Shown here: positions 1 through 64,000 of the stretch, one piece after another
Numbering within the stretch: position 1 is the stretch's first letter
How the letters are laid out: each line of letters starts with the position of its first letter
Assembly: GCA_963696395.1 (NCBI GenBank)
Contig: CAVOJZ010000002.1
Span: 213,060 to 277,059, forward strand
Direction of reading: 5' to 3'
Length of the DNA: 64,000 nucleotides
Source: an uncultured bacterium
GTDB taxonomy: Bacteria; Patescibacteriota; Minisyncoccia; UBA6257; 2-01-FULL-56-20
Translations under genes and position numbers: made by a program
Notes under the pieces: model-generated
What the model was told of the DNA's origin: nothing
Databases searched by the model: none
What the model saw: the letters and a program-made list of their open reading frames with translations, nothing else

Positions 1-862
1 TTGCATGAATGTATAGCGGTGCATTTTTCCCATACGTTCTCACCGTTGCCTGCGCGCCGATCAGTTTATTGAACGCCGCCTTCCAGTCGGGCGCATAGGT
101 CATATCAATGCGAACAGCGACACCTCGGAGAGCTGCGCGAATCAGCGCCGCGATGATGCCGTCGTCCGCCATCTCTTCGTTGTAAATATCGAGCGAGGAT
201 TGCGCGGCATCAATGAGTGCGGTGATGGCGTTGCGGGAGCCCGGACTCCACACCAGATCGCGGCCGGCACTTGCAGCCACCACGCTTCCCTGCCAATCCC
301 CTTCGAATGCATTTTCCATGGCTGCAACATCCTGCGAGTCATGATCAACGATTCCAAAATCGCGACCTGTCGGATAATATTTTGGCACCAGATTAAAGCT
401 CATGATAATCGCGGTCGTGTCATCAATAACGACCGACTTTTCATGCGTAAGCGCAAAATGATCGGGCGACCAACGAACAGAAACTCCATGCTCGCGCAAT
501 GTTCCGTATGCCGCCTGATTAATAATCGATGGCTCGCCTTCATATCCGGGACTAAGCAGAACACGCACGGCAACCCCGCGCGAGCGAGCAGAGATGAGAT
601 CGGCCTCAATCGATTTATCCTGCAGTTCATACATCACGAGATCAATTGATTTCACGGCATGCTGAAGCAGAGACCGAACCGGCGTGATGCCGTCGTTCGG
701 TTCGATAATCAGCGAACAAACATCGCCGCAAGCCAATGGCGGCGGAAAAGATTTTTCCGGAACAGCATGCTCTTCTATTATGAAAACTGGCGCTAGCAAA
801 AGAGCAACCGCGAGAAGCATAACGAGCACAACACCGAAAACAATCGCTTTTTTAAATCGCAT
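1..862 (-). CDS. Phospholipase D-family protein (HKD motif), N-terminal signal/TM; C-terminus runs off the left edge of the window
   Basis: Manual minus-strand translation from the ATG at 862 gives MRFKKAIVFGVVLVMLLAVALLLAPVFIIEEHAVPEKSFPPPLACGDVCSLIIEPNDGITPV...ARSRGVAVRVLLSPGY...WSPDHFALTHEKSVVIDD (HxKxxxxD); no stop to position 1. It is absent from the ORF track, which lists only ORFs terminated inside the window. Confidence 0.7.
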   Translation of the reverse strand, partial: MRFKKAIVFGVVLVMLLAVALLLAPVFIIEEHAVPEKSFPPPLACGDVCSLIIEPNDGITPVRSLLQHAVKSIDLVMYELQDKSIEADLISARSRGVAVRVLLSPGYEGEPSIINQAAYGTLREHGVSVRWSPDHFALTHEKSVVIDDTTAIIMSFNLVPKYYPTGRDFGIVDHDSQDVAAMENAFEGDWQGSVVAASAGRDLVWSPGSRNAITALIDAAQSSLDIYNEEMADDGIIAALIRAALRGVAVRIDMTYAPDWKAAFNKLIGAQATVRTYGKNAPLYIHA

Positions 863-934
863 TTGCGAACCTTATCACGACAGGATTAAATATTGATTAA
901 GTTTGTAAAATTCCTTACTGTATAGAAGCAATCT

Positions 935-1024
935 GGTGGGGTGGCCGAGTGGTTTAAGGCAACGCTCTTGAAAAGCGTCATACGGGGAACCGTATCGTGA
1001 GTTCGAATCTCACCCCCACCGCCA
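935..1024 (+). tRNA. tRNA-Ser (anticodon UGA), long variable arm, CCA encoded
   Basis: Acceptor GGTGGGG/CCCCACC; anticodon stem ACGCT/AGCGT with loop CTTGAAA; variable arm ATACGGGGAACCGTATC; T-loop GTGAGTTCGAATCTCAC; 3' GCCA. Confidence 0.85.
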
Positions 1025-1067
1025 ATCGAAAGCAGTATGCCGCTCGCGCATGTGGTAAGATAACTTC

Positions 1068-2078
1068 ATGGACGATCGGCGCGTTATCAAGATCATAAAA
1101 CGGGTGATGCCCGCCGTGGTTTCGATTGCCATCGCAAAACACCTTGAAGATCTCGAAAAAGAACTTCCAAAGGAATATTCCATACGCGACGCAGTTGCCG
1201 ACGAGCATGGCATGGTTCAAATCGGCGGAGGATCCGGATTCATCGTTGACCCGAATGGTCTTGTGATGACGAATAAGCATGTAATCAGCGATGCAAAAGC
1301 GGAATATACCGTCATTTTGAATGACGGTCGCACATTCCCGGCCACAGTCTTGAGCCGCGACCCGATCAACGATGTCGCGATCATTAAAATCCAACAGGAA
1401 AAGCTTCCCTTTTTAAAATTGGGCGATGCAACCCGGCTTGAGCTCGGGCAAAGCCTGATTGCTATCGGCAACGCTCTCGGCATTTTCCGCAACACGGTTT
1501 CTCTTGGCATTGTCTCCGGTTTATCGCGCTCGATAACAGCGCAAGCCGATCCCAATGCGCCACCGCAGGAAATGCGCGGCCTCATCCAGACCGACGCCGC
1601 AATTAATCCGGGCAACTCCGGAGGGCCGTTGGTTGATTCAAATGGCCTCGTGGTCGGCGTTAATGCCGCAATCATTTCCGGAGCGCACAGCATCGGATTT
1701 GCGATCCCCGTAAATGCGGCGCGGCGGGATCTCGACGACATACTCCGCTTCGGCCGCATACGGCGTCCCCTGCTTGGCCTTCGCTATATCATGGTAGACC
1801 CCGGGTTAAAGGTGAAAATGAAATTGCCGGTGGATTACGGCGCGCTCATACTCCGCGAAAGCGAACACGATTTTGCCGTTGTCCCCGAAAGCCCGGCGGA
1901 CAAAGCCGGCATCAAAGAAAAAGATATCGTTCTCACACTCAACGGAAAGCGACTCGACCGCGAGCATCCGATCCAGGATTATCTCGAAGATTTGAATGTC
2001 GGCGATGAAGCCGAGCTCGTATTCTTACGCGACGGAGAACAGAAAGCGGTGAAAACGGTGCTTACGGAAAGGAAATGA
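1068..2078 (+). CDS. htrA: HtrA/DegP-family trypsin-like serine protease with C-terminal PDZ domain
   Basis: GNSGGPLVD catalytic-serine motif, HVI histidine region, C-terminal PDZ-like block. Confidence 0.85.
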   Translation: MDDRRVIKIIKRVMPAVVSIAIAKHLEDLEKELPKEYSIRDAVADEHGMVQIGGGSGFIVDPNGLVMTNKHVISDAKAEYTVILNDGRTFPATVLSRDPINDVAIIKIQQEKLPFLKLGDATRLELGQSLIAIGNALGIFRNTVSLGIVSGLSRSITAQADPNAPPQEMRGLIQTDAAINPGNSGGPLVDSNGLVVGVNAAIISGAHSIGFAIPVNAARRDLDDILRFGRIRRPLLGLRYIMVDPGLKVKMKLPVDYGALILRESEHDFAVVPESPADKAGIKEKDIVLTLNGKRLDREHPIQDYLEDLNVGDEAELVFLRDGEQKAVKTVLTERK

Positions 2079-2096
2079 TTATATTGAGAAAAAATG

Positions 2097-2124
2097 AAAC
2101 CCCTCATGAAGAGGGGTCTTTGTT
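2097..2124 (+). terminator. Rho-independent terminator after htrA
   Basis: AAACCCCTC-ATGAA-GAGGGGTCT followed by TTTGTT. Confidence 0.6.
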
Positions 2125-2442
2125 ATCAATGTTTTTCCGTTCAGCCTGCAGCATTCGTTTAGTCAAAAGCATTTCGAGTTCGCTTTCGCTTACTCCGAAG
2201 AGATCCCGAAATCCCAGCAACCATTCCTCCAGACGGCCAAGCTGAGTGTCGTCTTCCCCAACCTCATTTCGACAACTGGCCTCCGTCAAAATTCTGTCGC
2301 AGGACCGGCACTCGCTTCGATGTTGCCGGACGATCTCCCAAATGTCCCGAACTTTATCGGAATCACGGCTTTCGGCCAATGTTTCGTGGATGAGCCAGAA
2401 ACAAAGAGCCCTGAACCGGGAACAGTCAATGATTTCGATCAC
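2104..2442 (-). CDS. Small zf-HC2 (HxxxCxxC, zinc anti-sigma-like) protein, second of a tandem paralogous pair
   Basis: HRSECRSC motif; its ATG overlaps the TGA of the upstream paralog (ATGA coupling). Confidence 0.5.
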   Translation of the reverse strand: MIEIIDCSRFRALCFWLIHETLAESRDSDKVRDIWEIVRQHRSECRSCDRILTEASCRNEVGEDDTQLGRLEEWLLGFRDLFGVSESELEMLLTKRMLQAERKNIDNKDPSS

Positions 2443-2705
2443 GTCTTTTTCTCCTTTCGTGGCCGGGAACCGGCGATTCTACTCCTTGCCTCGTTCTTTA
2501 AATCCGTAGATTTTTTTCGTTTCGCGTTCATACCGCGGTTGTAGGCCTCTTCGTAATCGGCGGCGAAAACATCACAAGACCTGCAGACTTCTCTATGCTC
2601 GACGAGATCGGCGGCCTTGAGCTGAAATCCCCAATCGACAACGCGGTGAGAATCCAACTCTTGGTGAAACACGTCGTATCGTATTTTGAACTGTTCGCAA
2701 TTCAA
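2439..2705 (-). CDS. Small zf-HC2 (HxxxCxxC) protein, first of the tandem pair
   Basis: HREVCRSC motif; LVEHREVCRSCD is paralogous to IVRQHRSECRSCD in the downstream gene. Confidence 0.5.
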   Translation of the reverse strand: MNCEQFKIRYDVFHQELDSHRVVDWGFQLKAADLVEHREVCRSCDVFAADYEEAYNRGMNAKRKKSTDLKNEARSRIAGSRPRKEKKT

Positions 2706-2753
2706 TGTGCGCTCCTTATGATAGTGCTATCGAGTGCTGCCGCTAAAATACCA

Positions 2754-3752
2754 CTAATATGAGTATTCGTCAACTAAAAGTCCGTTGTGATCGTAGAGTT
2801 GGATGTTGTCGTGATAAGGATCGGCGATGTTATTTCCCGTCCATGCCCACCACTGATTCGAAAGGAAATCTGCGTCGCCGTAATGTTGAGAGAAGCAACC
2901 GCCGTAATTTAAATTATTCAGGAACTGTTGGCACGCGTAATCCGTCGGTGGGACACGCGGATCGTTATTATCAGGCACCGTGCAGGCCGGAAGCGACTCG
3001 ATATAGTTTTGACACGAACCGGTGAAGCTCGATATCTGGGACTGGTTGATATAAGGGCACGTAAGCGGCAACTGCGGATTGGTATTTAAATCTCTTTGCA
3101 TGTAGCCGATGCATTCATTCAGGCGAAGGTTGATGGGGCCGGCGTTCGAAAAAAGATACAGTGTCTGCCCTTCGGAAAGCTGGATGTCGGCCGCCGGAGC
3201 AAACCCCGAAGGCTGATACACTTCCACCGCCTGCGGCACATATTCGCTTCCGTGATTCGATTTAAGTTCCCATCCGGTGACATCAACACTTTCGTTCTGG
3301 CTCAGATTGGTTGAAAGCGTGATCTGACCGTACGTGCCGCTGAAACCCGAATAGGAACTGCCGATGGTTATTTCCTTGAAGTACGGCGAAAGCTGTGAGG
3401 CTGTAAAGCCGGCCGGAATTTCAAGCGGATTGATTCCGGGGTTCAGGAACGTTGTCGTCGGCGCTGGCGACGAAATGTATGTCGGCGGGGGCACAATGGG
3501 CGTGGCGGGTGCAGCAGGTGCAGAATTACCTATCCCTCCGCTTAAAAGCCCGGAGCCAAATCCCGGCGGGGTTGAGCTGAATGCCGAAGAGGTTGCGGAC
3601 GGCGGCGGGAAAAACGCTTCGAGACCGCCGGTGCCCTTATTGACCAATCCGGAATTCCACAAATACACCACGACGCCGATGATTACGACGCCGAAGAGAA
3701 TGGTCCATATTTTGCCACCCATCGTACTTCCCCCGTCATCTCCGTGTGCCAT
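2754..3752 (-). CDS. Secreted or membrane-anchored protein with a Pro/Ser/Thr-rich linker and Cys-rich C-terminal domain, possibly lamin-tail-like
   Basis: N-terminal TM helix, low-complexity PAAPATPIVPPPTYISSPAPTTT stretch, VDVTGWELKSN segment. Confidence 0.45.
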   Translation of the reverse strand: MAHGDDGGSTMGGKIWTILFGVVIIGVVVYLWNSGLVNKGTGGLEAFFPPPSATSSAFSSTPPGFGSGLLSGGIGNSAPAAPATPIVPPPTYISSPAPTTTFLNPGINPLEIPAGFTASQLSPYFKEITIGSSYSGFSGTYGQITLSTNLSQNESVDVTGWELKSNHGSEYVPQAVEVYQPSGFAPAADIQLSEGQTLYLFSNAGPINLRLNECIGYMQRDLNTNPQLPLTCPYINQSQISSFTGSCQNYIESLPACTVPDNNDPRVPPTDYACQQFLNNLNYGGCFSQHYGDADFLSNQWWAWTGNNIADPYHDNIQLYDHNGLLVDEYSY

Positions 3753-3763
3753 AAATAATGATT

Positions 3764-6238
3764 TTAGATGACGACGTTCACCAGTTTCTTTTCGACGTAG
3801 ATAATTTTGTTTGGATTCGCTCCGCCCATGGCACTTATAACTTTAGCATTTTGGAGTGCGAGATTTTTTGCCTGCTCTTCGGTGACCGCCGCATCAACAT
3901 CAACCGCATCGCGCACTTTTCCGTTTACCTGAAAAACCATTCTCACCGTTCCTTCGGCAAGGAGGTTCTCGTCGTAGCCCGGCCACGCTTCAAAATCAAG
4001 ATAAGTTTCGTGCCCCATCACACTCCACAACTCCTGCGCCATGTGCGGCGCGAACGGATGCAGGATTTTAACCAGCGCTTCGCGGTCTTCCGTCGCGAGC
4101 ATCGGAGCTTTCTCGAGCTCATTCTGAAGAATCATGAATGCAGAAATTGCGGTGTTGAATTTGAAGGCCACAATATCGTTGCCGACTTTCTTAATCGTCC
4201 TGTGGAGCAAAGCCTTCGCTCTCGCAGCCGAAAGCGCAATCTGCTTCTGAAACTCAGCTTCGGTCCTTGCGCCGCGATCGAGGTGCGGCTTCGTTTCGTT
4301 TTGGATCGGGGACATGGCGAGATATATATAATTCCAAAACCGCTTAAGAAACCGCTCGATGCCCAGAATCCCGTTCGAATCCCACGGCGCGCCGTCTTCA
4401 AAGGGACCCATAAACATGAGATACATCCTCACGGCATCGGCGCCGAATTCGGCAACGAGCTCATCGGGGTTCACAACGTTGCCCTTGCTTTTCGACATCT
4501 TGTGTCCGTCGGTGCCAAGGATAAGGCCCTGATGCCGGAGCTTCGTGAATGGCTCTTCAAACGGGATCAGTTTTTGGTCGTATAAAAATTTTGTGATAAA
4601 ACGCGAATATAAAAGATGGAGCACGGTATGCTCCGCACCGATCACATAGAGATCAACCGGCATCCAATGCTTGGCTTTCGCGGGATCGAAAATCTGCGCA
4701 TCATTATGCGGATCGGTATATCGCAGGAAGTACCACGATGAATCAACAAAAGTGTCGAGGGTTTCCGCGTCGCGCTTTGCCTCCCCTCCGCATTGCGGAC
4801 ATTTGACGTTGATAAAGCTCTGCGACCCCGCGAGCGGTGGCATCCCCTGTGGGCGATAATTCTCGAGATCGGGCAACACCACGGGCAACTCGGCTTCCGG
4901 CACCGGCACAATTCCGCACTTTTCGCAGTGAATCATGGGGATCGGCACGCCCCAATAGCGTTGGCGCGAGACAGACCAATCGCGGAGTTTATATTGGGTT
5001 TTCTTATTTCCGCCCACTTCCTTTATAATTTCCCATTTAGCCTTTTCGAAATCCATCCCGTTAAATTTTCCCGAACCGGTTAATATGCCGTTTTCAACGA
5101 CAACCCGCACCGGCAGGTTGAATTTTTTCGCGAACAAAAAATCGCGGGCATCGTGGGCGGGAACCGCCATGATGGCGCCCGTCCCGTACGAGCCGAGAAC
5201 ATAATCGGCAACCCAAATTGGAATCTCCTCATTCGTCGCAGGATTGATCGCCATAACCCCCTTCAGCTCGACGCCGGTTTTTTCTTTTTCTTCTTCCTGG
5301 CGCATCCGTTCGGTTTTGTGCGACGCCGCAACGGCATATGCTTTCACTTCCTCCTTATTCAACAGCACATCGTGTTCATCATCGGTTGCAAGCGTCACCC
5401 ACGGATGCTCCGGAGCAAGAACGAGGTAGGTCACGCCGAACAGCGTATCCGGACGGGTTGTAAAAACGGTCAAAGCGGCCCGCTCGCCGTTCGGTCCGCG
5501 GCGATCGTTGTCTGCGGGATTTTTTTTGAAGTCGAGCAGGAACGCAATTTCGGCCCCTTCCGATTTTCCGATCCAATCCTGCTGGCGCTTCACCGTCGCC
5601 GACGGCCAATCAAGCCCGTCCAAACCAGCGAGCAGGCGCTCGGTGTAGTCGGTTATCTTCAGAAACCATTGCGTCATGTCGCGTTCCTCGATCACGCTGC
5701 CGCATCGCTCGCATTTTCCGTCGGTTACCTGTTCGTTCGCCAAAACCGTCTGATCCTTCGGGCACCAGTTCACTTTTGATTTCGCCTGGTATGCGAGTCC
5801 TTTTTTATACAACCGGATGAAAAGCCATTGCGTCCATCGGTAGTAATCCGGAGATGACGTATTTATCTCCCGGTCCCAGTCATACGAAAAACCAAACATT
5901 CTGACCTGGCGGCGATAATTGTCCGTACTTTCTTTGGTCAGCTCTTTCGGAGCTTTTCCCGTTTTGATCGCGTAATTTTCTGTGGGCAAACCGAAAGCGT
6001 CCCATCCCATCGTATAAAGGAGCTCCCTCCCTTTCATCCGCGAATAGCGTGCGTGGATGTCTTCGGCGGTGTATCCCTTGGGATGGCCCATGTGAAGCCC
6101 CGCAGCCGAAGGGTACGGGAAGGTTTCGAGCTGATAATACTTGGGTTTCTTTGAATCGTCTGCGACCCGAAAAATCTTTTCTTCAAGCCACTTTTTTTGC
6201 CACTTTTCTTCAAATTTTGTCGGTTCGTAATTCGGCAT
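3764..6238 (-). CDS. leuS: Leucyl-tRNA synthetase
   Basis: HMGHPKGYT (HIGH-type motif), KMSKSKGN, 824 aa, class I LeuS architecture. Confidence 0.95.
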   Translation of the reverse strand: MPNYEPTKFEEKWQKKWLEEKIFRVADDSKKPKYYQLETFPYPSAAGLHMGHPKGYTAEDIHARYSRMKGRELLYTMGWDAFGLPTENYAIKTGKAPKELTKESTDNYRRQVRMFGFSYDWDREINTSSPDYYRWTQWLFIRLYKKGLAYQAKSKVNWCPKDQTVLANEQVTDGKCERCGSVIEERDMTQWFLKITDYTERLLAGLDGLDWPSATVKRQQDWIGKSEGAEIAFLLDFKKNPADNDRRGPNGERAALTVFTTRPDTLFGVTYLVLAPEHPWVTLATDDEHDVLLNKEEVKAYAVAASHKTERMRQEEEKEKTGVELKGVMAINPATNEEIPIWVADYVLGSYGTGAIMAVPAHDARDFLFAKKFNLPVRVVVENGILTGSGKFNGMDFEKAKWEIIKEVGGNKKTQYKLRDWSVSRQRYWGVPIPMIHCEKCGIVPVPEAELPVVLPDLENYRPQGMPPLAGSQSFINVKCPQCGGEAKRDAETLDTFVDSSWYFLRYTDPHNDAQIFDPAKAKHWMPVDLYVIGAEHTVLHLLYSRFITKFLYDQKLIPFEEPFTKLRHQGLILGTDGHKMSKSKGNVVNPDELVAEFGADAVRMYLMFMGPFEDGAPWDSNGILGIERFLKRFWNYIYLAMSPIQNETKPHLDRGARTEAEFQKQIALSAARAKALLHRTIKKVGNDIVAFKFNTAISAFMILQNELEKAPMLATEDREALVKILHPFAPHMAQELWSVMGHETYLDFEAWPGYDENLLAEGTVRMVFQVNGKVRDAVDVDAAVTEEQAKNLALQNAKVISAMGGANPNKIIYVEKKLVNVVI

Positions 6239-6349
6239 CGATACTCATATAGTAAGCCGCGCACCGCGCTTAATCAAATTGACAATTGACAGCACAGCAA
6301 TCCGGGTTCATGCTAAAAAAAGAAACATTAAAAAATTATTAACTTCCTT

Positions 6350-6910
6350 TTGGAGGGGCCCGTGGCAGAAGTTTTAGTGAGCGACATCGGCAACGTCATC
6401 ATCGACCGCATCAACAATCACCATGAACCGTCATTTTTAATTGGCGATCACCGTAAGGCGCCTGCAATCCCCGGTGCCATACGGGGTCTCGCAATGCTTC
6501 GTTCCCGATTTCATGACAGACGCTTCACGCTTTCCCGGACGCGGTACGATTTTAGAAGAAAAACCCAGGACTGGTTTGTCGCTAATCATTTTTATCGCGA
6601 CACCGGCATAAGATTGGACCAGGCGTTCTTCTGCGAAGAAAAATCAGAGAAGGTCAAAGATTACGTCCAGCTCAAGGCAACGCACGTCATCGAAGACCGC
6701 GCAGAAAATGTCCGCCACATCCTCGATTCCATAAGAGACGGTCAACCACTTCACCCCGATCTCCAGATCTACTATTTTCGTAGAAATGGAGACCATGAAG
6801 TTTTGGCTTATGAAGACGATTTTCTTTCGCGAGTCCATTATGTAAGCACTTGGCTCGCGATGGTAAATCTGATGCTTCGCGAGACATGCGAACCATCACT
6901 GCTTCTGTAA
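6350..6910 (+). CDS. Hypothetical protein
   Basis: 186-aa ORF with a TTGACA promoter-like element upstream; no recognisable motif. Confidence 0.4.
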   Translation: MEGPVAEVLVSDIGNVIIDRINNHHEPSFLIGDHRKAPAIPGAIRGLAMLRSRFHDRRFTLSRTRYDFRRKTQDWFVANHFYRDTGIRLDQAFFCEEKSEKVKDYVQLKATHVIEDRAENVRHILDSIRDGQPLHPDLQIYYFRRNGDHEVLAYEDDFLSRVHYVSTWLAMVNLMLRETCEPSLLL

Positions 6911-6973
6911 TAACCAGACCGGCGCCTCGTGCGCCGGTTTTTTTATTTCTGTGGAAATAGCGTGGGGCGAAAA

Positions 6974-7885
6974 TTAAACGCCGAAAATACGCCGTGCGTT
7001 TTCCCAAATTTGCCGCTTCATCGCTTCCGGAGAAATATTTTTAAGCTCCGCCAATTTCTTAACGGTTTCGACGACATACGCAGGCTCGTTCCGTTTGCCG
7101 CGATACGGCGCTGGCGAAGCATAAGGGGCGTCGGTCTCGGAGAGGATCCGATCCGCGGGAATCATCTTTACAACTTCATCGTAATCCCCTGCCGAAGTGC
7201 CTTTCCGCGGGGGAAAAGTGACAACACCGCCGAAAGTGAACGAAAAACCCAGCGCAAGCAATCTCTCCGCATCAACCATGGTTCCGGTGAAAAAATGGAT
7301 GACGCCGGGATTGTCCACTTTGGGGTAGCTTGGCGAGGCCAAAATTTCAATGAGATCATCGAATGCGTTTCTGCAATGGATCATTAACGGTTTTTTAACC
7401 TCCCGCGCAAGCGCTATCTGGGCGACAAATGCCTCACGTTGCCGTTTCATTTGGATCTCCTTGCTTTCATTTTCATTGAAATGGAAATAGTCCAGGCCAC
7501 ATTCGCCGATGGCCACCGTCTTTTGATGAAGGGCGAGCGGACGGTAGTAATCGGCATCAAAAACCTCACCGCGGGACGTGAAGGCCTTTGCCGCCTCTCC
7601 CCCGCCAAGCTCCGCTTCATCGTGATAAGACTTTGCCGTGTGGACCGGATGAAGCCCGATCGCAGCGTATATGCCTGCGTTGTGCTGCTCCGCGAGCGTG
7701 ACGGCGGCGCGGGAGGTTTCTTTTTGGGTGCCCACATTCACCATCCACACGTCCGCTTCGTCGGCGCGCTTCAACACCGCCTCTCGGTCGTCATTGAAAC
7801 CCGAAAATTGCACGTGGGTATGGGCGTCAAAAAAATGGTTTTGTTGCATAAGGAGTAACCCTATTTTATCATACTCATATGGCAC
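6974..7885 (-). CDS. tatD: TatD-family metal-dependent hydrolase/DNase
   Basis: HxH start (DAHTHV), GECGLDY, HCRNAFDD, IHFFTG, SETDAPY motifs. Confidence 0.85.
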   Translation of the reverse strand: MPYEYDKIGLLLMQQNHFFDAHTHVQFSGFNDDREAVLKRADEADVWMVNVGTQKETSRAAVTLAEQHNAGIYAAIGLHPVHTAKSYHDEAELGGGEAAKAFTSRGEVFDADYYRPLALHQKTVAIGECGLDYFHFNENESKEIQMKRQREAFVAQIALAREVKKPLMIHCRNAFDDLIEILASPSYPKVDNPGVIHFFTGTMVDAERLLALGFSFTFGGVVTFPPRKGTSAGDYDEVVKMIPADRILSETDAPYASPAPYRGKRNEPAYVVETVKKLAELKNISPEAMKRQIWENARRIFGV

Positions 7886-8343
7886 ACGTTCACGAAAAAA
7901 ATGATTTCACGGTTGGCGTCTTTGTCGTCTATAAGGGAAAAGTGCTTCTTCGAAAACATGATAAATATAAAATCTGGATGGGCGTTGGCGGACATATCGA
8001 GCTCGACGAGGATCCGATCCAGGCTGCCATTCGTGAGGCCAAAGAAGAGGTCGGTCTCGACATAACGATCGTTGGGGAGAAAACCAGAATCAGTGAATTC
8101 GACGATGGATACATCGAACTCTCCACTCCCCGTTTCACGTATATCCATCCGATCAACGACGTCCACAAGCATATCAACTCGATTTATTTTGCGCGGAGCA
8201 CAAACGACCATATCGTGGAAGGTCCCGGCGAACACAGCGATGAGATCCGTTGGTTCACCATGGACGAGCTCCAAAACCCTGAATACAAAATCCCAAAATC
8301 AATGAAATATTTCGCCGAAGAGGCGCTTAAAAAACTCGCATGA
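7879..8343 (+). CDS. NUDIX hydrolase
   Basis: Nudix box GGHIELDEDPIQAAIREAKEEVGL. Confidence 0.8.
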   Translation: MAHVHEKNDFTVGVFVVYKGKVLLRKHDKYKIWMGVGGHIELDEDPIQAAIREAKEEVGLDITIVGEKTRISEFDDGYIELSTPRFTYIHPINDVHKHINSIYFARSTNDHIVEGPGEHSDEIRWFTMDELQNPEYKIPKSMKYFAEEALKKLA

Positions 8344-8936
8344 AACTTGTCATCGGCCTGGCGGGGCTTCCGCTTGCGGGAAAAGAAACGGTCGCGAATA
8401 AACTTGAAGAGCTGCTGAAGCGCGACGGCTTTACGGTGAGCCGCCATCGTTTTTCCGATATCCTCCGCGATACGCTCGATCTGTGGGGTATGTCGCACGG
8501 CCGCGGTAACGAACAAACGCTCGCACAGATCATGCAGAGGCCTGGAGCGTTTCCGGAGGGTGTGCTCTCACGGGCAATGAAACACCGATTAATGCAAAAC
8601 ACGGCCGACGTCGGGATTCTGGACGGCGTCCGATGGGATAGCGACGAGGAAATGATGAATACATTCCCCTCAGAAGGTGTGAAGAAAATGATGATCTACG
8701 TATACGCCGATGACGATCACCGCTATGCACGCCTCATTGCACGAAACCGGTCCGGGGAAGGGACTACGACGCGCGAACAATTTGCGGAGCTAAACAAACA
8801 ACCGAACGAAATTTATATTCCGGAAATCGGCTCGCGAGCGGATTTAAAGCTCACCAACAACTACGAGGACATACCCGATTTTGAAAAGGATGTCATTGCC
8901 GCCTATGGGGAACACATCAAAAAAAATCTACTATAA
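8340..8936 (+). CDS. P-loop nucleotide/nucleoside kinase-like protein
   Basis: Walker A GLAGLPLAGKET at the N-terminus; overlaps the Nudix stop by 4 nt. Confidence 0.5.
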   Translation: MKLVIGLAGLPLAGKETVANKLEELLKRDGFTVSRHRFSDILRDTLDLWGMSHGRGNEQTLAQIMQRPGAFPEGVLSRAMKHRLMQNTADVGILDGVRWDSDEEMMNTFPSEGVKKMMIYVYADDDHRYARLIARNRSGEGTTTREQFAELNKQPNEIYIPEIGSRADLKLTNNYEDIPDFEKDVIAAYGEHIKKNLL

Positions 8937-9291
8937 CAAGCTGATCCGCGATAAGATCCCGGAAAAGATCCGCAAAAATGGCGGCGATCTGAAAACGGTG
9001 AAGCTGAATCGACGCCAGTTCGAACAGGAACTTTTAAGAAAAGTCGTCGAAGAATCGGGCGGCGTTGCATCCGCAACGACGCCGCCGGAACTCATTTCAG
9101 AGCTCGCTGACCTTATCGCCGTAATCGAGGAGATCAAACACACAAAGCGCATTTCCAACAAACAAATTACAAAAGCACTTCGCGAAAATTTTGACCGTAA
9201 AGGCGGCTTCAAGAAAAAGCTGTTCCTTGTCTGGTCGTCGGATACCGGCTACAAAACAAACGAACGCCGCGGCAATCGAATATCGGGCTAA
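8905..9291 (+). CDS. MazG-like all-alpha nucleoside triphosphate pyrophosphohydrolase
   Basis: N-terminal KLIRDKIPEKIRKNG matches the classic KLVRDKIPEII MazG/YpjD signature; start taken at the internal Met because the track ORF begins at 8881 and overlaps the previous gene. Confidence 0.6.
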   Translation: MGNTSKKIYYNKLIRDKIPEKIRKNGGDLKTVKLNRRQFEQELLRKVVEESGGVASATTPPELISELADLIAVIEEIKHTKRISNKQITKALRENFDRKGGFKKKLFLVWSSDTGYKTNERRGNRISG

Positions 9292-10739
9292 ACGCGAGGG
9301 AAAAGAGCTTCGGGCTTTTTGGCAGTGAGCTTTCCGTCTTTTGAAACAATAGCTTCGGTTATTTTTCGGGATGTTTCCGGTAAAAACGGCAAAAGCACGG
9401 CAGCTATGTTATCGAGAAGCACCACGAGATTGAAAAGCGCCTTCGCGCGCTGCTTGCCGTCTTTTATCTCCCACACTTTCTTTTCATTCACATATTTATC
9501 TCCGAAGGCAATTGCGTGCCATACGGCAGCCAGCGCGTCCGCAAATTTATAATCGAAAACCTTCTCTTGCGCGGTTTTTTTCATTACGGCGACCACTTTT
9601 TCAAATTCTCCATCCAGAGCATCGTTCGCCAGCGTTTCTTTTTCGGCGAGCGTGAGCACGCGCGCGGCAAAATTGCCGAGGCCGTTTGCGAGATCGCCGT
9701 TATAGCGCTCTTTCATTTTTGTCTCTGAAAAATCACCGTCTTCCCCATACGGTATTTCGCGCAGCAAAAAATAGCGCAGGCCGTCATTGCCATAGCGCGA
9801 AATGAGATCGAGCGGATCAACGCCGTTCCCGAGCGACTTGCTCATCTTGGTTCCTTCAACGGTGAGAAATCCGTTTGCAATCACCTGCCCCGGCAAAGGC
9901 AGACCCGCCGACATGAGCATCGCCGGCCATATCACCGCATGAAAACGCAGGATGTCCTTGCCGACGGCGTGAATGTCGGCCGGATGCTCTTCCCAACCCT
10001 CGATGCCAACCGCGGAAATATAATTGACAAGCGCATCCGCCCAAACATAAATAACCTGGTCGGGATTGCCGGGCACGGGTATTCCCCATTCTTTCTTTTC
10101 ACGGGAAAAACTTATATCTTCGAGCCCCTGCTCCACGAATGCGCGGACTTCATTGAACCGGTTTGCCGGCGCAACAAAATCCGGATTTGCTTTATAAAAC
10201 TCGACGAGCTTGTCCTGATACCGCGACAATGCAAAAAAGTAATTCTGCTCCGAAACGAGTTCCGGTTTTATTTTGTGATCCGGACAAAGTCCGTCGGGCG
10301 TAAGCTCGTCTTCTTTCATGAACGCCTCATGGCCTTTGCAATAAAGACCCTGATACGTACCGATGTAGAGATCGCCGGCCGCTTCCATGCGCGACCATAA
10401 TTCACGGACCATCTCGACATGCCGCTCTTCGGTTGTGCGGATAAAATCGGTGTTTGAAATGCGGAGCTTTGCCCAAGTGTCACTCCAAAGGTCCGCGAGG
10501 CGGTCAACGTAAGCATGGATTTCTTCGCCACTTTTTTGGGCGGCGTCAACCGTTTTTTGGGAGTTTTCATCAACCCCAGTCGTGAAAACCACATCTTCGC
10601 CGCGCTGGGCGCGAAGGCGCGCAATCGCATCAGCGACGATCGTCGTATACGCGTGGCCGATATGCGGCTTATCGTTCACATAGTAAATCGGCGTCGTTAT
10701 GTAGAATTTCCCGCTTGGGTCGTGAGCCATAGATACCAC
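9288..10739 (-). CDS. metG: Methionyl-tRNA synthetase (short form)
   Basis: PIYYVNDKPHIGHAYTT (HIGH-type), KMSKSLGN, anticodon-binding helical C-terminal domain. Confidence 0.95.
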   Translation of the reverse strand: MVSMAHDPSGKFYITTPIYYVNDKPHIGHAYTTIVADAIARLRAQRGEDVVFTTGVDENSQKTVDAAQKSGEEIHAYVDRLADLWSDTWAKLRISNTDFIRTTEERHVEMVRELWSRMEAAGDLYIGTYQGLYCKGHEAFMKEDELTPDGLCPDHKIKPELVSEQNYFFALSRYQDKLVEFYKANPDFVAPANRFNEVRAFVEQGLEDISFSREKKEWGIPVPGNPDQVIYVWADALVNYISAVGIEGWEEHPADIHAVGKDILRFHAVIWPAMLMSAGLPLPGQVIANGFLTVEGTKMSKSLGNGVDPLDLISRYGNDGLRYFLLREIPYGEDGDFSETKMKERYNGDLANGLGNFAARVLTLAEKETLANDALDGEFEKVVAVMKKTAQEKVFDYKFADALAAVWHAIAFGDKYVNEKKVWEIKDGKQRAKALFNLVVLLDNIAAVLLPFLPETSRKITEAIVSKDGKLTAKKPEALFPRV

Positions 10740-10776
10740 TCTACAAGATTTTGCGGAATCGGCAAACGATCAATCC

Positions 10777-11790
10777 TTATTCCTGAGGCACAGGCCGTTT
10801 CTTCACCGACCATTCGCTGATGACCTCCTGGAAAATTGCCGCGGCAGGCACGGCGATAACCATGCCCAAAATACCTCCCACCTCCGCCCCGATAAGCAAG
10901 GCACCGATCACGATCACCGGATGCAAGCCGATAGCGCGCCGCGAAAGTATCGGCACGAGGATGTTCGATTCAAATTGCTGCGCAAGCATGAAGAAGATGA
11001 GGGTTGAGATTGCAAGGGTTGTCGAAGTGAGCAGTGCGGTCACAACCGCAACGGCTCCGGACAGGATCGGACCCACGAATGGAACGAGCTCGAAAATAGC
11101 CGCAATGATCGCGATGAGGAATGCATATTTCACATGAAGTAAAGACAGGCCTCCCCACACCAAAAATCCCATAATCAAGCTCAGTAATATTTGCATGCGG
11201 AACCAGGAGCCGATCCGCTTGCGAGCGCGGCCGTAGATGCGCATCGTTTGTTCTTCGTAATCGGGCGGCACAATGATCTCGAGAAACTGTTCGACGCCGT
11301 CGCGGCCAATCGTGAGATAGAACGAGCTCACGATGACGGCGATCGCGAGCCCGAAACTGCCGATGGCATTCGCAAAGAAATCAAGCGGCGACGTGTTGCT
11401 CGCGATAAACTGTGAGGAAAGTTTTGAAACCAGGCTACTTGCGGACTGCGAAGCTTTCAGGTTGAGCAATATGCTGAGGCCGCCGAGATTTGCAGCGTTG
11501 GCTCCGGAAAGTACGTTGTTTAGTTCAACAATAAGAAGGGGAACTACGGTGTAGACCAGTATAATAATGACGAGGAGTGCGGCGAGGAAAATGAGGATCA
11601 CGCTCACCGTACGCGGCAAGCTCATCCGTTCCATAAGATCCACGAGCCCCTCAAGCCCGGAAGAAATAATGATTGCAAGAAACAATCCAAGCAGAATCTG
11701 GCGACCCATGAAAATAACCCACACAATAAGGATGAAAAGAAAAAACCGCCATAAGCTCATCCATGAAATTTCAAATCCTTTTCGCTCCAT
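10777..11790 (-). CDS. AI-2E family transporter (PerM/YdiK-like, UPF0118)
   Basis: Eight-TM profile and family-typical N-terminus; 337 aa. Confidence 0.7.
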   Translation of the reverse strand: MERKGFEISWMSLWRFFLFILIVWVIFMGRQILLGLFLAIIISSGLEGLVDLMERMSLPRTVSVILIFLAALLVIIILVYTVVPLLIVELNNVLSGANAANLGGLSILLNLKASQSASSLVSKLSSQFIASNTSPLDFFANAIGSFGLAIAVIVSSFYLTIGRDGVEQFLEIIVPPDYEEQTMRIYGRARKRIGSWFRMQILLSLIMGFLVWGGLSLLHVKYAFLIAIIAAIFELVPFVGPILSGAVAVVTALLTSTTLAISTLIFFMLAQQFESNILVPILSRRAIGLHPVIVIGALLIGAEVGGILGMVIAVPAAAIFQEVISEWSVKKRPVPQE

Positions 11791-11802
11791 CGGTTGATTC
11801 CG

Positions 11803-13077
11803 TTATTTTAAAATTAATAATTTCTGGAATTTTTTTTGGTCTTTATAAGGTCCGATGAGTGCAAGATTGAGATGTTTTTCCTTGAAAACGTCGCGGGCCA
11901 CGTTCCGCACCTCGGCGGCTGTTGTCCTCTTTATTCTAGCCACTAATGTCTCTGGGGGCAAAATCGTCTTGGTGATAATCTCCTGGCCCCCGTAAAAACT
12001 CGCCAGGTCATCGGAGGTTTCAAGCCCGAGAATGAGATTGCCGATCATGTGGTCCTTTGATTTCTGCAGTTCGTCCGCGGGCACCACTTCATCGCACATA
12101 CGCCTGCATTCATTGAGAATTGCCTTGATAACGGTTTCTATCTTTCCATGGTCAATGCCGGCCGAAATCGAAATAAGGCCATGGTCGAGAGAAAGATCGG
12201 TTCCCGCACCGATATAATAGGCCGCTCCAAGCTCCTCCCTCACTTTCATAAAAAGCCGCGAACTCATTCCCCCGCCAAGAATATCCGCCATCAAACGAAG
12301 CGCGTTGCGCCGCTTATCGAATCTGTTAAAAGCCCTGAATCCAAGAACAAGATGCGCCTGATCCGATTCTTTAAAGTGAAGCAGCGCTCTCGGTTCGCTT
12401 TGCTGTTCCTTCACCGGCTTCTTTGCGATCACTCGCTTTCGGGGCAGACTTCCGAATGTTCGCTGTATTTGTGCGAGCGTTATTTTTTCATTAAATTTTC
12501 CAGCAACAACAACGAGAGTTCCCGGCGCAACATAACGCAACGCGCGGTAAGCTGCGAAATCGTCGCGGTGCAACGCCCGGACGACTTCCTTCGTCCCTGC
12601 AACATCCCATCCGGCCGGCTGATCGCCATATACCAGCTCGCTGAATATTTTCTGCGCACGAGCCGGGAGATCATCTTCATACATGTTAATTTCCTGAATA
12701 ATAACGCCGCGTTCTTTTTCTATTTCTTCAGGATTAAAAATCGGGTTTAGGTAAAGATCCGAGACGATTTCCAGAATCCTCGGAAGTTTCTCCGCCTGCG
12801 CCTTCGCCCAATATCCCGTACACTCCTGGTCGGTGAAAGCGTTCGATTGCGCGCCGAGCGCCGCAAGTTCGTGGGCAATCATACCGGGCTTCGGCCTGGT
12901 GGTTGTCCCCTTGAACATAAGGTGTTCAAGAAAATGAGAAACGCCATTTATTTTTTTGGTTTCGTATTCCGACCCCGCCTCCACCAGAATCAGAACCGTC
13001 GCAGCCATGTTCTCGGGTTGAGGAACCAAAAGCACCCGGAGGCCGTTCTTGAGTGTGATTTTTTTTGGTTTTTTCAT
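11803..13077 (-). CDS. M16-family zinc peptidase (insulinase-like)
   Basis: HFLEHLMFKGT inverted zincin motif HxxEH. The start is set at the internal MKKPKKITLKNG because the longer track ORF (to 13401) would overlap the next gene by about 290 nt. Confidence 0.8.
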   Translation of the reverse strand: MKKPKKITLKNGLRVLLVPQPENMAATVLILVEAGSEYETKKINGVSHFLEHLMFKGTTTRPKPGMIAHELAALGAQSNAFTDQECTGYWAKAQAEKLPRILEIVSDLYLNPIFNPEEIEKERGVIIQEINMYEDDLPARAQKIFSELVYGDQPAGWDVAGTKEVVRALHRDDFAAYRALRYVAPGTLVVVAGKFNEKITLAQIQRTFGSLPRKRVIAKKPVKEQQSEPRALLHFKESDQAHLVLGFRAFNRFDKRRNALRLMADILGGGMSSRLFMKVREELGAAYYIGAGTDLSLDHGLISISAGIDHGKIETVIKAILNECRRMCDEVVPADELQKSKDHMIGNLILGLETSDDLASFYGGQEIITKTILPPETLVARIKRTTAAEVRNVARDVFKEKHLNLALIGPYKDQKKFQKLLILK

Positions 13078-13112
13078 TTGCCTATTGCTATACGTCCCAC
13101 ACCCGTAGTTTG

Positions 13113-14609
13113 CTAGCTCGTCGTCGTTCCCGTAAGGGTCTGAATGTCCGCGGCAAATCCTTGAGCGCGCTCGACAACCGCTTCGCCGTAGGTCCAAAGG
13201 TAACTCTTCCAGTGAGACCCGGCATAATATTTTGCCGCCGTGCAACGCTCCTGGCTTAACGGAGCCGTATAAACCGCCTGGCATCCGACCATGCCATCCT
13301 TCAAGTAAAGCGCCGTCGCGACGAAGGCGTCCGCATTGTTCCACGGCGACGGCGGATTGTCGCCCGTGACCCCGGAAACCGCCGACGCATAAAGGTTCCA
13401 CGTTGATGGCACAAATTGCGCGGGCCCCATGGCGCCCCCGTAAATGCCGTCGGCATTCGGGCAGGAAACGAGCATCGTATCCGGATTGAGATTAAGGGAG
13501 TTTACGATTGCAAGAAAGAGCGGAATGTTTGAAGGGCTCATCGCCGACTTGTAGTCGCACTTCCCGACATTCTGTCCGAGCGCAGATTCGTGATCGAGGA
13601 CGGCAAGGATAAACGACGGATCAATGCCTGTGGCATTGCCGGCAAGCTTGGCATATTGATATGCGTCGCCGAACGAAAGTTGTCCCCCGCCGAGCAACTG
13701 GAAAATACGGCTTCGGATCTGCGCGGCGGTGGCCTGCGTCTGGACAAGCAACGCCTGATATTTGGATTCCTGCCCTTTCGTTGCCGTGAGCAACTGCGTC
13801 TTCTGGTCTTTCGTGCTTGCCACGGCGGCCACCTGGGCAGCCTGATATGCCTGCGCCGTCGAAGCTGCATCCCGCGATGCGGCGAATTCCTGTTCCTGAT
13901 CCTGCAGCTGGCCCTGCAAATCCGTCACCTGCTGGACGGCCACCCGCAGGTTGTCCTGCAAGAGCGTTATATTTTGTGTATCGTTCCAAAAATCGGAAAG
14001 GTGGGGATTCTTCAGGAAAATTTCCATCAGATTTGCCTGGTCGTTCTGGTAAATATTTTGCATAAGGCCGCCGATTGCGGTTTTTTTATCCTGAATATCG
14101 GCTTGCGTCACGTCAATCTGCGATTGGGTTTCGGAAATTTTCTGGTCGAGCTGCGAAAGTGTGAGGTTAATCGCTTGAATCTGGAGATTTAGGCTTGCGA
14201 TTTTATCGTTGAGTTCCGCAATTTGTCCGCTCAAACTTTTTCCCTGGCTCTGGTAACTTGCGATCTGGCCCTGGTATTGGTTGATCTGCCCTTCGAGCTG
14301 CGAAAGTTGAGATTGTAGCTGTTGCTGTTCGGCAGCGGCATCGGTGCTCGAAGCCGTTCCTCCTAAGAGCGTCGGGCTCGCTCCCTGTGCCTTAGTCACG
14401 CCGCTCATGGTCGGCGCCGTGACGGATCCGAATATTAAAAAAACCGCGGCGGCGGCGAGCGAGATAAATTGCAATCCGTGGGTGATCGGAATCCGGATGG
14501 TTTTATCGGTGGCTAAATTAACGCGAGAAGGCAAAGACGAAAAAGGCGTCCACCCGTTTCGCCGAGCAGAAATATCACCGACCGTCTTAGGTTTTAAAGG
14601 CCTATGCAT
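13113..14609 (-). CDS. Coiled-coil murein hydrolase with N-terminal TM/coiled-coil and C-terminal family-1 lytic transglycosylase (SLT) domain
   Basis: Q-rich heptad coiled coil (PcsB/EnvC-like); C-terminus carries LDHESALGQ (ES), GAMGPAQF (GLMQ) and KYYAGS (AYNAG) lytic transglycosylase motifs. Confidence 0.7.
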   Translation of the reverse strand: MHRPLKPKTVGDISARRNGWTPFSSLPSRVNLATDKTIRIPITHGLQFISLAAAAVFLIFGSVTAPTMSGVTKAQGASPTLLGGTASSTDAAAEQQQLQSQLSQLEGQINQYQGQIASYQSQGKSLSGQIAELNDKIASLNLQIQAINLTLSQLDQKISETQSQIDVTQADIQDKKTAIGGLMQNIYQNDQANLMEIFLKNPHLSDFWNDTQNITLLQDNLRVAVQQVTDLQGQLQDQEQEFAASRDAASTAQAYQAAQVAAVASTKDQKTQLLTATKGQESKYQALLVQTQATAAQIRSRIFQLLGGGQLSFGDAYQYAKLAGNATGIDPSFILAVLDHESALGQNVGKCDYKSAMSPSNIPLFLAIVNSLNLNPDTMLVSCPNADGIYGGAMGPAQFVPSTWNLYASAVSGVTGDNPPSPWNNADAFVATALYLKDGMVGCQAVYTAPLSQERCTAAKYYAGSHWKSYLWTYGEAVVERAQGFAADIQTLTGTTTS

Positions 14610-14678
14610 ACTTGAGTGCGGCTTTCCTCTATTATAACGCAGAATAGGAAAACCGGTTACCCAAGCTTATCCGCCGGT

Positions 14679-15338
14679 TTATTCCGGTTTTTCCGATTTT
14701 TCTTTCTCCGCCTGTCGTTCGGCTTTCTTCTCTTCGGTTTCAACTTTAACCGTTGACACATCAACCGTTTCAACCGGTGCCGCCACTTCTTCCGGTGCCG
14801 GCGGAGTTGCCGTGGCAACTGCCGTTTCCGGCGCAACCAGGAATTCAACGCCTTTCGGATGCGGGATATCCTTTACGTATATGGTCTTATCAATATCATC
14901 GAGGGCGCTTAAATCAACCGTGATACTTCGGGGAAGATTGTTCGGCAAAGCCTCAACTTCTATTTCAGACATTGCCCGATTCACGACGGCTCCTTTTTCT
15001 TTGACTGCCGGAGCTTCGCCGATGAATTCGAGCGGCACTTTTGCCGTTATCTTTTCGTCCATTCGGATTTCGTGGAAATCAACGTGCTTGATGGTGCCGC
15101 TCAAAAAATCGCGCCCCACCTCGTGGATCATGGCGGAGTGTTTTTCCTTGCCAAGCGTGAGCGTGATCACGGTCGTGGTGCCGGCTTCTTTAAGAACCTT
15201 GTTGAATTCCTTTACGGGAACCGCAAGGTGGACATTTTTGATCCCGCGGCCATAAAGCTCTGCGGGAATGAGGCCTTCTTTGCGGAGAGTTCGTACTTTT
15301 TTCCCTGTTATTTCGCGCGATGTAACGGCTAAATCCAT
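14679..15338 (-). CDS. rplY: 50S ribosomal protein L25 / general stress protein Ctc form
   Basis: MDLAVTSREITGKKVRTLRKEGLIPAELYG N-terminus and acidic/Ala-Pro-rich C-terminal extension; start trimmed to the internal Met. Confidence 0.8.
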   Translation of the reverse strand: MDLAVTSREITGKKVRTLRKEGLIPAELYGRGIKNVHLAVPVKEFNKVLKEAGTTTVITLTLGKEKHSAMIHEVGRDFLSGTIKHVDFHEIRMDEKITAKVPLEFIGEAPAVKEKGAVVNRAMSEIEVEALPNNLPRSITVDLSALDDIDKTIYVKDIPHPKGVEFLVAPETAVATATPPAPEEVAAPVETVDVSTVKVETEEKKAERQAEKEKSEKPE

Positions 15339-15474
15339 GGGGTATATAGTAGCAGAAAGAAATATGAGATGCAAATTCCCGATTTGATATACTAAATCCA
15401 TGCCAACAAATCATACTGACGGAGCGCATAATGCGCATGCGGGTTCGGCGGTCGAAAAACAAAAAGGAAACGTG

Positions 15475-15771
15475 ATGGCGATTTTCGCCTATCTCTGGAT
15501 CCTCATAGTGATTCCCTTCCTGACGGATGCGAAAAATGATCCTTTTGTGAAATATCACTTAAAGCAGGGTCTCGCACTCCTTCTTTTTGACGTAATCGGC
15601 TGGGCGGTGGCTGTCGGAATCGGCTGGTTCCCGGTGATCGGATGGCTCATCGTATGGCTCTGGTGGCTCGCCTCGATCATCCTCGTGATCGTCGGCATCA
15701 TGAACGTTTTGGGTGGACAAGAAAAAGAACTGCCCTGGATCGGTCAGTACGGAAGCAAGTTTAATTTCTAG
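15475..15771 (+). CDS. Small integral membrane protein (DUF4870/TM2-like)
   Basis: Three hydrophobic helices, Trp-rich; start at MAIFAYLW. Confidence 0.5.
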   Translation: MAIFAYLWILIVIPFLTDAKNDPFVKYHLKQGLALLLFDVIGWAVAVGIGWFPVIGWLIVWLWWLASIILVIVGIMNVLGGQEKELPWIGQYGSKFNF

Positions 15772-16637
15772 CCCTGGATTCCGTTAAATAACTTCAAGCG
15801 GTCAATAACGATTTTCTTAATCCCCTCCACCGCGGGTGAGACAATTTTGTACGGAGCGATTTCATCCGGATTCTTTAAGCCTCCCTCGACACCCCGGCGC
15901 CACGCAAGGCGCAACTCGCTTGAAACATGGATAATCGTCATGCCGTTTTTTGCGGCGGCCACAAAATCCTCGTCTGCCGTTCCCGAACCGCCGTGCAGTG
16001 TCATAAATTTTCCGCACGTTTTTTTAATCGCCGCGATAAGTTCCTGATTTAATTTCTTATGGGCATCGCCCGTAACCATCTCCTTCAATAAGCCGTGCAT
16101 ATTTCCAACGGCGGGGGCAAGAACATCCACGCCCGTTTCTTTTACAAACCACATCGCTTCATCGGGCGTTGAAAGCTTGAGTGATTCCTCCGGACGCTTG
16201 TCTACGATTTCGGACGATGATCCGATATAGCCGATTTCGCCCTCGACGACGATATCCTGATTGACGGAACGGACGGTGTTCACCGCCTCTTTTGTCTGCT
16301 TTGCGTTTTCCTCGAATGACAGTTTCGATCCGTCGAACAAAACCTCGTCAAACCCCGCTTCAGCGGCTTCTTTCACTTTGTCGAGCGAATGCGTATGGTC
16401 GGCATTCAGGTAAACCGGATATCCATAATCTTCGCGCAGGCCGCGGATCAGGCGGACCGCATTTTTAACGCCGATAAATTCGCGCTCCCCTTCCGATACG
16501 CCAATCAAAACCGGTACGCCGAGATCCTGAGCCCCTGCAAAAATCGCCTTGAGGGCGCCGAGGTCGGAGATATTGAAATGCCCGACGGCCACATGGCGCG
16601 CATCGGCATCGGCAAGAACTTCGCGTAAAGATTTCAT
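15768..16637 (-). CDS. fba: Class II fructose/tagatose-bisphosphate aldolase
   Basis: HFNISDLG, NADHTHS and MTLHGGSGT class II aldolase motifs. Confidence 0.8.
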   Translation of the reverse strand: MKSLREVLADADARHVAVGHFNISDLGALKAIFAGAQDLGVPVLIGVSEGEREFIGVKNAVRLIRGLREDYGYPVYLNADHTHSLDKVKEAAEAGFDEVLFDGSKLSFEENAKQTKEAVNTVRSVNQDIVVEGEIGYIGSSSEIVDKRPEESLKLSTPDEAMWFVKETGVDVLAPAVGNMHGLLKEMVTGDAHKKLNQELIAAIKKTCGKFMTLHGGSGTADEDFVAAAKNGMTIIHVSSELRLAWRRGVEGGLKNPDEIAPYKIVSPAVEGIKKIVIDRLKLFNGIQG

Positions 16638-17644
16638 AATACTTTCGGTGTAAATTTCTTTGGCGCACGCTTAAGCAGGGTTTCCAGATTCCGCTTGGTG
16701 AGCAATCCTGTTTGAGCGCCGAAAAATTGAACAACGTGCATCGATTCGATCGGCGCCCAACGCAACGCTTCCTGCACCGGCAGACCGTAAATGAGTGCGC
16801 ACATGAATCCCGTTGAAAATGCGTCGCCGGCGCCGGTCCGCGATACTGGCGGCTTCGGATCCGGATAGAGCGGCATCGAATAACGATTGACACCGTCCGA
16901 TGCGTATGCGCCGTTCGGGCCGTCGGTGATAACCACGATCTTCGGACCGATTTTATGCATCCCTTCAAAAAGCGCCTTCATGTCGGTTCCCGGCTTCTTT
17001 TTCAACACCAGTTCCGCTTCCTCTTTATTCACAAAGACCACATACGTATGCTTGTAAATATCCCTGAGCTTATCCGCGCCGAAACGCAATTGGAATGTGC
17101 CGGGGTTAAAACCCATGCGCACTTCCGGATGCCCCTTCAGATAGTCGGCAACTTTTTTGTGAAATGGCAATGTGTGTTCCGCGATCGAGGAAAAATAAAT
17201 CCAGTCGGTTTTTTTGTCGAGCAATTTCGGTTCGACGTAGTCGTATTCCTGATGCTTGATAAGAATGGTCCGCTCGGCTTTGTACGTGAGCACAAAATGG
17301 TAGTTGGTCGGCTTGTTCTTATTCACACGCACGAATTGCGTTGCAACGCCCTCCTTTCTATAGACTTCGAGAATTTCCTGGCCGTAATGGTCGCCGCCGA
17401 CCGCCGTAAGCATGGCGGTGTTCAAACCCAGTCGCGCCGCGCCGACGGCGACATTCGACGCATTGCCGACGGCAGGGACAACCACGAGCGATTCGTACGG
17501 GATCTTCGTTGCGAACGACATGCATAATTGGCAATCCTCATTATTCAAACTGCAATGCACGGACGCTTCGTGAAGCCCGATGAAGGCATCCATAACGGTA
17601 TCACCAATGCACACCAGATCGTATTTTCTTTTCATGGGTTTCAT
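16634..17644 (-). CDS. PfkB-family carbohydrate kinase
   Basis: GAGDAFSTGF PfkB signature 2; 4-nt overlap with fba. Confidence 0.8.
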   Translation of the reverse strand: MKPMKRKYDLVCIGDTVMDAFIGLHEASVHCSLNNEDCQLCMSFATKIPYESLVVVPAVGNASNVAVGAARLGLNTAMLTAVGGDHYGQEILEVYRKEGVATQFVRVNKNKPTNYHFVLTYKAERTILIKHQEYDYVEPKLLDKKTDWIYFSSIAEHTLPFHKKVADYLKGHPEVRMGFNPGTFQLRFGADKLRDIYKHTYVVFVNKEEAELVLKKKPGTDMKALFEGMHKIGPKIVVITDGPNGAYASDGVNRYSMPLYPDPKPPVSRTGAGDAFSTGFMCALIYGLPVQEALRWAPIESMHVVQFFGAQTGLLTKRNLETLLKRAPKKFTPKVL

Positions 17645-17667
17645 TATATCAGAGACGGGACGAACCG

Positions 17668-18660
17668 TTATTTCTTTCTTCGTACGGATTTCTTTGCGGC
17701 GAGCTTAATGTCCTTCGCAGTCATTCCGTATTTTTCGATAAGCTTCGCCGGCGAACCCGACTCCCCGAACATGTTCTGCATTCCGATAAATTCAATCGGC
17801 ACCGGATACGACTGCGCGAGCACTTCGGCGACCGCGCCGCCCAAACCGCCGTCCACCTGATGTTCTTCGACCGTCACGACGGCCCCGCATTTTTTCGCGA
17901 GCTCGATGATTTTCTTTGCATCGATCGGCTTGATCGTGTGGCAATTCAAAACGATCGAACCGATTTTTTCATTCTCGAGCTCCCGTGCCGCCACGAGGGC
18001 GTTATACATAAGACCTCCGCATCCGATGATTAACACTTCCGGTTTCTTTGATTGCCAAAAAATCTGCGCCTTGCCGGGAATATACGGTGTTTCGGCAGTC
18101 GTCATTATTGGCGTTTTCTCACGCTGGAATCGCAGATATACCGGCCCCCACACATGAGCCGCGGCGGCCGTCGCTTTGCGTCCTTCGATGGCATCACACG
18201 GCACCCACACCTGCATATTCGGCATCGCGCGCATAATAGCGATATCTTCGGTGGCCTGGTGTGTTGCGCCGTCCGGGCCGACGGAAATGCCAGCATGATG
18301 GCCGGCAATCTTAACGTTGGAATCGTTATAGGCGATGGTCGTCCGGATCTGTTCCCAGTTTCTTCCCGGTGAAAACGTGGCGTACGACGCAATGAACGGT
18401 ATCTTTCCGGTCACCCCTAAACCGGCCGCAACCGTTGCCATGTTCTGTTCGGCGACGCCGAGTTCAAAAAAGCGGCTTGGATATTTTTTTGCGAATGCAT
18501 CAACGCGCGTGGACTCCACGAGGTCGGCGCACAATGCAACCACATTCGCATTTTTGTCGCCGGCAATGACAAGCCCCTCCCCGAATCCGTCACGGGTCGG
18601 ACGCTGCTCACAATTGGGCTCGAACAATGCGGGGTTCAGTTTTGCCTCAGGATCAATCAT
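17668..18660 (-). CDS. tktB: Transketolase, C-terminal (pyrimidine-binding) subunit
   Basis: FELGVAEQNMATVAAGL and GATHQATEDIAIMRAMPNM motifs typical of the transketolase C-terminal half. Confidence 0.9.
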   Translation of the reverse strand: MIDPEAKLNPALFEPNCEQRPTRDGFGEGLVIAGDKNANVVALCADLVESTRVDAFAKKYPSRFFELGVAEQNMATVAAGLGVTGKIPFIASYATFSPGRNWEQIRTTIAYNDSNVKIAGHHAGISVGPDGATHQATEDIAIMRAMPNMQVWVPCDAIEGRKATAAAAHVWGPVYLRFQREKTPIMTTAETPYIPGKAQIFWQSKKPEVLIIGCGGLMYNALVAARELENEKIGSIVLNCHTIKPIDAKKIIELAKKCGAVVTVEEHQVDGGLGGAVAEVLAQSYPVPIEFIGMQNMFGESGSPAKLIEKYGMTAKDIKLAAKKSVRRKK

Positions 18661-18675
18661 TCTCTTTATTTTACT

Positions 18676-19332
18676 CTATTTCGTAAAAACTAGCGTGTTC
18701 ACAATTTGGTGCGCTACATAATTATTCGCCACCGGCAGTGAAAGATTTGGATTTTCGCGGGCGACCGGAAAATCAAAACGAAGCGTTTCCCCGCCATGCG
18801 CCACATATATTTGCTCTGCGACATGATCGAATTCAAAAACGCCATAGAGCTCATACGCCTCGTACGAAGGCGGCCCGCCAACCGAAAGAACTTCAGACCG
18901 CTCGTATTGCGGAGCAACCGAAGGCGCCTCCCCGTTAACAGCTCCACTCGCCTTATCCTCCGCCTTATCTTCCGCCAGAAAAGCATGGACATATTCGCCG
19001 GAGGAAAGCGAGCTTGTATTGTTCTCGACAAAAATCTGGAGGCTGTATGTTTTTACGCCCGAGATCGGATTGCCGAACGCAACATAGGGGTCATTGCCAA
19101 CAAGACCGTCCTCATACAACGTCCATCCCGGCGGATACGACAACCGGAATCCGTAGGTGTCGTTTCGATAAATATTCCATCCCGAAATCTCCTCCAAAGA
19201 AAAATTGCTCGTGGCGACGTCGGCCTGAAACCGGGAAAACACGACGAATGCAAAAGTGCCGAGTGAGACAACCGTAATCACGATTGCCGTCAGAACGGCT
19301 TTCGGCTCATCTTTATGGAACATCGCGTACAT
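18676..19332 (-). CDS. Hypothetical secreted/membrane-anchored protein inserted between the transketolase halves
   Basis: N-terminal TM helix then soluble domain; no motif. Confidence 0.45.
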   Translation of the reverse strand: MYAMFHKDEPKAVLTAIVITVVSLGTFAFVVFSRFQADVATSNFSLEEISGWNIYRNDTYGFRLSYPPGWTLYEDGLVGNDPYVAFGNPISGVKTYSLQIFVENNTSSLSSGEYVHAFLAEDKAEDKASGAVNGEAPSVAPQYERSEVLSVGGPPSYEAYELYGVFEFDHVAEQIYVAHGGETLRFDFPVARENPNLSLPVANNYVAHQIVNTLVFTK

Positions 19333-19344
19333 CGGGCGTGTTCC

Positions 19345-19872
19345 TTATACCGTTCTCTGTGCGTGGCGTTGCATGAGCCACATACTGCCTCCGATCACGA
19401 TCACGGCAACGACAAGGCCGACAAAAAACTTCAACTGGTCATCAATGCTCCCCCACCCGCGACCATAGCCGTACATTATGCTCCAAAGCCCGGCAAGCAT
19501 AATGCCGATGGGCACGCCTTGCCCGGCGAGAGCGGCGTAAAGGACGAGAAGAAATCCGGCAACAAAGACAATGATCCCAATTACGTTGCCGATGATGAAA
19601 AGATTACGGTTGTATACACCCATCGCAGCTTCGTAAACCGTTTCCTCCTGGTTGAACTGGTCCTGTTGCGCGGATTGCTGGGCCTCGATCTGCTGATTCT
19701 GTTTCAAGCATTGGGTATCGCCCGACGGACACGGCACCACGGGAATGCCAATCGGATTATTTGGATACGTCGGTGCAGTGGGAGCCGGATAAAACGCGGC
19801 AATGCCCAAAACGATCAAAGCTCCCAAAATGATTGCTGTGCCGATTGCTAAAACGACATTTACAATTTTCAT
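19345..19872 (-). CDS. Hypothetical polytopic membrane protein inserted between the transketolase halves
   Basis: Several TM helices with a Q-rich loop. Confidence 0.45.
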   Translation of the reverse strand: MKIVNVVLAIGTAIILGALIVLGIAAFYPAPTAPTYPNNPIGIPVVPCPSGDTQCLKQNQQIEAQQSAQQDQFNQEETVYEAAMGVYNRNLFIIGNVIGIIVFVAGFLLVLYAALAGQGVPIGIMLAGLWSIMYGYGRGWGSIDDQLKFFVGLVVAVIVIGGSMWLMQRHAQRTV

Positions 19873-19891
19873 TTTTTAATTATTAATTAAA

Positions 19892-20752
19892 TTATCCGTG
19901 TCTGCTTTCAATTTTTCCGCGCTCAGCCCGAAGTTCGCTCAATGCTTTCTCCGCCTCACCGGCTTTGAACGGCTTTGAGTGCCATAAATAATCATTTTCC
20001 ATAAAGTCCACTCCTTTGCCGGGAATCGTGTGCGCGATAATTACGGTCGGCTTTTCGTAGGTTGCTTTCGCTTCCACGACGGCCGCAATAATTTCCTCAT
20101 AATTATGGCCGTCGATTTCAAGAACGTGCCAATTGAACGATTCGTATTTTGCACGGAATGGTTCGAGGGGCATGATTTTTTCCGTAACCCCGTCAATCTG
20201 GATATTGTTGCGATCGACGATAACCGTGAGGTTGCTTAAGCGGTTTTTCCCGGCAAACATCATCGCCTCCCATGTATTTCCTTCTTCGTGTTCACCATCC
20301 GACGTAAGGCAATAGATGTGATATTTTTTTGCGTCGAGCCGGGCCGCAAGCGCGATACCCGATGCCTGTGAAATGCCGGAGCCGAGCGGGCCGGATGTTG
20401 TTTCGATTCCTGGCAGAGCCCCCCGATGCGGATGGCCTTGAAGCCGCGTGCCAAGCTGGCGCAACGTTTTAAGCTCTTCAACCGGAAAATAGCCGGCGTG
20501 CGCAAGCGCGGCGTATTGAATCGGAACAATGTGGCCGTTTGAAAGCACGAGTCGGTCACGATCCGGCCATTCAGGCTTCTTTGGGTCGTGCTTAAGAATG
20601 TGAAAATACATAGCGGTAAAAATTTCCGCCATGCCGAGCGGTCCGCCGATATGGCCGGAGCCGGCGTCGCGGACCATAGTGATGACGTCTTCGCGTAAAC
20701 GATTCGCCATCCTCTCCAAGTGCAGCAATTGTTTTTCAGTGAGCGGCTCCAT
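19892..20752 (-). CDS. tktA: Transketolase, N-terminal (TPP-binding) subunit
   Basis: GHIGGPLGMAEI, SNGH and TSDGEHEEG TPP-binding motifs. Confidence 0.9.
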   Translation of the reverse strand: MEPLTEKQLLHLERMANRLREDVITMVRDAGSGHIGGPLGMAEIFTAMYFHILKHDPKKPEWPDRDRLVLSNGHIVPIQYAALAHAGYFPVEELKTLRQLGTRLQGHPHRGALPGIETTSGPLGSGISQASGIALAARLDAKKYHIYCLTSDGEHEEGNTWEAMMFAGKNRLSNLTVIVDRNNIQIDGVTEKIMPLEPFRAKYESFNWHVLEIDGHNYEEIIAAVVEAKATYEKPTVIIAHTIPGKGVDFMENDYLWHSKPFKAGEAEKALSELRAERGKIESRHG

Positions 20753-21393
20753 CAGATGTTGTTTAAAATTTTAAAAGCTTTTTCCGGGTCGTTATTGTCA
20801 AAAAGATAATGGGCTGATACGACCGTGTCCGCGCCGGCGTCCTTCACAAGCCTAGCTGTTTCCGGATTTATGCCACCGTCAACTTCAATTGTAGCATCCG
20901 GCGATATCTCCCTCAAAAAACGGATCTTCTCGAGTGCAAACGGTTGGAATTCCTGCCCGGCCGCCCCCGGCGCCACCGAAAGCACCTGAAATTTCGCGAA
21001 TTGCGGCACAAACGATTCAATTTCATCAACCGTCGTCTCCGGTCTCGAGGTCAGCATGAGTTCGCCCTGGTAACGGCTTGCCAGCTCGCGCAAACCGTGG
21101 AACACCACATCGGAAAGCGTTTCCGCGTGGACGATAAGACGCCTCGCTCCTGCCGCAAACCAATCATCGGCATAGTCCAGCGGAAATTCAACCATCAGAT
21201 GCACCTCGAGTGCGAACGGCGCCCCGAGCGGCGTCCATGCGTGCGGATCGCTCCACGTTTTATGGGAACTGAAGACACCGTCGGTCACATCAAGATGAAC
21301 AAATGCACCAGGTCCCAAGAATTTCTTGAGCGTCTCAATTCTTTTGCGCACGCCATCAAAATCCGCGCAATTAATGGAAGGTATGACGACCAT
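20752..21393 (-). CDS. rpe: Ribulose-phosphate 3-epimerase
   Basis: PSINCADF...HLDVTDG...HLMV motifs. Confidence 0.85.
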   Translation of the reverse strand: MVVIPSINCADFDGVRKRIETLKKFLGPGAFVHLDVTDGVFSSHKTWSDPHAWTPLGAPFALEVHLMVEFPLDYADDWFAAGARRLIVHAETLSDVVFHGLRELASRYQGELMLTSRPETTVDEIESFVPQFAKFQVLSVAPGAAGQEFQPFALEKIRFLREISPDATIEVDGGINPETARLVKDAGADTVVSAHYLFDNNDPEKAFKILNNI

Positions 21394-21839
21394 TACTTTT
21401 CGAAGCTGGAAATTTTTTTAATGCGGCGCTCGTACCGCTCGTCGCCGTTAAATGGAGATTCGAGAAATTTCGCAACCATCAATAGGGCTGCCGCCTCGTT
21501 GAGAAAATCGGCCGCGAGTGCGAGCATATTCGCATCGTCGTCATTTCGCGCCGCCGCAATCTGTGCCACCGACATGGCAAAAGCGCACCGGATTCCCCGA
21601 AATTTATTGGCGGCGATATCAACACCGATACCGGAGCCGCAGATAACAATCCCACGATCATTCCCGGGATGCTCCGCAACCTTTTCGGCAACCGCTTTTG
21701 CGTAATCCGGATAATCGTCATTCGGATCGAGCGCCGCATTTCCAAGATCAACAACATCGTAACCACCGTCAGCCAGCTGTTTTTTTATACGCTCGCGAAG
21801 TTTAAACCCGCGATGATCGGCGCCGAGATAAATGGTCAT
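21393..21839 (-). CDS. rpiB: Ribose-5-phosphate isomerase B
   Basis: LGADHRGF...VICGSGIGVDIAANKF RpiB/LacAB motifs. Confidence 0.85.
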   Translation of the reverse strand: MTIYLGADHRGFKLRERIKKQLADGGYDVVDLGNAALDPNDDYPDYAKAVAEKVAEHPGNDRGIVICGSGIGVDIAANKFRGIRCAFAMSVAQIAAARNDDDANMLALAADFLNEAAALLMVAKFLESPFNGDERYERRIKKISSFEK

Positions 21840-21934
21840 GCCTCCATTATATCATGCGGTTGCTTGCCAAACGGTTGCGGCGGAACTATAGTGCATGAAG
21901 CTTCAAAAATCCTTACACCATCGTCGGAGGGTGC

Positions 21935-22594
21935 ATGCCAATCCGGGGAAGAATCCTGGCAAAACTCGTAATCGCGGCGCTTGTACTCCCTTGCATCGCG
22001 GTGGCTCAAGAATCCAGCCTCCAAAAAGCATGGGGAAACGTCTTTATTGAAACCTGCGCCGGCTTCGCTGATCTCCCGAAGGCGTTCGTCCAAATCGGCG
22101 ATCCGGAAGTTATCGAAATTCCAAATGCGAAAGGGTACGCGAAGTGCATGGGTGGCGGCATCCAAGCTCGTCCATGGATCAGAATCCAGTTTGAATGGGA
22201 AAAAGAAATTGTCGAGGGAACCGGATCATTCGTTCAAGCATCATCCAATCCCGCACAATCCGGCGGAGCTGTCGGAAAATTCGGCATCAACACCGACAGC
22301 AAAATGTTTGCGATTGAATTTGACCTATGGTCGAAACACCGCTTTCATCCGTTTGTCGGCGCTGGCATTGGGAAAACGACCGTTGCGAGCCACTTTATCG
22401 GAAGCAGTCAAGGATATTCGGTCATCGAAAACGATAAGGACCGCATCCCCGACGGAACCGGGCGAGCGGGATTCCGCTTCAAATTGAAGAACGGACTCGA
22501 ACTGACTTTTGGGGCATATGGCAAAGACAACGTAAGCGCCATGGGCGTGATCACGTTTTTCCCGGGAAGATTTTTCTCCCGAACCGGGCAATAA
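21935..22594 (+). CDS. Hypothetical secreted protein
   Basis: Signal peptide ...ALVLPCIAVAQE; no recognisable domain. Confidence 0.4.
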   Translation: MPIRGRILAKLVIAALVLPCIAVAQESSLQKAWGNVFIETCAGFADLPKAFVQIGDPEVIEIPNAKGYAKCMGGGIQARPWIRIQFEWEKEIVEGTGSFVQASSNPAQSGGAVGKFGINTDSKMFAIEFDLWSKHRFHPFVGAGIGKTTVASHFIGSSQGYSVIENDKDRIPDGTGRAGFRFKLKNGLELTFGAYGKDNVSAMGVITFFPGRFFSRTGQ

Positions 22595-22617
22595 TTTTCA
22601 CCGCGCAAAATATCGAA

Positions 22618-22647
22618 AGGCCGACTCTCTGAGCCGGCCTCTTTTTT
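22618..22647. terminator. Bidirectional rho-independent terminator between the secreted-protein gene and gap
   Basis: AGGCCG-loop-CGGCCT with T-run on the plus strand and A-run on the minus. Confidence 0.6.
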
Positions 22648-22658
22648 ACCGATTCTTT

Positions 22659-23690
22659 TTATACCAACTCCGCAGCTTTCTCAATGTGCCGCACGAGGGT
22701 GCTCACGTACCCCGCTTCGTTGTCATACCATGAAAGCACTTTAACAAGATCACCGTCAATCACCTTAATGAGATCCAATGGAACAATCGCGCCATACGGT
22801 TCACCAATGATGTCCGAAGAAACCAATTGATCATTCGTCACTTTCAAAATCCCCTGCCATCGCGGTGCGGCCGCAGCTTCGCTCAAAATTTTTGCAATTT
22901 CCTCGACGGTCGTCGGGCGCTTCGCGAGAAATGTGATATCCGAGATTGAACCGGTGATATTCGGTACGCGGAATGAAAGGCCGTCGAACTTTCCCTTGAG
23001 GTCCGGAATGGCTCGGGCAACGGAAATTGCCGCGCCGGTTGTTTCCGGAACCGTATTGTGCGCAGCGGCCCGGCCCTTCCGGTAATCATGCCCTCCGCGA
23101 ATCGGACCGTCCACGAGCGATTGCGTTGCGGTGTATGCGTGAACCGTTGTGAGCGCCGCCTTTATGATTCCCGGATTTTCCGAAAGCACCTGGATCACCG
23201 GAGAAGCGGAATTTGTGGTGCATGATCCGTTCGACGTGATCGCGCACGTCTTCATCTTGTCTTCATTTACCCCGATGAGCACCGTTTGCCCGTCCACGCC
23301 GTCGGCATCTTTTGCAGGCGCGGTAATCACCACGCGCTTTGCGCCGGCAGCGAGATGCACTTTTGACTTTTCATATTCATCAAACAAACCGGTTGACTCA
23401 ACGACAATATCAACATTCAAATTTTTCCACGGTAGCTGGGTCGGATCCTTCACCTGAAGGAACGCAATCTCATGGCCGTCAACAATAAGTTTTCCGTTCG
23501 GCAGATCCGCTTTGATTTCTTTGCCGTAGCGGCCGTATACCGAATCATATTTCAAAAGATAAGCAAGATTTTCGACGTCGCCAAGATCGTTTATTGCGAC
23601 AATCTCGAAATTTGGATTGCCGAACGCCGCCTTAAAAAATAACCGTCCGATTCGCCCGAAACCATTGATTGCGATACGTTTTGTGGTCAT
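22659..23690 (-). CDS. gap: Glyceraldehyde-3-phosphate dehydrogenase, type I
   Basis: INGFGRIGR Rossmann N-terminus; SCTTNS active-site Cys region. Confidence 0.9.
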   Translation of the reverse strand: MTTKRIAINGFGRIGRLFFKAAFGNPNFEIVAINDLGDVENLAYLLKYDSVYGRYGKEIKADLPNGKLIVDGHEIAFLQVKDPTQLPWKNLNVDIVVESTGLFDEYEKSKVHLAAGAKRVVITAPAKDADGVDGQTVLIGVNEDKMKTCAITSNGSCTTNSASPVIQVLSENPGIIKAALTTVHAYTATQSLVDGPIRGGHDYRKGRAAAHNTVPETTGAAISVARAIPDLKGKFDGLSFRVPNITGSISDITFLAKRPTTVEEIAKILSEAAAAPRWQGILKVTNDQLVSSDIIGEPYGAIVPLDLIKVIDGDLVKVLSWYDNEAGYVSTLVRHIEKAAELV

Positions 23691-23707
23691 TCCTCTATTA
23701 TATAGGG

Positions 23708-24289
23708 CTATTCCGATATGACAACAGAATCCCCGACTTTAATACCGTCTTTTGTGACGGTTCCGGCAGGAACTTCCAAAACCTGGTCGGTGCCGTCCGG
23801 CGATGAATAAATCGTGAGCTGCCAAAGCTGCGCGCCGGGCTGCGGTTCGGCGTTTTGCGCGAATCCAAGGACTTTGCCGCCGCCGATCCAGATCATATCA
23901 ATCGGGAAATTCATGTCTTTCATCCAGAAATTCTGGATGGCTGGCGTGTCAAAAAGAAAAAGCATCCCATGGCCATCATCAAGCCCCGGCCTGAACGAAA
24001 GCCCGTCGGTCTTTTGAAGAAGCGTTGACGCTATTTCAACGGTAAACGTCGCGTTATCAATCTGCAATGGTTCGGTCGGCAAGGACGGGTTTTCTCCGGC
24101 AGGCAAAGAGGTTGCTGTGGTTGATGCTGGGTTTGCTACAATCTGCACGGTTTGCTCCGGAAGTGGCGGGTTCATGCGATGCGCAAAGAAAAACCACCAC
24201 GCTCCCACGCAGGCAATTATGATAAGCACGATCCCGATTACGAACAGGGTCATTTTCTTATTGTGAGGCATCTCTCTATTATATGCCAT
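23708..24289 (-). CDS. DUF192 (COG1430) domain protein with N-terminal membrane anchor
   Basis: GMLFLFDTP...MKDMNFPIDMIWI family signature. Confidence 0.65.
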   Translation of the reverse strand: MAYNREMPHNKKMTLFVIGIVLIIIACVGAWWFFFAHRMNPPLPEQTVQIVANPASTTATSLPAGENPSLPTEPLQIDNATFTVEIASTLLQKTDGLSFRPGLDDGHGMLFLFDTPAIQNFWMKDMNFPIDMIWIGGGKVLGFAQNAEPQPGAQLWQLTIYSSPDGTDQVLEVPAGTVTKDGIKVGDSVVISE

Positions 24290-24759
24290 CAGTATTGCAA
24301 TCCAAAAACCACAATACCAAATGCAACGGCCACATTCAACGATTCCTTTGCGCCACGCATCGGAATCTCAAGGATTGCATCGGCCGTATTCAAGATCGGC
24401 GACGGCAGGCCTTCAATCTCATTGCCAAGCACAAGAGCGATTTTCTCTCCGGCTTTGCTCCGCACAGAATAATACGGCGCGGAGGTTTCCGATTGTTCCA
24501 CGGCAAAAATCCGGTATCCATCCTCGCGCAGGCGCGCGATGGCAACCGCAGTCGTCTCATAATATTCCCACGCCACCGTTTTTTCCGAACCAAGCGAAAC
24601 TTTCGCAAAATCTGCGCGAATTTTTTTAAAACGATCGACCGGCACCGGCGTGATCCCGCAAAGCATTATTTTCGAAACTCCAGCGGCGTCCGCTGTCCGG
24701 AATATTGAACCGACGTTATGTACGCTACGCACATCGTGGAGTACAGCGACGATAGTCAT
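24289..24759 (-). CDS. SpoU/TrmH-family RNA 2'-O-methyltransferase (TrmL-size)
   Basis: SVHNVGSIFRTA, LVLGNEIEGL and EIPMRG..SLNVAVA SPOUT motifs; 156 aa. Confidence 0.75.
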   Translation of the reverse strand: MTIVAVLHDVRSVHNVGSIFRTADAAGVSKIMLCGITPVPVDRFKKIRADFAKVSLGSEKTVAWEYYETTAVAIARLREDGYRIFAVEQSETSAPYYSVRSKAGEKIALVLGNEIEGLPSPILNTADAILEIPMRGAKESLNVAVAFGIVVFGLQY

Positions 24760-24764
24760 GCCTG

Positions 24765-26411
24765 TCAGTGTAACGCAAAATCTGCGGCGTTGTCATCCGA
24801 ATCGTTCATGGCACCGTTCACGGTTATACGTTCAAGCATTTGGTTTGCAGCAGGATTCGTTGGGAAGGCATTCCCCTCAACGTATTGATTGCTGCCAGTC
24901 CCCCACGCAACTTCATCAACGATCGTTCCGCTTGCGTTCATAACGGCAACACTGTTGTCGGCGGCAATCGTTTCCGTGCTCGACACATCGGCGCCGACTG
25001 AGGCCGCGAAGCCATTCGCGGAGTTTGCCCAGGTGAAAGTGCCGCCCGGAACAATAACGCTTCCTTTCCCCAACACTTTAAGCGAGGCATCGGTGCCGCC
25101 CGAGGATTTTTTGCGCAACTTCCAGCCACCGATATCAACACTCGACGCGGAAGGGTTGAATAACCTCACAAAATCGTTGGCTGATGTCGCTCCGGCTATC
25201 TGGATTTGTTCGATAACCACGTGATCCGCAGGGCAAAAGACAGTCTGCGTACCGGAAGCCTCATCGGTGCTCGTGGCGGTTTGGTCGGTGGTCGTTGCCT
25301 CGCCCGTGGAATCAGATTCTCCGCTCGTTCCCACGCTGCCACCCGACCCGGTGGTTTGCGTTGAAGAAGTTGCCGGTTGCACCGCCGGCGCGCCAGTGGA
25401 ATTTTCGGCACCGGGCGTCCCGCCGGCAGACAAACTGGTTTGCCAACCGTCATGACCAAGAGAACGTTCGAGCGTTTGCTTTGTAGTATTATTTCCACCG
25501 GGCCAGCCGGATGACGCATCGAAAAAATCCGAAACGCCACATTGAGCGTCGAGCAACGCAAGCTCGGCACCCGCATTCGACAATCCTCCGGAATAGGTTT
25601 TCTGTGCACGCGCTGAAACCGTTCCGCCCGTTCCGCGGGCGAGCAGATAAAATCCGCCCGCAGAGATATGATCGCCTGCCGCAAAAATAATTTTGATTGC
25701 TCCGTCATTGCTCAAAAGACTCCAGCCCGCAAGTTCAACATCCTGCGTGGAACTATTTTTAAGTTCCATCCATTCATCATTTGCCGCTGCGGTTGCGCTT
25801 TCGCTCGTGGATGAGACGGATCCCATCCAGGCAATTTCGTTTATGATAATTTTCGCGGACAATGTCGAAGTTGAAAATGGTGGCACGGGGAATGAGCAAG
25901 CAATCTGAGAAACAGATTCAGATCCGGCGCTTGAGGTACCGTTCGACGATGTCGCTATGGTCGCCGCAAGAAAATCGTCCGAAGACTCCTGCGAACCGCT
26001 CGCGTCATCGTTGTTTATATCATTCAGGCTGCTGGTGGCTGTTTTTGATATTTTTTTTGAAGAAGAACTTTTCTTTGAGGGTTTTTGAGAGGGCTTTTCT
26101 ACCTCCGCAGGCGCAGAATCACCTTCAAAATCGACGGTTGAGCTTCCGACTGTGCCCGTCGCAACGGAAACTGCGGTATCGGAAGCATTTTCATTGTCGA
26201 GAATGGTATCGTCGCCGGGATTTATGTCATACGTTGCGCCTCCAAAGAGATTTTGCCACACTCCCGCGATCGTCGCGCCGCTCTTTTGTATGACTTCTCC
26301 TTCAATGCCGAACCGCAACAGGAAAACAACCGTGAGGAAAGCAATCAAAAGAACGATCATGAAAATGATTGCAACGCGGCCGACAGATTTTTCCTTGCTT
26401 TTATTTTGCAT
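24765..26411 (-). CDS. Secreted Ser/Thr-rich protein with two lamin-tail domains (LTD)
   Basis: IIINEIAWMG...DEWMELKN...LAGWSL and VVIEQIQIAG...NDFVRLFN...IGGWKL blocks match the LTD pattern; N-terminal TM helix. Confidence 0.65.
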   Translation of the reverse strand: MQNKSKEKSVGRVAIIFMIVLLIAFLTVVFLLRFGIEGEVIQKSGATIAGVWQNLFGGATYDINPGDDTILDNENASDTAVSVATGTVGSSTVDFEGDSAPAEVEKPSQKPSKKSSSSKKISKTATSSLNDINNDDASGSQESSDDFLAATIATSSNGTSSAGSESVSQIACSFPVPPFSTSTLSAKIIINEIAWMGSVSSTSESATAAANDEWMELKNSSTQDVELAGWSLLSNDGAIKIIFAAGDHISAGGFYLLARGTGGTVSARAQKTYSGGLSNAGAELALLDAQCGVSDFFDASSGWPGGNNTTKQTLERSLGHDGWQTSLSAGGTPGAENSTGAPAVQPATSSTQTTGSGGSVGTSGESDSTGEATTTDQTATSTDEASGTQTVFCPADHVVIEQIQIAGATSANDFVRLFNPSASSVDIGGWKLRKKSSGGTDASLKVLGKGSVIVPGGTFTWANSANGFAASVGADVSSTETIAADNSVAVMNASGTIVDEVAWGTGSNQYVEGNAFPTNPAANQMLERITVNGAMNDSDDNAADFALH

Positions 26412-26457
26412 ATAGGGAAAATAGCATGCAGCATATTAAGAGAATCTAAAATTTCCT

Positions 26458-26472
26458 CTTTTGGAAATTCCA
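26458..26472. promoter_or_regulatory. Near-perfect palindrome TTTGGAAATTCCAAA in the nrdA upstream region
   Basis: Seen in sequence; candidate regulator binding site. Confidence 0.3.
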
Positions 26473-26585
26473 AAAAGCTGTCAAGCGCCCGGTCGCCGTT
26501 TCCGGAGCGGCAAAGGGTCCGGCTGCGGCCGGAGCAGACAAGTCACCCTGCCTTCCCCGACCCGGAAACTGAGACCTCATTTTTT

Positions 26586-26618
26586 CTGGGGTTTTTTAAA
26601 ATCCCCAGTTTATTTTTT
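26586..26618 (+). terminator. Intrinsic terminator-like hairpin inside the nrdA 5' leader (possible attenuator)
   Basis: CTGGGG-TTTTTTAAAAT-CCCCAG followed by TTTATTTTTT; no plus-strand gene lies upstream. Confidence 0.45.
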
Positions 26619-26660
26619 ACTGTTATTTGTAGTAAGGAGGGGGACGGTAGGAGCAAAAAA

Positions 26661-26744
26661 ATGCCTACTCCGCCACATCCCCCGAAAATCGCAAAATGGC
26701 CTTCGAAATTTATCCACAACTTTGCCGTCGTTTTAAAACTCTAG
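26661..26744 (+). CDS. Possible 27-codon leader peptide (MPTPPHPPKIAKWPSKFIHNFAVVLKL) upstream of nrdA
   Basis: Strong SD AAGGAGGG 14 nt upstream; ends 35 nt before the nrdA ATG. Confidence 0.3.
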   Translation: MPTPPHPPKIAKWPSKFIHNFAVVLKL

Positions 26745-26779
26745 TGCTAAAATGGTTTTACCTCTAAAAACTAACTATT

Positions 26780-29506
26780 ATGGAACTCACCATCACAAAG
26801 CGGGACGGTACGCGGGAGCCATTCAACGCGGATAAGATTAACCGATCAATCGAACGAGCTTGCATCGGGCTCGAAGATCCGATCAGTATGGTCACCCAAA
26901 TCGCAACCGAGACGCGGCTTACGCTTTACGATGGCATCACGACGGAGGAAATGGACCAGGCGACGATCAATGCCGCCGTCCAGAACATAAAAGAGGATAT
27001 TGAATACGACAAAGTCGCCACGCGGCTGCTATTGAAGACGGTATACCGCAAAGTGGTCGGTGAATACGACGACAATCTCGAGCTATTGCGCAAAAAACAT
27101 CGCGATGGATTCGCCGAATGGGTCAGAGCCGGCGTCGAAGCAAAATTGCTCGACCCACGCCTCCTTGAAAAGTTTAATTTGAAGGAACTTTCCGGAGTTC
27201 TCGACATTTCCCGCGACGAACTCTTTGTGTACGCCGGACTTTCAACGCTTTTGAACCGTTACGCGATCAAAGATAAAAATAATCAGCCCGCCGAAACGCC
27301 GCAATACTTTTTCATGCGGCTTGCGATGGGACTCACCTTCAACGAAACCAACCCGACGCTGTGGGCTAAAAAGTTTTACCAAAAAATGTCCAGGCTCGAA
27401 TACATTCCCGGCGGTTCGACGAACCTCGGCGCAGGAACAACACGACCGAGCCTGTCGAACTGTTTCCTTTTGCAAATCGAAGACGACATTGACCACATCG
27501 CAAAATCGGTAAGCGATGTCATCAAACTTTCGAAAGCGAGTGGGGGGATCGGCGCATCGGTTACCAAGCTGCGCGCATCCGGTTCTCCCCTCTCCTCTAA
27601 TAACTCGACATCAACCGGACCGACGCCGTTTGCGAAAATCATCGACACATCGATTCGCGCCATCCAACGCGGCGGAAAGAAAAAAGGAGCACTTTGCTTC
27701 TACATGGAAAATTGGCACATTGATTTTGTGGAGTATATAGACTGGAAACACAACGCCGGCGATGACTATATGCGCATGCGAACCGCGGACACCGCCGTCT
27801 TCCTTTCGGACGAATTCATGAAGCGCGTTGAGAACCGCGAGATGTGGTACATGTTCGACCCGAAAGAAACGCCGGATCTCGTGGAACTCTACGGAAAAAA
27901 ATTCAGTGAGCGCTATGCTGAATATATAGAGATGGCTGAAGCCGGGAAACTCCGCGTCTTCAAGAAAGTGCCAGCCGAAGAACAATATCGGCAGATTTTG
28001 GTGGCCTTGCAGGCCACTTCGCATCCGTGGCTCGTATGGAAAGACAATATCAACCTCCGGGCATTGAACAACAATACCGGGACGATCCATATGTCCAATT
28101 TGTGCACTGAAATTTGCCTTCCGCAGGATCGAAACAACATCGCCGTCTGCAACCTGGCCTCACTCAATCTTGCCGTCCACGTACACCACAAGCAGGTTGA
28201 CTGGGAAAAGCTCGAGGAAAGCGTCCGTTACGCGATCCATCAGCTCGACAACCTCATTGATATCAACGCACTCCCCATCCCGGAGGCCGAACGATCCGAC
28301 AAGGAGAATCGCGCAATCGGTTTGGGCGTGATGGGATTCGCCGACATGCTCGAACAGCTCGGAATGGCATACGACAGCGATCATGCGTGGGATTTCGCCG
28401 ACAAAGTTTTCGAATTCGTGAGCTATGTTGCAATTGATGAGAGCGCTAATCTCGCCAGAGAACGCGGGAGCTACACCCACTTCAAAGGATCCGGCTGGTC
28501 CAAAGGCATGGTGCCGGTGGATACCTTAAAAACGCTTGAAGCCGACCGCGGCACGGAACTCACACTTTCAAAGAGCAGCAAGTATCGCGGCTTGAATTGG
28601 GATGCGCTTCGCGCAAAGGTAAAGAACGGCATGCGCAACGCAACGCTCATGGCCACCGCGCCAAATGCCAACATCGGATTACTCGCCGGAACCACGCCGG
28701 GAATCGATCCGCGTTTTGCGCAAGTCTTTTCGCGCAATAAAATCTCCGGAAAATATCTCGACCTCAACCACAACCTCGTAAACGATTTGAAGAACATGGG
28801 CATCTGGGAAAAAGTCCGCGAATCTATTATCACGGAACAGGGCGACATCGCAAACATTTCCGGAATCCCCCAACACATCAAAGATATTTATAAAACTTCA
28901 TTCAGTACCTCACCGTATGCATTCATCGAAGTCGCCGCACGCGCACAGAAATGGGTTGACCAGGCGCTCTCGCGGAACATGTATCTCGAAACACGCGACA
29001 TCGGCGAAACGATGGAAATTTATTCCACCGCATGGAGGAAAGGCGTGAAGTCAACGTACTATCTCCATATGAAGCCACGACACACCGCAGAGCAAAGCAC
29101 GACGCACGTGAACAAAGCCGAGAAGATGGGCAAGCGAGGATTCGCCGGCGTGATCGACGACGAACCGCGCGTTACCGTGGAATCTGTCATCGCTCAACCC
29201 GTGGAACCGGTTGCTGTCGAAGCCATCGCAACCTTCATCGAGCCGATTGCCGCAAAGGAAGAACCGTTGCCCGTAGCGAAGGAACCAGCCTCCCCCGTTG
29301 CAACTCCGGCTTCCGCTCCCGCAGTGCGCGGAGCCTTTGCCGCAGTTGTTGATGACGTTGCGGCAACCGAATCGATAACACCCGTCGAAACCCCGATGGG
29401 CTTCACCTCCGCTCAATCCCAGCCGCAAGCGAGTGCAAAAAAGCAATATAAAATCCTCCCGCCAAGCGACCCTTCGGAAGACACCGTCTGCGACAGTTGC
29501 CAATAA
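26780..29506 (+). CDS. nrdA: Class I ribonucleotide reductase alpha subunit with ATP-cone and CxxC C-terminal tail
   Basis: ATP-cone N-terminus (ITKRDGTREPFNADKI), NLCTEI active-site motif, C-terminal ...CDSCQ, low-complexity linker before the tail. Confidence 0.9.
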   Translation: MELTITKRDGTREPFNADKINRSIERACIGLEDPISMVTQIATETRLTLYDGITTEEMDQATINAAVQNIKEDIEYDKVATRLLLKTVYRKVVGEYDDNLELLRKKHRDGFAEWVRAGVEAKLLDPRLLEKFNLKELSGVLDISRDELFVYAGLSTLLNRYAIKDKNNQPAETPQYFFMRLAMGLTFNETNPTLWAKKFYQKMSRLEYIPGGSTNLGAGTTRPSLSNCFLLQIEDDIDHIAKSVSDVIKLSKASGGIGASVTKLRASGSPLSSNNSTSTGPTPFAKIIDTSIRAIQRGGKKKGALCFYMENWHIDFVEYIDWKHNAGDDYMRMRTADTAVFLSDEFMKRVENREMWYMFDPKETPDLVELYGKKFSERYAEYIEMAEAGKLRVFKKVPAEEQYRQILVALQATSHPWLVWKDNINLRALNNNTGTIHMSNLCTEICLPQDRNNIAVCNLASLNLAVHVHHKQVDWEKLEESVRYAIHQLDNLIDINALPIPEAERSDKENRAIGLGVMGFADMLEQLGMAYDSDHAWDFADKVFEFVSYVAIDESANLARERGSYTHFKGSGWSKGMVPVDTLKTLEADRGTELTLSKSSKYRGLNWDALRAKVKNGMRNATLMATAPNANIGLLAGTTPGIDPRFAQVFSRNKISGKYLDLNHNLVNDLKNMGIWEKVRESIITEQGDIANISGIPQHIKDIYKTSFSTSPYAFIEVAARAQKWVDQALSRNMYLETRDIGETMEIYSTAWRKGVKSTYYLHMKPRHTAEQSTTHVNKAEKMGKRGFAGVIDDEPRVTVESVIAQPVEPVAVEAIATFIEPIAAKEEPLPVAKEPASPVATPASAPAVRGAFAAVVDDVAATESITPVETPMGFTSAQSQPQASAKKQYKILPPSDPSEDTVCDSCQ

Positions 29507-29535
29507 ATCGGCGTTCGGCTATCTTTATTAACACC

Positions 29536-30531
29536 ATGCTTATAGGAAAAGCCTCTCCGGAGGATATGAACCTCCATCCAATTCAATATCAGTGGGCGTA
29601 CGACCTCTATCAGCAGGCGGTGCGGAACACGTGGTTCCCGCATGAGATCGCCCTCAAGGAAGATCTATACGATTGGGAAAAAATGACGGACGACGAACGG
29701 CACGCTATCAAATTCCTCATGTCGTTCTTTAACCCTGCGGAGCTCATCGTGAACCGCTCGATCGCGCTCGGCATTTATCCGTATCTCAAATCCCCCGAAT
29801 GTCATCTCTATCTTGCAAAGCAGATGTGGGAGGAGGCAAACCACTGTGTGGCCTTCGAATATGTTTTGGAAACGTTCCCACTCGACCGCGCGAATGTTTT
29901 TAATCTTCACCTTGAAACGCCGTCAATGAAAGCCAAGGAGGCGTACATCAACCGATACCTCCGCCGCATGACGGAAGACTCGCTCGACGTGACGACGACC
30001 GGGGGCAAAAAAGATTTCATCCGAAACCTCGTGGCGACCAATCTCGTCATGGAAGGCATCTGGTTCTACAGCGGCTTCATGGTGGTGCTCTCGTTCCGCC
30101 AGCGCAACCAGCTCCGCAACTTCGCTTCAATGATCAACTGGGTGATCCGCGACGAATCGCTCCACCTTAAATTCGGCATGAGTCTCATCCAGAATGTCCT
30201 CGAGGAAAATCCGGAACTGCTCACCAAAGAATTTGCCGACGAAATCAAGAACATCGTCATCGAAGGCGTTGACCTTGAAACGGCGTACAACAAAGACCTC
30301 TTCCCGCGCGGCATTCTCGGATTGAATGCCGACTATGTTAACCAATACGTGCAATATGTTGCCGACCGGCGGCTCGAAGAACTTGGCATGAAAGCGCACT
30401 ATGGCGCAAAAAATCCAGCCAAATGGATGGCTGGCGCGACTGACGTGTACGAGCTCGTCAATTTCTTTGAAGCGCAAAATACGAGCTACGAAGTGGACTC
30501 ACACGCGGTGGATAAGAAAAAAGCCGAATAG
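29536..30531 (+). CDS. nrdB: Class I ribonucleotide reductase beta subunit (di-iron/tyrosyl radical)
   Basis: EEANHCVAFEY and NLVMEGIWFYSGF ferritin-like motifs. Start is uncertain; the track uses TTG at 29497 and the ATG at 29536 is chosen here. Confidence 0.8.
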   Translation: MLIGKASPEDMNLHPIQYQWAYDLYQQAVRNTWFPHEIALKEDLYDWEKMTDDERHAIKFLMSFFNPAELIVNRSIALGIYPYLKSPECHLYLAKQMWEEANHCVAFEYVLETFPLDRANVFNLHLETPSMKAKEAYINRYLRRMTEDSLDVTTTGGKKDFIRNLVATNLVMEGIWFYSGFMVVLSFRQRNQLRNFASMINWVIRDESLHLKFGMSLIQNVLEENPELLTKEFADEIKNIVIEGVDLETAYNKDLFPRGILGLNADYVNQYVQYVADRRLEELGMKAHYGAKNPAKWMAGATDVYELVNFFEAQNTSYEVDSHAVDKKKAE

Positions 30532-30548
30532 CTGATAGAATAGTAGGG

Positions 30549-31211
30549 ATGTCCCTTAGAAAAATTTTGCTCGTTATTGTCGTTATAGATTTCGTACTCG
30601 CCACGATCGCCTATTTCGTCGTCTTCTATAACACGCCGGGCACATACGAAGTTGCAACGTCTCCTCTGCCAACCACGAGCACCTCATATCCAACGTCATC
30701 CCTCGCGCTTGCCACGACAACCGTTTCCTCCACCACGGAAAGTTCCACGATCCCGATCAGCACATCAACCGTCACCGGCGGAACGCCCGTCGGCAATCCG
30801 TCGCAATCGATTTATGCTTCCGATTATGCCATCCCCTATCCTCTCTCATGGGCGGAAAGCGACGCAAGCATTTCGATCATGGGCGCCACATTGCAGGGAA
30901 ATCAATTGACGTTGAATCTTGCAATCGCCATGGGCAACATCGCACAATGCATCCCGCTCAATATCCGCATGCTCCAGGATGAACAGGGCGACCTTGCCGC
31001 GCCCATCACGCCGCAATTCACATTTCCGGAAAGCGGCGCCTGCACCGGCGCACCCGGGGCGACGTATACCGACCAGCAGGTTGTCTTTACGGTTGACCCG
31101 ACAATGTTTCCGCTCTTCCTGACGACTGGCGGTGCTTCAAATATTTTCTTCCAAATCGCAACCACGACGGCGGGCGGGCTCACGGTGAATGTACCGCAAA
31201 AGAGCGGGTAG
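30549..31211 (+). CDS. Hypothetical membrane-anchored Ser/Thr-rich secreted protein
   Basis: N-terminal TM helix and Thr/Ser-rich linker. Confidence 0.45.
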   Translation: MSLRKILLVIVVIDFVLATIAYFVVFYNTPGTYEVATSPLPTTSTSYPTSSLALATTTVSSTTESSTIPISTSTVTGGTPVGNPSQSIYASDYAIPYPLSWAESDASISIMGATLQGNQLTLNLAIAMGNIAQCIPLNIRMLQDEQGDLAAPITPQFTFPESGACTGAPGATYTDQQVVFTVDPTMFPLFLTTGGASNIFFQIATTTAGGLTVNVPQKSG

Positions 31212-31276
31212 GCAACCGGCACGAGGTCGCTTGAAATACTTCCTCCTTTTGCTACACTAGTAATCGTTAGCAATAT

Positions 31277-31552
31277 TCCGCGGTAGCTCAATGGTAGAGC
31301 AAATCCCTGTCAGAAGGCAGCTCGCACGGGAAACGGTGCGATGAAACATCTTGGGATAACGGTGAAGGCTAAACCGAAAGGCATGCGAACACCGTGGGAA
31401 CCTCTCGGTAGCGAGGGGGCTCCGTAGAGACTAGATACCGAGATGCCTAAAGTCCGTTTCGACGGATCATGGCAATGATATAGTCCACGCCTTTTGGAAA
31501 CACTAGGAAGCGTGTAAGGATAAGGTTCCAGGTTCGAGTCCTGGCCGCGGAG
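31277..31552 (+). tRNA. tRNA-Asn (anticodon GUU) interrupted by a group I intron in the anticodon loop; exons 31277-31310 and 31515-31552
   Basis: Exons give acceptor TCCGCGG/CCGCGGA, D-arm GCTCAATGGTAGAGC, anticodon stem AATCC/GGATA, loop CTGT|TAA, T-arm CCAGGTTCGAGTCCTGG, discriminator G. U1-A72 and G73 fit Asn. Confidence 0.75.
31311..31514 (+). ncRNA. Group I self-splicing intron (204 nt, ORF-less) inside the tRNA-Asn gene
   Basis: Group I R element TAGAGACTAGA (31425-31435), S element GATATAGTCC (31477-31486) forming P7 GACTA/TAGTC, GGGAAA P4-like segment, 5' exon ends in U, terminal omega-G at 31514, 4-bp P1 CUGU/GCAG possible. Confidence 0.75.
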
Positions 31553-31679
31553 CACTCAGTAAAAGTATCGGACAGACCGAGAGGTGTCGATTTTTGCTAT
31601 ATTTTTTGGTGCCAAAAATTCGAGTCCTATTCCCAATGCATTTAGGACACCGAACCAGATACAGGATATAATGTTCCAT

Positions 31680-32429
31680 ATGTCCGCCACATCCGTCTTG
31701 GAGGTAAGGGATCTGAGAAAATCATACGGTAAAAATCTCGCCGTTAAGGGAATTTCCTTTGCGGTGAAACAGAATGAGATTGTGGGGCTTCTTGGTCCAA
31801 ACGGAGCTGGAAAGACGACTACCATCGACATGATCCTCGGCGTTCTCGAACCGACCAGCGGAACGATAACTATCGAAGGAAACGACGTCGCTCGAAAAAA
31901 AAGCGAGGCTCTTGCCGTAACAAACTTTGCCGCGGTATATGCCCAACTTCCAGGAAATCACACGGTTTATGAGAATCTCAATATTTTCGGACTTCTCTAT
32001 GGCGTGCCGAACCGCAAACAGCGAATCAATGAAGTCATTAAAGAATTCGAACTTGAATCATTTAGAAATACGCGCTGCGGCGTGTTGTCGTCGGGAGAGC
32101 AAACGCGGGTCAGCCTCGCTAAAGCAACGATAAACAACCCTCACTTACTCCTGCTTGATGAACCCACAGCATCGCTTGATCCTTCAACCGCACAAACCAT
32201 ACGCCAGAAGATTAAAGAATATGCAGCAAAAGGCATCGGCGGCGTCCTCTGGACTTCGCATAATATGCAAGAGGTCGCGGATGTTTGTAATCGTATATTG
32301 TTTCTTTCACATGGCAAAATCTTACTTGAAGGTGATCCTCGAACGCTGCCGCAAGAACACGGTAAAAAAGATCTTGAAGAACTTTTCATCTCAATCGCCC
32401 GCGAACCGCTACTTCACGAATCACTCTAA
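31680..32429 (+). CDS. ABC transporter ATP-binding protein
   Basis: Walker A GPNGAGKTT, signature LSSGEQTR, Walker B LLLLDEP; start trimmed to MSATSVLEV to clear the tRNA. Confidence 0.85.
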   Translation: MSATSVLEVRDLRKSYGKNLAVKGISFAVKQNEIVGLLGPNGAGKTTTIDMILGVLEPTSGTITIEGNDVARKKSEALAVTNFAAVYAQLPGNHTVYENLNIFGLLYGVPNRKQRINEVIKEFELESFRNTRCGVLSSGEQTRVSLAKATINNPHLLLLDEPTASLDPSTAQTIRQKIKEYAAKGIGGVLWTSHNMQEVADVCNRILFLSHGKILLEGDPRTLPQEHGKKDLEELFISIAREPLLHESL

Positions 32430-32435
32430 ACAGTT

Positions 32436-33239
32436 ATGAACACACAACGAGTTTACGCGATATTCCTTCGTCAGTGGTACCTCATCCGCGGCAACGCCAC
32501 ACGCTTCGTCCAAATGTTCATCTGGATAACCGTCGATATCGTGATGTGGGGGTTCTTGAGCAAATATCTTGGCGGCATATCCGGATCGGGATTCAATTTC
32601 ATATCGGTGCTCCTCGGAGCAATCTTGCTCTGGGATTTCCTCATTCAGATTATGCAAGGCATCACCATGTCGTTTTTTGAAGATGTATGGTCGCGCAATT
32701 TTCTCAACATTTTCGCCTCGCCAATCAAGATATCTGAGTACGTGGCAGGGTTCACGCTGGCAAGCATCTTGCGAGGCATCATCGCATTAGTTGTCATGCT
32801 CGTTCTCGCCTCGGTAATTTTCGGATTTTCAGCATTCGTCTATGGAACCTCAATTACACTATTCCTCCTTATTCTTTTTCTCTCTGGCATCGCGCTTGGC
32901 ATCGTCGCTGTGAGTATCGTGCTGCGTCTGGGTCCGGCAGCGGAATGGTTTATCTGGCCGATTCCCGCCCTACTTTCGCCGTTTGTCGGGGTACTCTATC
33001 CCCTCACGGTCTTACCGACATGGATGCAATACATTGGTCACCTGCTTCCTCCGTCTTACGTCTTTGCAGGAGTACGCGCTATCGTGAGCGGCGGGACGTT
33101 CCCAATCGCGGAATTGCTTCTTGGCATTGTCTTGGCGCTCGTTTATATCGTCCTTGCGTATTTCTTACTCCTGTCCGTGTACAAGAAGGCTATCCGCAGC
33201 GGACTGATCGCTCGATACAGTGCCGAGACGGTGAATTGA
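32436..33239 (+). CDS. ABC-2 type transporter permease
   Basis: Six TM helices, directly downstream of the ATPase. Confidence 0.75.
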   Translation: MNTQRVYAIFLRQWYLIRGNATRFVQMFIWITVDIVMWGFLSKYLGGISGSGFNFISVLLGAILLWDFLIQIMQGITMSFFEDVWSRNFLNIFASPIKISEYVAGFTLASILRGIIALVVMLVLASVIFGFSAFVYGTSITLFLLILFLSGIALGIVAVSIVLRLGPAAEWFIWPIPALLSPFVGVLYPLTVLPTWMQYIGHLLPPSYVFAGVRAIVSGGTFPIAELLLGIVLALVYIVLAYFLLLSVYKKAIRSGLIARYSAETVN

Positions 33240-33279
33240 GTCCATTCGCCCACGATTACCACCAGGGACTTCCATGACA

Positions 33280-34623
33280 TCAGGAAATTACCAGCTGCAC
33301 TATTTTATCTCTCATGGTTAATTTGCTCTTGAAGCATCCCATCAGCTCGCGCTTTTCATTTAAGCTACCTTCCTTAAGGAGGTATTTTATGTAATTTCGG
33401 AGGTTGACGTCTTTCGCTTTCGCATCCACATTCTTGGGCTCTGGCATTCCCATGACGCTGCGCTGGAATTTTTGATGACGCTCAATTTCTGCCTCAAGCT
33501 TGTGCCTGACGCTGAGCTCGTTTAGATTGATTTGATCGATAAAGGCGGCGAGTTGCCCGATGAGGTTTTCTTCGCGGACGTATTGCGTCTTGCAGTGATG
33601 ATCCCTGCTCCGGCTGCATCCGTAATAGACGTATCGTGACGTCGTGCCGTCATCCAACTTCTTATACTTTTCCTCCGCCGTAATCCCCGATCCGCATTTG
33701 CCGCAGGTGATGAGTTTTGTAAAAGCGAATTCCCTAATTTCTGAGCGTACAATTTGGTCTCGTTTCACTCGTTCCTGCGCCTTCATGAAAAGATCTCGAT
33801 TGATGAGTGGCCTGTGCTTGCCGTCGTACCAATTCCCACTCTTTTTAGGATATTCAAAGCGCCCGTAATAAAAATGGTTATCGAGGAGAAGGTAGATATT
33901 CGCTAGGGAAAGATGATGGTTGCTTTTTGTCTTGAAATTGAGCTCGAACCGAAGCCAATGGTACAATTTTCGCCCCGTCCAATTTTCGTACGCCACCTTC
34001 TCGAACATTTGTTTGACGACCGGCGCTCGTTCTTTATCGATCGTTACCTGCCCCTTCCGGTCGCTACGGTTCTCATTCAGATAACCGGTCGGCGCAACGC
34101 CCGGCCACAATCCCATCTCCACACGAGTTCGCAGTCCCCTTTTTACGTTCACTGATTTATTGTCGTTCTCAAGCTTCGCCTGACTGCACAGAATCATCAG
34201 AAGAAATTTCTCGCTCGGCGAATTCGTGAATTTCTGTCCGAACGTTTTGATCTCGACCAATAATTTTTGATCCATGAGATCCACGAGCGATCCGAGATCA
34301 CCCGCGTTGCGCGAGAGGCGATCCGGTGCCCACGTGAGAATTCCGTTAAATCGCGCTGCTTTGAGATCGCTCACGATTTCGTTAAACACCGGGCGTTGCC
34401 CGGAGTCTTTTGCCGAGTGCGACTCGCGACGGATGTCGATAATTTCCAGCCCTTCACGCTCGGCGATCTGGAGCATCTCTTTGACTTGAGAATCGATCGA
34501 AAGCACCTGCTTTTCCTCGCTCTCGGTGCTCTTACGGGCATAGAGTACGTATCTGACCTTTATTGGGGCATGGACTGCCGTTTGGACCCCCGCCCCTGCC
34601 GGTTTTAATGGTTGGTTTACCAT
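33280..34623 (-). CDS. Large serine recombinase (resolvase N-domain, recombinase domain, zinc ribbon)
   Basis: VRYVLYARKSTESEEKQ catalytic-Ser region, ...WAPDRLSRN, C-terminal CGKCGSG...YYGC zinc ribbon and coiled coil; 447 aa. Confidence 0.85.
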   Translation of the reverse strand: MVNQPLKPAGAGVQTAVHAPIKVRYVLYARKSTESEEKQVLSIDSQVKEMLQIAEREGLEIIDIRRESHSAKDSGQRPVFNEIVSDLKAARFNGILTWAPDRLSRNAGDLGSLVDLMDQKLLVEIKTFGQKFTNSPSEKFLLMILCSQAKLENDNKSVNVKRGLRTRVEMGLWPGVAPTGYLNENRSDRKGQVTIDKERAPVVKQMFEKVAYENWTGRKLYHWLRFELNFKTKSNHHLSLANIYLLLDNHFYYGRFEYPKKSGNWYDGKHRPLINRDLFMKAQERVKRDQIVRSEIREFAFTKLITCGKCGSGITAEEKYKKLDDGTTSRYVYYGCSRSRDHHCKTQYVREENLIGQLAAFIDQINLNELSVRHKLEAEIERHQKFQRSVMGMPEPKNVDAKAKDVNLRNYIKYLLKEGSLNEKRELMGCFKSKLTMRDKIVQLVIS

Positions 34624-34666
34624 ACCTCAATGGATGACACACTGGGTACTGAAGTCCAGACCTCTC

Positions 34667-34697
34667 AATAACCTATCAAAACACCCCTCTAGGGGGG
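34667..34697 (-). terminator. Rho-independent terminator of the membrane-protein gene
   Basis: ACACCCCTC-TAGG-GGGGTGT with T-run on the minus strand. Confidence 0.55.
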
Positions 34698-34724
34698 TGT
34701 TTATCCGCCGGCGGCCAGAACCCG

Positions 34725-35381
34725 CTATTGCTGAAGTGCTGGCCATACCCAAAGCGTATTCCAAAGGCCAGGCAATACCTGAAGTTCAAGCGTTGCTTTG
34801 TCAGCATTCCAATTTACTTTAGCCGCGACGTCACCATCAAGTTCCGATCGGTACGCCAGCGTATCGGTTGTATTCCCATAACGATCCATGCCAGGAAGAT
34901 AAGCTGAGACAATCACTTGCTCAATGTTGTTCACGCCGCTTGTGTAAAGCCCCTGATACAGATCCGTCGATTTCATCTTGATGCCGTCCAACGTGAGTCC
35001 GGAGGTGAGGTTTTGGCTGGCGTTGAAATCGACTGCAATATCCCACAGACCGTCAGTGCTTGTCGATGCGCTAAGATTTCTGAGATACGGTTCGCCGTCG
35101 GCATTATTTCCACTAAGCACTCCGTTAACGGTCTGCGCTATCATCTCCTGACTGGTTAGATGTTCCTGCGGCGCAGCAGTTACCGGAGTAGGCACATTCT
35201 GTGCTGGAGTGACGGCAATTCCGATCATAAACAGAATAAACCCGCCAAGGCCGAAGACCAGGATGATTTTCCTGCGCGTTTTTTCCTTAAACCAGCCCTT
35301 CTGTAATGGCTCTGGCTTGATGAGCGCACCCGCCATAAAAAGTATCGAGAAAAAGCCAAGCGTTCCCAATAATGCTCCCAT
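34725..35381 (-). CDS. Hypothetical membrane protein
   Basis: Two N-terminal TM helices then a soluble domain. Confidence 0.45.
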   Translation of the reverse strand: MGALLGTLGFFSILFMAGALIKPEPLQKGWFKEKTRRKIILVFGLGGFILFMIGIAVTPAQNVPTPVTAAPQEHLTSQEMIAQTVNGVLSGNNADGEPYLRNLSASTSTDGLWDIAVDFNASQNLTSGLTLDGIKMKSTDLYQGLYTSGVNNIEQVIVSAYLPGMDRYGNTTDTLAYRSELDGDVAAKVNWNADKATLELQVLPGLWNTLWVWPALQQ

Positions 35382-35483
35382 TAATTTGTCTGTTTTCTTT
35401 TTTCGACCTTTCGAGACAATGGATGACGCAGGGCTCTAAGGAAGTCCAGACCCTGCCAAACCAGTTCGATTTTTCATTCAGCA

Positions 35484-35502
35484 TATCATAATATCCATAA
35501 TT
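35484..35502. promoter_or_regulatory. Perfect palindrome ATATCCATAATTTGGATAT, candidate operator in the divergent intergenic region upstream of the XRE gene
   Basis: 7-bp arms with 5-bp AT spacer, 35 nt upstream of the XRE start. Confidence 0.45.
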
Positions 35503-35536
35503 TGGATATTCACTTTCCGGATATAGCGTTGAAGGT

Positions 35537-35758
35537 ATGCCGAAATCGATCCAGACCAAGGAATACGCTATCTTCGTGGAACGCCTCCGAAAAGCACGCA
35601 TCGAAGCAGGCTTCACCCAAGTGGAAGTCGCCAAAAAGATAGGGCGGCCACAGTCCCATATCTCCAATATCGAATCAGGTCAACAGCGCGTCGACGTCAT
35701 CGAACTCAAGCGTTTTGCTGCGCTCTACGGGAAGAAGATCAGCTATTTCATAAAGTAG
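35537..35758 (+). CDS. XRE-family HTH transcriptional regulator (Cro/CI-like)
   Basis: FTQVEVAKKIGRPQSHISNIESGQQ HTH_3 signature; 73 aa. Confidence 0.8.
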   Translation: MPKSIQTKEYAIFVERLRKARIEAGFTQVEVAKKIGRPQSHISNIESGQQRVDVIELKRFAALYGKKISYFIK

Positions 35759-35777
35759 CGGCCGCCCGTAGTCATCC

Positions 35778-36317
35778 TCACGATCCCTTGAAAAACTTCT
35801 CCCGTTTTTCCTGCCTCCTTAACTCTTCATCTTCCCGTATCCATTGCAGAAATAGCTCGGGGTTCGTTTTAATGAGATTCTCGGTAAACTTGCCGTCTTT
35901 CAATAGACCAAACCGCTCCAACGAAGCGATGATGTTATCAGTCTGTTCTTCGCTCAGGTGATACGTCGGCACGCTCTCTTTCTTCCTTCGTTCCCATTCT
36001 TCACGGCCTTCCGGAGGGAGCGCTTCGACAGGAACTTTCGGCAGATAGCGCACCTCATTGTTGCTGAGAAAATACTTGATGGCACCGACATTGCCTTTTT
36101 TAGCCTCCCTCACAAGCGCTAACTCCGTCATTTCAATCCATTGCTTCCTTCCGTCGATCAAGGCAAGATCAACCGCCGTCTTGAAGTCAGGATCATTCTT
36201 TATCCATCGATAGACGGTGGCACGGCCGATACCAACCTTGTGACATGCCGCACTGATAGAAGGATTCTCGGACAACAACTGTATGAATTTCGATCGTTCG
36301 TCACTGTGTCTCGCCAT
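35778..36317 (-). CDS. terS: Phage terminase small subunit (P27-like, N-terminal HTH)
   Basis: ISAACHKVGIGRATVYRWIKNDPDF HTH and GNVGAIKYFLSNN motif typical of TerS. Confidence 0.7.
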   Translation of the reverse strand: MARHSDERSKFIQLLSENPSISAACHKVGIGRATVYRWIKNDPDFKTAVDLALIDGRKQWIEMTELALVREAKKGNVGAIKYFLSNNEVRYLPKVPVEALPPEGREEWERRKKESVPTYHLSEEQTDNIIASLERFGLLKDGKFTENLIKTNPELFLQWIREDEELRRQEKREKFFKGS

Positions 36318-37647
36318 GGATCTTGCGGCGCTTTTTGCCGGTTTTCAGTTCCCAGCGACGCATGATGATTTCGGCATACACAGAACTCTTCTCCATAACG
36401 TAGCAGCGTCGACCTAAGGCAATGGAACTCATTAATGTAGATCCACTGCCCCCGAACGGTTCCAGCACCAGCTGGCCTCGTTTCGTGAGGATCTTGATAT
36501 ACGGGATCAGGATTTCGAGCGGCTTGACCCCGAAGACCACAGCTTGCCCTGACGATTTCTCATCGGCGGCGTTATAGGTTATATGATCCGTCGGACAATA
36601 TTTCTTGCCCTTACCGTACGATTCCCAATGCGGAGATCCCGAAGTCGCAAAGAGCGCTGCTTCGTATTCGTTCTGCACGAGCTGATCCTCATCCTCAAGG
36701 TTGAGGCCGGAAAACTCTTCACTCGTTCCAACGACCGCGATATCATGCTTCGAGAACAGCTTGTACCTGCCAGCATAGCCCTGATTTCTATTAGGAAGAT
36801 GCCAAATTACCAGATTGCGCACCCTCCAAAACTTCTCAATCGTATCCCACACATTCCTCAAATTCTTCCAATTTTCATAGCAGAAAATTGAAAAATCTTT
36901 TGCTTGGACTTTGCTGACGTTGGTCATCCAAAGATCAGTGAAGTTTTCTGGCAGCTCTTCGGTCTCGAGATAGCGGCGATTCCGCTTCATTCCAAAGCCA
37001 ACCGTCGCGCCATCCTTCCGCTTGCCGCCGCCCAAGTATTGAAGTTGGTACGGCGGATCGGTCATGACCATATCGGCCTTCTCGCCGTCCATGAGCGTGA
37101 GCACGTCGGTCTCTACCGTACTGTCCCCCACCATTAATTTTGAGCCGTCGAGATCGTAGACATCGCCTTTCTTGGCTTCAATCGATTCGATGTTTAATTT
37201 ATCAAGCTCCTTCTCGAGGTCGAACATTTCGGGCGTCGGGTCTTCCTCGAAAATCGTATCGAGCTCTTCGCTGTCGAAGCCGATGTCAGCAAGGAGATCC
37301 TCACTGAACTCCGCTAAGGCATCCCAGTCAAAAATTCCGGTATTTTTATTTAAGCGAATAATGAGCTCGGCCTCTTTATCTGCTGGCACGTTCACGCGAA
37401 CAATCGGAACGGTATCAACCTGCATTTCTGCCAAAGCAACGGCGCGGAAATTTCCGCCCACGATCACGCCCTCACGCCCGGGGGCGCTGTTTACAATAAG
37501 CGGGTCTACTACGCCATACCGCTTGATCGACTCTTTAAGCTGCTCCGTTGCCTCTTTCGTCCAGATGCGTGGATTCCGCTCTGGGTGCCGCAATGAGGAC
37601 AAGGCAACGTACTCGATCCTCAGTTGCGGTTTATTGTTTTCACTCAT
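36301..37647 (-). CDS. ParB-like nuclease domain fused to an N6A/N4C DNA methyltransferase (orphan, phage-type)
   Basis: N-terminal ParB/Sulfiredoxin block, DPPY motif IV (VMTDPPYQ), C-terminal FGGSGST motif I; start at MSENNKPQLRIEYV. Confidence 0.75.
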   Translation of the reverse strand: MSENNKPQLRIEYVALSSLRHPERNPRIWTKEATEQLKESIKRYGVVDPLIVNSAPGREGVIVGGNFRAVALAEMQVDTVPIVRVNVPADKEAELIIRLNKNTGIFDWDALAEFSEDLLADIGFDSEELDTIFEEDPTPEMFDLEKELDKLNIESIEAKKGDVYDLDGSKLMVGDSTVETDVLTLMDGEKADMVMTDPPYQLQYLGGGKRKDGATVGFGMKRNRRYLETEELPENFTDLWMTNVSKVQAKDFSIFCYENWKNLRNVWDTIEKFWRVRNLVIWHLPNRNQGYAGRYKLFSKHDIAVVGTSEEFSGLNLEDEDQLVQNEYEAALFATSGSPHWESYGKGKKYCPTDHITYNAADEKSSGQAVVFGVKPLEILIPYIKILTKRGQLVLEPFGGSGSTLMSSIALGRRCYVMEKSSVYAEIIMRRWELKTGKKRRKIHGETQ

Positions 37648-37991
37648 GGTGAAAATTATTAAGTTTCGGGGGCGTTTTCGACGATAACAAAAACGAGTCC
37701 GAGACAAATCTGAAACACCCCTCTTTTATGAAAGAAGTGTCTCGGACTTATCTCGGACTCGAGTCTCAGGGTTGGATACCTGAGGCTTACCGAACGGCGT
37801 GAGCCATGCAACGGACTTGGTGCTTGCCTTCAAGCACTGCTGGACAGACCAATCTCCACTGGTCTGCAACCGCCCGCTTAAATAACAAACAGCTAGGAGA
37901 TATTTCGATATTAGCAAATGGCTCCGGCGAGGGTCAAGGGATTGTGTGGATAACTTATGTATATTGTGTATTAAGCTACCCCTATTGGCTA

Positions 37992-38031
37992 TTGCAATTC
38001 CAAAAATATGAGGTATAATGGACCTCATATG
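37992..38031 (+). promoter_or_regulatory. Sigma70-like promoter TTGCAA-16-TATAAT with inverted repeat TGAGGT-ATAATGG-ACCTCA overlapping the -10, directly before the LexA-like start
   Basis: Seen in sequence; predicted TSS within 1-3 nt of the ATG at 38029 (near-leaderless). Confidence 0.45.
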
Positions 38032-38709
38032 ATAAACCGTCGCACCATCCTTACCCAGAAGCAAAAGGAAACGCTCGATTTTATTGATAAGTTCATCACT
38101 AAAACGGGGTCTGCGCCTACCATGAACGAGCTACGCACTGGCTTAGGGTTGAGTTCCCTGCGGAGCGTGTCTCAACGATTGGAGGCACTTGAGCGGAAAG
38201 GGTTCATAAAGCGAGATCGCTTTCGGCACAGGGGCATCAGCTTACTCCCCGAATATATCGACACCACTCCCTCTGGGACAATCCAAATACCGGTTATCGC
38301 TTCCGCGGGTGCCGATGCCATGCAGGTATACGCACAGGAGCAATATGACGAATACCTGACCATTGATAAGTCGATGATAAATCCCAAGAAAGAAATTGTT
38401 GCTATCCGGGCAATCGGATCGAGCATGGTGGATGCCAACATTCGGAGCGGCGATTACGTTCTGGTGGAAGTTGGAGGCAACGTTGAGAATTGCGACCGAG
38501 TTATAGCTATACTCGGCGACATGGCGGTAATCAAGAAAATTCAATTTACCGCGGATGCCGTCGTTCTTTATCCCGAAGCGAAAGGCGGATCGTATCAGCC
38601 GATTGTGATGCCGGACGACTCCAAGATCTTCGGCCGTGTTTTGCGAACCATCAGTATGAAGAATAATGATAACCAAGAAATCACGTACGACTATAAAATT
38701 TCCAACTAA
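38029..38709 (+). CDS. lexA: LexA-family repressor (wHTH plus S24 peptidase, Ser/Lys dyad)
   Basis: N-terminal LexA DNA-binding domain (LTQKQKETLDFIDKFITKTGSAPTMNEL), catalytic GSSM Ser and VIKK Lys; the track ORF starts at 38008. Confidence 0.75.
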   Translation: MINRRTILTQKQKETLDFIDKFITKTGSAPTMNELRTGLGLSSLRSVSQRLEALERKGFIKRDRFRHRGISLLPEYIDTTPSGTIQIPVIASAGADAMQVYAQEQYDEYLTIDKSMINPKKEIVAIRAIGSSMVDANIRSGDYVLVEVGGNVENCDRVIAILGDMAVIKKIQFTADAVVLYPEAKGGSYQPIVMPDDSKIFGRVLRTISMKNNDNQEITYDYKISN

Positions 38710-38737
38710 AGGTCGGCATATTGAATTTTTCAAATCA

Positions 38738-39088
38738 ATGCAAGCAGAGAAAAAAATGACGGTAAAGGAAGTTATCGCAGAAATGACTAACGACACCAAG
38801 GTAACCGTTCACTTTCCCAGTGAAATCGGCTTGGAGCTGGTCCAAGCGAACGAGTTGCGCCATTATGAACTGTTTCAATGGCTCGTCGCCTTGTTGGCAC
38901 CAATCGCGGTAGGATTTTGGACTGGTTATGCTGTTGAATCGGTGAAGTCGCAAGCACTTGTTTGGAGCGCACTGGTCTTCACGATCATCTCAATCATATT
39001 CTTCGGAATAGCCATGCACTACCGCAAAAAAATCTTTCACGGAAGCGTGGCGAAGAGTATCTTCCTGAAAGATTTCGATAGAAAGTAG
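38738..39088 (+). CDS. Hypothetical small membrane protein
   Basis: Two TM helices; start trimmed to avoid overlap with lexA. Confidence 0.35.
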   Translation: MQAEKKMTVKEVIAEMTNDTKVTVHFPSEIGLELVQANELRHYELFQWLVALLAPIAVGFWTGYAVESVKSQALVWSALVFTIISIIFFGIAMHYRKKIFHGSVAKSIFLKDFDRK

Positions 39089-39229
39089 AAAACCATCGAG
39101 GAGGTGCTTAAAAATTCCGGAAACCACCTGAGAGCCCGCGTTGTTCTTTCGGAGATTACGACAACGGCGCCGAGCTAATCCGGAGACACCTCCTCGATAG
39201 CAGCATAAATTAAGATTCAAAAAAATATC

Positions 39230-39412
39230 ATGGCTAAAAAAATTATTGTACACACTGGCGGAAAAGTTCCCCAGTCGGGCGAATATCGTCCTGCCGACAG
39301 TAAGTACGAGATAACCTTGGTAAAGGGTAAACGCGTGCCGCCGAATAATGAAGGCGTGCAACAGCATTTCACCTTAGTCCACAAGGCAAAACACGAAAAA
39401 CCGAAAAAATAA
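39230..39412 (+). CDS. YjzC-like small protein
   Basis: GEYRP...YEITLVKGKRVPP pattern resembles Bacillus YjzC; good SD and structured leader. Confidence 0.4.
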   Translation: MAKKIIVHTGGKVPQSGEYRPADSKYEITLVKGKRVPPNNEGVQQHFTLVHKAKHEKPKK

Positions 39413-39419
39413 AACACCT

Positions 39420-40130
39420 ATGCCATTTTGGAAAGAAGCACCAGCGCCGGAGGAAGTTTTGGAAATGGAGCCTGAAGAACTTGCTCCGTTTATTTTGCGA
39501 TATCTGCAGAAACAACCTACCAATCAGATAAATCGATACAATTTTAGTTTATTAAACGATCGGGAGCTTATTGATCGTCTTGGCTATGCAAATGGTCAAG
39601 CTTATGGCAATTGCTTAATGGAGGCATGGATGTATCTCGAACGGGAAGGGTTCGTCGCTCCCCAGCCAGGACAGCAAGGTGAATGGGCGTTCGTGACACG
39701 CCAAGGGAAAAAAGTTGTTGAAGCCCAGGACTTTGATGCTTACAGAAAAGGACATCTGCTCTCTTCTGAAAGCATGGACCCCATTCTCATCCAAAAAATA
39801 AAACCTCTTTTTCTGCGGGGTGATTATGATACGGCCGTATTCCAAGCATTCAAGGAAGTCGAAGTCCGCGTAAGAAAGAAAGCTAACTTGGCAAATACCG
39901 ATATAGGCGTCTCACTTATGCGAAAAGCGTTTAAATCTCCGGATGGAATATTAGTAGATAAGAAAGCCGACCCGGGCGAACAAGTGGCACGCATGGAACT
40001 TTTTGCAGGCGCGATCGGAGTTTATAAAAACCCATCAAGTCATCGTGAAGTTTTCTTTGCTGATCCAAAGGAAGCCGCGGACATCATACATATCGCCAAC
40101 CAGCTCTTGCGAATCGTGGAGTCGATCTAA
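39420..40130 (+). CDS. Conserved hypothetical protein, TIGR02391-like C-terminal domain
   Basis: C-terminal ...GVYKNPSSHREVF... resembles the RNPxAH motif of the family. Confidence 0.35.
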   Translation: MPFWKEAPAPEEVLEMEPEELAPFILRYLQKQPTNQINRYNFSLLNDRELIDRLGYANGQAYGNCLMEAWMYLEREGFVAPQPGQQGEWAFVTRQGKKVVEAQDFDAYRKGHLLSSESMDPILIQKIKPLFLRGDYDTAVFQAFKEVEVRVRKKANLANTDIGVSLMRKAFKSPDGILVDKKADPGEQVARMELFAGAIGVYKNPSSHREVFFADPKEAADIIHIANQLLRIVESI

Positions 40131-40164
40131 ATCGTTATCCGACGCAAAATAAGCATTATGCCCC

Positions 40165-40557
40165 TTATTGTTTCGGATAATCGCCAAGCTCGCTCACGGC
40201 CGCCGATTTTCCCTCCTGACACTTTCTCGAAAGAAGTTCGAATTTAATCATCTTTATTTCCGTCTCCCCTGTCACTTGCTCGCCGTAGTATTGGCGAAAG
40301 TGAAGCACCATGTCCGCCGAGCCAAGATAACGTTCATGGCCCTCATCAAAATCAGCATCACTCACATCCTTCAATGCTTTCATTCGCACACTAAGAACTT
40401 TGGCCGTTGCAAACTCTTCGCCGGTCTTCTTGTTAACAAAAAGTAGTTCATCGCCCGGAACAATGTTCTTATCATCAAACATACGCCAAGTCACGGTTTT
40501 GGTGCCGCCGAGGATAAGCGGAATGAGATTCTCTTCAAATTTTAGCGTCTTTTGCAT
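40165..40557 (-). CDS. ASCH (PUA-like) domain protein
   Basis: ILGGTKTVTWR matches the GxKxxExR-type ASCH motif; start at MQKTLKFEE. Confidence 0.5.
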   Translation of the reverse strand: MQKTLKFEENLIPLILGGTKTVTWRMFDDKNIVPGDELLFVNKKTGEEFATAKVLSVRMKALKDVSDADFDEGHERYLGSADMVLHFRQYYGEQVTGETEIKMIKFELLSRKCQEGKSAAVSELGDYPKQ

Positions 40558-40559
40558 GG

Positions 40560-41054
40560 TTAAATTTTTGCGATAAGATTTTCCTCGATGGGAAACGAAT
40601 GTCTCCACAAGAGGTCTTTTGCCTTCGCATATTTTTCGATATCCTCATCGATGGAAAATCCTAAATAGCGTCCTTGGTCACCATAATTCATTTTGATGGC
40701 GATTTTATTATCGACAAGCCAAAAATCTTGGAGGGTGATATCAAGCGTTTGGAAAAGATCGTCTCCGATAATTCTTATTTTATCGCCGCGTTTTGCGCTC
40801 TCTTTGTGAATCTCGATCTCAAACTTCGTATAGTCATTCATCGGTCGGACAACTCTTCGTACGCGCTGCGTAACCACGCCCCGTTTATGGAGGGTATCCA
40901 GATCCTCCCACCATCCTTTACCCGCCTGCGTGATATCCAGTTCGTGATTCTGCCACTGGGTAAAAGCATCCTTATCGGTTGCGCTAAAATCCTGCAGATA
41001 TTCGAATCTGAATATGGAGTGCTGCGCCGCGCTGAGATAGTCCATGAGTTCCAT
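40560..41054 (-). CDS. Hypothetical protein
   Basis: 164-aa ORF, 3-nt gap to the ASCH gene. Confidence 0.4.
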   Translation of the reverse strand: MELMDYLSAAQHSIFRFEYLQDFSATDKDAFTQWQNHELDITQAGKGWWEDLDTLHKRGVVTQRVRRVVRPMNDYTKFEIEIHKESAKRGDKIRIIGDDLFQTLDITLQDFWLVDNKIAIKMNYGDQGRYLGFSIDEDIEKYAKAKDLLWRHSFPIEENLIAKI

Positions 41055-41058
41055 GTGT

Positions 41059-41646
41059 TTATCGACTAACTTCCACTAGTAGTTCCGGAAATTCATCCGT
41101 ATTCATATCTTCGCCAGTATAGTGCCCCCGTCCCTTAAGCTCGATAACCGTGCCGCCGAGAGCACTCTTAAATATCTCCAAACTCCTCTTCCCGTTTTGC
41201 TCCTCGTTGTCAGCAGTGAACATGACAATTTTGTTTACGCGCTGCTTGATCGTCTCGTCGATTGGATAGTCATAGAATTTCTTTTTCACCTCACTGCTTG
41301 TACCGATCTTCCACGGCGCAATCAAAATAAGCTTATCGATTTTTCTTTTTGAATCGCCCAGCCAACGAACCAGAAATGCGCATCCACAACTATGCCCGAT
41401 GAGCGTCGTTTGTTCATTTATCTCCTGCTTTTCAAACTCAGCTTTCCATTTCTCATAATCCGGTGCCCACGACTCAGGCATGAGCGGTGTTGTCGTGGGT
41501 GTGCCATCGGTGATTAACTGTTCCCGAACCCACGGCATCCAATGCTTATTTTCAGGATACTCTTTACTTTCTTCGGGGCTGGAAGAGCAACCGTGAATAA
41601 TGACTACGTTTTTCATTTGGTTAGTTTGGCACCTCTCCATTTTCAA
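41059..41646 (-). CDS. Alpha/beta serine hydrolase, RBBP9/YdeN-like
   Basis: VVIIHG..., nucleophile GHSCG, ...GHY catalytic His region. Confidence 0.55.
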   Translation of the reverse strand: MKMERCQTNQMKNVVIIHGCSSSPEESKEYPENKHWMPWVREQLITDGTPTTTPLMPESWAPDYEKWKAEFEKQEINEQTTLIGHSCGCAFLVRWLGDSKRKIDKLILIAPWKIGTSSEVKKKFYDYPIDETIKQRVNKIVMFTADNEEQNGKRSLEIFKSALGGTVIELKGRGHYTGEDMNTDEFPELLVEVSR

Positions 41647-42091
41647 GATAGGCCGTTCTATGCGCTTTGCGAGCCTCGACGCACTTCGGCAAACGCTTAC
41701 TAAGATTGACGGCCAAGAGCTTTACAGCTTCTTCGATGGACACGAGCTTGTATTCCGTCAGCTCTTCTGTCTGCAATTTGATCTTGCTTATCTCCTCCGC
41801 CGTGAGCGTCCCTCCGTCAAAGACCATACTCACGTGGTCATGGCCGCCACGCGTCACTTTGACGTAATCAACGCACAGCAATTCAAGTGGTTTTTTATCG
41901 AGACCGATTTCTTCTTTCACTTCCCGCATATACGCTTCCACAGGCGATTCCTCGGCGTCAATCGTGCCGCCGGGGATGTTCCAGCCCTCTTTGTAGTTGG
42001 GTTTCACAATAAGGACGCTGCCTTCGTCGTTAAAAAATAGCCCGCCGGAGCTGATTGTTTTTCGAGGTAGCATTTCCCATTCGACGTACAT
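41621..42091 (-). CDS. NUDIX hydrolase
   Basis: Nudix box GGTIDAEESPVEAYMREVKEEIGL; start trimmed to avoid a divergent overlap with the next gene. Confidence 0.7.
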   Translation of the reverse strand: MYVEWEMLPRKTISSGGLFFNDEGSVLIVKPNYKEGWNIPGGTIDAEESPVEAYMREVKEEIGLDKKPLELLCVDYVKVTRGGHDHVSMVFDGGTLTAEEISKIKLQTEELTEYKLVSIEEAVKLLAVNLSKRLPKCVEARKAHRTAYLENGEVPN

Positions 42092-42121
42092 GCAAGCATT
42101 ATAACCTGATATAATTGCCGT

Positions 42122-42889
42122 ATGAAGCTCCTGACTCTCAATACCTGGGGCGGCAAAGTGCATGGTCCCCTTCTTAAGCTCATCGAACGGCTAAATGGTG
42201 AAATCGATGTCTTTTGCTTTCAGGAGGTATTCAGCACAAATGCCGAGATGGAAATCTCTGATGGGGCGCGGGCGAGCTTGCATGAGGACATCTCAAAAAT
42301 TCTCACGTCCTACTGCGCCTTTCATAGTCCAAAATCGAAGGGCTATGATTATAGCGGCTTCATCGGCAAAGACATCAATTTCGGCAACGCTATCTTTATC
42401 AAAGAGAGCATCCCTATCCTTTCGTATGACGAGATGTTCAACATCGTTTCCGATGCCGGACACGATTGGCGAAAAAATGCAATCGCCAAAGCCCAGTTCA
42501 TCACGATCCAGGCGGGCGACGCTCCGCTCGCCATCTGCAATTTCCATGGCATGTGGATCAAGGATACCCACAAGAAAGATACGCCGGAGCGGATAGAGCA
42601 GTCGCATCACATTCGTAAGATTTTGGACTCGTTCCCCGGCGAGAAAATCATCTGCGGCGATTTCAACCTCCTTCCTGATGGCGAGAGCATCAAGATTCTT
42701 GAGCACGGTATGCGGAATCTCATCAAAGAGCACGGCATCACATCGACGCGCAGCTCGCTCTATAAAACAAGCCCGATCCGGTATGCTGACTACGTCCTCG
42801 TGTCACGCGGCATCAAGGTCAACGATTTCACCGTACTGCCGGATGAGGTTTCGGATCATTTGGCGGTAACATTAGATTTTGCAATATGA
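42122..42889 (+). CDS. Endonuclease/exonuclease/phosphatase (EEP) family protein
   Basis: LTLNTWGG, FCFQEV, CGDFNL and SDHLAV motifs. Confidence 0.7.
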   Translation: MKLLTLNTWGGKVHGPLLKLIERLNGEIDVFCFQEVFSTNAEMEISDGARASLHEDISKILTSYCAFHSPKSKGYDYSGFIGKDINFGNAIFIKESIPILSYDEMFNIVSDAGHDWRKNAIAKAQFITIQAGDAPLAICNFHGMWIKDTHKKDTPERIEQSHHIRKILDSFPGEKIICGDFNLLPDGESIKILEHGMRNLIKEHGITSTRSSLYKTSPIRYADYVLVSRGIKVNDFTVLPDEVSDHLAVTLDFAI

Positions 42890-43494
42890 TCAAAGCTGTA
42901 ATTTTTGATTTTGGCGGCGTAATCCAGTTAAACGACGGCGAGAACATATTAAGGCAGATCGCCCGGATGCTCGACGTGCCGTTCGAGAAATTTCAACAGG
43001 CCTATTACGAACACAATCACCTTTCGAACGTGACCAACGTGAGATGGGAGGATATGATCATTGAGGTCGTGCGAGTATTTGACGATAGCGCAACGACAAA
43101 AGATCGTATCAGAAAATTCATACAAACTTACAGTGCGGGAAATAGGATCAACACCGATCTCCTGTCTCTGTTTTCAGTGCTGCGCAACCAAGGATTGAAA
43201 GTCGCCATTTTGAGCAATGCGACCTCGGAGCTGCGAACTCGATTGGAAAAAGAAGGTGTAGCAAGGCTTGTGGACGAGATTGTGGTCTCTGGTGAAATCG
43301 GCTACCAGAAGCCGCACCGCGAAGCATTCGAGGTTGCGTTCAAAAGGCTAGGCGTCCGCCCCGAGGAAGTCGTCTTTGTGGACGATTCGGTGAAAAGTTT
43401 GGAAAAAGCAGTGGAGATTGGTTACGCGCCGATTCTTTTTAAGGACAATGAGCAGCTCAAAGCCGCCCTCAAAAAGCTAGGGTTAAAAATCTAA
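42886..43494 (+). CDS. HAD-superfamily hydrolase, subfamily IA
   Basis: AVIFDFGGV motif I; FVDDS motif; 4-nt overlap with the EEP gene. Confidence 0.7.
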   Translation: MIKAVIFDFGGVIQLNDGENILRQIARMLDVPFEKFQQAYYEHNHLSNVTNVRWEDMIIEVVRVFDDSATTKDRIRKFIQTYSAGNRINTDLLSLFSVLRNQGLKVAILSNATSELRTRLEKEGVARLVDEIVVSGEIGYQKPHREAFEVAFKRLGVRPEEVVFVDDSVKSLEKAVEIGYAPILFKDNEQLKAALKKLGLKI

Positions 43495-44127
43495 ATGGAT
43501 CTTAAATCAACCTACAACCGAATCGCCGAAGATTGGCACAAAGATCACACGAAAGATTCGTGGTGGACCGAGGCGACCGATACATTCATATCGTTGCTCA
43601 AGCCAGGGTCCCCCGTCTTGGATGTCGGATGCGGAAGTGGCGTGAAAGCAAAATATCTTATCGAGCACGGCCTCAATGTCGTTGGCATTGATCTCTCGGA
43701 AAAGATGATCGACATTGCCAAGCGCGAGGTATCAGGCGGTGAATTCCGCGTGATGGACATGTACGAGGTCTCTGGACTCTCACGCGATTTCGATGGCATT
43801 TTCGTTCAAGCGGCATTGCTTCATATCCCGAAGATAAAGGCTCAAAGTGTGCTTTCCGGACTTGCCGCTAAAATGAAGCCGGGTGGATATTTATATGTCG
43901 GCGTAAAAGAAAAATGGCCGGATAAAAAAGACGAAGAAATCCTCCGCGAAAACGATTACGGCTACGAATATGAGCGGTTCTTCAGCTACTTCACGCTCGA
44001 TGAGATCAAGCAATATTTCCTGAACCTCAAGCTGACCATTTCGTATGAAAACGTGACGACGTCGGGAAAAACAAATTGGATACAGGTGATAGGACAAAGC
44101 CACGCCCAAGATCAATCACGGCAGTAA
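43495..44127 (+). CDS. Class I SAM-dependent methyltransferase
   Basis: VLDVGCGSG motif I, starts 1 nt after the HAD stop. Confidence 0.7.
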   Translation: MDLKSTYNRIAEDWHKDHTKDSWWTEATDTFISLLKPGSPVLDVGCGSGVKAKYLIEHGLNVVGIDLSEKMIDIAKREVSGGEFRVMDMYEVSGLSRDFDGIFVQAALLHIPKIKAQSVLSGLAAKMKPGGYLYVGVKEKWPDKKDEEILRENDYGYEYERFFSYFTLDEIKQYFLNLKLTISYENVTTSGKTNWIQVIGQSHAQDQSRQ

Positions 44128-45126
44128 GGGTTTTATATTTTCTGCATCGAGCGTATACGCACGCACAAACGAATCGTCGACATGCGCATAGAGCATGCCG
44201 CTCCCTTTGCCCCGCTCGACAAACTGGCTGGCAAATGTAATCGTCTTCGCTTCGCTGTCTTGTATAAAGGGCTCCGGCGAAACCCAATCAATCTTTCCGT
44301 CCTCGTAATCATAGATAAAGAGGCCGACGGAAAACATTCCGTATTTTATCTCGTTTCCGACCCTTCGATTCGCCTCGCGACCGTTCATGACGCCCAGCAG
44401 CTTTCCTTCGCCCACATCAATAAAGCTCTTCGGTAAGAGCGGCCCCGGCGACGCATGGCCGCCGATCCACGGAATCTTGGCTTCCTTCGGATGAAAAACC
44501 GTCTCGCCGAACTCCCACCTCTTTCCCATGTCTTCCGCTATGGCAACGCGCACCGTCGAGTACGTAAAGTCGCTTTCTGTCTTTGAGGATTCAACGAGGT
44601 TATATCTGAACCCCTGCCCATTCATCGGCGCAATGGAAAGTTCCTTCGCCGCTTGGTGGATTTCGCCCATCAAAACCGGCATGGTCATTTCCAAGGAATC
44701 AAGATCCTTGCCAACCGCATGTCCAAGATGAACCAGACCATGGTCCTCCGGCTTAGGATCGTGGAACGGCATCGTGAAATAGAGATGGAGCAATCCGGTC
44801 TTTTCATCGATCCAGATGTCCGGATCTTCGAGGCCGAGAAAATCCAGACCCTCGCCGCTCAACTGGTGTATAACCTCGGCTTGGTTTTTAATAACGAGTT
44901 GCTCGCCGATGGAAAAATGTTCCAGCGAATCGCCGTGCACTTTATGCAATACACTTTTATCGACGTAGCCGGAAACCGTGATGTCGCCCTCGCGGCTGCG
45001 GATGCAGCGAATGACGCCATCCCGATAATTCGAGCGAGGATCGAGCGAGATTGCCATCACGTGCGCAAATTTCCCTCCGGCCGTAACTGCTTTTTTTTGG
45101 TGCTCGACAATCTGGCGCTTGTTCAT
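44116..45126 (-). CDS. Predicted beta-propeller glycosidase/phosphorylase-like protein (GH130/GH43-like)
   Basis: Repeated Gly/Asp blade-like segments; weak family-level impression only. Confidence 0.3.
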   Translation of the reverse strand: MNKRQIVEHQKKAVTAGGKFAHVMAISLDPRSNYRDGVIRCIRSREGDITVSGYVDKSVLHKVHGDSLEHFSIGEQLVIKNQAEVIHQLSGEGLDFLGLEDPDIWIDEKTGLLHLYFTMPFHDPKPEDHGLVHLGHAVGKDLDSLEMTMPVLMGEIHQAAKELSIAPMNGQGFRYNLVESSKTESDFTYSTVRVAIAEDMGKRWEFGETVFHPKEAKIPWIGGHASPGPLLPKSFIDVGEGKLLGVMNGREANRRVGNEIKYGMFSVGLFIYDYEDGKIDWVSPEPFIQDSEAKTITFASQFVERGKGSGMLYAHVDDSFVRAYTLDAENIKPLLP

Positions 45127-45148
45127 GTAGTTCCATTATAATGGATAC

Positions 45149-45412
45149 ATGGCAACTATCCATAAGAAAATCTGGCCGGAGAACTTTGACCTCGTCGCGT
45201 CGGGCAAAAAGCGGTTTGAGTTGCGGCTTGCTGATTTCGATGTCAACGAAGGCGACGTGCTTGTGCTTGAAGAATGGGACCCAAAGACGAAAGCGTATAC
45301 GGGCAGAACGATGGAAAAGAAGGTGGACTATATTTTGAAATTTCCACTCGATAAATTTGGGCAGAAAGAGGAGATTTTAGAAAAGGGGCTGTACGTGATC
45401 CAGATCACTTAA
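45149..45412 (+). CDS. DUF3850 (ASCH-like, PUA fold) domain protein
   Basis: KIWPENFDLVASGKKRFELRLADFDVNEGDVLVLEEWD...YTGR fits the DUF3850 pattern. Confidence 0.5.
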   Translation: MATIHKKIWPENFDLVASGKKRFELRLADFDVNEGDVLVLEEWDPKTKAYTGRTMEKKVDYILKFPLDKFGQKEEILEKGLYVIQIT

Positions 45413-45418
45413 AGCATC

Positions 45419-45652
45419 ATGAACGAAAATAATATCGAAGGTAACCGAGCGCGACAAAGCGAATCTCTAAAGGAACGGCTTGAAGAGGTGCGCCGGATGA
45501 TTTTAGATACTCAGGCGGAAATGGCACAGGTGAGAGAAGATGCCGTCGAGAAACCTGATCGGGCAAGAGAGCTTGTCCCCCTCAAACGGGCACTCGATAC
45601 GCTTGAAGCCGAAAAATCGGAACTGGAAAATCACCCGAACGGGAGCAATTAG
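45419..45652 (+). CDS. Small coiled-coil protein
   Basis: 77 aa, heptad-charged helix. Confidence 0.35.
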   Translation: MNENNIEGNRARQSESLKERLEEVRRMILDTQAEMAQVREDAVEKPDRARELVPLKRALDTLEAEKSELENHPNGSN

Positions 45653-46098
45653 TTCTTCAGCTCCATACGGAAATGATCGCGCAGATTTTTCGTAGTGCGG
45701 AATCCTGCCTTCTGGTACGCGCTGATCGCTCTAAGATTGCTCGTCCTCACGAGTAGGAATATCTTCTTTATCTTTAACCGCTTCGCTTTCACGAGCAGCT
45801 GTTTGATGGCTCGGGTCCCAAGCCCCTTGCCCCGAAACTGTCGTTCGCCAATCACAATCTGCGTTTCGTACCAATCGTTCCTCCGCCTCCGCAACGCGAG
45901 ATGACCTATCGTACGATTTCCGGCGACGATCATATAGTGCAAATCATTTTTGCTGTTGATGAGCAAGCTGAAATAGCGAGGAATATCTTTCTTTGCGGCC
46001 ATATGTCCGCTCGTTAATTGCGCAAGCTCCTTATCCCGCCACCAGCGGGAGAAATAGATGATATCCGTCATTACTGGTCCCCGTAAGGAAATCTTCAT
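45649..46098 (-). CDS. GNAT-family N-acetyltransferase
   Basis: RGKGLGTRAIKQLL acetyl-CoA binding motif A. Confidence 0.7.
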   Translation of the reverse strand: MKISLRGPVMTDIIYFSRWWRDKELAQLTSGHMAAKKDIPRYFSLLINSKNDLHYMIVAGNRTIGHLALRRRRNDWYETQIVIGERQFRGKGLGTRAIKQLLVKAKRLKIKKIFLLVRTSNLRAISAYQKAGFRTTKNLRDHFRMELKN

Positions 46099-46169
46099 CT
46101 CTTCAGTATAGTCGGAACAAAAAGAAAAAGGCGAGCCCGTAAAAGCGCTCGCCTCGTTGTTGATTGAAA

Positions 46170-46631
46170 CTACTGCATCGCCTTCCGCTTGGCTCGCCGT
46201 CGCTGCTTAGCGGTATTGACGTCCTCTCGGCCGCCGGAAGCGCTTTGGATAAATGCGTCGAGCTCCTCGCTGCCTCTTTGCTTTTGCCGCAAAGATTCTG
46301 CGAGTGCTTCTTTCGGAAACCCGAACGCTCGCCGGATGTGTTCCTGACTTTCGGGATCCATGTTGATCGAATCTTCCGAAGCAAGGTACTCCAACAGTTT
46401 TACCCTTGCCTTTTCCGGAAAATCCTTCACCGCAAGCGCGGTCGCTTCGTACGTTTCCTTGTCGACGGTTTCGCAAATCACCTTAGGCTTGCCAGAATCT
46501 TCGGAAACGCCCACTCGGTATTCAATCCCGTCGATCTCAACTTCCGCCGCTTCCCCGATGAACTGGTGCTGGATGTACATATGAGGAGCATAGTCCTCGT
46601 CACTGTTGTCGGTACCCCATGGTGTTGGCAT
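46170..46631 (-). CDS. Hypothetical protein
   Basis: 153-aa ORF, acidic. Confidence 0.4.
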   Translation of the reverse strand: MPTPWGTDNSDEDYAPHMYIQHQFIGEAAEVEIDGIEYRVGVSEDSGKPKVICETVDKETYEATALAVKDFPEKARVKLLEYLASEDSINMDPESQEHIRRAFGFPKEALAESLRQKQRGSEELDAFIQSASGGREDVNTAKQRRRAKRKAMQ

Positions 46632-46647
46632 ACGACCTCCCTTCTTT

Positions 46648-47229
46648 TCAAGCTCGAACCGTCATGAGAACCCAACCGACGCCTGTGATAGAAAGCGCCG
46701 CAAGTTCTCCAAGGCAATACGTGATGAATGTGAGTCGCCAACCGAGAATCGGCTGACGAACCATGGCGATCTGCCAGCCAACGAGCGTTGATGTCGTAAC
46801 GAACGTGAGTAGCGGCACGGGATTCGCTCCCGCGTCCCACAACTCCCGCACGATCGGCATACTCGTTAGACTTCCCGGAATCAGATGTGCCGCAGCCAAT
46901 GCGCCGAAGACGCCTTGCTTGCCAGCGAGGTACGCGAGCAGTGCTGGGCGGTAGAGGTTGATGATTGCTGTCGCCTCACCCATCGCGAGAAACATCACGG
47001 TGAGGAGCGGTGCATACGCGGCAATCATCTTCGCCGAGAGGATCGCCCCATCGTTTGCGAGTTTTGACCCGCCGATGCGAAAAGCACATCCGGCAAGTAC
47101 GCCGGTCACGATGATGAGCGGCAGGAGATCAACCATAAACTTTCGGTCGATCTTGATCGCGCCCATCCGATACAAAGCCATGGCAAGGAGGCCAAGGCCG
47201 GTGCACATCAGTATGATATTGAATTTCAC
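46648..47229 (-). CDS. Hypothetical polytopic membrane protein
   Basis: Five to six TM helices. Confidence 0.45.
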   Translation of the reverse strand: MKFNIILMCTGLGLLAMALYRMGAIKIDRKFMVDLLPLIIVTGVLAGCAFRIGGSKLANDGAILSAKMIAAYAPLLTVMFLAMGEATAIINLYRPALLAYLAGKQGVFGALAAAHLIPGSLTSMPIVRELWDAGANPVPLLTFVTTSTLVGWQIAMVRQPILGWRLTFITYCLGELAALSITGVGWVLMTVRA

Positions 47230-47330
47230 AACGCATCTCCTTGTGGCTTCCTGCCACGATTGAATTGACGTTAACTGCTGGCTATGTTATAACATACGCA
47301 GAACCGGTTTGTCAATTTTTCGGAGGGTTT

Positions 47331-47798
47331 ATGCGAAAGCACTTGCTCGATGTGGTAGCCATTGTGGTTGTCGTATGGGGCTGTTTCTACTTCTACCACG
47401 AGATGAATGACCACGTCCGCGTCGTCTACAACGCAGGCAGCGTGAAAGAAATCTGCATGGTTGATCCGGTAAAGGCAGACGTTTCCGAAGTCCATGTGGT
47501 GAGGATCGGATCAGATATGGGAAGCCAGTGGAAGGAATTGGAATCGCCGAGCGAAAGCGGGACGACATACCAGCTCCCTGTGAACGCTCCCTTGAAAGCA
47601 ATTTCCGTACAGCGCACACAAGGCCACCTACTTATCAGTCATGCAGTCACGAAAGGCGGCGTGAACATTCCCCTTTGCGAGCCAGGCATCGAAGTCCCAG
47701 ATGGCGTTTACTCGTTTTCCACGGATTCGGACGATAACTCCATCGGGAGCGTCGCGCTCAAGGTGGATGACGGCAAGCTGTATCTTGGCGTCAGCTAG
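47331..47798 (+). CDS. Hypothetical membrane-anchored protein
   Basis: Start at MRKHLLDVVAIVVVVWG. Confidence 0.4.
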   Translation: MRKHLLDVVAIVVVVWGCFYFYHEMNDHVRVVYNAGSVKEICMVDPVKADVSEVHVVRIGSDMGSQWKELESPSESGTTYQLPVNAPLKAISVQRTQGHLLISHAVTKGGVNIPLCEPGIEVPDGVYSFSTDSDDNSIGSVALKVDDGKLYLGVS

Positions 47799-47839
47799 AG
47801 CACGTTGAAACGGTAACCGAACTCAAATTTCGAAAGGAG

Positions 47840-48295
47840 GTGGCGACCATGCCACTCGTACTGCTGCAATACAAGAAAGGGCGACGGCTCAAAAAGATCG
47901 CGAAGAGCATAGCAGGCCATTTGCCAGACATCGTTGCTCCCTATCTGAATGTGGAAGGGCGTAACCGGCATGATGGCGGCGTCACCCCCGACGAGATCAT
48001 CGTCCGCTGCACGGAAAGCAATGCGTTGGACGTGAACACGGCCGATCTCGAGATTGTCATCTTCGCTCACGATTTCCCCGAACGGAAGGCAACCCCTGAG
48101 AAGCGGAAGGATGGGATCATCAAGAACATCCATATCTTGCTTGGGTGGCACCATCGGCCCGATCTTTCTGGCTTCGTCTGGATCATCCTTGCGCCGACAG
48201 CGTTTGGATCGCTCCAAGCAAAGAAAGTCAAAACCAATCCGCATCGGGCAGTCCGACAATTCGAACGTCATTTCTCTCCTACCTTCAGAGCATAA
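47840..48295 (+). CDS. Hypothetical protein
   Basis: 151 aa, followed by terminator AAAACCCGTCGCACTGGCGGGTTTTT. Confidence 0.4.
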   Translation: MATMPLVLLQYKKGRRLKKIAKSIAGHLPDIVAPYLNVEGRNRHDGGVTPDEIIVRCTESNALDVNTADLEIVIFAHDFPERKATPEKRKDGIIKNIHILLGWHHRPDLSGFVWIILAPTAFGSLQAKKVKTNPHRAVRQFERHFSPTFRA

Positions 48296-48362
48296 TACCC
48301 GCCTCGACGAAAACCCGTCGCACTGGCGGGTTTTTCTTTTCCTTCGTCATTAAAATAATGGA

Positions 48363-48407
48363 GATAAAAAAACGGCGGCCCTCATAAAATACGAGTTGGG
48401 TCGCCGT
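48363..48407 (-). terminator. Rho-independent terminator (ACGGCGACCC...GGGCCGCCGT hairpin)
   Basis: Near-identical hairpin module recurs at 57484-57528. Confidence 0.6.
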
Positions 48408-48431
48408 TGTTGGTTACTAGAGGATTATGTT

Positions 48432-48857
48432 TTACCTGGGATGTTTGAGCTGGTATTCCGCCTCTGTCCGGCAGAATTTTCCATCGGCCGGCAATCTATT
48501 GCTCACCTCGCCGCCGTTGGCTCTCAGTTCAAATCCGCCGTCATGATTTTTGTGGAAATTGACGCTCATCGAGTTGAAGTCCTCGACGTTGTAGCCCGCG
48601 ATGACAACTCGCGGTTTTGCTTCCGGGAGATTCGCTGGTGGCCAAACGACTACGACGAGCGTCTCGGAACAAGACGGACGAGTCAGCTTCTCAGCCGAGA
48701 TGATGTCTTTCTCGAACTGCTTTTGAGCAGCAGTCTTTTCGGCCGCCACACGCACGGCGGTTGCTTTGTCTTCGTTTGTGCGGCGCAGATCCTTCGGCAG
48801 CATCACGATTGTGTAAACACAAGCGACCAACACCAGTCCTACAAAAAGATGTTTCAT
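48432..48857 (-). CDS. Hypothetical secreted protein
   Basis: Signal peptide MKHLFVGLVLVACVYT. Confidence 0.4.
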   Translation of the reverse strand: MKHLFVGLVLVACVYTIVMLPKDLRRTNEDKATAVRVAAEKTAAQKQFEKDIISAEKLTRPSCSETLVVVVWPPANLPEAKPRVVIAGYNVEDFNSMSVNFHKNHDGGFELRANGGEVSNRLPADGKFCRTEAEYQLKHPR

Positions 48858-48978
48858 AACATCCTCCTCTGAAGTTTTAAAGAACCATCGGGATTTCTCC
48901 CGCTAAAGAATTCTCGCTTGAAAATGCTTTAGTGGGAGAGGGATCTGTACGAGATCCCCCGGTATGAAGGGTATGAAT

Positions 48979-49470
48979 CTAATTTGCGGCAATCGCTTCG
49001 AGGCTGCGACGAACGCTCGCGATCGCCTTGCTCCCGAAAATCGAACGGGTCTCTTTCAGAGTTTGCGCCGAGATCTTCACTGACTCTTTCGCACGTTTGC
49101 GCCATCCTTCTGATTCTTTCAGGCTGTCGAGTGTGTTGTCGAGCGCGGTCAACGTTTCGTTCATCTGATCAATTCCTGTTTCTTCCTCCTTGGAAGGCAC
49201 GAACTTACGGAACGGTTCCACGTGACCGAATCCCGACATCGGATGCGCTTGATAGCGGATGTCCTCGATGATTTGTCGAGTGACAAGCAGCAGGTCAACA
49301 TGCGGCGTCGGCGCGAATTCCAAGGTGTAATACTCGGTGTCGCGACCAACGTGTTTGCATGCGCCCATGTCGCGCGCGATGGCGTACGTTCCTGAATACT
49401 TCGCCAGCAACTCGGGCGTAATGCTATCAACGCCAGCATAACGGAACCACATCACTCTGATATTTGCCAT
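48979..49470 (-). CDS. Hypothetical protein
   Basis: Start at MANIRVMWFRYAG. Confidence 0.35.
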   Translation of the reverse strand: MANIRVMWFRYAGVDSITPELLAKYSGTYAIARDMGACKHVGRDTEYYTLEFAPTPHVDLLLVTRQIIEDIRYQAHPMSGFGHVEPFRKFVPSKEEETGIDQMNETLTALDNTLDSLKESEGWRKRAKESVKISAQTLKETRSIFGSKAIASVRRSLEAIAAN

Positions 49471-49814
49471 TGGAGTCACCCTCCTTGTGTTGCGTTTGGG
49501 GTAGGCACGCAACCGCCTTGGATTTAACGATCTGGCTATATTATACAACGATAATGGCTATATTGTCAATATGGCTCGGCAGCCCTTATTTTCCTTATAT
49601 AAAGAGCAGATGAGACACGTCTCGAGACACGCTAAAAGTGTCTCATTTGTCTCATTTGACCCCAGACCGGGACGCGTCGTTCCCCTTCTCCGGACGATCC
49701 TATGGAATGCTTGTGGGGCTTGCGCTGGCGGAGATCAAGTCCGAGGTGGGGAGCAAAAAATCAGGCGCTGCCATTAGAGGCAACGCCTGCTACATCAAGT
49801 AATCAAGTAATCGA

Positions 49815-50543
49815 CTAAGAGAAGAGGTTCATAGAGCCATCGCGCCATTCGACCGGCGATTCCCCTTTCTTAAAGACCTTGGCACCAGTCTTGCCACCAA
49901 TCGTGGCAACCCCAGCCTCCACGGTGATCCACGAACCTTCCCGTATACCGATTACCGGCGTTTCATTTTCTTCGTGAAACTGCGTAATGCGCTCCTCTCG
50001 CGTTTCACCCTTATGCTTCGATGTGGGATCGGCGTCGATGAAGTGCGGATTGATCTGGTACGGAAAAAGATCCAACGCGTTGCACGTCGGGGGCCACACA
50101 ATCGGCATGTCATTTGTAGTCATGATCGTTGGACATGCGACGTTGGCTCCCGCACTCGCTCCAAGATATGGCACGCCAAGATCAACACGCCACCGAATCG
50201 CATCGATGAGTCGCCGTCGATAGAGTTCGGCCAATAGACGAAATGTGTTACCTCCCCCAATGAAGATGGCCTTCGCTTTATGAACGACATCGTCATGACA
50301 CGGAGTGTTAGACTCTTGGATACCATGGACGCTGATGCCGACCTTGCTGAAACCTTCCCGAGCTCGATCTGTATAACCTCGCCAATCCTTAAGCGCATAA
50401 GGAATGAAAAGGATGTTGGTTATATCGCCGAGGAATGCCTTCACGGCCTCAGCGCAATGTTCCAGGTAACCCCCACCATAGCAGTAGGAATTGCTGATGA
50501 GCATGAGGCGACGATTCATGATAAAACGCAGTTCGGATGCCAT
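49815..50543 (-). CDS. Peptidase S51 family (dipeptidase E / cyanophycinase-like)
   Basis: LISNS..., FIGGGNTF and GASAGANV motifs. Confidence 0.6.
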   Translation of the reverse strand: MASELRFIMNRRLMLISNSYCYGGGYLEHCAEAVKAFLGDITNILFIPYALKDWRGYTDRAREGFSKVGISVHGIQESNTPCHDDVVHKAKAIFIGGGNTFRLLAELYRRRLIDAIRWRVDLGVPYLGASAGANVACPTIMTTNDMPIVWPPTCNALDLFPYQINPHFIDADPTSKHKGETREERITQFHEENETPVIGIREGSWITVEAGVATIGGKTGAKVFKKGESPVEWRDGSMNLFS

Positions 50544-50645
50544 CTTTTTTTCTCCCGCATGCCAAATTGGCTATCTATGATATAGCAGACAAGGGGTTTC
50601 GATGTCTAGGCGAGCAAACCCGAAAATCCTCTCTCGTCGAAACTA

Positions 50646-50719
50646 CCGTGAACCGCATGGTGGGGTAACTACTTCCCCACCCCGAGAGCGGTTCGAACAT
50701 CGTCCACCCGCCGGAAAAT
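50646..50719 (+). repeat. Array repeat copy 0: upstream module CCGTGAACCGCATGGTGGGGTAACTACTTCCCCACC plus degenerate core GGTTCGAACATCGTCCACCCGCCGGAAAAT
   Basis: Upstream module recurs at 54048-54085; core related to the other copies. Confidence 0.6.
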
Positions 50720-50826
50720 CTAAGATCTAATAAAGAAAGCGGCTCCCTAGAGAGCCGCTTCAGTATTGCCAAGGAAAATAAATTAAATGGAAGGACTTTC
50801 GACAACCTCAGTCTTATGCGTAGTAA

Positions 50827-51168
50827 TCACTTCAGGACAGAGAGCTTCTCTTCGTATCCTTCGATAACAAAACCCTGTCCTCTCTCCCTCAGTTTTGCTG
50901 CAACTTCGTCGAGAGATTTCCTCATCGTTTCTTGACTCTGCTGTGCTGTTTCATATTGCTCCTTGATCATAGCCCGTATCTGATCGCTAGATTCCTTCAT
51001 GACTTCTTTTGCTCCGTCGGATGGCAAATTAAGGATGGTTTCCCACATCTTGGCTGTCTGATAATTTCTAGAGATTGCGGTCATTAACTCGGCGAAGCTT
51101 CCCAAAAGTTCGGCTATTTCTTTGGTGCTATCCACTTGCTCGGATCCGTTGATAGGCGGTCGTTCCAT
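50827..51168 (-). CDS. Hypothetical protein (phasin-like alpha-helical)
   Basis: 113 aa; TTGAAA-18-TAACAT promoter immediately after repeat copy 1. Confidence 0.4.
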   Translation of the reverse strand: MERPPINGSEQVDSTKEIAELLGSFAELMTAISRNYQTAKMWETILNLPSDGAKEVMKESSDQIRAMIKEQYETAQQSQETMRKSLDEVAAKLRERGQGFVIEGYEEKLSVLK

Positions 51169-51211
51169 AGGTAAATGTTAGCATCTTTGATTATTCGGTT
51201 TCAACCAACAA

Positions 51212-51298
51212 GTTCTAACGTCCTCCATGCGCCGGAGCTGACAGGTTTCATCTGATTTTATTGCGCTAGTTTTTGCTACCGGAGCGAGGATTCGAACC
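51212..51298 (+). repeat. Array repeat copy 1 (full): core GTTCTAACGTCCTCCATGCGCCGGAGCTGACAG plus extension CTAGTTTTTGCTACCGGAGCGAGGATTCGAACC
   Basis: Seen in sequence; ends GGTTCTAAC and TTCGAACC form imperfect terminal inverted repeats. Confidence 0.7.
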
Positions 51299-51425
51299 AA
51301 TCTCATCAGCGGAAAATGGCCAATTGCAACCTCTATGCGTGAGACCGCCGAGCACGCCGCCGATTTTGCGAAATGCCTGCGGCTGGTTCGCTAACGCTTT
51401 TCAATCTCAATCCGACAACCGCCCC

Positions 51426-51450
51426 GACCCTGCGTTATGGGTCTTTTTTA
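51426..51450 (+). terminator. Plus-strand intrinsic terminator closing an ORF-less unit downstream of repeat copy 1
   Basis: GACCC-TGCGTTAT-GGGTC followed by TTTTTTA. Confidence 0.5.
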
Positions 51451-51458
51451 TTTCAGCC

Positions 51459-51474
51459 AGGTTCTAACATCCTA
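51459..51474 (+). repeat. Array repeat copy 2 (truncated: AGGTTCTAACATCCT)
   Basis: Matches the first 15 nt of the core only. Confidence 0.4.
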
Positions 51475-51541
51475 TACTCACTGCATCACTTCAGCTTAGG
51501 CTACGTCTACAATATTATCGTCGTCAATCGTGGATATTTTA

Positions 51542-51910
51542 CTAAACGGAAGTCGTAGCATCATCCACTTTTCCATTGTCTCGCGTTGTGAGATAGGCTG
51601 TCGGAACAAGACCCAAAAGTCCTCCGCCAAAAAACGCAAGAATTCCGGAGAGAAGCACGAGCAGAATATTACTAAAAGTCCACGATTTTTTAGCGTTAAC
51701 GACGACAAGAGAAAATGTTATCACTAGGACAATTGCGGAAGTTTCCCCGATCCGGAATCCGGCATCATAGCTGGTTGTGCCCGTGGTCAGCGCGACCACC
51801 ACCGCAATCAAAAAAACAAGCGCTATCGTTGCAAGTAAATAGGCGAGATAAAATCCAAAAGCCTCTTTTCCGTTCCGTTTGTATGCAAGATTCGTCAGCT
51901 CTTTGAACAT
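51542..51910 (-). CDS. Hypothetical small membrane protein
   Basis: Three TM helices. Confidence 0.4.
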   Translation of the reverse strand: MFKELTNLAYKRNGKEAFGFYLAYLLATIALVFLIAVVVALTTGTTSYDAGFRIGETSAIVLVITFSLVVVNAKKSWTFSNILLVLLSGILAFFGGGLLGLVPTAYLTTRDNGKVDDATTSV

Positions 51911-52078
51911 GATCTTAGCTGTACTATAGCATATTATATTTTCACGCGACTCGTTTCCCAGCCCGACAACGCGTGATCTAATTCAAATTTGTAGTCATGG
52001 TCGAGTATATGGATCTCCATTGATCCTGATCGCAATTCAATGTATGATAGCTAATAATCGGAATCCCGACATATCGAC

Positions 52079-52735
52079 ATGCTTGCAAAACTATACCAAT
52101 ACGAATGGGTAAAGACTCTGAAGAATTGGCTCCGACCCCTGAAGCAGCGCCTGCTCGGGAAGGACGGAATTTATATCGTAATGGATAAGGTCGCTGAGCG
52201 CGCCGGAGGGAGAGAAAACGTCAAGCTCGTTTACGACCTTGGGGCTTTGGACGGAGAATATACGCTCCATTTTGCTGAATATTTCCCAAATGCCATTATC
52301 CACTGCTTTGAACCAAATCCTATCAATCTTCCGTTGGTTTACAAGCGGCAGGCAAAATATCCCAAGCGCATAATAGTCCACCCGGTCGCCTTGTGGAATA
52401 AAAAGGGTAGTACAACTTTTTACAGACAGCCGAGCGAAGGAATGGGCACTTTGATCCCAAGAGACAATGCCACCGATTCTTTTTTAGTAGAAACGAACAC
52501 GCTCGATAGCGAGTACACTGGCGGGACGATAGACCTTATCAAAATCGATGTGGAGGGTGTTGAGTGGGAAGTACTCCAGGGCGCGGAGAATACACTGAAA
52601 AATGCGAACGCCGTATTCATTGAAATAGATCCTATTTATAAGAACTTCAACGGGGATGACGCAAAAACCATTTCGTGCCTTAGAAGCCAGTTTCCGAAGG
52701 TTGAAAGGATAGGAGATTTATATTTTTCGCGCTAA
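52079..52735 (+). CDS. FkbM-family methyltransferase
   Basis: LVYDLGALDGEYTLHFAEYF, HCFEPNP and IKIDVEG blocks. Confidence 0.6.
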   Translation: MLAKLYQYEWVKTLKNWLRPLKQRLLGKDGIYIVMDKVAERAGGRENVKLVYDLGALDGEYTLHFAEYFPNAIIHCFEPNPINLPLVYKRQAKYPKRIIVHPVALWNKKGSTTFYRQPSEGMGTLIPRDNATDSFLVETNTLDSEYTGGTIDLIKIDVEGVEWEVLQGAENTLKNANAVFIEIDPIYKNFNGDDAKTISCLRSQFPKVERIGDLYFSR

Positions 52736-52848
52736 CGCATGTAAACCAATATGGACTAAATCGATGGTTGCGGACAATAATGTTTGCTGTATAACCATGA
52801 AATCACTAGATCTGGCAGATAGATTCTCCCCTTTTCCTTCTCAATTCT

Positions 52849-52876
52849 GGTTCTGACATCCTCCACTCGCCGGAGC
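52849..52876 (+). repeat. Array repeat copy 3 (GGTTCTGACATCCTCCACTCGCCGGAGC)
   Basis: Followed by TTGACA(52881)...TATATT(52902), SD AGGAGG and the ATG at 52932. Confidence 0.65.
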
Positions 52877-52931
52877 AAAATTGACAAACAATCGAATATT
52901 ATATATTCTTTTTCGAGCACTAGGAGGAATC

Positions 52932-53375
52932 ATGGATAGAAAAACGATTCTATCGGCCGAAACACGAAAAATTCAATCACGCCTGGACCGTTGGTCAAAA
53001 AAGAACCTCGACTTGCAACCAGGAGAACGTGTAGCAGTGAGTTTAGCAATCCATGGTGGATCAAGACAAGAAATCCTTGCTATGCTAAGTAAGGATTACT
53101 TCACAAAACAACGCTTCGAAAATGCTGGCGTCCCACTCCGCTACAATTGGATGCGGATCACCAACATTGCCTATACAGCTTCTGCTGGCTTCGAGGATCA
53201 ATCGAAAGGGATACCGATCCACGAGAGAACGAAACGTTGCATCCCTTTTTTGACGATCGGGAGCATCGTCGAAGCGGGGAAAGCAAAGCTCCTTGAAATC
53301 GAATACTTTGGCGAAAGAGGCCTGGAGGCAGTGGAACAGATTCTGAAGCACGACGGCATCGAATTGCCCGCGTGA
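52932..53375 (+). CDS. Hypothetical protein
   Basis: Start at MDRKTIL with a strong SD; reverse-oriented cassette gene with its own promoter. Confidence 0.45.
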   Translation: MDRKTILSAETRKIQSRLDRWSKKNLDLQPGERVAVSLAIHGGSRQEILAMLSKDYFTKQRFENAGVPLRYNWMRITNIAYTASAGFEDQSKGIPIHERTKRCIPFLTIGSIVEAGKAKLLEIEYFGERGLEAVEQILKHDGIELPA

Positions 53376-53415
53376 CTCGGGGGGGCTATAATGCTCCCCT
53401 TTTTTATTTCATATA

Positions 53416-53504
53416 GGTTTTAACGTCCTCCACGCGCCGGAGCTGATAGTTCTTCCTTTAATTTTATTGAGCTAGTTTTTACTACCGGCGAGAGGATTCG
53501 AACC
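53416..53504 (+). repeat. Array repeat copy 4 (full): GGTTTTAACGTCCTCCACGCGCCGGAGCTGATAG plus GCTAGTTTTTACTACCGGCGAGAGGATTCGAACC
   Basis: Directly after the upstream gene's terminator; followed by hairpin GGCATC...GATGCC. Confidence 0.7.
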
Positions 53505-54047
53505 GCCGAAATAAAACAGGCATCCTCCTCATCGGGAAGATGCCTTTGGCAATGCACAGGGTTGCGGTAATCGCGGAAAATTGACACGATCCATCACCTT
53601 GAAAATGCGATCGATTTCCTTGTAGTCAATTCGTCCGACGAGTAAGTAAAGAAGAATGTAGTAGTCGACTTCGTCGCGTGCGTACAAATCCTTGCGCTTT
53701 ACCCCAACGCCCACAAACCATCCATGGAGTCGGCACCGACACAAACGAAAACGAATTAACGGTTGACGCATGATTTCCTCCGGCACGTGCAGATATCCTA
53801 ATCAAAGTCTGTGTCCCCAATATAGCCGAACAATGCCAGCATAGCGAGGGCTGCAAAAACAATCACAACAATCTTTGGCACAACATCAGACACGGACGGC
53901 GACTGAACGAAATGGTGCGTTAAAACCCATTGAATCGGCACACATCCTCCTAAGTTTGGATCCTTACCTTACTTCCTTATACGCTGGTTTATTGTCCCTC
54001 GCAAGCAGGTTTGGTATCACTGTTCCCCAATCGTAAGTGCGTAAACT

Positions 54048-54171
54048 GCCGTGAACAGTGTGGTGGGGTAACTACTTCCCTACCGTTCTACAGGTCCTAA
54101 CGTCCTCCGCGCGCCGGAGCTGACGATTTTCACCCTGATTTTGTTGATCTAATTTCTGCTACCGGTGAGAG
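54048..54171 (+). repeat. Array repeat copy 5: upstream module (GTGAACAGTGTGGTGGGGTAACTACTTCCCTACC) plus core GGTCCTAACGTCCTCCGCGCGCCGGAGCTGACG plus degenerate extension
   Basis: Lies between the 54243 gene's minus-strand terminator (54205-54238) and upstream small ORFs. Confidence 0.65.
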
Positions 54172-54242
54172 TATCGTTATACCAGGACCGAAGGAAAAGG
54201 GTAAAAAAGCCCCGCCCAAAAGAAATCGGGCAGGGCTGATAG

Positions 54243-54989
54243 CTAACAATGTTTCACGGTTCCGTTAAGGCGCTTGAGGAAGCGCACTTTATCGCCGTTC
54301 GGCAATAGCGGAATGAGCTGGAAGTTGATCGCGCAATCGTCAAGAACTGTTTCTACGGTACGAGGGAGGGTGCGATGCGCCCTCGGAGGCAGCCAGTGCG
54401 GTATATCTTCTTTTGGTAGACCGAGATCCACAAGAGCTGTCCGTGTGTCTTTGGAGAGCAGATCAAGCGTTCGGCGATTGATGCGTATGGCATTTCGGAC
54501 ATTACTGCTATCGCGAGCATAGGCGCGGGTCCCATACTTTTTCCGCAAGAGATCGAGCAAATGTATGTCGATGAGGTAGGCCTTTGTCGTATTTTTTGCA
54601 AGAAATGCCCAAAGGGTCTCAAGTGATTTCCCACTCATCCGCTTGAGCAACCTCCGGCGCTCGGCGAAAGGCCCGTTCATGTGGTGCTCACAGTTCCGAT
54701 AGTTGAAGATCAAGATGAACGCATCGTCGTAAGGAAATCCCAGCTCCTCAAGCTGGGAGTCGAGCTGGCTTTCAAAGAGCTTGAGCTGATCGGTATTGCT
54801 CGCGCCCTTAACTTCGACGTAGGCCTGCAAATGGTCATCCTCCATGTCGAAGTGGGTTGTCGCCTTGCCATCCATCCACGTTTGTGGAGCGATGAGCGGT
54901 TCATGCAAAAGGTGTCGCGCCAGTCTATCGTACAAGTATGCGAGATAGAACAGGCGATCCTCGTCGGTATAGATCGATATCTTTTCCAC
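54243..54989 (-). CDS. Hypothetical protein
   Basis: 248 aa; terminator GCCCTGCCCGATTTCTTTTGGGCGGGGC plus T-run downstream. Confidence 0.4.
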   Translation of the reverse strand: MEKISIYTDEDRLFYLAYLYDRLARHLLHEPLIAPQTWMDGKATTHFDMEDDHLQAYVEVKGASNTDQLKLFESQLDSQLEELGFPYDDAFILIFNYRNCEHHMNGPFAERRRLLKRMSGKSLETLWAFLAKNTTKAYLIDIHLLDLLRKKYGTRAYARDSSNVRNAIRINRRTLDLLSKDTRTALVDLGLPKEDIPHWLPPRAHRTLPRTVETVLDDCAINFQLIPLLPNGDKVRFLKRLNGTVKHC

Positions 54990-55291
54990 GTTCCATCTCC
55001 TTCGTATTTATTTTTTCCGGCGTTGCTTCACAACGGGCCGAACAAGTACGACAACATTGCCGTTCTTCCATCGGGTTCTTGTTTCGCTGGTGAATCCTTC
55101 CTGCGTAAGTCGCTTACGCGCTTCTCGCGCGGTGTAGGGGCCGAACTTGTCTTGCGATTTCTCGACCACGATGTGATACTGCATGCCGCAAGCTCCTCCG
55201 GGGGCTATCTCATTTGTATCACGGAGGCATACCTGCGTCGAGGAGTAGCGTGTTAATAAAAAAACGCCGCAGGAGGTTGTCGTGCGGCGCA

Positions 55292-56326
55292 TTACGTGAA
55301 GATTGGGAAAAGCGATTTTTGTTGCGGGGTATCGCGTTCTTCGCGGAGGATGATGCGACCCCGGATATAGTATTCCGCAGATGGTACGCACCAACGGCAG
55401 GTGTTCCGGATGACACAAACGGCGCAGGTTTGTTCGTAAGTCCGTGTCTGCGCTAATGACCATCGGGCGACAGGCCACAGTTCAGTCTTGCGTCCGTGCC
55501 GTCCGCCAACCACGCTTTGATTACCCGGATGCTGGTTACACATGAGACCCGAATAGAGCCATACGGCTTCACAGAGAGTTACGGGATCAACGTTGTTCTC
55601 GACGCAGTAGCTCTGAAAAAGAGTTCTTACGGCGGCGAGGATCGGCTTCGTATAGAATCCATTGCCGTTGAACTCGCATGTATCGGCAATCACGATCTCG
55701 TGCGCAAATACCGTGCGAAGAACGTGAAAGTCGACCGGAATCGGGAAGTGCCATCGATCCACGATGCCCGCATCCATGTAGAAGTAGGTCAACATACTCA
55801 CCATCTTCTCCTGAAAGCTGCGGAACCCATTTCCCTTTTTATTCTGAATGCGGTCACATGCTTCTTCGTACGTCGAGATATTCGAAAAGATGGTACGGGG
55901 ATCGCCGTTCCACAAATCAGTGAGTTTCTTCAGGTTCTCCTTCCATATGCCGCCGATCTCGTCTGCATTGAACCCGAGGCCTACGCTCCTAAATGATGCG
56001 GAAAGGCCCTCGGCGGTAAGCGTTGTTTCCGATTCCGGCAGAAAGATCGCATTTTCTGCGTTGTAAAGCTCGGCGAGTTGCCGTATCGCCGTGTGGCTTT
56101 TGATACCACCGCGCATCCAATAACAGACAGCAAAGAGGAATAGCGCATGCTCTCGCGATCCCCATTCAATTAATTGCGGGATGTTCTCCCTTATCTGTGG
56201 CGGCGTGGCTTTCGATTGGTCGTACGGATACTCTTTGCGGAAATACGCATCGAGCAACCGCGAATAGATCGCTCCAGCTTTTACACGATCAATTTCCATC
56301 GACGCGTCCTTTCTTTCCAATTTCAA
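55292..56326 (-). CDS. Hypothetical protein with C-terminal Cys cluster (CAVCVIRNTCRWC), possible HhH-GPD/Fe-S glycosylase-like
   Basis: Cx2Cx6Cx2C cluster; terminator at 55236-55275 on the minus strand. Confidence 0.25.
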   Translation of the reverse strand: MKLERKDASMEIDRVKAGAIYSRLLDAYFRKEYPYDQSKATPPQIRENIPQLIEWGSREHALFLFAVCYWMRGGIKSHTAIRQLAELYNAENAIFLPESETTLTAEGLSASFRSVGLGFNADEIGGIWKENLKKLTDLWNGDPRTIFSNISTYEEACDRIQNKKGNGFRSFQEKMVSMLTYFYMDAGIVDRWHFPIPVDFHVLRTVFAHEIVIADTCEFNGNGFYTKPILAAVRTLFQSYCVENNVDPVTLCEAVWLYSGLMCNQHPGNQSVVGGRHGRKTELWPVARWSLAQTRTYEQTCAVCVIRNTCRWCVPSAEYYIRGRIILREERDTPQQKSLFPIFT

Positions 56327-56368
56327 AGAGTTGTCGTGCTGCCCACAGTGTATGACAAGCTATCCTGC

Positions 56369-56887
56369 ATGGCAAGAACAAACGGATACTGTGATAAACT
56401 AAAAGCAATGTCAAAGAAAAACTCTGTCTCCCCGCTCGTTTTCGATACCTATCTCGCTCTCATAAAAAACAGCGTCGGATCAAAAATGTTTCGCAACGCG
56501 TTTTTTCTGATCAACGGCAAAAAGCAAGATGTCTTGCGTGACGGCGATCTGTCATGTGCGGTTTACGTATCATCTATCTTGCGCCTTATGAATCTCATCC
56601 CTGAAACCCATACGACGGTGAAGGGTACGGTGGAGACCATGTGCCAGGCAGGGTGGAAGCCGATAAGGAAACCGAGAGCCGGGAGTATCCTCGTTTGGGA
56701 GGCAAAGCATTTCAAGAAGAGCGGCGAAAGCCATAGGCATATCGGCTTCTACATCGGCGATAGAAAAGCCGTGAGCAATAGCTCAAAGAAGCGCAGCCCT
56801 GCTATGCACCATTGGACATTCGGCGTGAAGAACGGCAAAACCAAGCGGACTATTGAGGCAATATACTGGAACGGAAAGTTAGACTAA
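56369..56887 (+). CDS. Hypothetical protein, possible papain-fold (NlpC/P60-like) hydrolase
   Basis: Conserved Cys (DLSCAVYV) and His (HIGFYIG) spaced as in papain-like folds; start uncertain (56369 or 56408). Confidence 0.3.
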   Translation: MARTNGYCDKLKAMSKKNSVSPLVFDTYLALIKNSVGSKMFRNAFFLINGKKQDVLRDGDLSCAVYVSSILRLMNLIPETHTTVKGTVETMCQAGWKPIRKPRAGSILVWEAKHFKKSGESHRHIGFYIGDRKAVSNSSKKRSPAMHHWTFGVKNGKTKRTIEAIYWNGKLD

Positions 56888-56900
56888 CTTATTTCAATCA

Positions 56901-56930
56901 GGTTCTAACTATCCCGCGCGCCGGAGCTGA
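56901..56930 (+). repeat. Array repeat copy 6 (GGTTCTAACTATCCCGCGCGCCGGAGCTGA)
   Basis: 18 nt upstream of the DUF1311 gene ATG. Confidence 0.65.
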
Positions 56931-56947
56931 TTTGCTAAACTGAAGAT

Positions 56948-57445
56948 ATGAAGATTGAGTGGAATAGGGTGACGTGGTACTCGAAACTTATTGCTATCGT
57001 TGTCTTTGGTATAACTTTTTTTATCGCCTTCAAACTTGGAACTATTGACGGTTCAGCTACGCAAACCATCATCGATTCCGCGATTTTTGCTTCGAGCACG
57101 CAAAATAATTCCGCTGCCGCAACGCCCGGATGCGCCAACGCCACAACGCAAATGGACATTAACGACTGCGAGTACCAGGCCTATATTGCCTCTGATCAGC
57201 AACTTGCCACTCTGTATCAATCGCTACTCTCCGCCATTGGTCCCGATCATCAAACGCAACAGGATTTTGTTTCCTCGGAGCAAAAATGGACGTCCTACCG
57301 AGACGCAGCGTGTCAGACAGAAGCAGATACAGAAAGCGGCGGCTCATTAGAACTTGCGACCCAAGATGCCTGCCTACAGGCTATCACCCAGCAACGAATT
57401 GATTATCTAAAATCGATATCAAATGAATTCGGGGTCGGTGTATAG
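56948..57445 (+). CDS. DUF1311 (LprI-like lysozyme-inhibitor family) secreted protein
   Basis: N-terminal TM/signal, Cys pairs, ...QKWTSYRDAACQ... family motif. Confidence 0.5.
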   Translation: MKIEWNRVTWYSKLIAIVVFGITFFIAFKLGTIDGSATQTIIDSAIFASSTQNNSAAATPGCANATTQMDINDCEYQAYIASDQQLATLYQSLLSAIGPDHQTQQDFVSSEQKWTSYRDAACQTEADTESGGSLELATQDACLQAITQQRIDYLKSISNEFGVGV

Positions 57446-57454
57446 GCTAGATAG

Positions 57455-57481
57455 GTTCGAACATCCTCCACGTGCCGGAGC
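57455..57481 (+). repeat. Array repeat copy 7 (GGTTCGAACATCCTCCACGTGCCGGAGC)
   Basis: Immediately beyond the minus-strand terminator 57484-57528. Confidence 0.65.
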
Positions 57482-57483
57482 AA

Positions 57484-57528
57484 ATAAATGAAAACGGCGG
57501 CCCGTATAAATATGAATTGGGTCGCCGT
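57484..57528 (-). terminator. Rho-independent terminator of the 57543 gene (same hairpin module as 48363-48407)
   Basis: ACGGCGACCC-loop-GGGCCGCCGT plus T-run on the minus strand. Confidence 0.6.
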
Positions 57529-57542
57529 CCTTAGTAATGGAA

Positions 57543-58145
57543 CTAGCAGGCTTTTCCATGAACAAGCTTGTGCGCGTCGCAGAGGCTTACCACGGGGAAT
57601 ATTTCTTTGCCCGAAACGCCGGGCACGAAGAGAGGGCACCACATCACCCGACATCCACGTTCGAGTTTTTTTAAATCATTGATTGTGCCCGTAACCTTTC
57701 CATTGGATTGATTATCTGAGAAAGTCATGATGTTTTGCGCTTTCGCGAAGACCATCTTGTCGCTTGGAGTACCCTTGGATTCGACGAGCTTCCTCGCGTG
57801 ATCAAAATCCCTTGCACAAACCACCGCGACGACCCCGTTGTGCGACCACTTGATGAGATGCGGCTTGCACGAGTCGATCCAGCGATCAATGTCGTGGAAC
57901 GTGCTACCAAAGGAACGGCTGCCGCCCAAAAGATACGCCGTGAGGAAGAAAGATCCTGCAAACGCACCGATAATCAAGAGTCCACCCCATGGCGCCATGT
58001 CTCTCGTCGGAATGTCGCCGAAAATGAGTTTAGCGATCTGATACGCGATGAATCCGCCCGTAAAGCCGGCACCGAACTCAATCGTGACGATAAAGAAAAA
58101 AGCTCCGAGCTTCAGAAAAAATCCAGCTAGTTTAATTTTTAACAT
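57543..58145 (-). CDS. Hypothetical membrane-anchored protein
   Basis: Two N-terminal TM helices, Cys-containing C-terminal domain. Confidence 0.4.
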   Translation of the reverse strand: MLKIKLAGFFLKLGAFFFIVTIEFGAGFTGGFIAYQIAKLIFGDIPTRDMAPWGGLLIIGAFAGSFFLTAYLLGGSRSFGSTFHDIDRWIDSCKPHLIKWSHNGVVAVVCARDFDHARKLVESKGTPSDKMVFAKAQNIMTFSDNQSNGKVTGTINDLKKLERGCRVMWCPLFVPGVSGKEIFPVVSLCDAHKLVHGKAC

Positions 58146-58303
58146 GACAAACCTCCAACCTGCCTCCGTTTTGTCCCCGTAGGGTGCCGTGAGGGCTTAT
58201 GGTTGATGCTGGATATATTATATCATTATTTAAGCGATACTGTCAATATCCCTCTTTCTCCTTGTTTTATAGGTCTTCGCGGTCATTTGGCTCCGTTAAA
58301 ATT

Positions 58304-58331
58304 CGTTCTAACATCCTCCACGCGCCGGAGC
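58304..58331 (+). repeat. Array repeat copy 8 (GTTCTAACATCCTCCACGCGCCGGAGC)
   Basis: Immediately beyond the minus-strand terminator 58332-58367. Confidence 0.65.
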
Positions 58332-58367
58332 AAAAAAATCGGACGTCACCATTTCTGGCGACGCCCG
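58332..58367 (-). terminator. Rho-independent terminator overlapping the last codons of the 58346 gene
   Basis: CGGGCGTCGCC-AGAAAT-GGTGACGTCCG plus TTTTTTT on the minus strand; paralogous to the hairpin at 59834-59872. Confidence 0.6.
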
Positions 58368-59044
58368 TGACTCATGAAATCAGTAAACCGAGCGAGAGAC
58401 TGCGTGCACAAGTCAACAGCTTTTGTATGATCCTCGACCGGAGAGACGCGCAAATGCTCAAAGGTGATATAAGTCATTTTGGAGTATGTGCCACCCTTCA
58501 CAGGATCAGGATCTATGCCAAGGCTTTTCGCCATTGCATAAGATGCTTCGCCCATGGTGCCTTCGTCCCCAAGGATCCCACAATTCATGCGTCCTTGATA
58601 AATGACCACCACTGGAGCGCCCAGCCAAACGCCGTGCTCTCTAAAATTCCAATGCTTGTCCGGAAATGGAGCAACGACGTAGGGAAGATGGGCTGCGTCC
58701 AGTGGCTTGCCATCGGAGTCGTGCAGTGTTGTGTCACTCGTAAAATCGGGGTCAGTGGTGCGGTTGCATTCATTGGTAACGACGCCGTCGCAATCGACCG
58801 TCATCCCGGCAGTCCACCAGATAACACCGTTCGATTCGCAGACAAAGGCAGTGGCGGGCTTGTCGTTTCCCGCTGGATATCCGCCGCCAACTTTGTTGTC
58901 GCAAGTGCCAAACAAGTCAAGGATGCGTTGAGGAGTTACCGTCATCCTTTCGACGGACGAACTTTTATGCTCTAACCATACAGTCAACATAACGGCAAGA
59001 AACGCACCGAATACCATAATCCGTTGCAAGGGGCGAACAACCAT
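58346..59044 (-). CDS. Secreted protein, possible GH75-like chitosanase domain
   Basis: Signal peptide; ...ESNGVIWWTAGMTVDCDG... block is reminiscent of GH75; tentative. Confidence 0.3.
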   Translation of the reverse strand: MVVRPLQRIMVFGAFLAVMLTVWLEHKSSSVERMTVTPQRILDLFGTCDNKVGGGYPAGNDKPATAFVCESNGVIWWTAGMTVDCDGVVTNECNRTTDPDFTSDTTLHDSDGKPLDAAHLPYVVAPFPDKHWNFREHGVWLGAPVVVIYQGRMNCGILGDEGTMGEASYAMAKSLGIDPDPVKGGTYSKMTYITFEHLRVSPVEDHTKAVDLCTQSLARFTDFMSHGRRQKW

Positions 59045-59133
59045 GGCCCAATCTCCTTTCTAGCTTTTTTACCGATCACTTCTTGAATGATAGCACGAGA
59101 ACTTCGATAGGTGTCCCACTTAGCAAGCGCCGG

Positions 59134-59189
59134 GGTTCTAATCTGACAAAAATGAGGGCGATTTTTGTTACCCGCGAGAGGATTCGGAC
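59134..59189 (+). repeat. Array repeat copy 11 (internally deleted core GGTTCTAATCTGACA plus extension GTTACCCGCGAGAGGATTCGGAC)
   Basis: Seen in sequence. Confidence 0.5.
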
Positions 59190-59324
59190 TGATTTAAAAC
59201 TGGCTCCTTAACAATTCAAAAATGCTGCAGCCGATGACCGCCGCGATGATGACGATGGTAAAATTTTGCATGGTAAAAATTTCTTTTAATGCCCTGGTGG
59301 GGCAATCACTCCCTGGTTTGAAAA

Positions 59325-59356
59325 GTCCTAACTTCCTCCACGCGCCGGAGCTGACA
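59325..59356 (+). repeat. Array repeat copy 9 (GTCCTAACTTCCTCCACGCGCCGGAGCTGACA)
   Basis: Seen in sequence. Confidence 0.65.
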
Positions 59357-59406
59357 AAAAAGCAGGAACCCCGTCACAGGATTCCCGCACCGCATCTTCT
59401 GTTTTG

Positions 59407-59739
59407 TTATGGCGCCAACACATGAAATTTGACCTCGGGATGCCACAATAATTTGTTGCCATCCATCGGAAACAATGAGATGCCATAATCACCGATTTTT
59501 ACGAACGGGACTACAAACACGATTGCATTGTCGCCCTGGGACACGATGGAAACTTTGTAATCGTTGTTTGCGTCAGAAATGTAGACGGCCTTCACACTCT
59601 TTATTCCCAGATCATTCCCGTGAAGCGTAGCTTGGCCTCCGGCCTTAACGTCACTCGGCGTCACGCTCACTGGTGTTTGGGCCCACACGAAGCCAGACGC
59701 GATGCAAACCAATGCAAGAGCTATCAAGGTCTTTTTCAT
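59407..59739 (-). CDS. Small secreted protein (signal peptide MKKTLIALALVCIASGFVWAQ)
   Basis: SD AAGGAGG; promoter TTGAAA-17-TATATC directly after repeat copy 10 on the minus strand. Confidence 0.5.
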   Translation of the reverse strand: MKKTLIALALVCIASGFVWAQTPVSVTPSDVKAGGQATLHGNDLGIKSVKAVYISDANNDYKVSIVSQGDNAIVFVVPFVKIGDYGISLFPMDGNKLLWHPEVKFHVLAP

Positions 59740-59792
59740 AGAAAGAACCTCCTTTTGTGAGATATATCATCTACGAGACAACTTTTCAATAG

Positions 59793-59813
59793 CCACAACC
59801 GGTTCTAACGTCC
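59793..59813 (+). repeat. Array repeat copy 10 (GGTTCTAACGTCCTCCATGC, 3' part diverged)
   Basis: Seen in sequence. Confidence 0.55.
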
Positions 59814-59833
59814 TCCATGCACGGAAGATTGAA

Positions 59834-59872
59834 TTTTCTCCTGAAAAATAAACGGACATCGCCATTTCTGGC
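59834..59872 (-). terminator. Rho-independent terminator downstream of the YdeI-like gene
   Basis: CGGACATTGCC-AGAAAT-GGCGATGTCCG plus T-run on the minus strand. Confidence 0.55.
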
Positions 59873-60015
59873 AATGTCCGCAAGATGTCTCAGGATCTTG
59901 GCGAACTCCTCCTTTTCAAAGCGTTTAGCATCTTCCGATGTTTTCCAAAAACTGATTGCGACGATAGTTCGTGGGATTTCGCCGGCTTGCTCGTTTTTTG
60001 GCAAAGGTGGCTTCG

Positions 60016-60336
60016 TCAACGTTTTTTGGAGGAAGACTTTCTGCTGAGTATATATTGTATAGAGGGACTTATTTTTTTATCCCGGCGGTGAATACATCCT
60101 ATCCAGCAACATGGGCGGCGCATCCCTTCTCTCAGTTCTGAACACACCCTTTTCACGTGCTCCGTTCTTGTTTTGGCCTGTTTGACGGAAATCGTCCAAC
60201 AAATCCATTCATTGCGCGCAAGCGGCGTAATATCCTCCCACTTTGCAAGCGCTTTTGCATCCGAAGCGAGCTCCTTCCGCAAATCCGCCGGGAGGCTATG
60301 CACGGTGCCGGATGAGATTTTTTCCTGTTTCATCAC
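60016..60336 (-). CDS. YdeI/OmpD-associated family protein
   Basis: ...LARNEWICWTISVKQAKTRTEHVKRV...RRPCCWIGCIHR C-terminal signature. Confidence 0.55.
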   Translation of the reverse strand: MMKQEKISSGTVHSLPADLRKELASDAKALAKWEDITPLARNEWICWTISVKQAKTRTEHVKRVCSELREGMRRPCCWIGCIHRRDKKISPSIQYILSRKSSSKKR

Positions 60337-60434
60337 ATTATTCTACCAATATTCCGAAAATTTCAAATCTCTGCCTGGTCCGTGAGCAAAAAAGATTCGT
60401 GGCGTCGGGGTAACCCGATCTTCCACGAACCTTT

Positions 60435-60558
60435 GGCTAATTCCTCCACCCCTCCGAGGACATGCCCATATGAGAATGAAGGCGATGAAATGCATTATAA
60501 AACTGTCCGGCAGCCGCCTGCACGATAAATCAAGTGGAATCGAGAGGATTCAAGCCCG
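60435..60558 (+). repeat. Array repeat copy 12 (degenerate core GGCTAATTCCTCCACCCCTCCGAGG and extension ATCGAGAGGATTCAAGCCC, wider spacing)
   Basis: Seen in sequence. Confidence 0.4.
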
Positions 60559-60628
60559 GAATTGACTCGCGGTCGATTTCCTGCTTTACTGCGCGAAGCA
60601 ATCCAAATAAAAGAATAAGGAGGGTTCA

Positions 60629-60925
60629 ATGAAGCATTTTTGGATGGCGATATTCAGAAACGACGGCAAGCTCGACTGTATGCTTTTCGATGAAGTATCA
60701 GAGGCAACAGTGAAGGAGCTCATTCAACGACAGTTCGAGGGCTGCGAGTTAGTTTCAATACAAGAAGTCCGGCCTCCCGAACGTAGAGGCGCAAATCCAG
60801 ACCAGTGGCAAACTGCGATGGAGCACCTTTACGGCCTTGGAAGCAATGAAGTCATGACTCCTTCCCCTTCGGATCTTTTCGAACAGATGTATCTCCTGGG
60901 TTACCTTCACGGAAGCAATTCGTGA
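60629..60925 (+). CDS. Hypothetical protein
   Basis: SD AAGGAGGG; 98 aa; terminator about 15 nt downstream. Confidence 0.45.
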   Translation: MKHFWMAIFRNDGKLDCMLFDEVSEATVKELIQRQFEGCELVSIQEVRPPERRGANPDQWQTAMEHLYGLGSNEVMTPSPSDLFEQMYLLGYLHGSNS

Positions 60926-61326
60926 TCGCACGACAATCCCCTCAACACCGCTTAGTAGGAAACGAAAGGCGGTTTTTTATTTGAACCGTCAAATTCCAAC
61001 TCTCCCTACTCGCTAAAACTGATAAAAAAGGTGTCGCCATTGCAAATTCTAAACACCGTGTTACCACCTTTTCAGTAGCAGCTGGGGGGGGCAAGACATC
61101 CCGAGCCCGAGGTGGGCCGCCACTACTAACCTTAGTAGACCGCCAGCCTCGCTTGGGTTGCAATCATTTTTCCCATTTTTTCATACCCCTCCTACACCCT
61201 GGACCCCCACAAATATCGTGGGGGTTTGCTTTTCTCGCGGAACACCCGGATGAAACAATAAACCAGCCGTTCTGGTAGACTAAGGGTAAGGTAAAGGCCG
61301 TTCACCAATCAGTTATTATTTCTATT

Positions 61327-61494
61327 ATGAACTCCACATACGTTTTAGTGATTATCGTCGTAGTGATGGTGGCCGTCATTGTCGGCGTGGATATCCTGTT
61401 CTTCAGGAACTTCGCCTGGGAGCGGCTGATGGTAAATGTTGGAATTGTCCTGATTTTCGGAGCGTTCGTCTTGAGATTTCTGAACCATTCGTAA
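61327..61494 (+). CDS. Small (55 aa) two-TM membrane protein (not in the ORF track, which omits ORFs under 60 aa)
   Basis: Manual translation MNSTYVLVIIVVVMVAVIVGVDILFFRNFAWERLMVNVGIVLIFGAFVLRFLNHS. Confidence 0.35.
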   Translation: MNSTYVLVIIVVVMVAVIVGVDILFFRNFAWERLMVNVGIVLIFGAFVLRFLNHS

Positions 61495-61505
61495 ACGGGC
61501 ATTCC

Positions 61506-62303
61506 ATGGCGAACTGGAGCACGGCGATCTGTGAAGCAAACGGAATTAAAATATATTACACGAGAACCGGAGGGAACAAACCCCCTCTCATTTTGTTGCA
61601 CGGGTTAGCCGCCAACGGAGCTTGCTGGACCGCGCTTGCGCACGACCTCGAGGCGGAATATGACGTGATCATGCCGGACGCCCGGGGGCACGGAAAATCG
61701 AGCGCACCCGACCATGGCTATCAATACGAAAATCTTGCAAACGACGTAGTAGGTTTCATGAAAGTGATGAAGCTTTCTTTTCCAGTTCTGCTCGGGCACT
61801 CCATGGGAGGGATGACAGCGGCCGTGGTGGCAAGCCGCAAACCCAATTTGCTTCGCGGTCTGATTTTGGATGACCCCACCTTCCTGAGTCCGGAATTTCA
61901 GTGCCAGGTTTTCGAAAGTGATGCCGCCGATCGGCACCGGAAAGCGCTCAATAAATCAGTTCACGAATTGGTAGCGGAGTCGGCGAAAAGACATCCCGAT
62001 CGTTCCCAAGAAACGCTCGAGCTCATCGCCCAAGCTCGGCTCGAAACCAACGCAAATGCTTTTGATATTCTCACGCCGCCAAACCCCGACTATATGCAAT
62101 TGGCAAAAACCTTTGCTGTTCCGAGCCTGCTCGTGACGAGTGACGCCGGCATCGTTTCGTCTGCTTCCGCCGCAGAATTGCAACTCCTTAATCCGAAAAT
62201 CCATGTTGAACACATTAAAGGAGCGGGCCACGGGATTCAATACGACCAACCCGACCGCTTTGCCGCCGCCGTCAGATCATTCCTGCACTCAATCCTGCCA
62301 TAA
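61506..62303 (+). CDS. Alpha/beta-fold hydrolase
   Basis: LLHGLAANGACW, nucleophile elbow GHSMGG, C-terminal His region GAGHG. Confidence 0.75.
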   Translation: MANWSTAICEANGIKIYYTRTGGNKPPLILLHGLAANGACWTALAHDLEAEYDVIMPDARGHGKSSAPDHGYQYENLANDVVGFMKVMKLSFPVLLGHSMGGMTAAVVASRKPNLLRGLILDDPTFLSPEFQCQVFESDAADRHRKALNKSVHELVAESAKRHPDRSQETLELIAQARLETNANAFDILTPPNPDYMQLAKTFAVPSLLVTSDAGIVSSASAAELQLLNPKIHVEHIKGAGHGIQYDQPDRFAAAVRSFLHSILP

Positions 62304-62378
62304 CTGCCGGATAGAATAGACAAAGAGATGGTTTTATGTTACCATTTCCTCCGGTATCATTCAGGAGGAATTTGGAAT

Positions 62379-62852
62379 ATGCCAACGATAGGTGAAATGC
62401 GCACAGAGGAGGTAACCTGGGACGTGCGGTTCATGTCCCAGCATGAACGGGCAGGAGAGCTAAAGAAAATTGAACTGTCGCTCCGGCATAAATCAGCCAT
62501 ATTGCGTGCCTATTTCTCTCAGCCGGGACACGCGGACGACTTCATCACACTCACGCTTCGGCCAGTTATTGCGAAGCTTGAGGATGAATTATGGAAATAT
62601 ACCGGCGATGGAGCCGAGCATCCATTGCTCTTCGTGGAATTCGAACGCACATCGTGGATGTCGGACCCCGAAGAACTTTGCCATACCATCCTCCGCTTTC
62701 TCACAAATCGCTTCGGCTCCCATCAAAATAGTCCGGGAGACATAGCCGTTTCCCGAGAAGTTGAAAAATGGGATGGGCAGGCGTGGGTCAGTGAAGCGGA
62801 GGCGCTTGAAGCCGAATTGCTCGCAGCGCTCCCTCCAAGTTCCATAAACTAA
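62379..62852 (+). CDS. Hypothetical protein
   Basis: Start at MPTIGEMRTEEV; bidirectional terminator at 62857-62895. Confidence 0.4.
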   Translation: MPTIGEMRTEEVTWDVRFMSQHERAGELKKIELSLRHKSAILRAYFSQPGHADDFITLTLRPVIAKLEDELWKYTGDGAEHPLLFVEFERTSWMSDPEELCHTILRFLTNRFGSHQNSPGDIAVSREVEKWDGQAWVSEAEALEAELLAALPPSSIN

Positions 62853-62901
62853 GGCTCACAACAACTATTAATCTCCCGGCCGAATGCGGGAGATTTTTTT
62901 A

Positions 62902-63408
62902 TTACCTTGGCGAGCTAATCTTTCTCACAGGAAGGCTCACCACCTTCTCGGTGGCTTCCAATACTTTTGTGTTATGTCCAAAATAAAGAACGATCAAATT
63001 TCCCCGGAGAAATAAGTGGAAAAAACTTTTTGCGGCGGTTTCCGGCGCCCGCCCGAAAATCGCCGAGGCCTCGCTCTCGGCCGCTCCGCTCGTCGGATAT
63101 TCGAAAACCTGAATATTATCCCCCGCCAAGCCCAGGAGCGTGCCGGTGCCCGTGAGATAAGGATGGGCTACAGAATCGAGGGGCACAACCACAAAATTTT
63201 GAGCTCTAAAATCTTTAAGCAGATCTGCCGTGGCAGGGCCAGGTTGGGCTTGCGGGAAAGCCGGATAAACGGAAATAGTCTGACTCCGCGCCACGAATGG
63301 CAGAACCTCAAAATTGATCAGCAAAAATAATGTCGCCATCCCAAGGATTGATATGCAAACGCGAATAACCCTGGCGCGTCTAAGTCTAAATTTAAGAATG
63401 GACATCAT
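62902..63408 (-). CDS. Hypothetical secreted protein
   Basis: Signal peptide MMSILKFRLRRARVIRVCISILGMATLFLL. Confidence 0.4.
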   Translation of the reverse strand: MMSILKFRLRRARVIRVCISILGMATLFLLINFEVLPFVARSQTISVYPAFPQAQPGPATADLLKDFRAQNFVVVPLDSVAHPYLTGTGTLLGLAGDNIQVFEYPTSGAAESEASAIFGRAPETAAKSFFHLFLRGNLIVLYFGHNTKVLEATEKVVSLPVRKISSPR

Positions 63409-63774
63409 GTGCTATTACTATGCCGTTCCAATGGCCGCTTTATTGCAATAGAAAAAGGCATCCAAGAATAACGGTACTTGGACGCCCACTGCGCCGGGAG
63501 GTGGAATGTATGTTCCGGTGCAGGTCCATTGATGGATGTCTAGCATATTGGGCACTGACCTGATATGCTTTCCACATAGCGCTGTCGGCGCGAATACGAA
63601 ATTAATATATTACAAACCATGGCAAAGCGAGGACATTGGATAAATATGCAGAAATCCAGCTCCAGAAAGACCAAAAAACGGTTGGCGGCAAAGAAGCTTA
63701 TGCTGGAAGCAAAGAGCAAGAAGAACAAGCACAAACAGAGGTAGGCACAAGCCTCTATTCAACCATATGGACAG

Positions 63775-64000
63775 CGAGACCATGATCAAGCGAAGTCCGG
63801 CGGTTCTGCTCGGGACATTCGCGGCAATCGAAGGGATCGGGCTTTTACTGTACATCGTTGCCGCAACTTTCGGCAGCGCAAAATACGAACTCTACACTCA
63901 ACTTTCGCTCTCGAATCTTCTTTCGTACCAGGTTGCAAAAATATTATTTCTTTCACTGGCGCAATTTGCGGTAACGGTATATTCGTTTCTCACGTGGTTT
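63775..64000 (+). CDS. Hypothetical membrane protein, 5' fragment (runs off the window)
   Basis: Manual translation MDSETMIKRSPAVLLGTFAAIEGIGLLLYIVAATFGSAKYELYTQLS... Confidence 0.3.

Follow-up and report, generated by a model that had tools for sequence, protein, structure and literature searches.

A tRNA-Asn(GUU) gene with a probable self-splicing, ORF-less group I intron between anticodon positions 35 and 36

Group I introns that interrupt the anticodon loop of bacterial tRNA genes are exemplified by the intron of the tRNA-Ile(CAU) gene of Azoarcus sp. BH72, a subgroup IC3 ribozyme of about 205 nt which carries GAAA tetraloops on P2 and P9 and is held together by L2-P8 and L9-P5 clamps. 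The introns of tRNA-Leu(UAA) genes are mostly ORF-less. Concerning classification, subgroup IA is classically marked by the helices P7.1/P7.2 (Michel-Westhof criteria).

The known intron-split tRNA classes of bacteria were expanded from 4 to 21 by Williams in 2020 (bioRxiv 10.1101/2020.01.27.920355), and these classes include 'Asn.4Ug', as told in PMC13011429. In that paper (Nakagawa et al. 2026, mSystems, PMC13011429; preprint 2025), group I introns between anticodon positions 35 and 36 were described from complete Patescibacteria genomes, with 15 cases in tRNA-Asn, 3 in tRNA-Asp and 1 in tRNA-Tyr, most such introns being devoid of homing endonucleases. Precise in vitro self-splicing at 35/36 was reported there for an Asn intron (GCA_016700035.1) and an Asp intron (GCA_001029755.1), and mutation of the terminal guanosine (omega-G) to C blocked exon ligation. 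The same study placed nearly all Patescibacteria tRNA introns in subgroup IA by means of covariance models, and reported a recurrent error of ARAGORN and tFind, in which a shift of 2 nt makes the Asn genes appear as Thr(UGU) genes with an intron at 33/34 (PMC13011429).

In the current study, a stretch of 64,000 nucleotides (64 kb; hereafter the window) was analysed which contains, at positions 31277-31552, what is very probably a tRNA-Asn(GUU) gene with a compact, self-splicing group I intron that is devoid of an ORF and lies between U35 and U36. The locus shares with the published 35/36 class the host tRNA, the insertion site, the CUGU exon end, the GCAG guide and most likely the phylum, as well as an omega-G preceded by (G/A)U, the lack of an ORF, a length of approximately 200 nt and the Thr(UGU) miscall. 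The window sequence is absent from Table S3 of PMC13011429 and is therefore a further member of the published class. A sequence-only reading of this DNA had regarded position 35/36 of tRNA-Asn as an unusual location, a view that cannot be maintained given that introns at 35/36 in Asn, Asp and Tyr genes were described in 2020 and 2025-26. The window copy opens no new question, and the biological gain is one more example.

The closest comparison among the published sequences is with a Paceibacteria Asn gene (GCA_030583765.1), whose first 24 exon nucleotides and acceptor 3' strand are the same as those of the window and whose core motifs gggataacggtgaag, ccgtagagactagatacc and gatatagtccacgcc are common to both, whereas the validated Asn intron of GCA_016700035.1, which is 234 nt long, comes from a sub-lineage that has diverged further and has additional nucleotides between the R and S elements. 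The window intron resembles the Azoarcus intron in being a minimal ribozyme that lacks an ORF, has almost the same length and lies in a bacterial tRNA anticodon loop, but it occupies a different tRNA and a different insertion site and uses a different guide sequence. The tRNA-Leu(UAA) intron of cyanobacteria and plastids is a self-splicing group I intron of the anticodon loop which is inherited with its tRNA gene, as the window intron also appears to be; the tRNA-Leu(UAA) intron differs in its position (34/35), its subgroup (IC3), its greater length (249 nt in Nostoc PCC 7120) and its core R/S elements (GCAGAGACUCGA... / AGAGAGUCC; PMC13011429, Table S4), and it was not retrieved by the R/S pattern used below. 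The introns of archaeal and eukaryotic tRNA genes also lie in the anticodon loop, but they are removed by a splicing endonuclease at a bulge-helix-bulge motif, are usually found at 37/38 and possess no ribozyme core. A permissive global alignment of the window intron to published introns was uninformative, as the Nostoc tRNA-Leu control also reached 66-74%.

Layout and detection of the split gene

The split gene consists of a 34-nt 5' exon, a 204-nt insert and a 38-nt 3' exon, with coordinates and sequences that agree with those put forward in the sequence-only reading. Its features, together with a promoter-like site, are as follows.

31231-31258, + strand: promoter-like site, TTGAAA, 16 nt with TG, TACACT (from a consensus scan only)
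31277-31310, + strand: 5' exon of tRNA-Asn(GUU), comprising the acceptor 5' strand, the D arm, the anticodon-stem 5' strand and C32 U33 G34 U35, and ending in CUGU
31307-31310, + strand: exon strand of P1, CUGU, the last 4 nt of the 5' exon
31311-31514, + strand: group I intron, 204 nt, ORF-less (from the Rfam RF00028 alignment, homologs and covariation)
31515-31552, + strand: 3' exon, 38 nt, beginning UAAGGAUA and comprising U36 A37 A38, the anticodon-stem 3' strand, the variable loop, the T arm, the acceptor 3' strand and G73

When joined, the exons form a 72-nt cloverleaf that ARAGORN identifies as tRNA-Asn(GTT), in which the first pair of the anticodon stem (27:43) is an A.A mismatch. CCA is absent from the encoded 3' exon, which stops at the discriminator base G73. 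A gap of 19 nt separates the promoter-like site, a putative promoter, from the downstream tRNA 5' end. No homing-endonuclease ORF was found in the intron, as had been noted previously from the sequence: the sole open frame is an antisense frame of 81 aa (31310-31555, - strand) which spans the intron and the 3' exon and has no Pfam match. Relatives have comparable open frames, which seem to be a side effect of RNA sequence conservation, and gene callers could wrongly annotate the frame in the window as a hypothetical protein.

Standard annotation tools overlook the gene. Across the whole 64 kb, both ARAGORN in its default mode and Rfam at gathering thresholds yielded only a tRNA-Ser (935-1024) and nothing at the split gene, and ARAGORN found no other tRNA-Asn in the window; with introns allowed, ARAGORN called the locus tRNA-Thr(tgt) i(33,204). 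A permissive local Rfam search produced a full-length alignment to Intron_gpI (RF00028), covering model positions 1-253 with the R and S elements conserved. An Intron_gpI covariance search had been among the checks proposed by the sequence-only reading, and its outcome fell below the mark: 22.5 bits were scored where the gathering score is 50, and the E-value was 0.0015 on 551 nt and 0.18 on the whole window. Williams (2020; bioRxiv 10.1101/2020.01.27.920355) points out that the RF00028 seed sequences include no bacterial ones, and used cut-offs of 18-20 bits. The shortfall reflects the model more than the sequence. The 276-nt precursor has a fold z-score of -4.2 relative to shuffles. Taken alone, the Rfam match and the fold energy are suggestive rather than conclusive, and since the Rfam match is below threshold, reliance was placed on comparative evidence.

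The locus is of value for annotation, as the gene is overlooked by tRNA finders in default mode and by Rfam at the gathering score and receives the label Thr(UGU) from intron-aware ARAGORN. Because the gene is missed or mislabelled, the genome would seem to be devoid of tRNA-Asn, to the detriment of completeness estimates; the same annotation problem is described in PMC13011429.

Intron structure and covariation across homologs

The secondary structure was drawn from the window sequence, and comprises the following elements.

31317-31320, + strand: internal guide sequence, GCAG, the partner of the exon's CUGU in P1
31322-31341, + strand: P2 hairpin of about 6-7 bp with a GAAA tetraloop (from the MFE fold and covariation)
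31347-31354, + strand: P3 5' strand, CAUCUUGG, which pairs with 31438-31445
31360-31394, + strand: P4, the J4/5 and J5/4 adenines, P5 and P5a
31396-31423, + strand: P6/P6a hairpin (from the fold, with compensatory changes in 4 pairs)
31424-31435, + strand: R element, GUAGAGACUAGA, which holds the P7 5' strand GACUA (31429-31433)
31438-31445, + strand: P3 3' strand, CCGAGAUG, forming the core pseudoknot of P3 and P7
31446-31472, + strand: P8 with an 11-nt-receptor-like motif (CCUAAAG/CAUGG) and a UUCG-capped extension, in which 6/6 pairs covary
31477-31486, + strand: S element, GAUAUAGUCC, which holds the P7 3' strand UAGUC (31481-31485)
31487-31513, + strand: P9.0 (ACG with CGU) and, enclosed by it, P9 with its GAAA tetraloop
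[quoted passage not shown]

P1 is formed by CUGU and GCAG with U31310.G31317 as the splice-site wobble, P7 is formed by GACUA with UAGUC and is pseudoknotted with P3, and P9.0 directly precedes the terminal G. Several proposals of the sequence-only reading are thereby borne out, namely the R and S elements as the two sides of P7, the U at the 5' splice site, the terminal G at 31514, and a P1-P9 fold containing a P1 U-G pair, for which all helices could be drawn. Its assignment of GGGAAA (31328-31333) as a P4-like segment has to be revised, since this segment corresponds to the GAAA tetraloop region of P2 and P4 is CGGUG/CACCG (31360-64 with 31390-94). P5 has a CUAA/AUG receptor-like internal loop and P5a is GAAA-capped. 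As judged by eye, there are 4 nt between P7 and the P3 3' strand and 7 nt between P8 and the P7 3' strand; the window intron therefore has no P7.1/P7.2, for which there is no room, and lacks this classical mark of subgroup IA. No convincing P10 pairing was seen in the window intron. The GAAA loops of P2 and P9 and the 11-nt-receptor-like motifs of P8 and P5 resemble features of the Azoarcus intron, suggesting by analogy that the same L2-P8 and L9-P5 clamps may be formed.

Homologs were sought by scanning one genome per species with the core motif GTAGAGACTAGA, 30-60 nt, GATATAGTC. At least 120 loci carry this R/S core motif, overwhelmingly in metagenome-assembled genomes (MAGs) of Patescibacteria/CPR, and among the 120 loci listed ARAGORN with introns allowed detected a split tRNA at 80. 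Once the splice sites had been re-derived such that the exon ends in U and the intron in G, 72 of the 120 loci listed represented split tRNA genes (29 Asn, 34 Asp and 9 Tyr, the last being 8 plus locus L060, which was first called His and is Tyr on inspection). In every one of the 72 the 5' exon ends in CUGU (C32 U33 G34 U35), which places the cut after anticodon position 35. With the window included, GCAG occurs 5-17 nt into the intron in 71 of 73 members, and all 73 introns terminate in G, as GUG in 61 cases and AUG in 10. Members in tRNA-His, which would complete the GUN set, were not obtained among the loci listed, the two apparent His cases (L033 and L060) being Asp and Tyr, respectively, on inspection.

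No tRNA at all was detected by ARAGORN with introns allowed around the R/S motif in 39 of the 120 loci listed, among them L021 (Staphylococcus canis), L107 (a Planctomycetia MAG) and L081 (an Omnitrophota MAG). In some cases the motif is close to the end of a contig; elsewhere the intron may interrupt an rRNA gene, a coding sequence or a different tRNA gene.

The drawn structure was tested on an unbiased MAFFT alignment (A1) of 49 sequences from the family. In this alignment 87.7% of the cells pair in the standard way as against 71.5% in shuffles, and the covariation score is 0.453 as against 0.161 in shuffles, none of 500 of which reached the observed value; when the partners were slid by 1-3 columns, the score was only 0.075-0.139. 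Changes on both sides of a helix were observed in P2 (7/7 pairs), P3 (compensatory changes in 6/8 pairs), P5, P6, P8 and P9.0 as well as in all four tRNA helices, and P5a likewise covaries. The two strands of the anticodon stem, which lie on either side of the intron, covary in 5/5 pairs and are 96% paired. In P9.0, two of the three pairs change on both sides (the second being C-G in 37 sequences and U-A in 9), and the third (G-C in 22) is unpaired in 23 of 49; P9 is partly supported by the homolog alignment. P1 is close to invariant, with C-G in 49/49 sequences and U-A, G-C and U.G each in 48/49. P4 is 100% paired, with four invariant pairs and a fifth that changes on one side only (G-U 36, G-C 13), and being near-invariant it adds little either way to the covariation case. 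The invariance of P7 is circular and adds nothing because R and S constituted the search pattern, and the use of an exact R/S motif biases the homolog set towards the sub-lineage of the window.

The covariation, far above that of both the shuffled and the slid controls, bears on the reading that the likeness to an intron is fortuitous and no ribozyme is present, the two tRNA halves being separated by a plain intergenic insert or by an assembly error. Such a chance likeness could draw on the blank Rfam result at the gathering threshold and on the E-value for the whole window, but it would also have to account for the fold z-score, for 72 further family members among the loci listed, and for precursors that match end to end in independent assemblies. 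Specifically, the 276-nt precursor aligns over its entire length with split tRNA-Asn genes at L110 (a Minisyncoccia MAG; 85% identity, E 3e-87 by BLAST) and L086 (a Paceibacteria MAG; 84% identity). We therefore consider chance likeness extremely unlikely, and a group I intron remains the preferred reading. The fold, the conservation and the splice-site geometry are demonstrated at the level of sequence and covariation.

A further alternative is that the intron is genuine by descent, but that the window copy is dead or splices poorly and another gene supplies tRNA-Asn. The low Rfam score of the window copy and the A.A mismatch in the first pair of its anticodon stem would be in line with this scenario. 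Against it, all core helices are intact in the window copy, and the window agrees with the family consensus at every column covered that is at least 90% conserved (111 columns), the single difference flagged being due to the end of the extracted sequence, so that there is no sign of decay; L110 and L086 retain the helices through compensatory changes, the locus is syntenic, and no second tRNA-Asn was detected by ARAGORN within the 64 kb. A non-functional copy is thus regarded as improbable, and the intron is apparently intact.

Isotype of the tRNA and the predicted splicing pathway

The Thr(UGU) call made by intron-aware ARAGORN corresponds to an alternative with both junctions shifted 2 nt upstream, in which the intron is inserted at 33/34 and ends at G31512, and the joined loop reads CUUGUAA. 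The shifted junction also has a U at position -1, a terminal G and a 7-nt loop, and the best whole-tRNA identity to an intronless tRNA of the fetched loci is to a Thr(GGU) (78%). The intronless set comprised 113 tRNAs from the fetched loci with a single Asn (69% identity to the window tRNA), and whole-tRNA identity to this set did not discriminate the isotype. The geometry of P1 does discriminate: the conserved guide GCAG fits CUGU, a guide for CCCU is absent, and the GCAG-CUGU pairing therefore places the wobble on U35 and not on U33. In addition, G31512 is base-paired in P9.0 of the conserved fold.

The acceptor end of the window tRNA points in the same direction. It consists of U1-A72/G73, a combination typical of the split Asn genes, among which U1 is present in 30/30 and A72/G73 was scored in 24/30; the sole intronless Asn of the loci has an acceptor end of the same Asn type, whereas the intronless Thr genes of the same loci have G1-C72/U73 in 39/42 cases. 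Among the best 27 full-length matches listed for annotated phage genomes, 15 are annotated at the match, 14 of these as tRNA-Asn and one as tRNA-Asx, and the remaining 12 carry no annotation at the match; in E. coli genomes only an insignificant match to a tRNA-Lys was found. Finally, the 2-nt miscall is documented as a systematic one, and sequenced spliced products of the class join at 35/36 (PMC13011429). The Thr(UGU) call is the known ARAGORN/tFind miscall, a true tRNA-Thr is very unlikely, and Asn is preferred. The central proposal of the sequence-only reading, a tRNA-Asn(GUU) cut at 35/36 by an ORF-less group I intron and favoured over Thr(UGU), is thus upheld by the P1 geometry, the covariation of 49 homologs, the acceptor end, the annotated tRNA-Asn matches and the splicing data for the class in PMC13011429.

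For a tRNA-Asn(GUU) gene of this structure, the expected pathway is that of established group I chemistry as seen in the published assays of 35/36-class members. The gene would be transcribed as a 276-nt precursor from the putative promoter at 31231-31258, and the intron would fold into P1-P9.0 with CUGU paired to GCAG, so that the 5' splice site is marked by U35 in a U.G wobble. Splicing would begin with the attack of an external guanosine after U31310, following which the terminal G31514 would enter the guanosine site of P7 and the freed 3'-OH of U35 would attack after G31514. The exons would thereby be joined as CUGU|UAA, which yields the GUU anticodon loop, and RNase P and CCA addition would presumably complete the tRNA. 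That the window copy is itself catalytic is inferred by analogy from the in vitro splicing of the two published class members.

Lineage, neighbouring genes and host tRNAs

The closest introns among the loci listed are from Minisyncoccia/Paceibacteria MAGs, the window is syntenic with an 888-kb MAG chromosome, and ten proteins encoded in the window are recorded from one contig of 913,682 bp, with a 90%-identity cluster mate named Ca. Paceibacterota. On this sequence evidence the host is most likely a bacterium of the Patescibacteria (Paceibacterota-type) whose genome measures about 0.91 Mb. The GC content of the window is about 50%, compared to a phylum mean of 33.6 +/- 6.7% (PMC11809585). The genes upstream of the split tRNA are syntenic with those at L019, L110 and L092, which speaks for vertical transmission; the intron appears to have been passed down with its tRNA gene in a Patescibacteria lineage, and as such the window intron adds one apparently vertically inherited example to a published and experimentally validated class.

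Locus L092 (CAWIOS010000016.1, a 434-kb contig labelled Ignavibacteriota) carries at 3467-3750 a split tRNA-Asn gene that is 81% identical to that of the window and is preceded by the same upstream genes, implying either a mislabelled bin or a host outside the Patescibacteria.

With regard to the distribution of the family, one compact intron lineage occupies tRNAs with three of the four GUN anticodons, namely those for Asn, Asp and Tyr, all with a CUGU loop that matches GCAG. In a rough neighbour-joining tree of the intron columns of the 49-locus alignment, calculated without bootstrap, the Asn, Asp and Tyr introns are intermixed, and intron distances between host tRNAs (0.32-0.34) are about equal to those within Asn (0.33). 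Such intermixing is compatible with host switching among tRNAs with a CUGU loop, or with saturation. Repeated movement of ORF-less introns from one GUN tRNA gene to another, by reverse splicing that the guide sequence directs, would be one way of reading the tree, though we regard it as unlikely. It is also a possibility, raised as speculation in PMC13011429, that tiny genomes retain these introns as a means of controlling the supply of Asn, Asp and Tyr tRNAs through splicing that depends on guanosine.

Downstream of the split gene, at a distance of approximately 1.7 kb, lies the gene of a large serine recombinase (33280-34623, - strand) with Resolvase, Recombinase and Zn-ribbon domains. Homologs with 26-36% identity lie approximately 0.5-1.5 kb from an R/S match in at least five other loci, as listed here.

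L019, 6614-7639: recombinase homolog
L014, 4198-4845: recombinase homolog
L058, 316-1299: recombinase homolog
L038, 768-1646: recombinase homolog
L008, 3276-4205: recombinase homolog

At three of these loci (L008, L014 and L019) the split tRNA was resolved, and integrative elements may sit beside these tRNA genes; a search of the window for a second copy of the tRNA 3' end, as a potential att site, gave none. For a bacterial genome, an Rfam match to mir-8536 (37685-37772, - strand), which scores 34 bits where the gathering score is 100, can almost certainly be dismissed as spurious.

A 220-aa ORF (30549-31211, + strand) without a Pfam match immediately precedes the tRNA and is kept in the same position at L019, L110 and L092 with 47-51% identity. 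It is preceded by a class I ribonucleotide reductase operon (26780-30531, + strand), composed of a large subunit with an ATP-cone and a small subunit, which separates genes that are adjacent in the otherwise syntenic L019; this arrangement indicates an insertion or loss relative to L019.

Follow-up and report, generated by a model that had tools for sequence, protein, structure and literature searches.

We propose, with a probability of roughly 55%, that the region from about 33.24 to 37.94 kb of the window (the whole 64,000-nucleotide stretch of DNA that was analysed) holds an integrative element some 4.7 kb long that is reduced and probably not autonomous. The element would have an ABC-2 permease gene on its left and the promoter block of lexA on its right, and would belong to a Patescibacteria family that joins a large serine recombinase (LSR) to terminase genes, having lost the large terminase (TerL) and the C-terminal part of the small terminase (TerS).

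Gene content of the segment

Searches against Pfam, PHROGs and NCBIfam recovered every gene named in the initial annotation, namely those for the LSR, a membrane protein, an XRE regulator, a TerS-like protein, a ParB-methylase, LexA, TIGR02391, ASCH and DUF3850 proteins and a Nudix/EEP/HAD/SAM-methyltransferase set (Table 1), and bore out its report that capsid, portal, tail and TerL genes are absent, with zero PHROG structural matches apart from one Nudix-domain artefact. None of the prophage genes sought (portal, capsid, tail, lysis or TerL) was found in the window, and tblastn with the family TerL detected no TerL remnant there. All ORFs of the window copy were intact. The reading of the region as a mobile element stood for the LSR, the TerS-like protein and the ParB-methylase, which are phage-derived and recur as a family, but not for a 13-kb island as a single unit, and limits of 33280–46100 for such a unit were unsupported.

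Table 1. Features annotated in the segment and its right-hand flank
Feature	Position	Strand	Basis or remark
LSR, 447 aa, intact	33280..34623	-	Pfam Resolvase, Recombinase, Zn_ribbon_recom
Bipartite promoter-like motif, copy 1, GGTCTGGACTTC-N12-GTCATCCATTG (coding strand)	34628..34662	-	Ends 8 nt before LSR ATG
G+C-rich hairpin, terminator-like	34684..34697		Between membrane-protein gene and motif copy 1
Predicted membrane protein, 218 aa, cargo	34725..35381	-	Hydrophobic N-terminal segments
Promoter-like motif, copy 2	35417..35452	-	Upstream of membrane-protein gene; followed by GAAAGGTCGAA
Near-palindrome AATATCCA-TAATT-TGGATATT, candidate XRE operator	35490..35510		About 27 nt upstream of XRE start
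XRE-family HTH regulator, 73 aa	35537..35758	+	HTH_3 4e-13; convergent with terS
TerS-like HTH protein, 179 aa	35778..36317	-	PHROG TerS families 1e-9 to 5e-5, N-terminal 75 residues only
ParB_N-fused N6/N4 DNA methyltransferase, 448 aa	36301..37647	-	Pfam ParB_N and N6_N4; DPPY and FGGSGST motifs
Hairpin, 25-nt arms, terminator-like	37694..37761	-	Within the methylase operon's leader (~260 nt)
Sigma-70-like promoter TTGACC-18-TAATAT, leftward operon	37908..37937	-	Consensus match only
Conserved box cluster TGTGGATAAC..TGTATATTGTGTAT, DnaA-box-like	37943..37975		Upstream of lexA, six lineages
lexA promoter TTGCAA-16-TATAAT	37992..38030	+	Palindrome encloses -10
LexA, 226 aa from second ATG	38029..38709	+	Pfam LexA_DNA_bind and S24
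Accessory stretch, 140-aa ORF to GNAT, including a 336-aa unknown protein	38666..46098		Pfam/PHROGs/NCBIfam domains
TIGR02391 (Ymh)	39420-40130		
ASCH	40165-40608		
DUF6879	40560-41054		Absent from initial annotation
Ser_hydrolase	41059-41646		Absent from initial annotation
Nudix, EEP, HAD and SAM-methyltransferase genes	41621-44127		
DUF3850	45149-45412		
GNAT	45649-46098		Absent from initial annotation

The three Pfam domains of the LSR all scored above their cut-offs, its catalytic motif YARKST was intact and it matched the phrog_95 integrase family at 1e-59, while its best curated models were CcrB, XisF and CcrA with scores far under every equivalog cut-off. It is a member of a large Patescibacteria family with more than 537 relatives in metagenomes at 53–85% identity, seven of them on IMG/VR contigs, and the genes neighbouring its nearest relatives (82–85% identical) differed from those in the window. 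Between the LSR, at one end of the proposed element, and the host gene where synteny ends there are 40 bp, and the LSR is preceded by the conserved GGTCTGGAC..GCGTCATCC motif. Most related loci that were scanned have this motif directly 5' of the LSR start, against a background of 6 matches in 2.46 Mb, and it may act as the LSR's own non-canonical promoter. Its two copies in the window (0 expected by chance) flank the membrane-protein gene, and GAAAGGTCGAA, which follows the second copy, is a leader element found before the LSR in one subfamily.

A recurrent Patescibacteria family and the loss of TerL

Our comparison set comprised about 95 related loci, and ORFs were clustered for 88 LSR loci. 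Genes for a ParB-methylase (40 loci), a TerS-like protein (28) and TerL (37) were co-oriented upstream of the LSR, and the order ParB-methylase, TerS, TerL, variable cargo, LSR was present in 34 of the 47 loci with at least 5 kb upstream of the LSR. The family TerL was identified by phrog_38 (8e-75 and 1.6e-75) and shared only 22–27% identity with any phage TerL in GenBank. Portal, capsid and tail families were all missing from the best 25 of 114 PHROG families matched when 94 flanking protein families were surveyed, and no portal, capsid or tail gene was detected after TerL in locus L176, with the proviso that patescibacterial phage structural proteins may escape PHROGs; in L175, host genes lie within about 12 kb. 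The cargo of the relatives was highly variable, including restriction-modification, reverse transcriptase/DGR and CBASS genes in differing contexts. A LOOT RNA adjoined the LSR in 44 of the 95 sequences scanned; the window gave no significant match to it with filters off (best E 0.25–0.5). We know of no LSR element for which either a conserved upstream motif or an adjacent LOOT RNA has been described, and a full-text literature search returned no paper that dealt with serine recombinase, terminase and Patescibacteria together. These loci are thus apparently a widespread, undescribed mobile-element family of Patescibacteria, whose recurrence argues that the window segment is not a random piece of a dead prophage.

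In the window, a co-oriented ParB-methylase and TerS-like gene likewise precede the LSR, and no TerL lies between TerS and LSR. The methylase, whose true start is at 37647 rather than 37707, matched phrog_498 at 1e-73 and showed approximately 30% full-length identity to the methylases found ahead of terS-terL in temperate phages, Javan488 among them. The closest module was that of L178, with a methylase 73% identical and a TerS 60% identical over the N-terminal 102 residues. L178 retains TerL and a 250-aa TerS, and we therefore interpret the window element as a TerL-deleted derivative. The initial annotation had taken a TerS without TerL to be a satellite signature; it is not that of the family, whose members usually encode a TerL themselves, a gene that has gone from the window copy together with the C-terminal part of TerS.

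The TerS-like protein lacks the C-terminal region of about 100 aa found in its closest relatives and is about 70 residues shorter than the TerS of L178, and its alignment with a 250-aa homologue (P0002) covered residues 1–143 only. Profile searches, which had been suggested as a check of its identity, reached 1e-9 with PHROG TerS families but only within the N-terminal 75 residues, and the Pfam Sf6_terminase score of 19.6 fell below the cut-off of 27. The top Foldseek matches of its AlphaFold model (mean pLDDT 78) were Sf6 TerS gp1 (3hef, probability 0.99, E 0.2) and phBC6A51 (2ao9), with E values of 0.2–0.6. Homologues lie between ParB-methylase and TerL in many related loci, the closest relative included. 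Together, these predictions lend modest support to a TerS identity.

The place of TerL in relatives is filled here by the XRE and membrane-protein cassette, a deletion or replacement having presumably taken TerL and the end of TerS. The XRE regulator matched PHROG repressor families and had an 82%-identical homologue in L131/L132, while the 218-aa protein, which matched no family in Pfam, PHROGs or NCBIfam, had a 47%-identical homologue in L105 with the motif upstream there too. The palindrome by the XRE gene, previously given as perfect and 19 bp long, actually spans 35490–35510 with 8-bp arms and is symmetric at 18 of 21 positions.

Because all ORFs are intact and at least four other loci lack TerL (L123, L145, L146, L109), a functional design with TerS only is conceivable. 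The LSR would then excise a PICI-like satellite upon helper induction or SOS, TerS would redirect the TerL and capsids of the helper, and its altered C-terminus would have adapted it to that TerL. The intact integrase, TerS-like protein and regulators without virion genes, the head-to-head arrangement of repressor and operon, and the missing C-terminal motif of TerL-linked TerS in these TerL-less loci are consistent with such a satellite. We nevertheless consider it unlikely: the TerL-less loci are scattered over the LSR tree, the TerL of the closest relative indicates a recent loss, no att sites were found, and LexA behaves as a chromosomal orthologue. Moreover, all satellites reviewed encode excision functions and their own replication (PMC10803314), whereas neither a replication module nor a recognisable excision factor was found here.

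Under the favoured reading of a reduced element, the family backbone is the head of a phage packaging operon (ParB-methylase, TerS and TerL) fused to variable cargo and an LSR, which would integrate and excise the element. The methylase may mark element DNA, and could guard it against restriction or else govern cleavage at pac, a role that Dam methylation plays in phage P1. In complete family members, TerS and TerL would cut element DNA and feed it into helper-phage capsids, whereas the window copy would no longer package alone and would at best depend on the TerL of a helper; we know of no helper phage. It is also possible, though we hold it only tentatively, that the window copy is a decayed member of a new class of Patescibacteria satellites that carry their own TerS and TerL, ParB-methylase and LSR and need a helper for capsids only, with the LOOT RNA as an element-encoded partner of the LSR (a regulator or recombination cofactor).

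lexA and the limits of the proposed element

Synteny with five relatives, whose permeases were 70–91% identical, ended at the permease stop codon, and the segment was absent downstream of the permease in all five. A clean empty site was not found in the relatives compared. We detected neither att or terminal repeats nor a circular junction, and the short direct repeats suggested for the borders did not materialise, as no repeat of 11 bp or more tied the left junction to anything on the right side. Searches of the ORFs of 33.28–46.1 kb against Pfam, PHROGs and NCBIfam gave no domain of a primase, helicase or replication protein; nothing resembling Xis or AlpA was found beside XRE and LexA, and an excisionase-like family (F42) occurred in only three relatives. 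We infer the right end at about 37.9 kb only from the start of similarity among lexA loci, which begins at the box cluster, and regard the window copy as putatively mobile.

The initial annotation regarded LexA as an island-specific repressor, but it resembles the genuine LexA of its lineage. It scored 122.9 bits against the curated equivalog TIGR00498 (cut-off 110.95), contained the Ala-Gly site along with the Ser/Lys dyad, and had 236 homologues in Patescibacteria from 69% to 42% identity. The reported palindrome overlapping its own -10 is real: located at 38006–38030 (ATATGAGGT-N7-ACCTCATAT), it encloses TATAAT and occurs nowhere else in the window, the chance expectation being 0.01. The predicted start codon at 38029 would imply a near-leaderless mRNA. 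The promoter block was conserved in relatives, including L169, where lexA follows rpsI of the ribosomal operon. Modules or LSR fragments adjoined lexA in L172, L175, L176 and L174, with methylases 22–27% identical to that of the window. As such a module is present in four of the six lexA neighbourhoods, we regard lexA as more probably a chromosomal hot-spot anchor that flanks the element than a repressor of the island. On the other hand, LexA-like or ImmA-like regulators adjoin the module in L103, L128 and L131, which fits element-borne regulators, so that lexA could belong to the element, which would then reach further right.

Since the leftward operon lies head-to-head with the lexA promoter, it may come under SOS control. 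In Bacillus subtilis, lexA is divergent from yneA-yneB, which encode a membrane division inhibitor and a resolvase-like protein. By analogy, the operon of the window could be a fixed chromosomal SOS-linked module of domesticated phage genes divergent from lexA, as the repeated head-to-head placement, the membrane protein within the operon and a weak match of the LSR catalytic domain to the YneB model (1.9e-10) would allow. This reading appears quite improbable given that a LexA-like gene lies within 10 kb in only 3 of about 87 LSR loci, that modules at orthologous lexA genes are only 22–35% identical, indicating replacement rather than descent, that the Recombinase and Zn-ribbon architecture is of the integrase type, and that the cargo and contexts vary so widely.

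Beyond lexA, the genes of 38.7–46.1 kb (Ymh, ASCH, DUF6879, Nudix, EEP, HAD, methyltransferase and DUF3850) co-occurred with the LSR or module in none of the approximately 95 related loci, and no complete PADLOC defence system was found among them; their assignment as island cargo is unfounded. A larger island or decayed prophage, reaching from the LSR to at least 46.1 kb and perhaps past 64 kb, with lexA, hydrolase and PUA-like genes as cargo, would account for the finding that nothing right of 33.24 kb adjoins the permease in relatives, and variable or defence-type genes do follow lexA in some of them (CBASS in L175, a Schlafen/AlbA_2 protein in L172). The composition check suggested earlier showed tetranucleotide usage to deviate from 32 kb onward, an indicator of mobility, and the atypical composition continues past 46.1 kb, with a correlation to the left half of 0.71–0.85 up to 64 kb, as a larger island would predict. 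We judge such an island to be rather improbable, because at no other locus is the LSR or module accompanied by genes of 38.7–64 kb, gene orientation is mixed, searches revealed no second recombinase, no structural or replication genes and no terminal repeats, and L169 keeps the lexA promoter block beside the ribosomal operon.

Comparison with known systems

To our knowledge, hardly any mobile elements or phage parasites have been described for Patescibacteria (CPR), and the LOOT RNA has so far been only a metagenomic motif. If our interpretation is correct, the family would be a widespread vehicle of defence and methylation genes in tiny-genome episymbionts, the LOOT RNA would gain a genomic home and a testable partner, and a new LSR clade with many natural variants would become available. 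The window copy would mainly serve as a TerL deletion that arose naturally, and to illustrate how modules of this kind recur beside lexA.

In Streptococcus phage Javan488, the packaging operon starts with the same order of methylase, TerS (a small protein) and TerL, the methylase being about 30% identical as above; portal-like genes follow TerL in the phage, whereas cargo and LSR follow it in the Patescibacteria family, and TerL is absent from the window. The three-domain architecture of the window LSR is shared with SCCmec Ccr, the XisF element and LSR prophages, from which the family differs by its own upstream motif and the often adjacent LOOT RNA. Long direct repeats are not expected at the ends of LSR elements.

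Like PICIs/SaPIs, cf-PICIs, PLEs and PICMIs, the window element is small and integrated, with a recombinase, no virion genes and a repressor head-to-head with its operon. It shares a putative phage-type small terminase with these satellites, to which complete family members add TerL as in cf-PICIs, which carry TerL; PLEs use a large serine recombinase, and the defence-rich cargo of the relatives (restriction-modification, reverse transcriptases, CBASS) is a further likeness. PICI membership, as originally suggested, fails on a defining feature, as no replication module (primase, replication protein, origin module) was identified; a recognisable excision factor, capsid-remodelling genes and att repeats or duplication were not found either. 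The recombinase also stands apart from the repressor, at the distal end of the operon, and the host phylum is Patescibacteria. The window element is thus PICI-like in logic, but not a PICI.

Gene content of the proposed island

Gene identification by Pfam, PHROGs and NCBIfam confirmed that the genes named in the initial annotation, which had proposed a single mobile island at 33280-46100, are real (see the table), with the start of the ParB_N-fused methylase corrected to 37647. Virion genes were lacking as had been stated; capsid, portal, tail and large terminase (TerL) genes were all absent, and a tblastn search with the TerL of the related element family found no remnant. The 'perfect 19-bp palindrome' reported before the XRE gene is really a 21-bp near-palindrome with 8-bp arms. 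An ORF at 37726-38064 on the minus strand was rejected as spurious, since it overlaps with the promoter of lexA, lacks homologues and is unlike the small Zn-ribbon ORFs found there in two related loci (L103 and L128). Beyond the 0.91-Mb source contig, exact-protein matches came only from one Logan contig with an identical arrangement.

Three lines of evidence, none strong alone, agree in assigning the 179-aa protein as a putative small terminase (TerS): PHROGs, gene position and fold. It matched PHROG TerS families at 1e-9 to 5e-5 in the N-terminal HTH region only, and its homologues, named 'phBC6A51 family helix-turn-helix protein' by NCBI, are flanked in many loci by the methylase on one side and TerL on the other. 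The top Foldseek matches of its AlphaFold model (mean pLDDT 78; >90 for residues 11-60) were Sf6 TerS gp1 and the phBC6A51 protein, with probabilities of 0.99 and 0.8, E of 0.2-0.6 and TM of 0.34-0.46. A PDB sequence search with the TerS profile gave nothing significant.

Features of the window and of related loci or contigs from genomes and metagenomes (L numbers)
Feature	Sequence	Position	Strand	Identified by
tRNA-Asn(GUU)-like gene with intron	window	31277-31556		
Interval between tRNA-Asn and ABC ATPase genes	window	31556-31584		
LSR (large serine recombinase), three-domain	window	33280-34623	minus	Pfam/PHROGs/NCBIfam
LSR-linked motif, copy before LSR	window	34628-34662		
218-aa membrane protein, unclassifiable	window	34725-35381	minus	
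LSR-linked motif, copy before membrane-protein gene	window	35417-35452		
Near-palindrome of XRE gene	window	35490-35510		
XRE regulator	window	35537-35758	plus	
TerS-like HTH protein	window	35778-36317	minus	
ParB_N + N6/N4 DNA methyltransferase	window	36301-37647	minus	
Promoter-like site of leftward operon	window	37937-37908		
Box cluster upstream of lexA	window	37943-37975		
LexA palindrome	window	38006-38030		
LexA_DNA_bind + S24 protein	window	38029-38709	plus	
TIGR02391, ASCH, DUF6879, Ser-hydrolase, Nudix, EEP, HAD, SAM-methyltransferase, DUF3850 and GNAT proteins	window	right of lexA		
tRNA-Asn(gtt) without intron	L004	5221-5293		
Extra DNA beside tRNA-Asn	L004	5300-9190		
Same-family LSR	L005	3143-4492		
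Second TerS-like HTH gene	L091	6255-6632		
ImmA/IrrE-like metalloprotease	L131	2671-3219		
Tandem TerL paralogues	L167	3809-6938		
Tandem TerL paralogues	L168	2405-5564		
LSR N-terminal fragment (69-aa ORF)	L174	7132-7341		
Cargo/CBASS features	L175	1780-3183 and 8892-11092		
LOOT RNA	L091	11380-11501		
LOOT RNA	L101	11349-11468		
LOOT RNA	L130	11365-11492		
LOOT RNA	L139	11417-11547		
LOOT RNA	L175	4794-4928		

Recombinase-terminase elements in Patescibacteria

A scan of viral and metagenomic contigs, with the LSR as query, yielded >537 relatives of 53-85% identity, and 87 loci were examined. ORF clustering revealed a co-oriented backbone upstream of the LSR, composed of the ParB-methylase (40 loci), the TerS-like HTH protein (28) and a protein of ~500 aa (37), with 0-8 kb of variable cargo between backbone and LSR. 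The ~500-aa protein is a large terminase by PHROGs (phrog_38, 8e-75), has sub-threshold matches only to Terminase_6N/6C in Pfam, and is only 22-27% identical to any GenBank phage TerL. Of the 47 loci whose sequence extends at least 5 kb upstream of the LSR, 34 had this module. Among the cargo genes are reverse transcriptases, type I and Dcm restriction-modification systems, and a pair of bAvd and reverse transcriptase. When 94 flanking protein families were compared with PHROGs, no portal, capsid or tail family was among the top entries; genes that follow TerL in L176 had no PHROG matches, and recognisable host genes lie within ~12 kb in L175; together with the divergence of TerL, these observations argue against the family members being intact prophages. 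'Degraded prophage', one of the two readings first offered for the island, is also an oversimplification, since dozens of loci share the backbone without virion genes. A literature search found no paper describing the methylase-TerS-TerL-cargo-LSR arrangement, and the element family is widespread in Patescibacteria and apparently undescribed.

Individual loci carried further genes: two tandem TerL paralogues (L167 and L168), an additional TerS-like HTH gene ahead of the methylase (family F16; phrog_7344 at 8e-8) and, near the module, a metalloprotease (family F29) assigned as ImmA/IrrE-like from its HEXXH motif.

Most loci scanned have a promoter-like bipartite motif immediately before the LSR start, with the coding-strand sequence GGTCTGGACTCC-N11-13-TGCGTCATCC (also given as GGTCTGGAC...GCGTCATCC). 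The LSR ATG comes 8-12 nt after it or after a longer conserved leader, and the background is 6 matches in 2.46 Mb. The motif is unlike the TTGACA/TATAAT promoter of lexA and, in our own reading, looks more like an ECF-type -35 GGAC / -10 CGTC pair. It occurs twice in the window, where 0 copies are expected by chance, and the homologue of the membrane-protein gene in L105 is likewise preceded by it. A copy also precedes a LOOT RNA in L100 and L148.

LOOT (Rfam RF03000) is known only as a metagenome-derived RNA (PMC7779021). It was detected in 44 of the 95 sequences scanned. Nearly all copies were no more than a few hundred nt away from the LSR, just 3' of it when on the same strand and just 5' of it when on the opposite one, and compensatory changes were seen in the LOOT hairpins on inspection. 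This pattern suggests that LOOT is an element-encoded RNA with a functional tie to the recombinase. The window itself had no significant LOOT match even with filters off; weak matches at 37657-37788 (E 0.49) and at 31439-31531 (E 0.25, inside a group I intron) were rejected.

In the window copy the LSR is accompanied by its motif and by co-oriented methylase and TerS-like genes; TerL is missing. The closest module found, in L178, encodes a methylase 73% identical to that of the window, a TerS of 250 aa that is 60% identical over the first 102 residues, and then a TerL that is 35% identical to the family TerLs. The TerS-like protein of the window aligns to residues 1-143 only of the L178 TerS and ends in 40 unrelated residues. 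The simplest reading would be a deletion or replacement from within terS through terL, which installed the XRE and membrane-protein cassette. TerL is also missing from L123, L145, L146 and L109; a single lineage of TerL-less variants was rejected, as they are scattered on the LSR tree. The window element is best described as a TerL-deleted, probably non-autonomous member of the Patescibacteria LSR-terminase family, adjoining lexA, for which we infer possible mobility, helper dependence, SOS control and a role of the methylase.

Borders of the element and the lexA neighbourhood

The left border of the element at ~33.24-33.28 kb is sound because a synteny break at the stop codon of the adjacent ABC-2 permease is accompanied by a shift in tetranucleotide usage. 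The closest permease homologues come from Patescibacteria MAGs that variously bear the labels Saccharibacteria, Paceibacterota or Parcubacteria, and in five relatives (permease 70-91% identical) the similarity to the window stops exactly at this stop codon, with nothing from 33.24-64 kb of the window present in the following 10 kb. Over 1-32 kb, tetranucleotide usage is homogeneous (r 0.87-0.95); from 32 kb it deviates, up to the window end at 64 kb (r 0.71-0.85). The right border originally placed at 46.1 kb is without support. No clean empty site was found in the genome contigs with the permease that were scanned, and the downstream DNA of the relatives matches nothing in the window. The att search detected no direct or inverted repeats of at least 11 bp linking 33200-33300 to 37650-64000, and the DNA after the LSR stop codon differs across loci. 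LSRs make no long repeats, so the null result for att repeats is uninformative.

Near the left border, L004, the closest relative, carries ~3.9 kb of extra DNA in the interval between the tRNA-Asn and ABC ATPase genes, which is only 28 bp long in the window; this points to a possible second variable spot beside the tRNA. The tRNA-Asn(GUU)-like gene of the window, missed by ARAGORN, has its anticodon loop split by a ~205-nt group I intron (full-length match to Rfam Intron_gpI, 22.5 bits, E 0.0014, below the gathering score), and its L004 homologue has no intron. In the Parcubacteria MAG L005, a same-family LSR (64% identical) with the upstream motif and without the methylase/TerS module is separated by 4.7 kb from the orthologous pair of ABC transporter genes, on their opposite side.

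The genes at 38.7-46.1 kb were never seen together with the LSR or module in related loci and had no phage structural matches. For the 43 proteins from 33-64 kb, PADLOC reported no complete defence system; apart from a weak match of the Ymh protein to PD-Lambda-3_B, there were matches to methyltransferase and HTH models only. From 46100 to 64000 there is a long run of small, mixed-orientation and mostly unclassifiable genes with atypical tetranucleotide usage, among which Peptidase_S51, FkbM methyltransferase, LprI, a GH75-like protein, OmdA and an alpha/beta hydrolase could be classified, and a low-GC patch lies at 50-54 kb. The region of 38.7-64 kb looks like a variable chromosomal region and not cargo of one element.

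LexA passes the curated LexA equivalog model (122.9 bits; cut-off 110.95), and its sequence shows the Ala-Gly site together with the Ser and Lys residues. There are 236 homologues in Patescibacteria, whose identity falls smoothly from 69% to 42%, and many of these are named LexA. The ~90 bp upstream of lexA are conserved in six lineages, with similarity starting sharply at 37943. They include boxes of the TGTGGATAA type and an extended -10 so close to the ATG (6-10 nt) that the mRNAs of all these lexA genes would be near-leaderless. The TGTGGATAA/TTGTGTAT boxes, clustered 55-95 nt upstream of lexA in the window and also found in L169, L172, L174, L175 and L176, resemble DnaA boxes (TGTGNAWAA).

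The lexA gene is head-to-head with the methylase-TerS module in the window, L172, L175 and L176, the last with TerL, and L175 has the full layout down to the LSR. In L174, the ORF head-to-head with lexA is an LSR fragment (48% identity with the LSR of the window across 48 residues), and this locus resembles a decayed LSR element in the corresponding place beside lexA. In L169, lexA follows the ribosomal-protein operon and a ParB-methylase is 8 kb away. The methylases beside orthologous lexA genes are only 22-35% identical to that of the window, and a LexA-like gene is nearby in only 3 of ~87 LSR loci. We consider it somewhat more probable that lexA is chromosomal, its upstream region being a preferred landing or retention site, than that lexA is borne by the element. 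A chromosomal lexA would place the right end of the window element at ~37.9 kb and give a unit of ~4.7 kb.

Two of these loci also carry defence-related genes. The TerS-to-LSR cargo of L175, a Paceibacterota MAG, is a DGR-like bAvd and reverse-transcriptase pair, and a SAVED and SMODS CBASS pair follows lexA; in L174, a Dcm/HaeII/Vsr restriction-modification system follows the LSR fragment.

The leftward operon of the window has a promoter-like site and a long hairpin-containing leader, and its control by SOS would be plausible. The LexA palindrome encloses the -10 of a good sigma-70-type promoter. It is unique in the window and is not conserved at other lexA loci, and a LexA operator near the leftward promoter was rejected.

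Relation to phages and satellites

In sum, the observation made in the initial annotation was largely correct, and its interpretation was supported in part only. Reviewed satellites encode excision functions and their own replication, and PICMIs do not carry terS (PMC10803314). Unlike these reviewed satellites, the window element is without a replication gene, and we do not assign it to the PICIs because neither such a gene nor an att duplication or empty site was found. The likeness to phage satellites lies in the integrase, the packaging genes without virion genes and the defence-rich cargo in relatives. Phages are known to have the methylase-small protein-TerL triad: Streptococcus phage Javan488 carries it at the head of the packaging operon, with portal-like genes after it, whereas in the Patescibacteria family the cargo and LSR come after TerL.

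Follow-up and report, generated by a model that had tools for sequence, protein, structure and literature searches.

What could place the same short repeat, always in one orientation, in the gaps of a run of small genes? In the 64-kb stretch of DNA analysed here (the window), a consensus search for the 28-nt core, which allowed ≤3 mismatches and took its chance expectation from shuffles, returned seven matches, every one on the plus strand, against 0.00 expected. An nhmmer profile added four weaker cores at 50690, 51460, 56901 and 59801, likewise all on the plus strand, bringing the profile copies to 11, and the twelfth, at 59134-59189, has an internal deletion in its core (GGTTCTAA/TCTGACA) but has retained a downstream module (module 2). 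The initial annotation, which had described at least 12 co-oriented copies flanked by genes on both strands, was indeed right on both counts, the latter as judged from the window ORFs. Its range of 50600-61250 holds only in part: the cores are confined to 50,690-59,827, none lies in 59.83-61.25 kb, and nhmmer detected no further core with E < 0.1 in the rest of the 64 kb or in 10 kb rightward (L001). The motif is clustered rather than evenly scattered, forming a single cluster in the window and one stretch in each of four contigs of 313-698 kb. We consider it likely that the repeats are element-side attachment half-sites (P half-sites) left behind by integrative elements with a gene for a large serine recombinase (LSR), whose insertion target in CPR/Patescibacteria is the tRNA-Asn 3′ end. 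The array has the following features (window coordinates).

50640..50716, plus strand: first P-type junction, upstream module and weak core GGTTCGAACATCGTCCACCCGCCGGAA (nhmmer E 4e-6); minus strand FRRVDDVRTALGVGK*, then a hairpin GGTGGGG..CCCCACC
50717..59800, both strands: 10-11 recombinase-less units of 0.19-2.8 kb each (ORFs and Pfam)
51211..51238, plus strand: P core (consensus search and nhmmer); minus strand ..VRILAPVAKTSAIKSDETCQLRRMEDVRT..
51239..51459, minus strand: recombinase-gene fossil, the last ~220 nt of the gene
51460..51484, plus strand: partial P core, GGTTCTAACATCCT then diverged sequence (nhmmer E 0.01)
52849..52876, plus strand: P core (consensus search and nhmmer)
53416..53505, plus strand: P core (53416-43) and module 2 recombinase-tail fossil (consensus search, repeat families)
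54043..54181, plus strand: upstream module, P core (54093-54120) and degenerate module 2 (consensus search, repeat families)
56901..56927, plus strand: weak P core with a 1-nt deletion (nhmmer E 7e-4 to 8e-7)
57454..57481, plus strand: P core (consensus search and nhmmer)
58304..58331, plus strand: P core (consensus search and nhmmer)
59134..59189, plus strand: internally deleted junction (core minus ~20 nt) and module 2 (repeat family)
59324..59351, plus strand: P core (consensus search and nhmmer)
59801..59827, plus strand: final P core, degenerate, at which the detectable island ends distally (nhmmer E 3e-5)

The overall picture is supported: small units, mostly with one gene each, are separated by a recombination-site repeat that keeps one orientation. 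The units carry small secreted or membrane proteins, an FkbM methyltransferase, LprI/DUF1311, a GH75-like protein and others (ORFs, Pfam), and the unit after the core at 52849..52876 opens with its own promoter, TTGACA-17-TATTCT at 52881-52909. The two accessory modules reported earlier were also recovered. Module 2 (..CTACCGG.GCGAGGATTCGAACC) follows the core at 51263-51298, 53476-53504 and 59162-59189 and, in degenerate form, at 54153-54181, and the upstream module precedes it at 50640-50689 and 54043-54092, with GGTGGGGTAAC identical in both. The terminal inverted repeats noted earlier are real as sequence, although they are not a transposon-like pair of ends; the inverted-repeat appearance arises because GTTCGAA is itself palindromic and recurs as a recombinase-tail codon motif (VRT/VRI).

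The origin of the core becomes apparent about 19 kb to the left. The initial annotation had found no tyrosine integrase or attI in the window; taken to mean that the window has no recombinase or attachment site, this was wrong, as both are present:

31277..31553, plus strand: tRNA-Asn(GTT), attB-side attachment site and island head (exon 1 31277-31310, exon 2 31515-31553)
31311-31514, plus strand: group I intron of tRNA-Asn, 204 nt (ARAGORN -i, intron at position 33)
31554..31584, plus strand: element-derived right-hand flank ACTCAGTAAAAGTATCGGACAGACCGAGAGG directly 3′ of the tRNA, resembling a fossil of the recombinase 3′ region
33280..34623, minus strand: LSR gene, 447 aa (Pfam Resolvase, Recombinase and Zn_ribbon_recom domains)
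35778..38709: mobile-element-type module beside the LSR gene, with an HTH protein, a ParB_N-DNA methylase fusion and a LexA/S24-like repressor (Pfam)

Standard ARAGORN and the Rfam tRNA model did not detect the tRNA-Asn gene at 31277..31553, because the 204-nt group I intron interrupts its anticodon loop. Its 3′ end, GGTTCGAGTCCTGGCCGCGGAGC, was located by a regular expression, and ARAGORN called the spliced exons tRNA-Asn(gtt); the Rfam Intron_gpI match (22.5 bits, E 0.002) is under the family gathering score. The core repeat represents a pseudo-3′ end of this tRNA. The flank ACTCAGTAAAAGTATCGGACAGACCGAGAGG is nearly identical to the sequence that follows tRNA-Asn and several cores in locus L013, and GGACAGACCGA corresponds to the SVCP codons in the tail of the L046 LSR; because its reading frame is interrupted, the segment is a fossil.

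The window LSR shares 41-43% identity with the LSRs of L027 and L099 over residues 8-360 and is distantly matched by the integrase structures of SPbeta and A118. Its top NCBIfam match is CcrB, at 126 bits against a family cut-off of 900; assignment as a Ccr protein was ruled out, since the NCBIfam Ccr scores are far under their cut-offs. The protein lacks ~45 aa of coiled coil and the last ~75 aa of the tail, and the gene is probably degenerate. An ABC-transporter pair (31584-33239) now separates it from tRNA-Asn, 1.7 kb away. That the LSR has lost its tail and part of its coiled coil and does not adjoin the tRNA are points against our reading.

The repeats are linked to the 3′ end of LSR genes as well as to tRNA-Asn. 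On the minus strand, 10 of the 11 window cores examined encode ..RRxEDVRT.. or a near variant (for example LRRVEDVRT), matching the LSR tail, and five segments of the window are LSR-gene fossils (31554-84, 51239-51459, 53444-53505, 54121-81 and 59162-89). The segment at 51.2-51.45 kb, earlier taken for an ORF-less cassette, is one of them: it contains the second and third GGTTCGAA-type motifs (51291 and ~51386), spaced as in intact LSR genes, and its reading frame stays open across module 2 and on into the core. Likewise, 54043..54181 reads as a fossil of ~46 recombinase C-terminal codons (QLRRAEDVRTCRTVGK* on the minus strand). Several units begin or end with fossils of the last 10-75 recombinase codons because the gene reads through the site.

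Relatives display the same arrangement in a more intact form. At least 120 metagenomic loci of CPR-type habitats contain the core, and in 16 of the 16 loci holding both, window included, the cores follow downstream of a tRNA-Asn 3′ end and share its orientation. An LSR is the most recurrent large protein near the cores; that it was found in only 8 of ~120 loci, many of which are short contigs, is a point against our reading. The LSR ORF runs antisense across tRNA-Asn by 28-42 nt in L027, L046 and L136, and it overlaps a core in L099, L124 and L030. The C-terminal 27-33 aa of LSRs match core junctions in six other loci (tblastn); for instance, a junction in L013 encodes ..IYIPDLQPVA* and the L099 LSR tail reads ..IYIPDLSPQA*. 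We infer that the LSR is the enzyme acting on these sites. Complete units in relatives have a median length of 1118 bp (n=35), with which the unit sizes in the window are compatible.

Comparison of close relatives, a check suggested in the initial annotation, showed unit-level differences that break exactly at the repeat. L042 and L089 share 94-95% identity across the tRNA and first unit as far as ..CCCGGAGC and are unrelated directly afterwards; L042 and L026 have flanks that are 94% identical and different first units. These strain breakpoints fall on the shared GGAGC, the only sequence common to the tRNA end and the cores within one genome. On the other side, the one other assembly of the organism, from the same sample, has an identical order, and no circular or empty-site form was seen among the loci and assemblies examined; both count against our reading.

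The site geometry is in part that of a serine recombinase. Conservation stops sharply at GGAGC, and to its right the information content is ~0 across 138 copies. GGTTC and GGAGC are spaced 23 nt apart in 115 of 116 cores, as against 18 nt in tRNA-Asn. In serine integrases, the motif bound by the zinc-ribbon domain lies at attP positions 16-24 and attB positions 11-19, a 5-bp shift (PMC3783163). For the left half-sites only, the 5-nt offset between our two spacings equals this known attP/attB shift, as read from the sequences. The motif geometry suggests that exchange occurs at the GG of GGAGC (tRNA positions 70-71). Against our reading, the pair of quasi-palindromic half-sites to which serine integrases usually bind is incomplete: no conserved second half-site was found right of GGAGC in the 138 copies, and no inverted GGTTCTAAC occurs at +16 to +24 in LSR-carrying junctions. 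Recognition may be largely one-sided, in which case the rebuilt tRNA site could accept further insertions.

We propose that an element would insert at the tRNA-Asn 3′ end, each insertion restoring the tRNA, and that the far end of the insert would carry the P half-site (aaACA-GGTTCTAAC-R-TC-S-TCCA-NNNN) joined at GGAGC to the former post-tRNA sequence. Repeated insertion at the tRNA would displace older units outward and give a co-oriented array regardless of the direction of the cargo genes. A point against this is that canonical serine integrases are not known to reuse attL; serial insertion at the tRNA would need relaxed specificity. The 28-kb island in the window starts with the intron-split tRNA-Asn (31.3 kb) and ends at the last core (59.8 kb). 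The first unit appears to be a decayed 19-kb element, beginning at the tRNA, that still has the LSR gene and whose right end would be the junction at 50640..50716; the 10-11 small recombinase-less units follow. Such units could travel as passengers when an upstream element excises via a downstream P junction. The window array looks sedentary because its LSR is truncated.

A more far-reaching version of this proposal is tentative. CPR bacteria may possess a serine-recombinase, integron-like platform for gene capture, in which tRNA-Asn is the fixed acceptor and ~1-kb units with one-sided P sites are mobilised individually or jointly in trans. If so, the C-terminal tail of the recombinase would differ when its element is free, beside the tRNA or behind another unit, and this rewriting could sense the state of the element; the three phased GGTTCGAA motifs in the last 270 nt of the gene would be extra binding sites for control of that state.

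The rival that survives best, a possible though not the favoured account, is that the units were never individually mobile, and that successive complete LSR elements lost their recombinase and most of their content by deletion. The LSR-gene fossils at five sites, the degeneracy of several cores and the truncation of the window LSR all suit such decay. It explains less well why >100 distinct units start cleanly right after GGAGC, with functional-looking promoters or terminators and without ragged recombinase remnants, why the P half-site retains close to 2 bits per position in lineages whose composition varies between AT-rich and 50% GC, and why the close relatives L042 and L089 share the same first unit and have different second units.

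It is improbable that the units are exchanged by homologous recombination following DNA uptake, anchored in the tRNA and the 28-33-nt cores, with no site-specific enzyme acting today. CPR bacteria are thought to depend on DNA uptake, many arrays have no recombinase nearby, and homologous recombination between repeats would likewise give breakpoints at repeats. However, anchors of ~30 nt are at the lower size limit, and the exact P sequence across phyla and the 5-nt offset fit a protein-binding site rather than a homology anchor.

Very little speaks for a REP/BIME-like structural repeat, a regulator-binding site or a promoter element, alternatives raised by the initial annotation, beyond the intergenic position of the cores, often beside terminators or promoters; the repeat occurs at one locus per genome, in a single cluster downstream of tRNA-Asn, its core is non-palindromic and keeps its orientation whatever the gene direction, and it marks strain breakpoints and is homologous to a coding 3′ end. 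Least probable of all is the sedentary chromosomal integron first suspected, or a cluster of attC sites, in which an IntI tyrosine recombinase would act on folded single-stranded attC sites: the array-like arrangement of small cassettes, the second arm that makes an 87-bp imperfect palindrome of 3-4 copies and the similarity of GTTAGAAC (minus strand) to the GTTRRRY core recall it, but the arm is present in only 3-4 of 12 copies, the right side is unconserved in 138 copies, single-strand DNA folds are no better than shuffles (z +0.4 to -1.5), the repeat derives from tRNA-Asn and the LSR-gene 3′ end, and no Phage_integrase domain was found in the scanned window ORFs, as the initial annotation had also stated, nor any tyrosine recombinase recurring among 150 related-locus ORFs.

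Among known systems, the closest precedents of the LSR elements proposed here appear to be the Dehalococcoides ssrA islands and the SCC elements, of which the present system would be a variant at tRNA-Asn. The ssrA-GIs (DsiB; McMurdie et al. 2011) encode a CcrB-like LSR on the reverse strand beside attL, whose 3′ end in every case extends into the target RNA gene or the neighbouring island (PMC3146451). They form tandem islands downstream of the target, with direct repeats of the target 3′ end between them and an element-specific conserved motif, not alignable with the target gene, just upstream of each repeat; about half lack an integration module and were proposed to be cis-mobilizable, and a ParB-like protein and a methylase accompany the recombinase (PMC3146451). 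Similarly, the reverse-strand LSR 3′ end runs into the target in L027, L046 and L136 (the window keeps the fossil at 31554-84 only), and a ParB_N-methylase fusion lies beside the window LSR. Tandem units between repeats of the target 3′ end, with recombinase-less units among them, are shared with both ssrA-GIs and SCC. The ssrA-GIs differ in their phylum, in their tmRNA target with T-loop insertion, as opposed to exchange at the acceptor-end GGAGC of tRNA-Asn, and in their cargo of whole gene clusters (rdhA and vcrABC operons, for example) and their spread over up to ~100 kb, as opposed to a median unit of ~1.1 kb. They also have a second small serine recombinase, DsiA, whereas no second Resolvase-domain protein (DsiA/CcrA type) was found among the LSR neighbours scanned.

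SCC/SCCmec (CcrAB, CcrC) and the Enterococcus cassette chromosome likewise use an LSR that inserts at the 3′ end of a housekeeping gene, and SCC forms composite tandem arrays with short integration-site repeats in between and ccr-less pseudo-SCC units. Unlike the system described here, SCC targets rlmH, its elements are far larger and its recombinase gene does not span the site. In Prochlorococcus tycheposons and tRNA islands, successive tRNA integrations push older elements outward, leaving partial tRNAs between elements and scattered degenerate remnants in streamlined host genomes (bioRxiv 10.1101/2020.12.28.424599). Those partial tRNAs are true ones, in contrast to the conserved pseudo-tRNA half-site seen here; moreover, tyrosine recombinases are present in 910/937 elements, and arrays of ~1-kb single-gene units are not described in that account (bioRxiv 10.1101/2020.12.28.424599).

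The likeness to integrons is a functional analogy only: a fixed acceptor serves small, promoter-poor or self-promoted cassettes that each end in a recombination site, and by this analogy the newest cassette is probably next to the acceptor, but neither defining feature of integrons, the tyrosine recombinase and the folded single-stranded attC, was found in the scanned ORFs and the repeat copies here. As in SSV-type archaeal elements, the recombinase ORF crosses its own attachment site and integration rewrites the gene. The SSV-type integrases are tyrosine recombinases whose gene spans attP and is split into two large parts, whereas only the last 20-25 LSR codons are exchanged here.

The co-oriented repeat reported in the initial annotation proved to be real. 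A search with a 28-nt consensus (the core) at up to 3 mismatches gave seven matches in the window, all on the plus strand, where shuffled sequences give an expectation of 0.00. A profile made from these seven matches recovered four weaker copies, and a twelfth copy is internally deleted:

50690, plus strand: weaker core
51460, plus strand: weaker core
56901, plus strand: weaker core
59801, plus strand: weaker core
59134-59189: twelfth copy, about 20 nt of the core lost, module 2 kept

Module 2 and the upstream module, two extra conserved stretches flanking some cores, were both located at the positions first assigned to them. As originally described, the genes between the copies lie on both strands. 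Many encode small proteins that match no Pfam family; others encode an FkbM methyltransferase, LprI/DUF1311 and a GH75-like protein. The range proposed for the array, 50600-61250, holds copies up to 59.83 kb, but the remaining 59.83-61.25 kb is free of them. The profile search found no credible further copy in the rest of the 64 kb or in the adjoining 10 kb past the right end (read from L001). In exact-protein look-ups for strain variants, contigs of ERR11563597, the sample of the window itself, were the sole source of matches to the array proteins, and the order was the same. The cassette proteins of the window had no homologues in the fetched arrays except for a 55-aa membrane protein (61327-61494), which matches positions 7164-7256 of L013, a locus from a related genome. 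The protein is conserved, leader (ggtaaggtaaaggccgttcac) included, at window 61327-61494 and L013 7099-7263. Its gene lies within the array in L013 but 1.5 kb past the last detectable core in the window, suggesting that older decayed units may reach about 61.5 kb. The stretch at 61030-61300 is non-coding and G+C-rich, with long hairpins and no Rfam match; its RNA fold was not significant (z of -1.7 on the plus strand and -0.6).

We scanned a genome collection with one genome per species. Twelve of the 14 matches were lone chance matches in unrelated phyla, and L013 alone was informative. This locus, from a member of Minisyncoccia within the candidate phyla radiation (CPR), carries several co-oriented cores, and its array begins at a tRNA-Asn(GTT) gene whose 3' end, GGTTCGAGTCCTGGCGCCGGAGC, resembles the core. 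At least 120 metagenomic loci from groundwater and sediment samples also carry the core. Among the matches listed, the copies of one locus were always co-oriented, with up to eight in 5.9 kb (L052), and four contigs of 313-698 kb each held one core stretch only. In all 16 loci that hold both a tRNA-Asn 3' end and cores, the window included, the tRNA was found upstream, on the same strand as the cores.

Default ARAGORN reported only a tRNA-Ser in the window. With the regex used for the tRNA 3' ends of the other loci we found a tRNA-Asn, and its spliced sequence was called tRNA-Asn(gtt). ARAGORN and the Rfam tRNA model had overlooked this gene because a group I intron interrupts its anticodon loop. 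It follows that the array forms the distal portion of an island whose start lies 19 kb to the left:

31,277-31,553: tRNA-Asn gene
31311-31514: group I intron in its anticodon loop, 204 nt
33,280-34,623: large serine recombinase (LSR) gene
38000-44000: stretch inside the presumed 19-kb first unit, G+C down to 0.46-0.48 against about 0.51 elsewhere; genes include Hypoth_Ymh, ASCH, DUF6879, NUDIX, EEP and HAD

The G+C dip fits a foreign origin of that stretch. The intron recurs in two metagenomic relatives, L042 (about 4595-4845, about 250 nt) and L026 (reverse complement about 4475-4998, about 520 nt), the latter containing an ORF with an HNH-like Cys/His pattern, and it is absent in L089, L113 and L013; its presence thus varies among relatives.

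When every ORF of 150 aa or longer in the loci was assigned to a family by clustering, the most recurrent family was an LSR with Resolvase, Recombinase and zinc-ribbon domains. The LSR gene is antisense to tRNA-Asn in three loci (L027, L046 and L136) and overlaps it by 28-42 nt, so that the gene ends in codons complementary to the T-arm and acceptor (..LLRREDSNLQPSP-stop, ..LLRGQGSNL-stop). In three further loci (L099, L124 and L030) the LSR gene overlaps a core, not the tRNA (..MLRRLDDVRTIV.., ..LLRGLDDVRT..). By tblastn, the C-terminal 27-33 residues of the LSR match the core junctions of six more loci, and the minus strand reads ..RRxEDVRT.. or a close variant in 10 of the 11 window cores examined. 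Module 2 is a same-frame stretch about 25 codons upstream, and the upstream module comprises the tail ORF's end (..VGK-stop) and the hairpin behind it. One junction in L013 encodes ..IYIPDLQPVA-stop and matches the L099 tail, ..IYIPDLSPQA-stop. What had been described as an ORF-less cassette, at 51.24-51.46 kb, is a fossil, the last ~220 nt of an LSR-type gene.

The window LSR shares 41-43% identity with its L027 and L099 counterparts and is without about 45 coiled-coil residues and without its last ~75. An ABC-transporter pair lies between its gene and the tRNA-Asn, and its neighbours are an HTH protein, a ParB-methylase fusion and a LexA-like repressor. As a separate observation, three copies of GGTTC[GT]AA lie opposite the last 270 nt of the LSR gene, on its antisense strand (L027, L030, L046, L099 and L124), against a background of 0.18 per kb. 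The copies are spaced by about 88 and 100 nt, the first being the core or the tRNA T-loop; L046 has two copies only, its T-loop not matching the pattern. The window counterparts of the three copies lie at 51211, 51291 and about 51386. The GGTTC[GT]AA copies could be extra binding sites, stacked old attachment scars made coding, or a peptide repeat (FEP/VRT).

In a comparison of 138 non-identical copies, drawn from many genomes, the conserved stretch reads aaACA-GGTTCTAAC-R-TC-S-TCCA-NNNN-SCGGAGC. Conservation drops to zero right after GGAGC, and the core is therefore without a second arm; neither a conserved right half-site nor the motif in inverted orientation turned up when looked for. The core and the tRNA T-loop have the 9-mer GGTTCNAAN in common. 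In the tRNA its start precedes GGAGC by 18 nt (positions 52 to 70); in 115 of 116 cores it does so by 23 nt. In serine integrases the zinc-ribbon-domain motif occupies positions 16-24 of the attP half-site and, 5 bp nearer the centre, positions 11-19 of attB (Rutherford et al. 2013, PMC3783163). Taking GG, the first two bases of GGAGC, as the central dinucleotide would place the motif at 16-24 in the core and at 11-19 in the tRNA. We infer that the cores are probably P-type half-sites and the tRNA end a B-type half-site. Within a genome (L018, L025, L026 and L131), GGAGC is the only sequence common to the tRNA end and the cores, in agreement with a putative strand exchange at or beside it.

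Related loci differ from one another by whole units. L042 and L089 are 94-95% identical across the tRNA 3' exon, the 345-bp first unit and the core up to ..CCCGGAGC, but unrelated from the first base after it, a clean case of a whole-unit difference that begins right after the core. The flanks of L042 and L026 are 94% identical (MgsA, tRNA-Gln, dCTP deaminase, tRNA-Asn), but their first units differ, which we count as unit replacement. A clean one-unit insertion was rejected for this pair, as the resumed similarity is only a recurrent terminator-plus-promoter module. In another relative, L113, a GIY-YIG unit occupies the same place (reverse complement 3800-4178, directly behind tRNA-Asn; nuclease call by eye). 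Instead of a P core it has CCTGCCCGCGGAGCC as its boundary, a true duplication of 15 nt of the tRNA end, and a second kind of element therefore uses this spot. L105 carries two true tRNA 3' ends, 113 nt apart.

The 35 complete units of the fetched loci have a median length of 1118 bp (range 97-4705 bp), and many units have their own promoter or hairpin terminator at the start. One recurrent start, directly after GGAGC, is promoter-like (TAAACATTGACC-N17-TATGTTAT); another of the few recurrent types is a hairpin terminator followed by TGTTCGAAC.TGTGGTATAAT. Such starts were seen, for example, in L029, L017, L052, L089, L095 and L061, and at 4883-4960 of L042, and they look like portable expression modules for cassettes. 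LSR-carrying units are about 7 kb long with cargo such as Mrr, DUF4145 and reverse transcriptase; AbiEii, Fic and DNA methylases are likewise present in core-bearing loci. A 14.8-kb viral-classed contig with a terminase-like gene (L016, identical to L091; IMG/VR UViG_3300009529_003397) ends in a P core at 14696-14722, so such an array may contain a prophage or phage-like unit, or such a unit may share the site.

We propose that the P/P' site of an element would recombine with the tRNA end to give tRNA/P'-element-P/old downstream sequence, slashes marking the junctions. Because the sequence behind the tRNA is not conserved, the enzyme would have to lean mainly on the left half-sites. With such reliance the rebuilt tRNA site would be open to the next insertion, and every P/x junction would be a possible excision partner. 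Arrays would grow at the tRNA end, recombinase-less units would ride along, and integration would exchange the last 20-25 codons of the recombinase. The mechanism has weak points: there is no recognisable second half-site, no circular forms were seen, the window's own recombinase looks inactive, and we know of no reuse of attL by canonical serine integrases, which bears on the proposed repeated insertion. It is also possible that the array is purely a "graveyard", but this model fits poorly with the clean unit starts and with the strong conservation of the P half-site.

Apart from serine recombination at the tRNA end, the integron reading of the initial annotation has to be considered. A cassette array bounded by recombination sites is right in spirit, but the mechanism is wrong: the repeat has no second arm, and neither an attC-like fold nor a tyrosine recombinase was found. 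In single-strand DNA folding the 87-bp form folds no better than shuffled sequence on either strand. No tyrosine recombinase was present in the scanned window ORFs, and the families that recur among 150 ORFs of related loci include none. Rfam does not account for the repeat, at gathering thresholds in the whole window or at E-value thresholds in the region, and a T-arm plus acceptor fold was rejected on reading of the repeat sequence.

CPR bacteria (Patescibacteria) have tiny genomes, and to our knowledge little is known of how they gain and lose accessory genes. At least 120 environmental loci belong to the present type, and they point to a concrete, testable route, with a single hot spot behind tRNA-Asn, a single recombinase family and a searchable 28-nt signature. 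The signature also reveals intron-split tRNA-Asn genes overlooked by standard tRNA finders. In addition, the locus type supplies a ready candidate site pair for a new serine integrase whose target is universal and conserved. This may serve genome engineering. The locus type also warns that arrays resembling integrons can come from another recombinase class.

We found no description of the system in the searchable literature on CPR with tRNA-Asn, serine recombinase or cassettes. Taken together, the array probably belongs to a kind already known, tandem islands at a tRNA-like gene that a serine recombinase drives. Of known systems, the Dehalococcoides genomic islands specific to ssrA come closest (PMC3146451). 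There, a reverse-strand CcrB-like serine recombinase always runs with its 3' end into ssrA or the neighbouring island, tandem islands have ssrA 3'-end repeats between them, a conserved element-specific motif lies immediately upstream of every repeat, and some islands without an integration module are proposed to be cis-mobilizable (PMC3146451). SCC elements and tycheposons are further relatives in logic, and the LSRs described here have only distant kinship to CcrB, XisF and the SPbeta and A118 integrases. In contrast to these precedents, the present system targets tRNA-Asn, with exchange probably at the acceptor end, belongs to CPR hosts, has very small and often single-gene units, and displays a legible pair of attP and attB half-sites.
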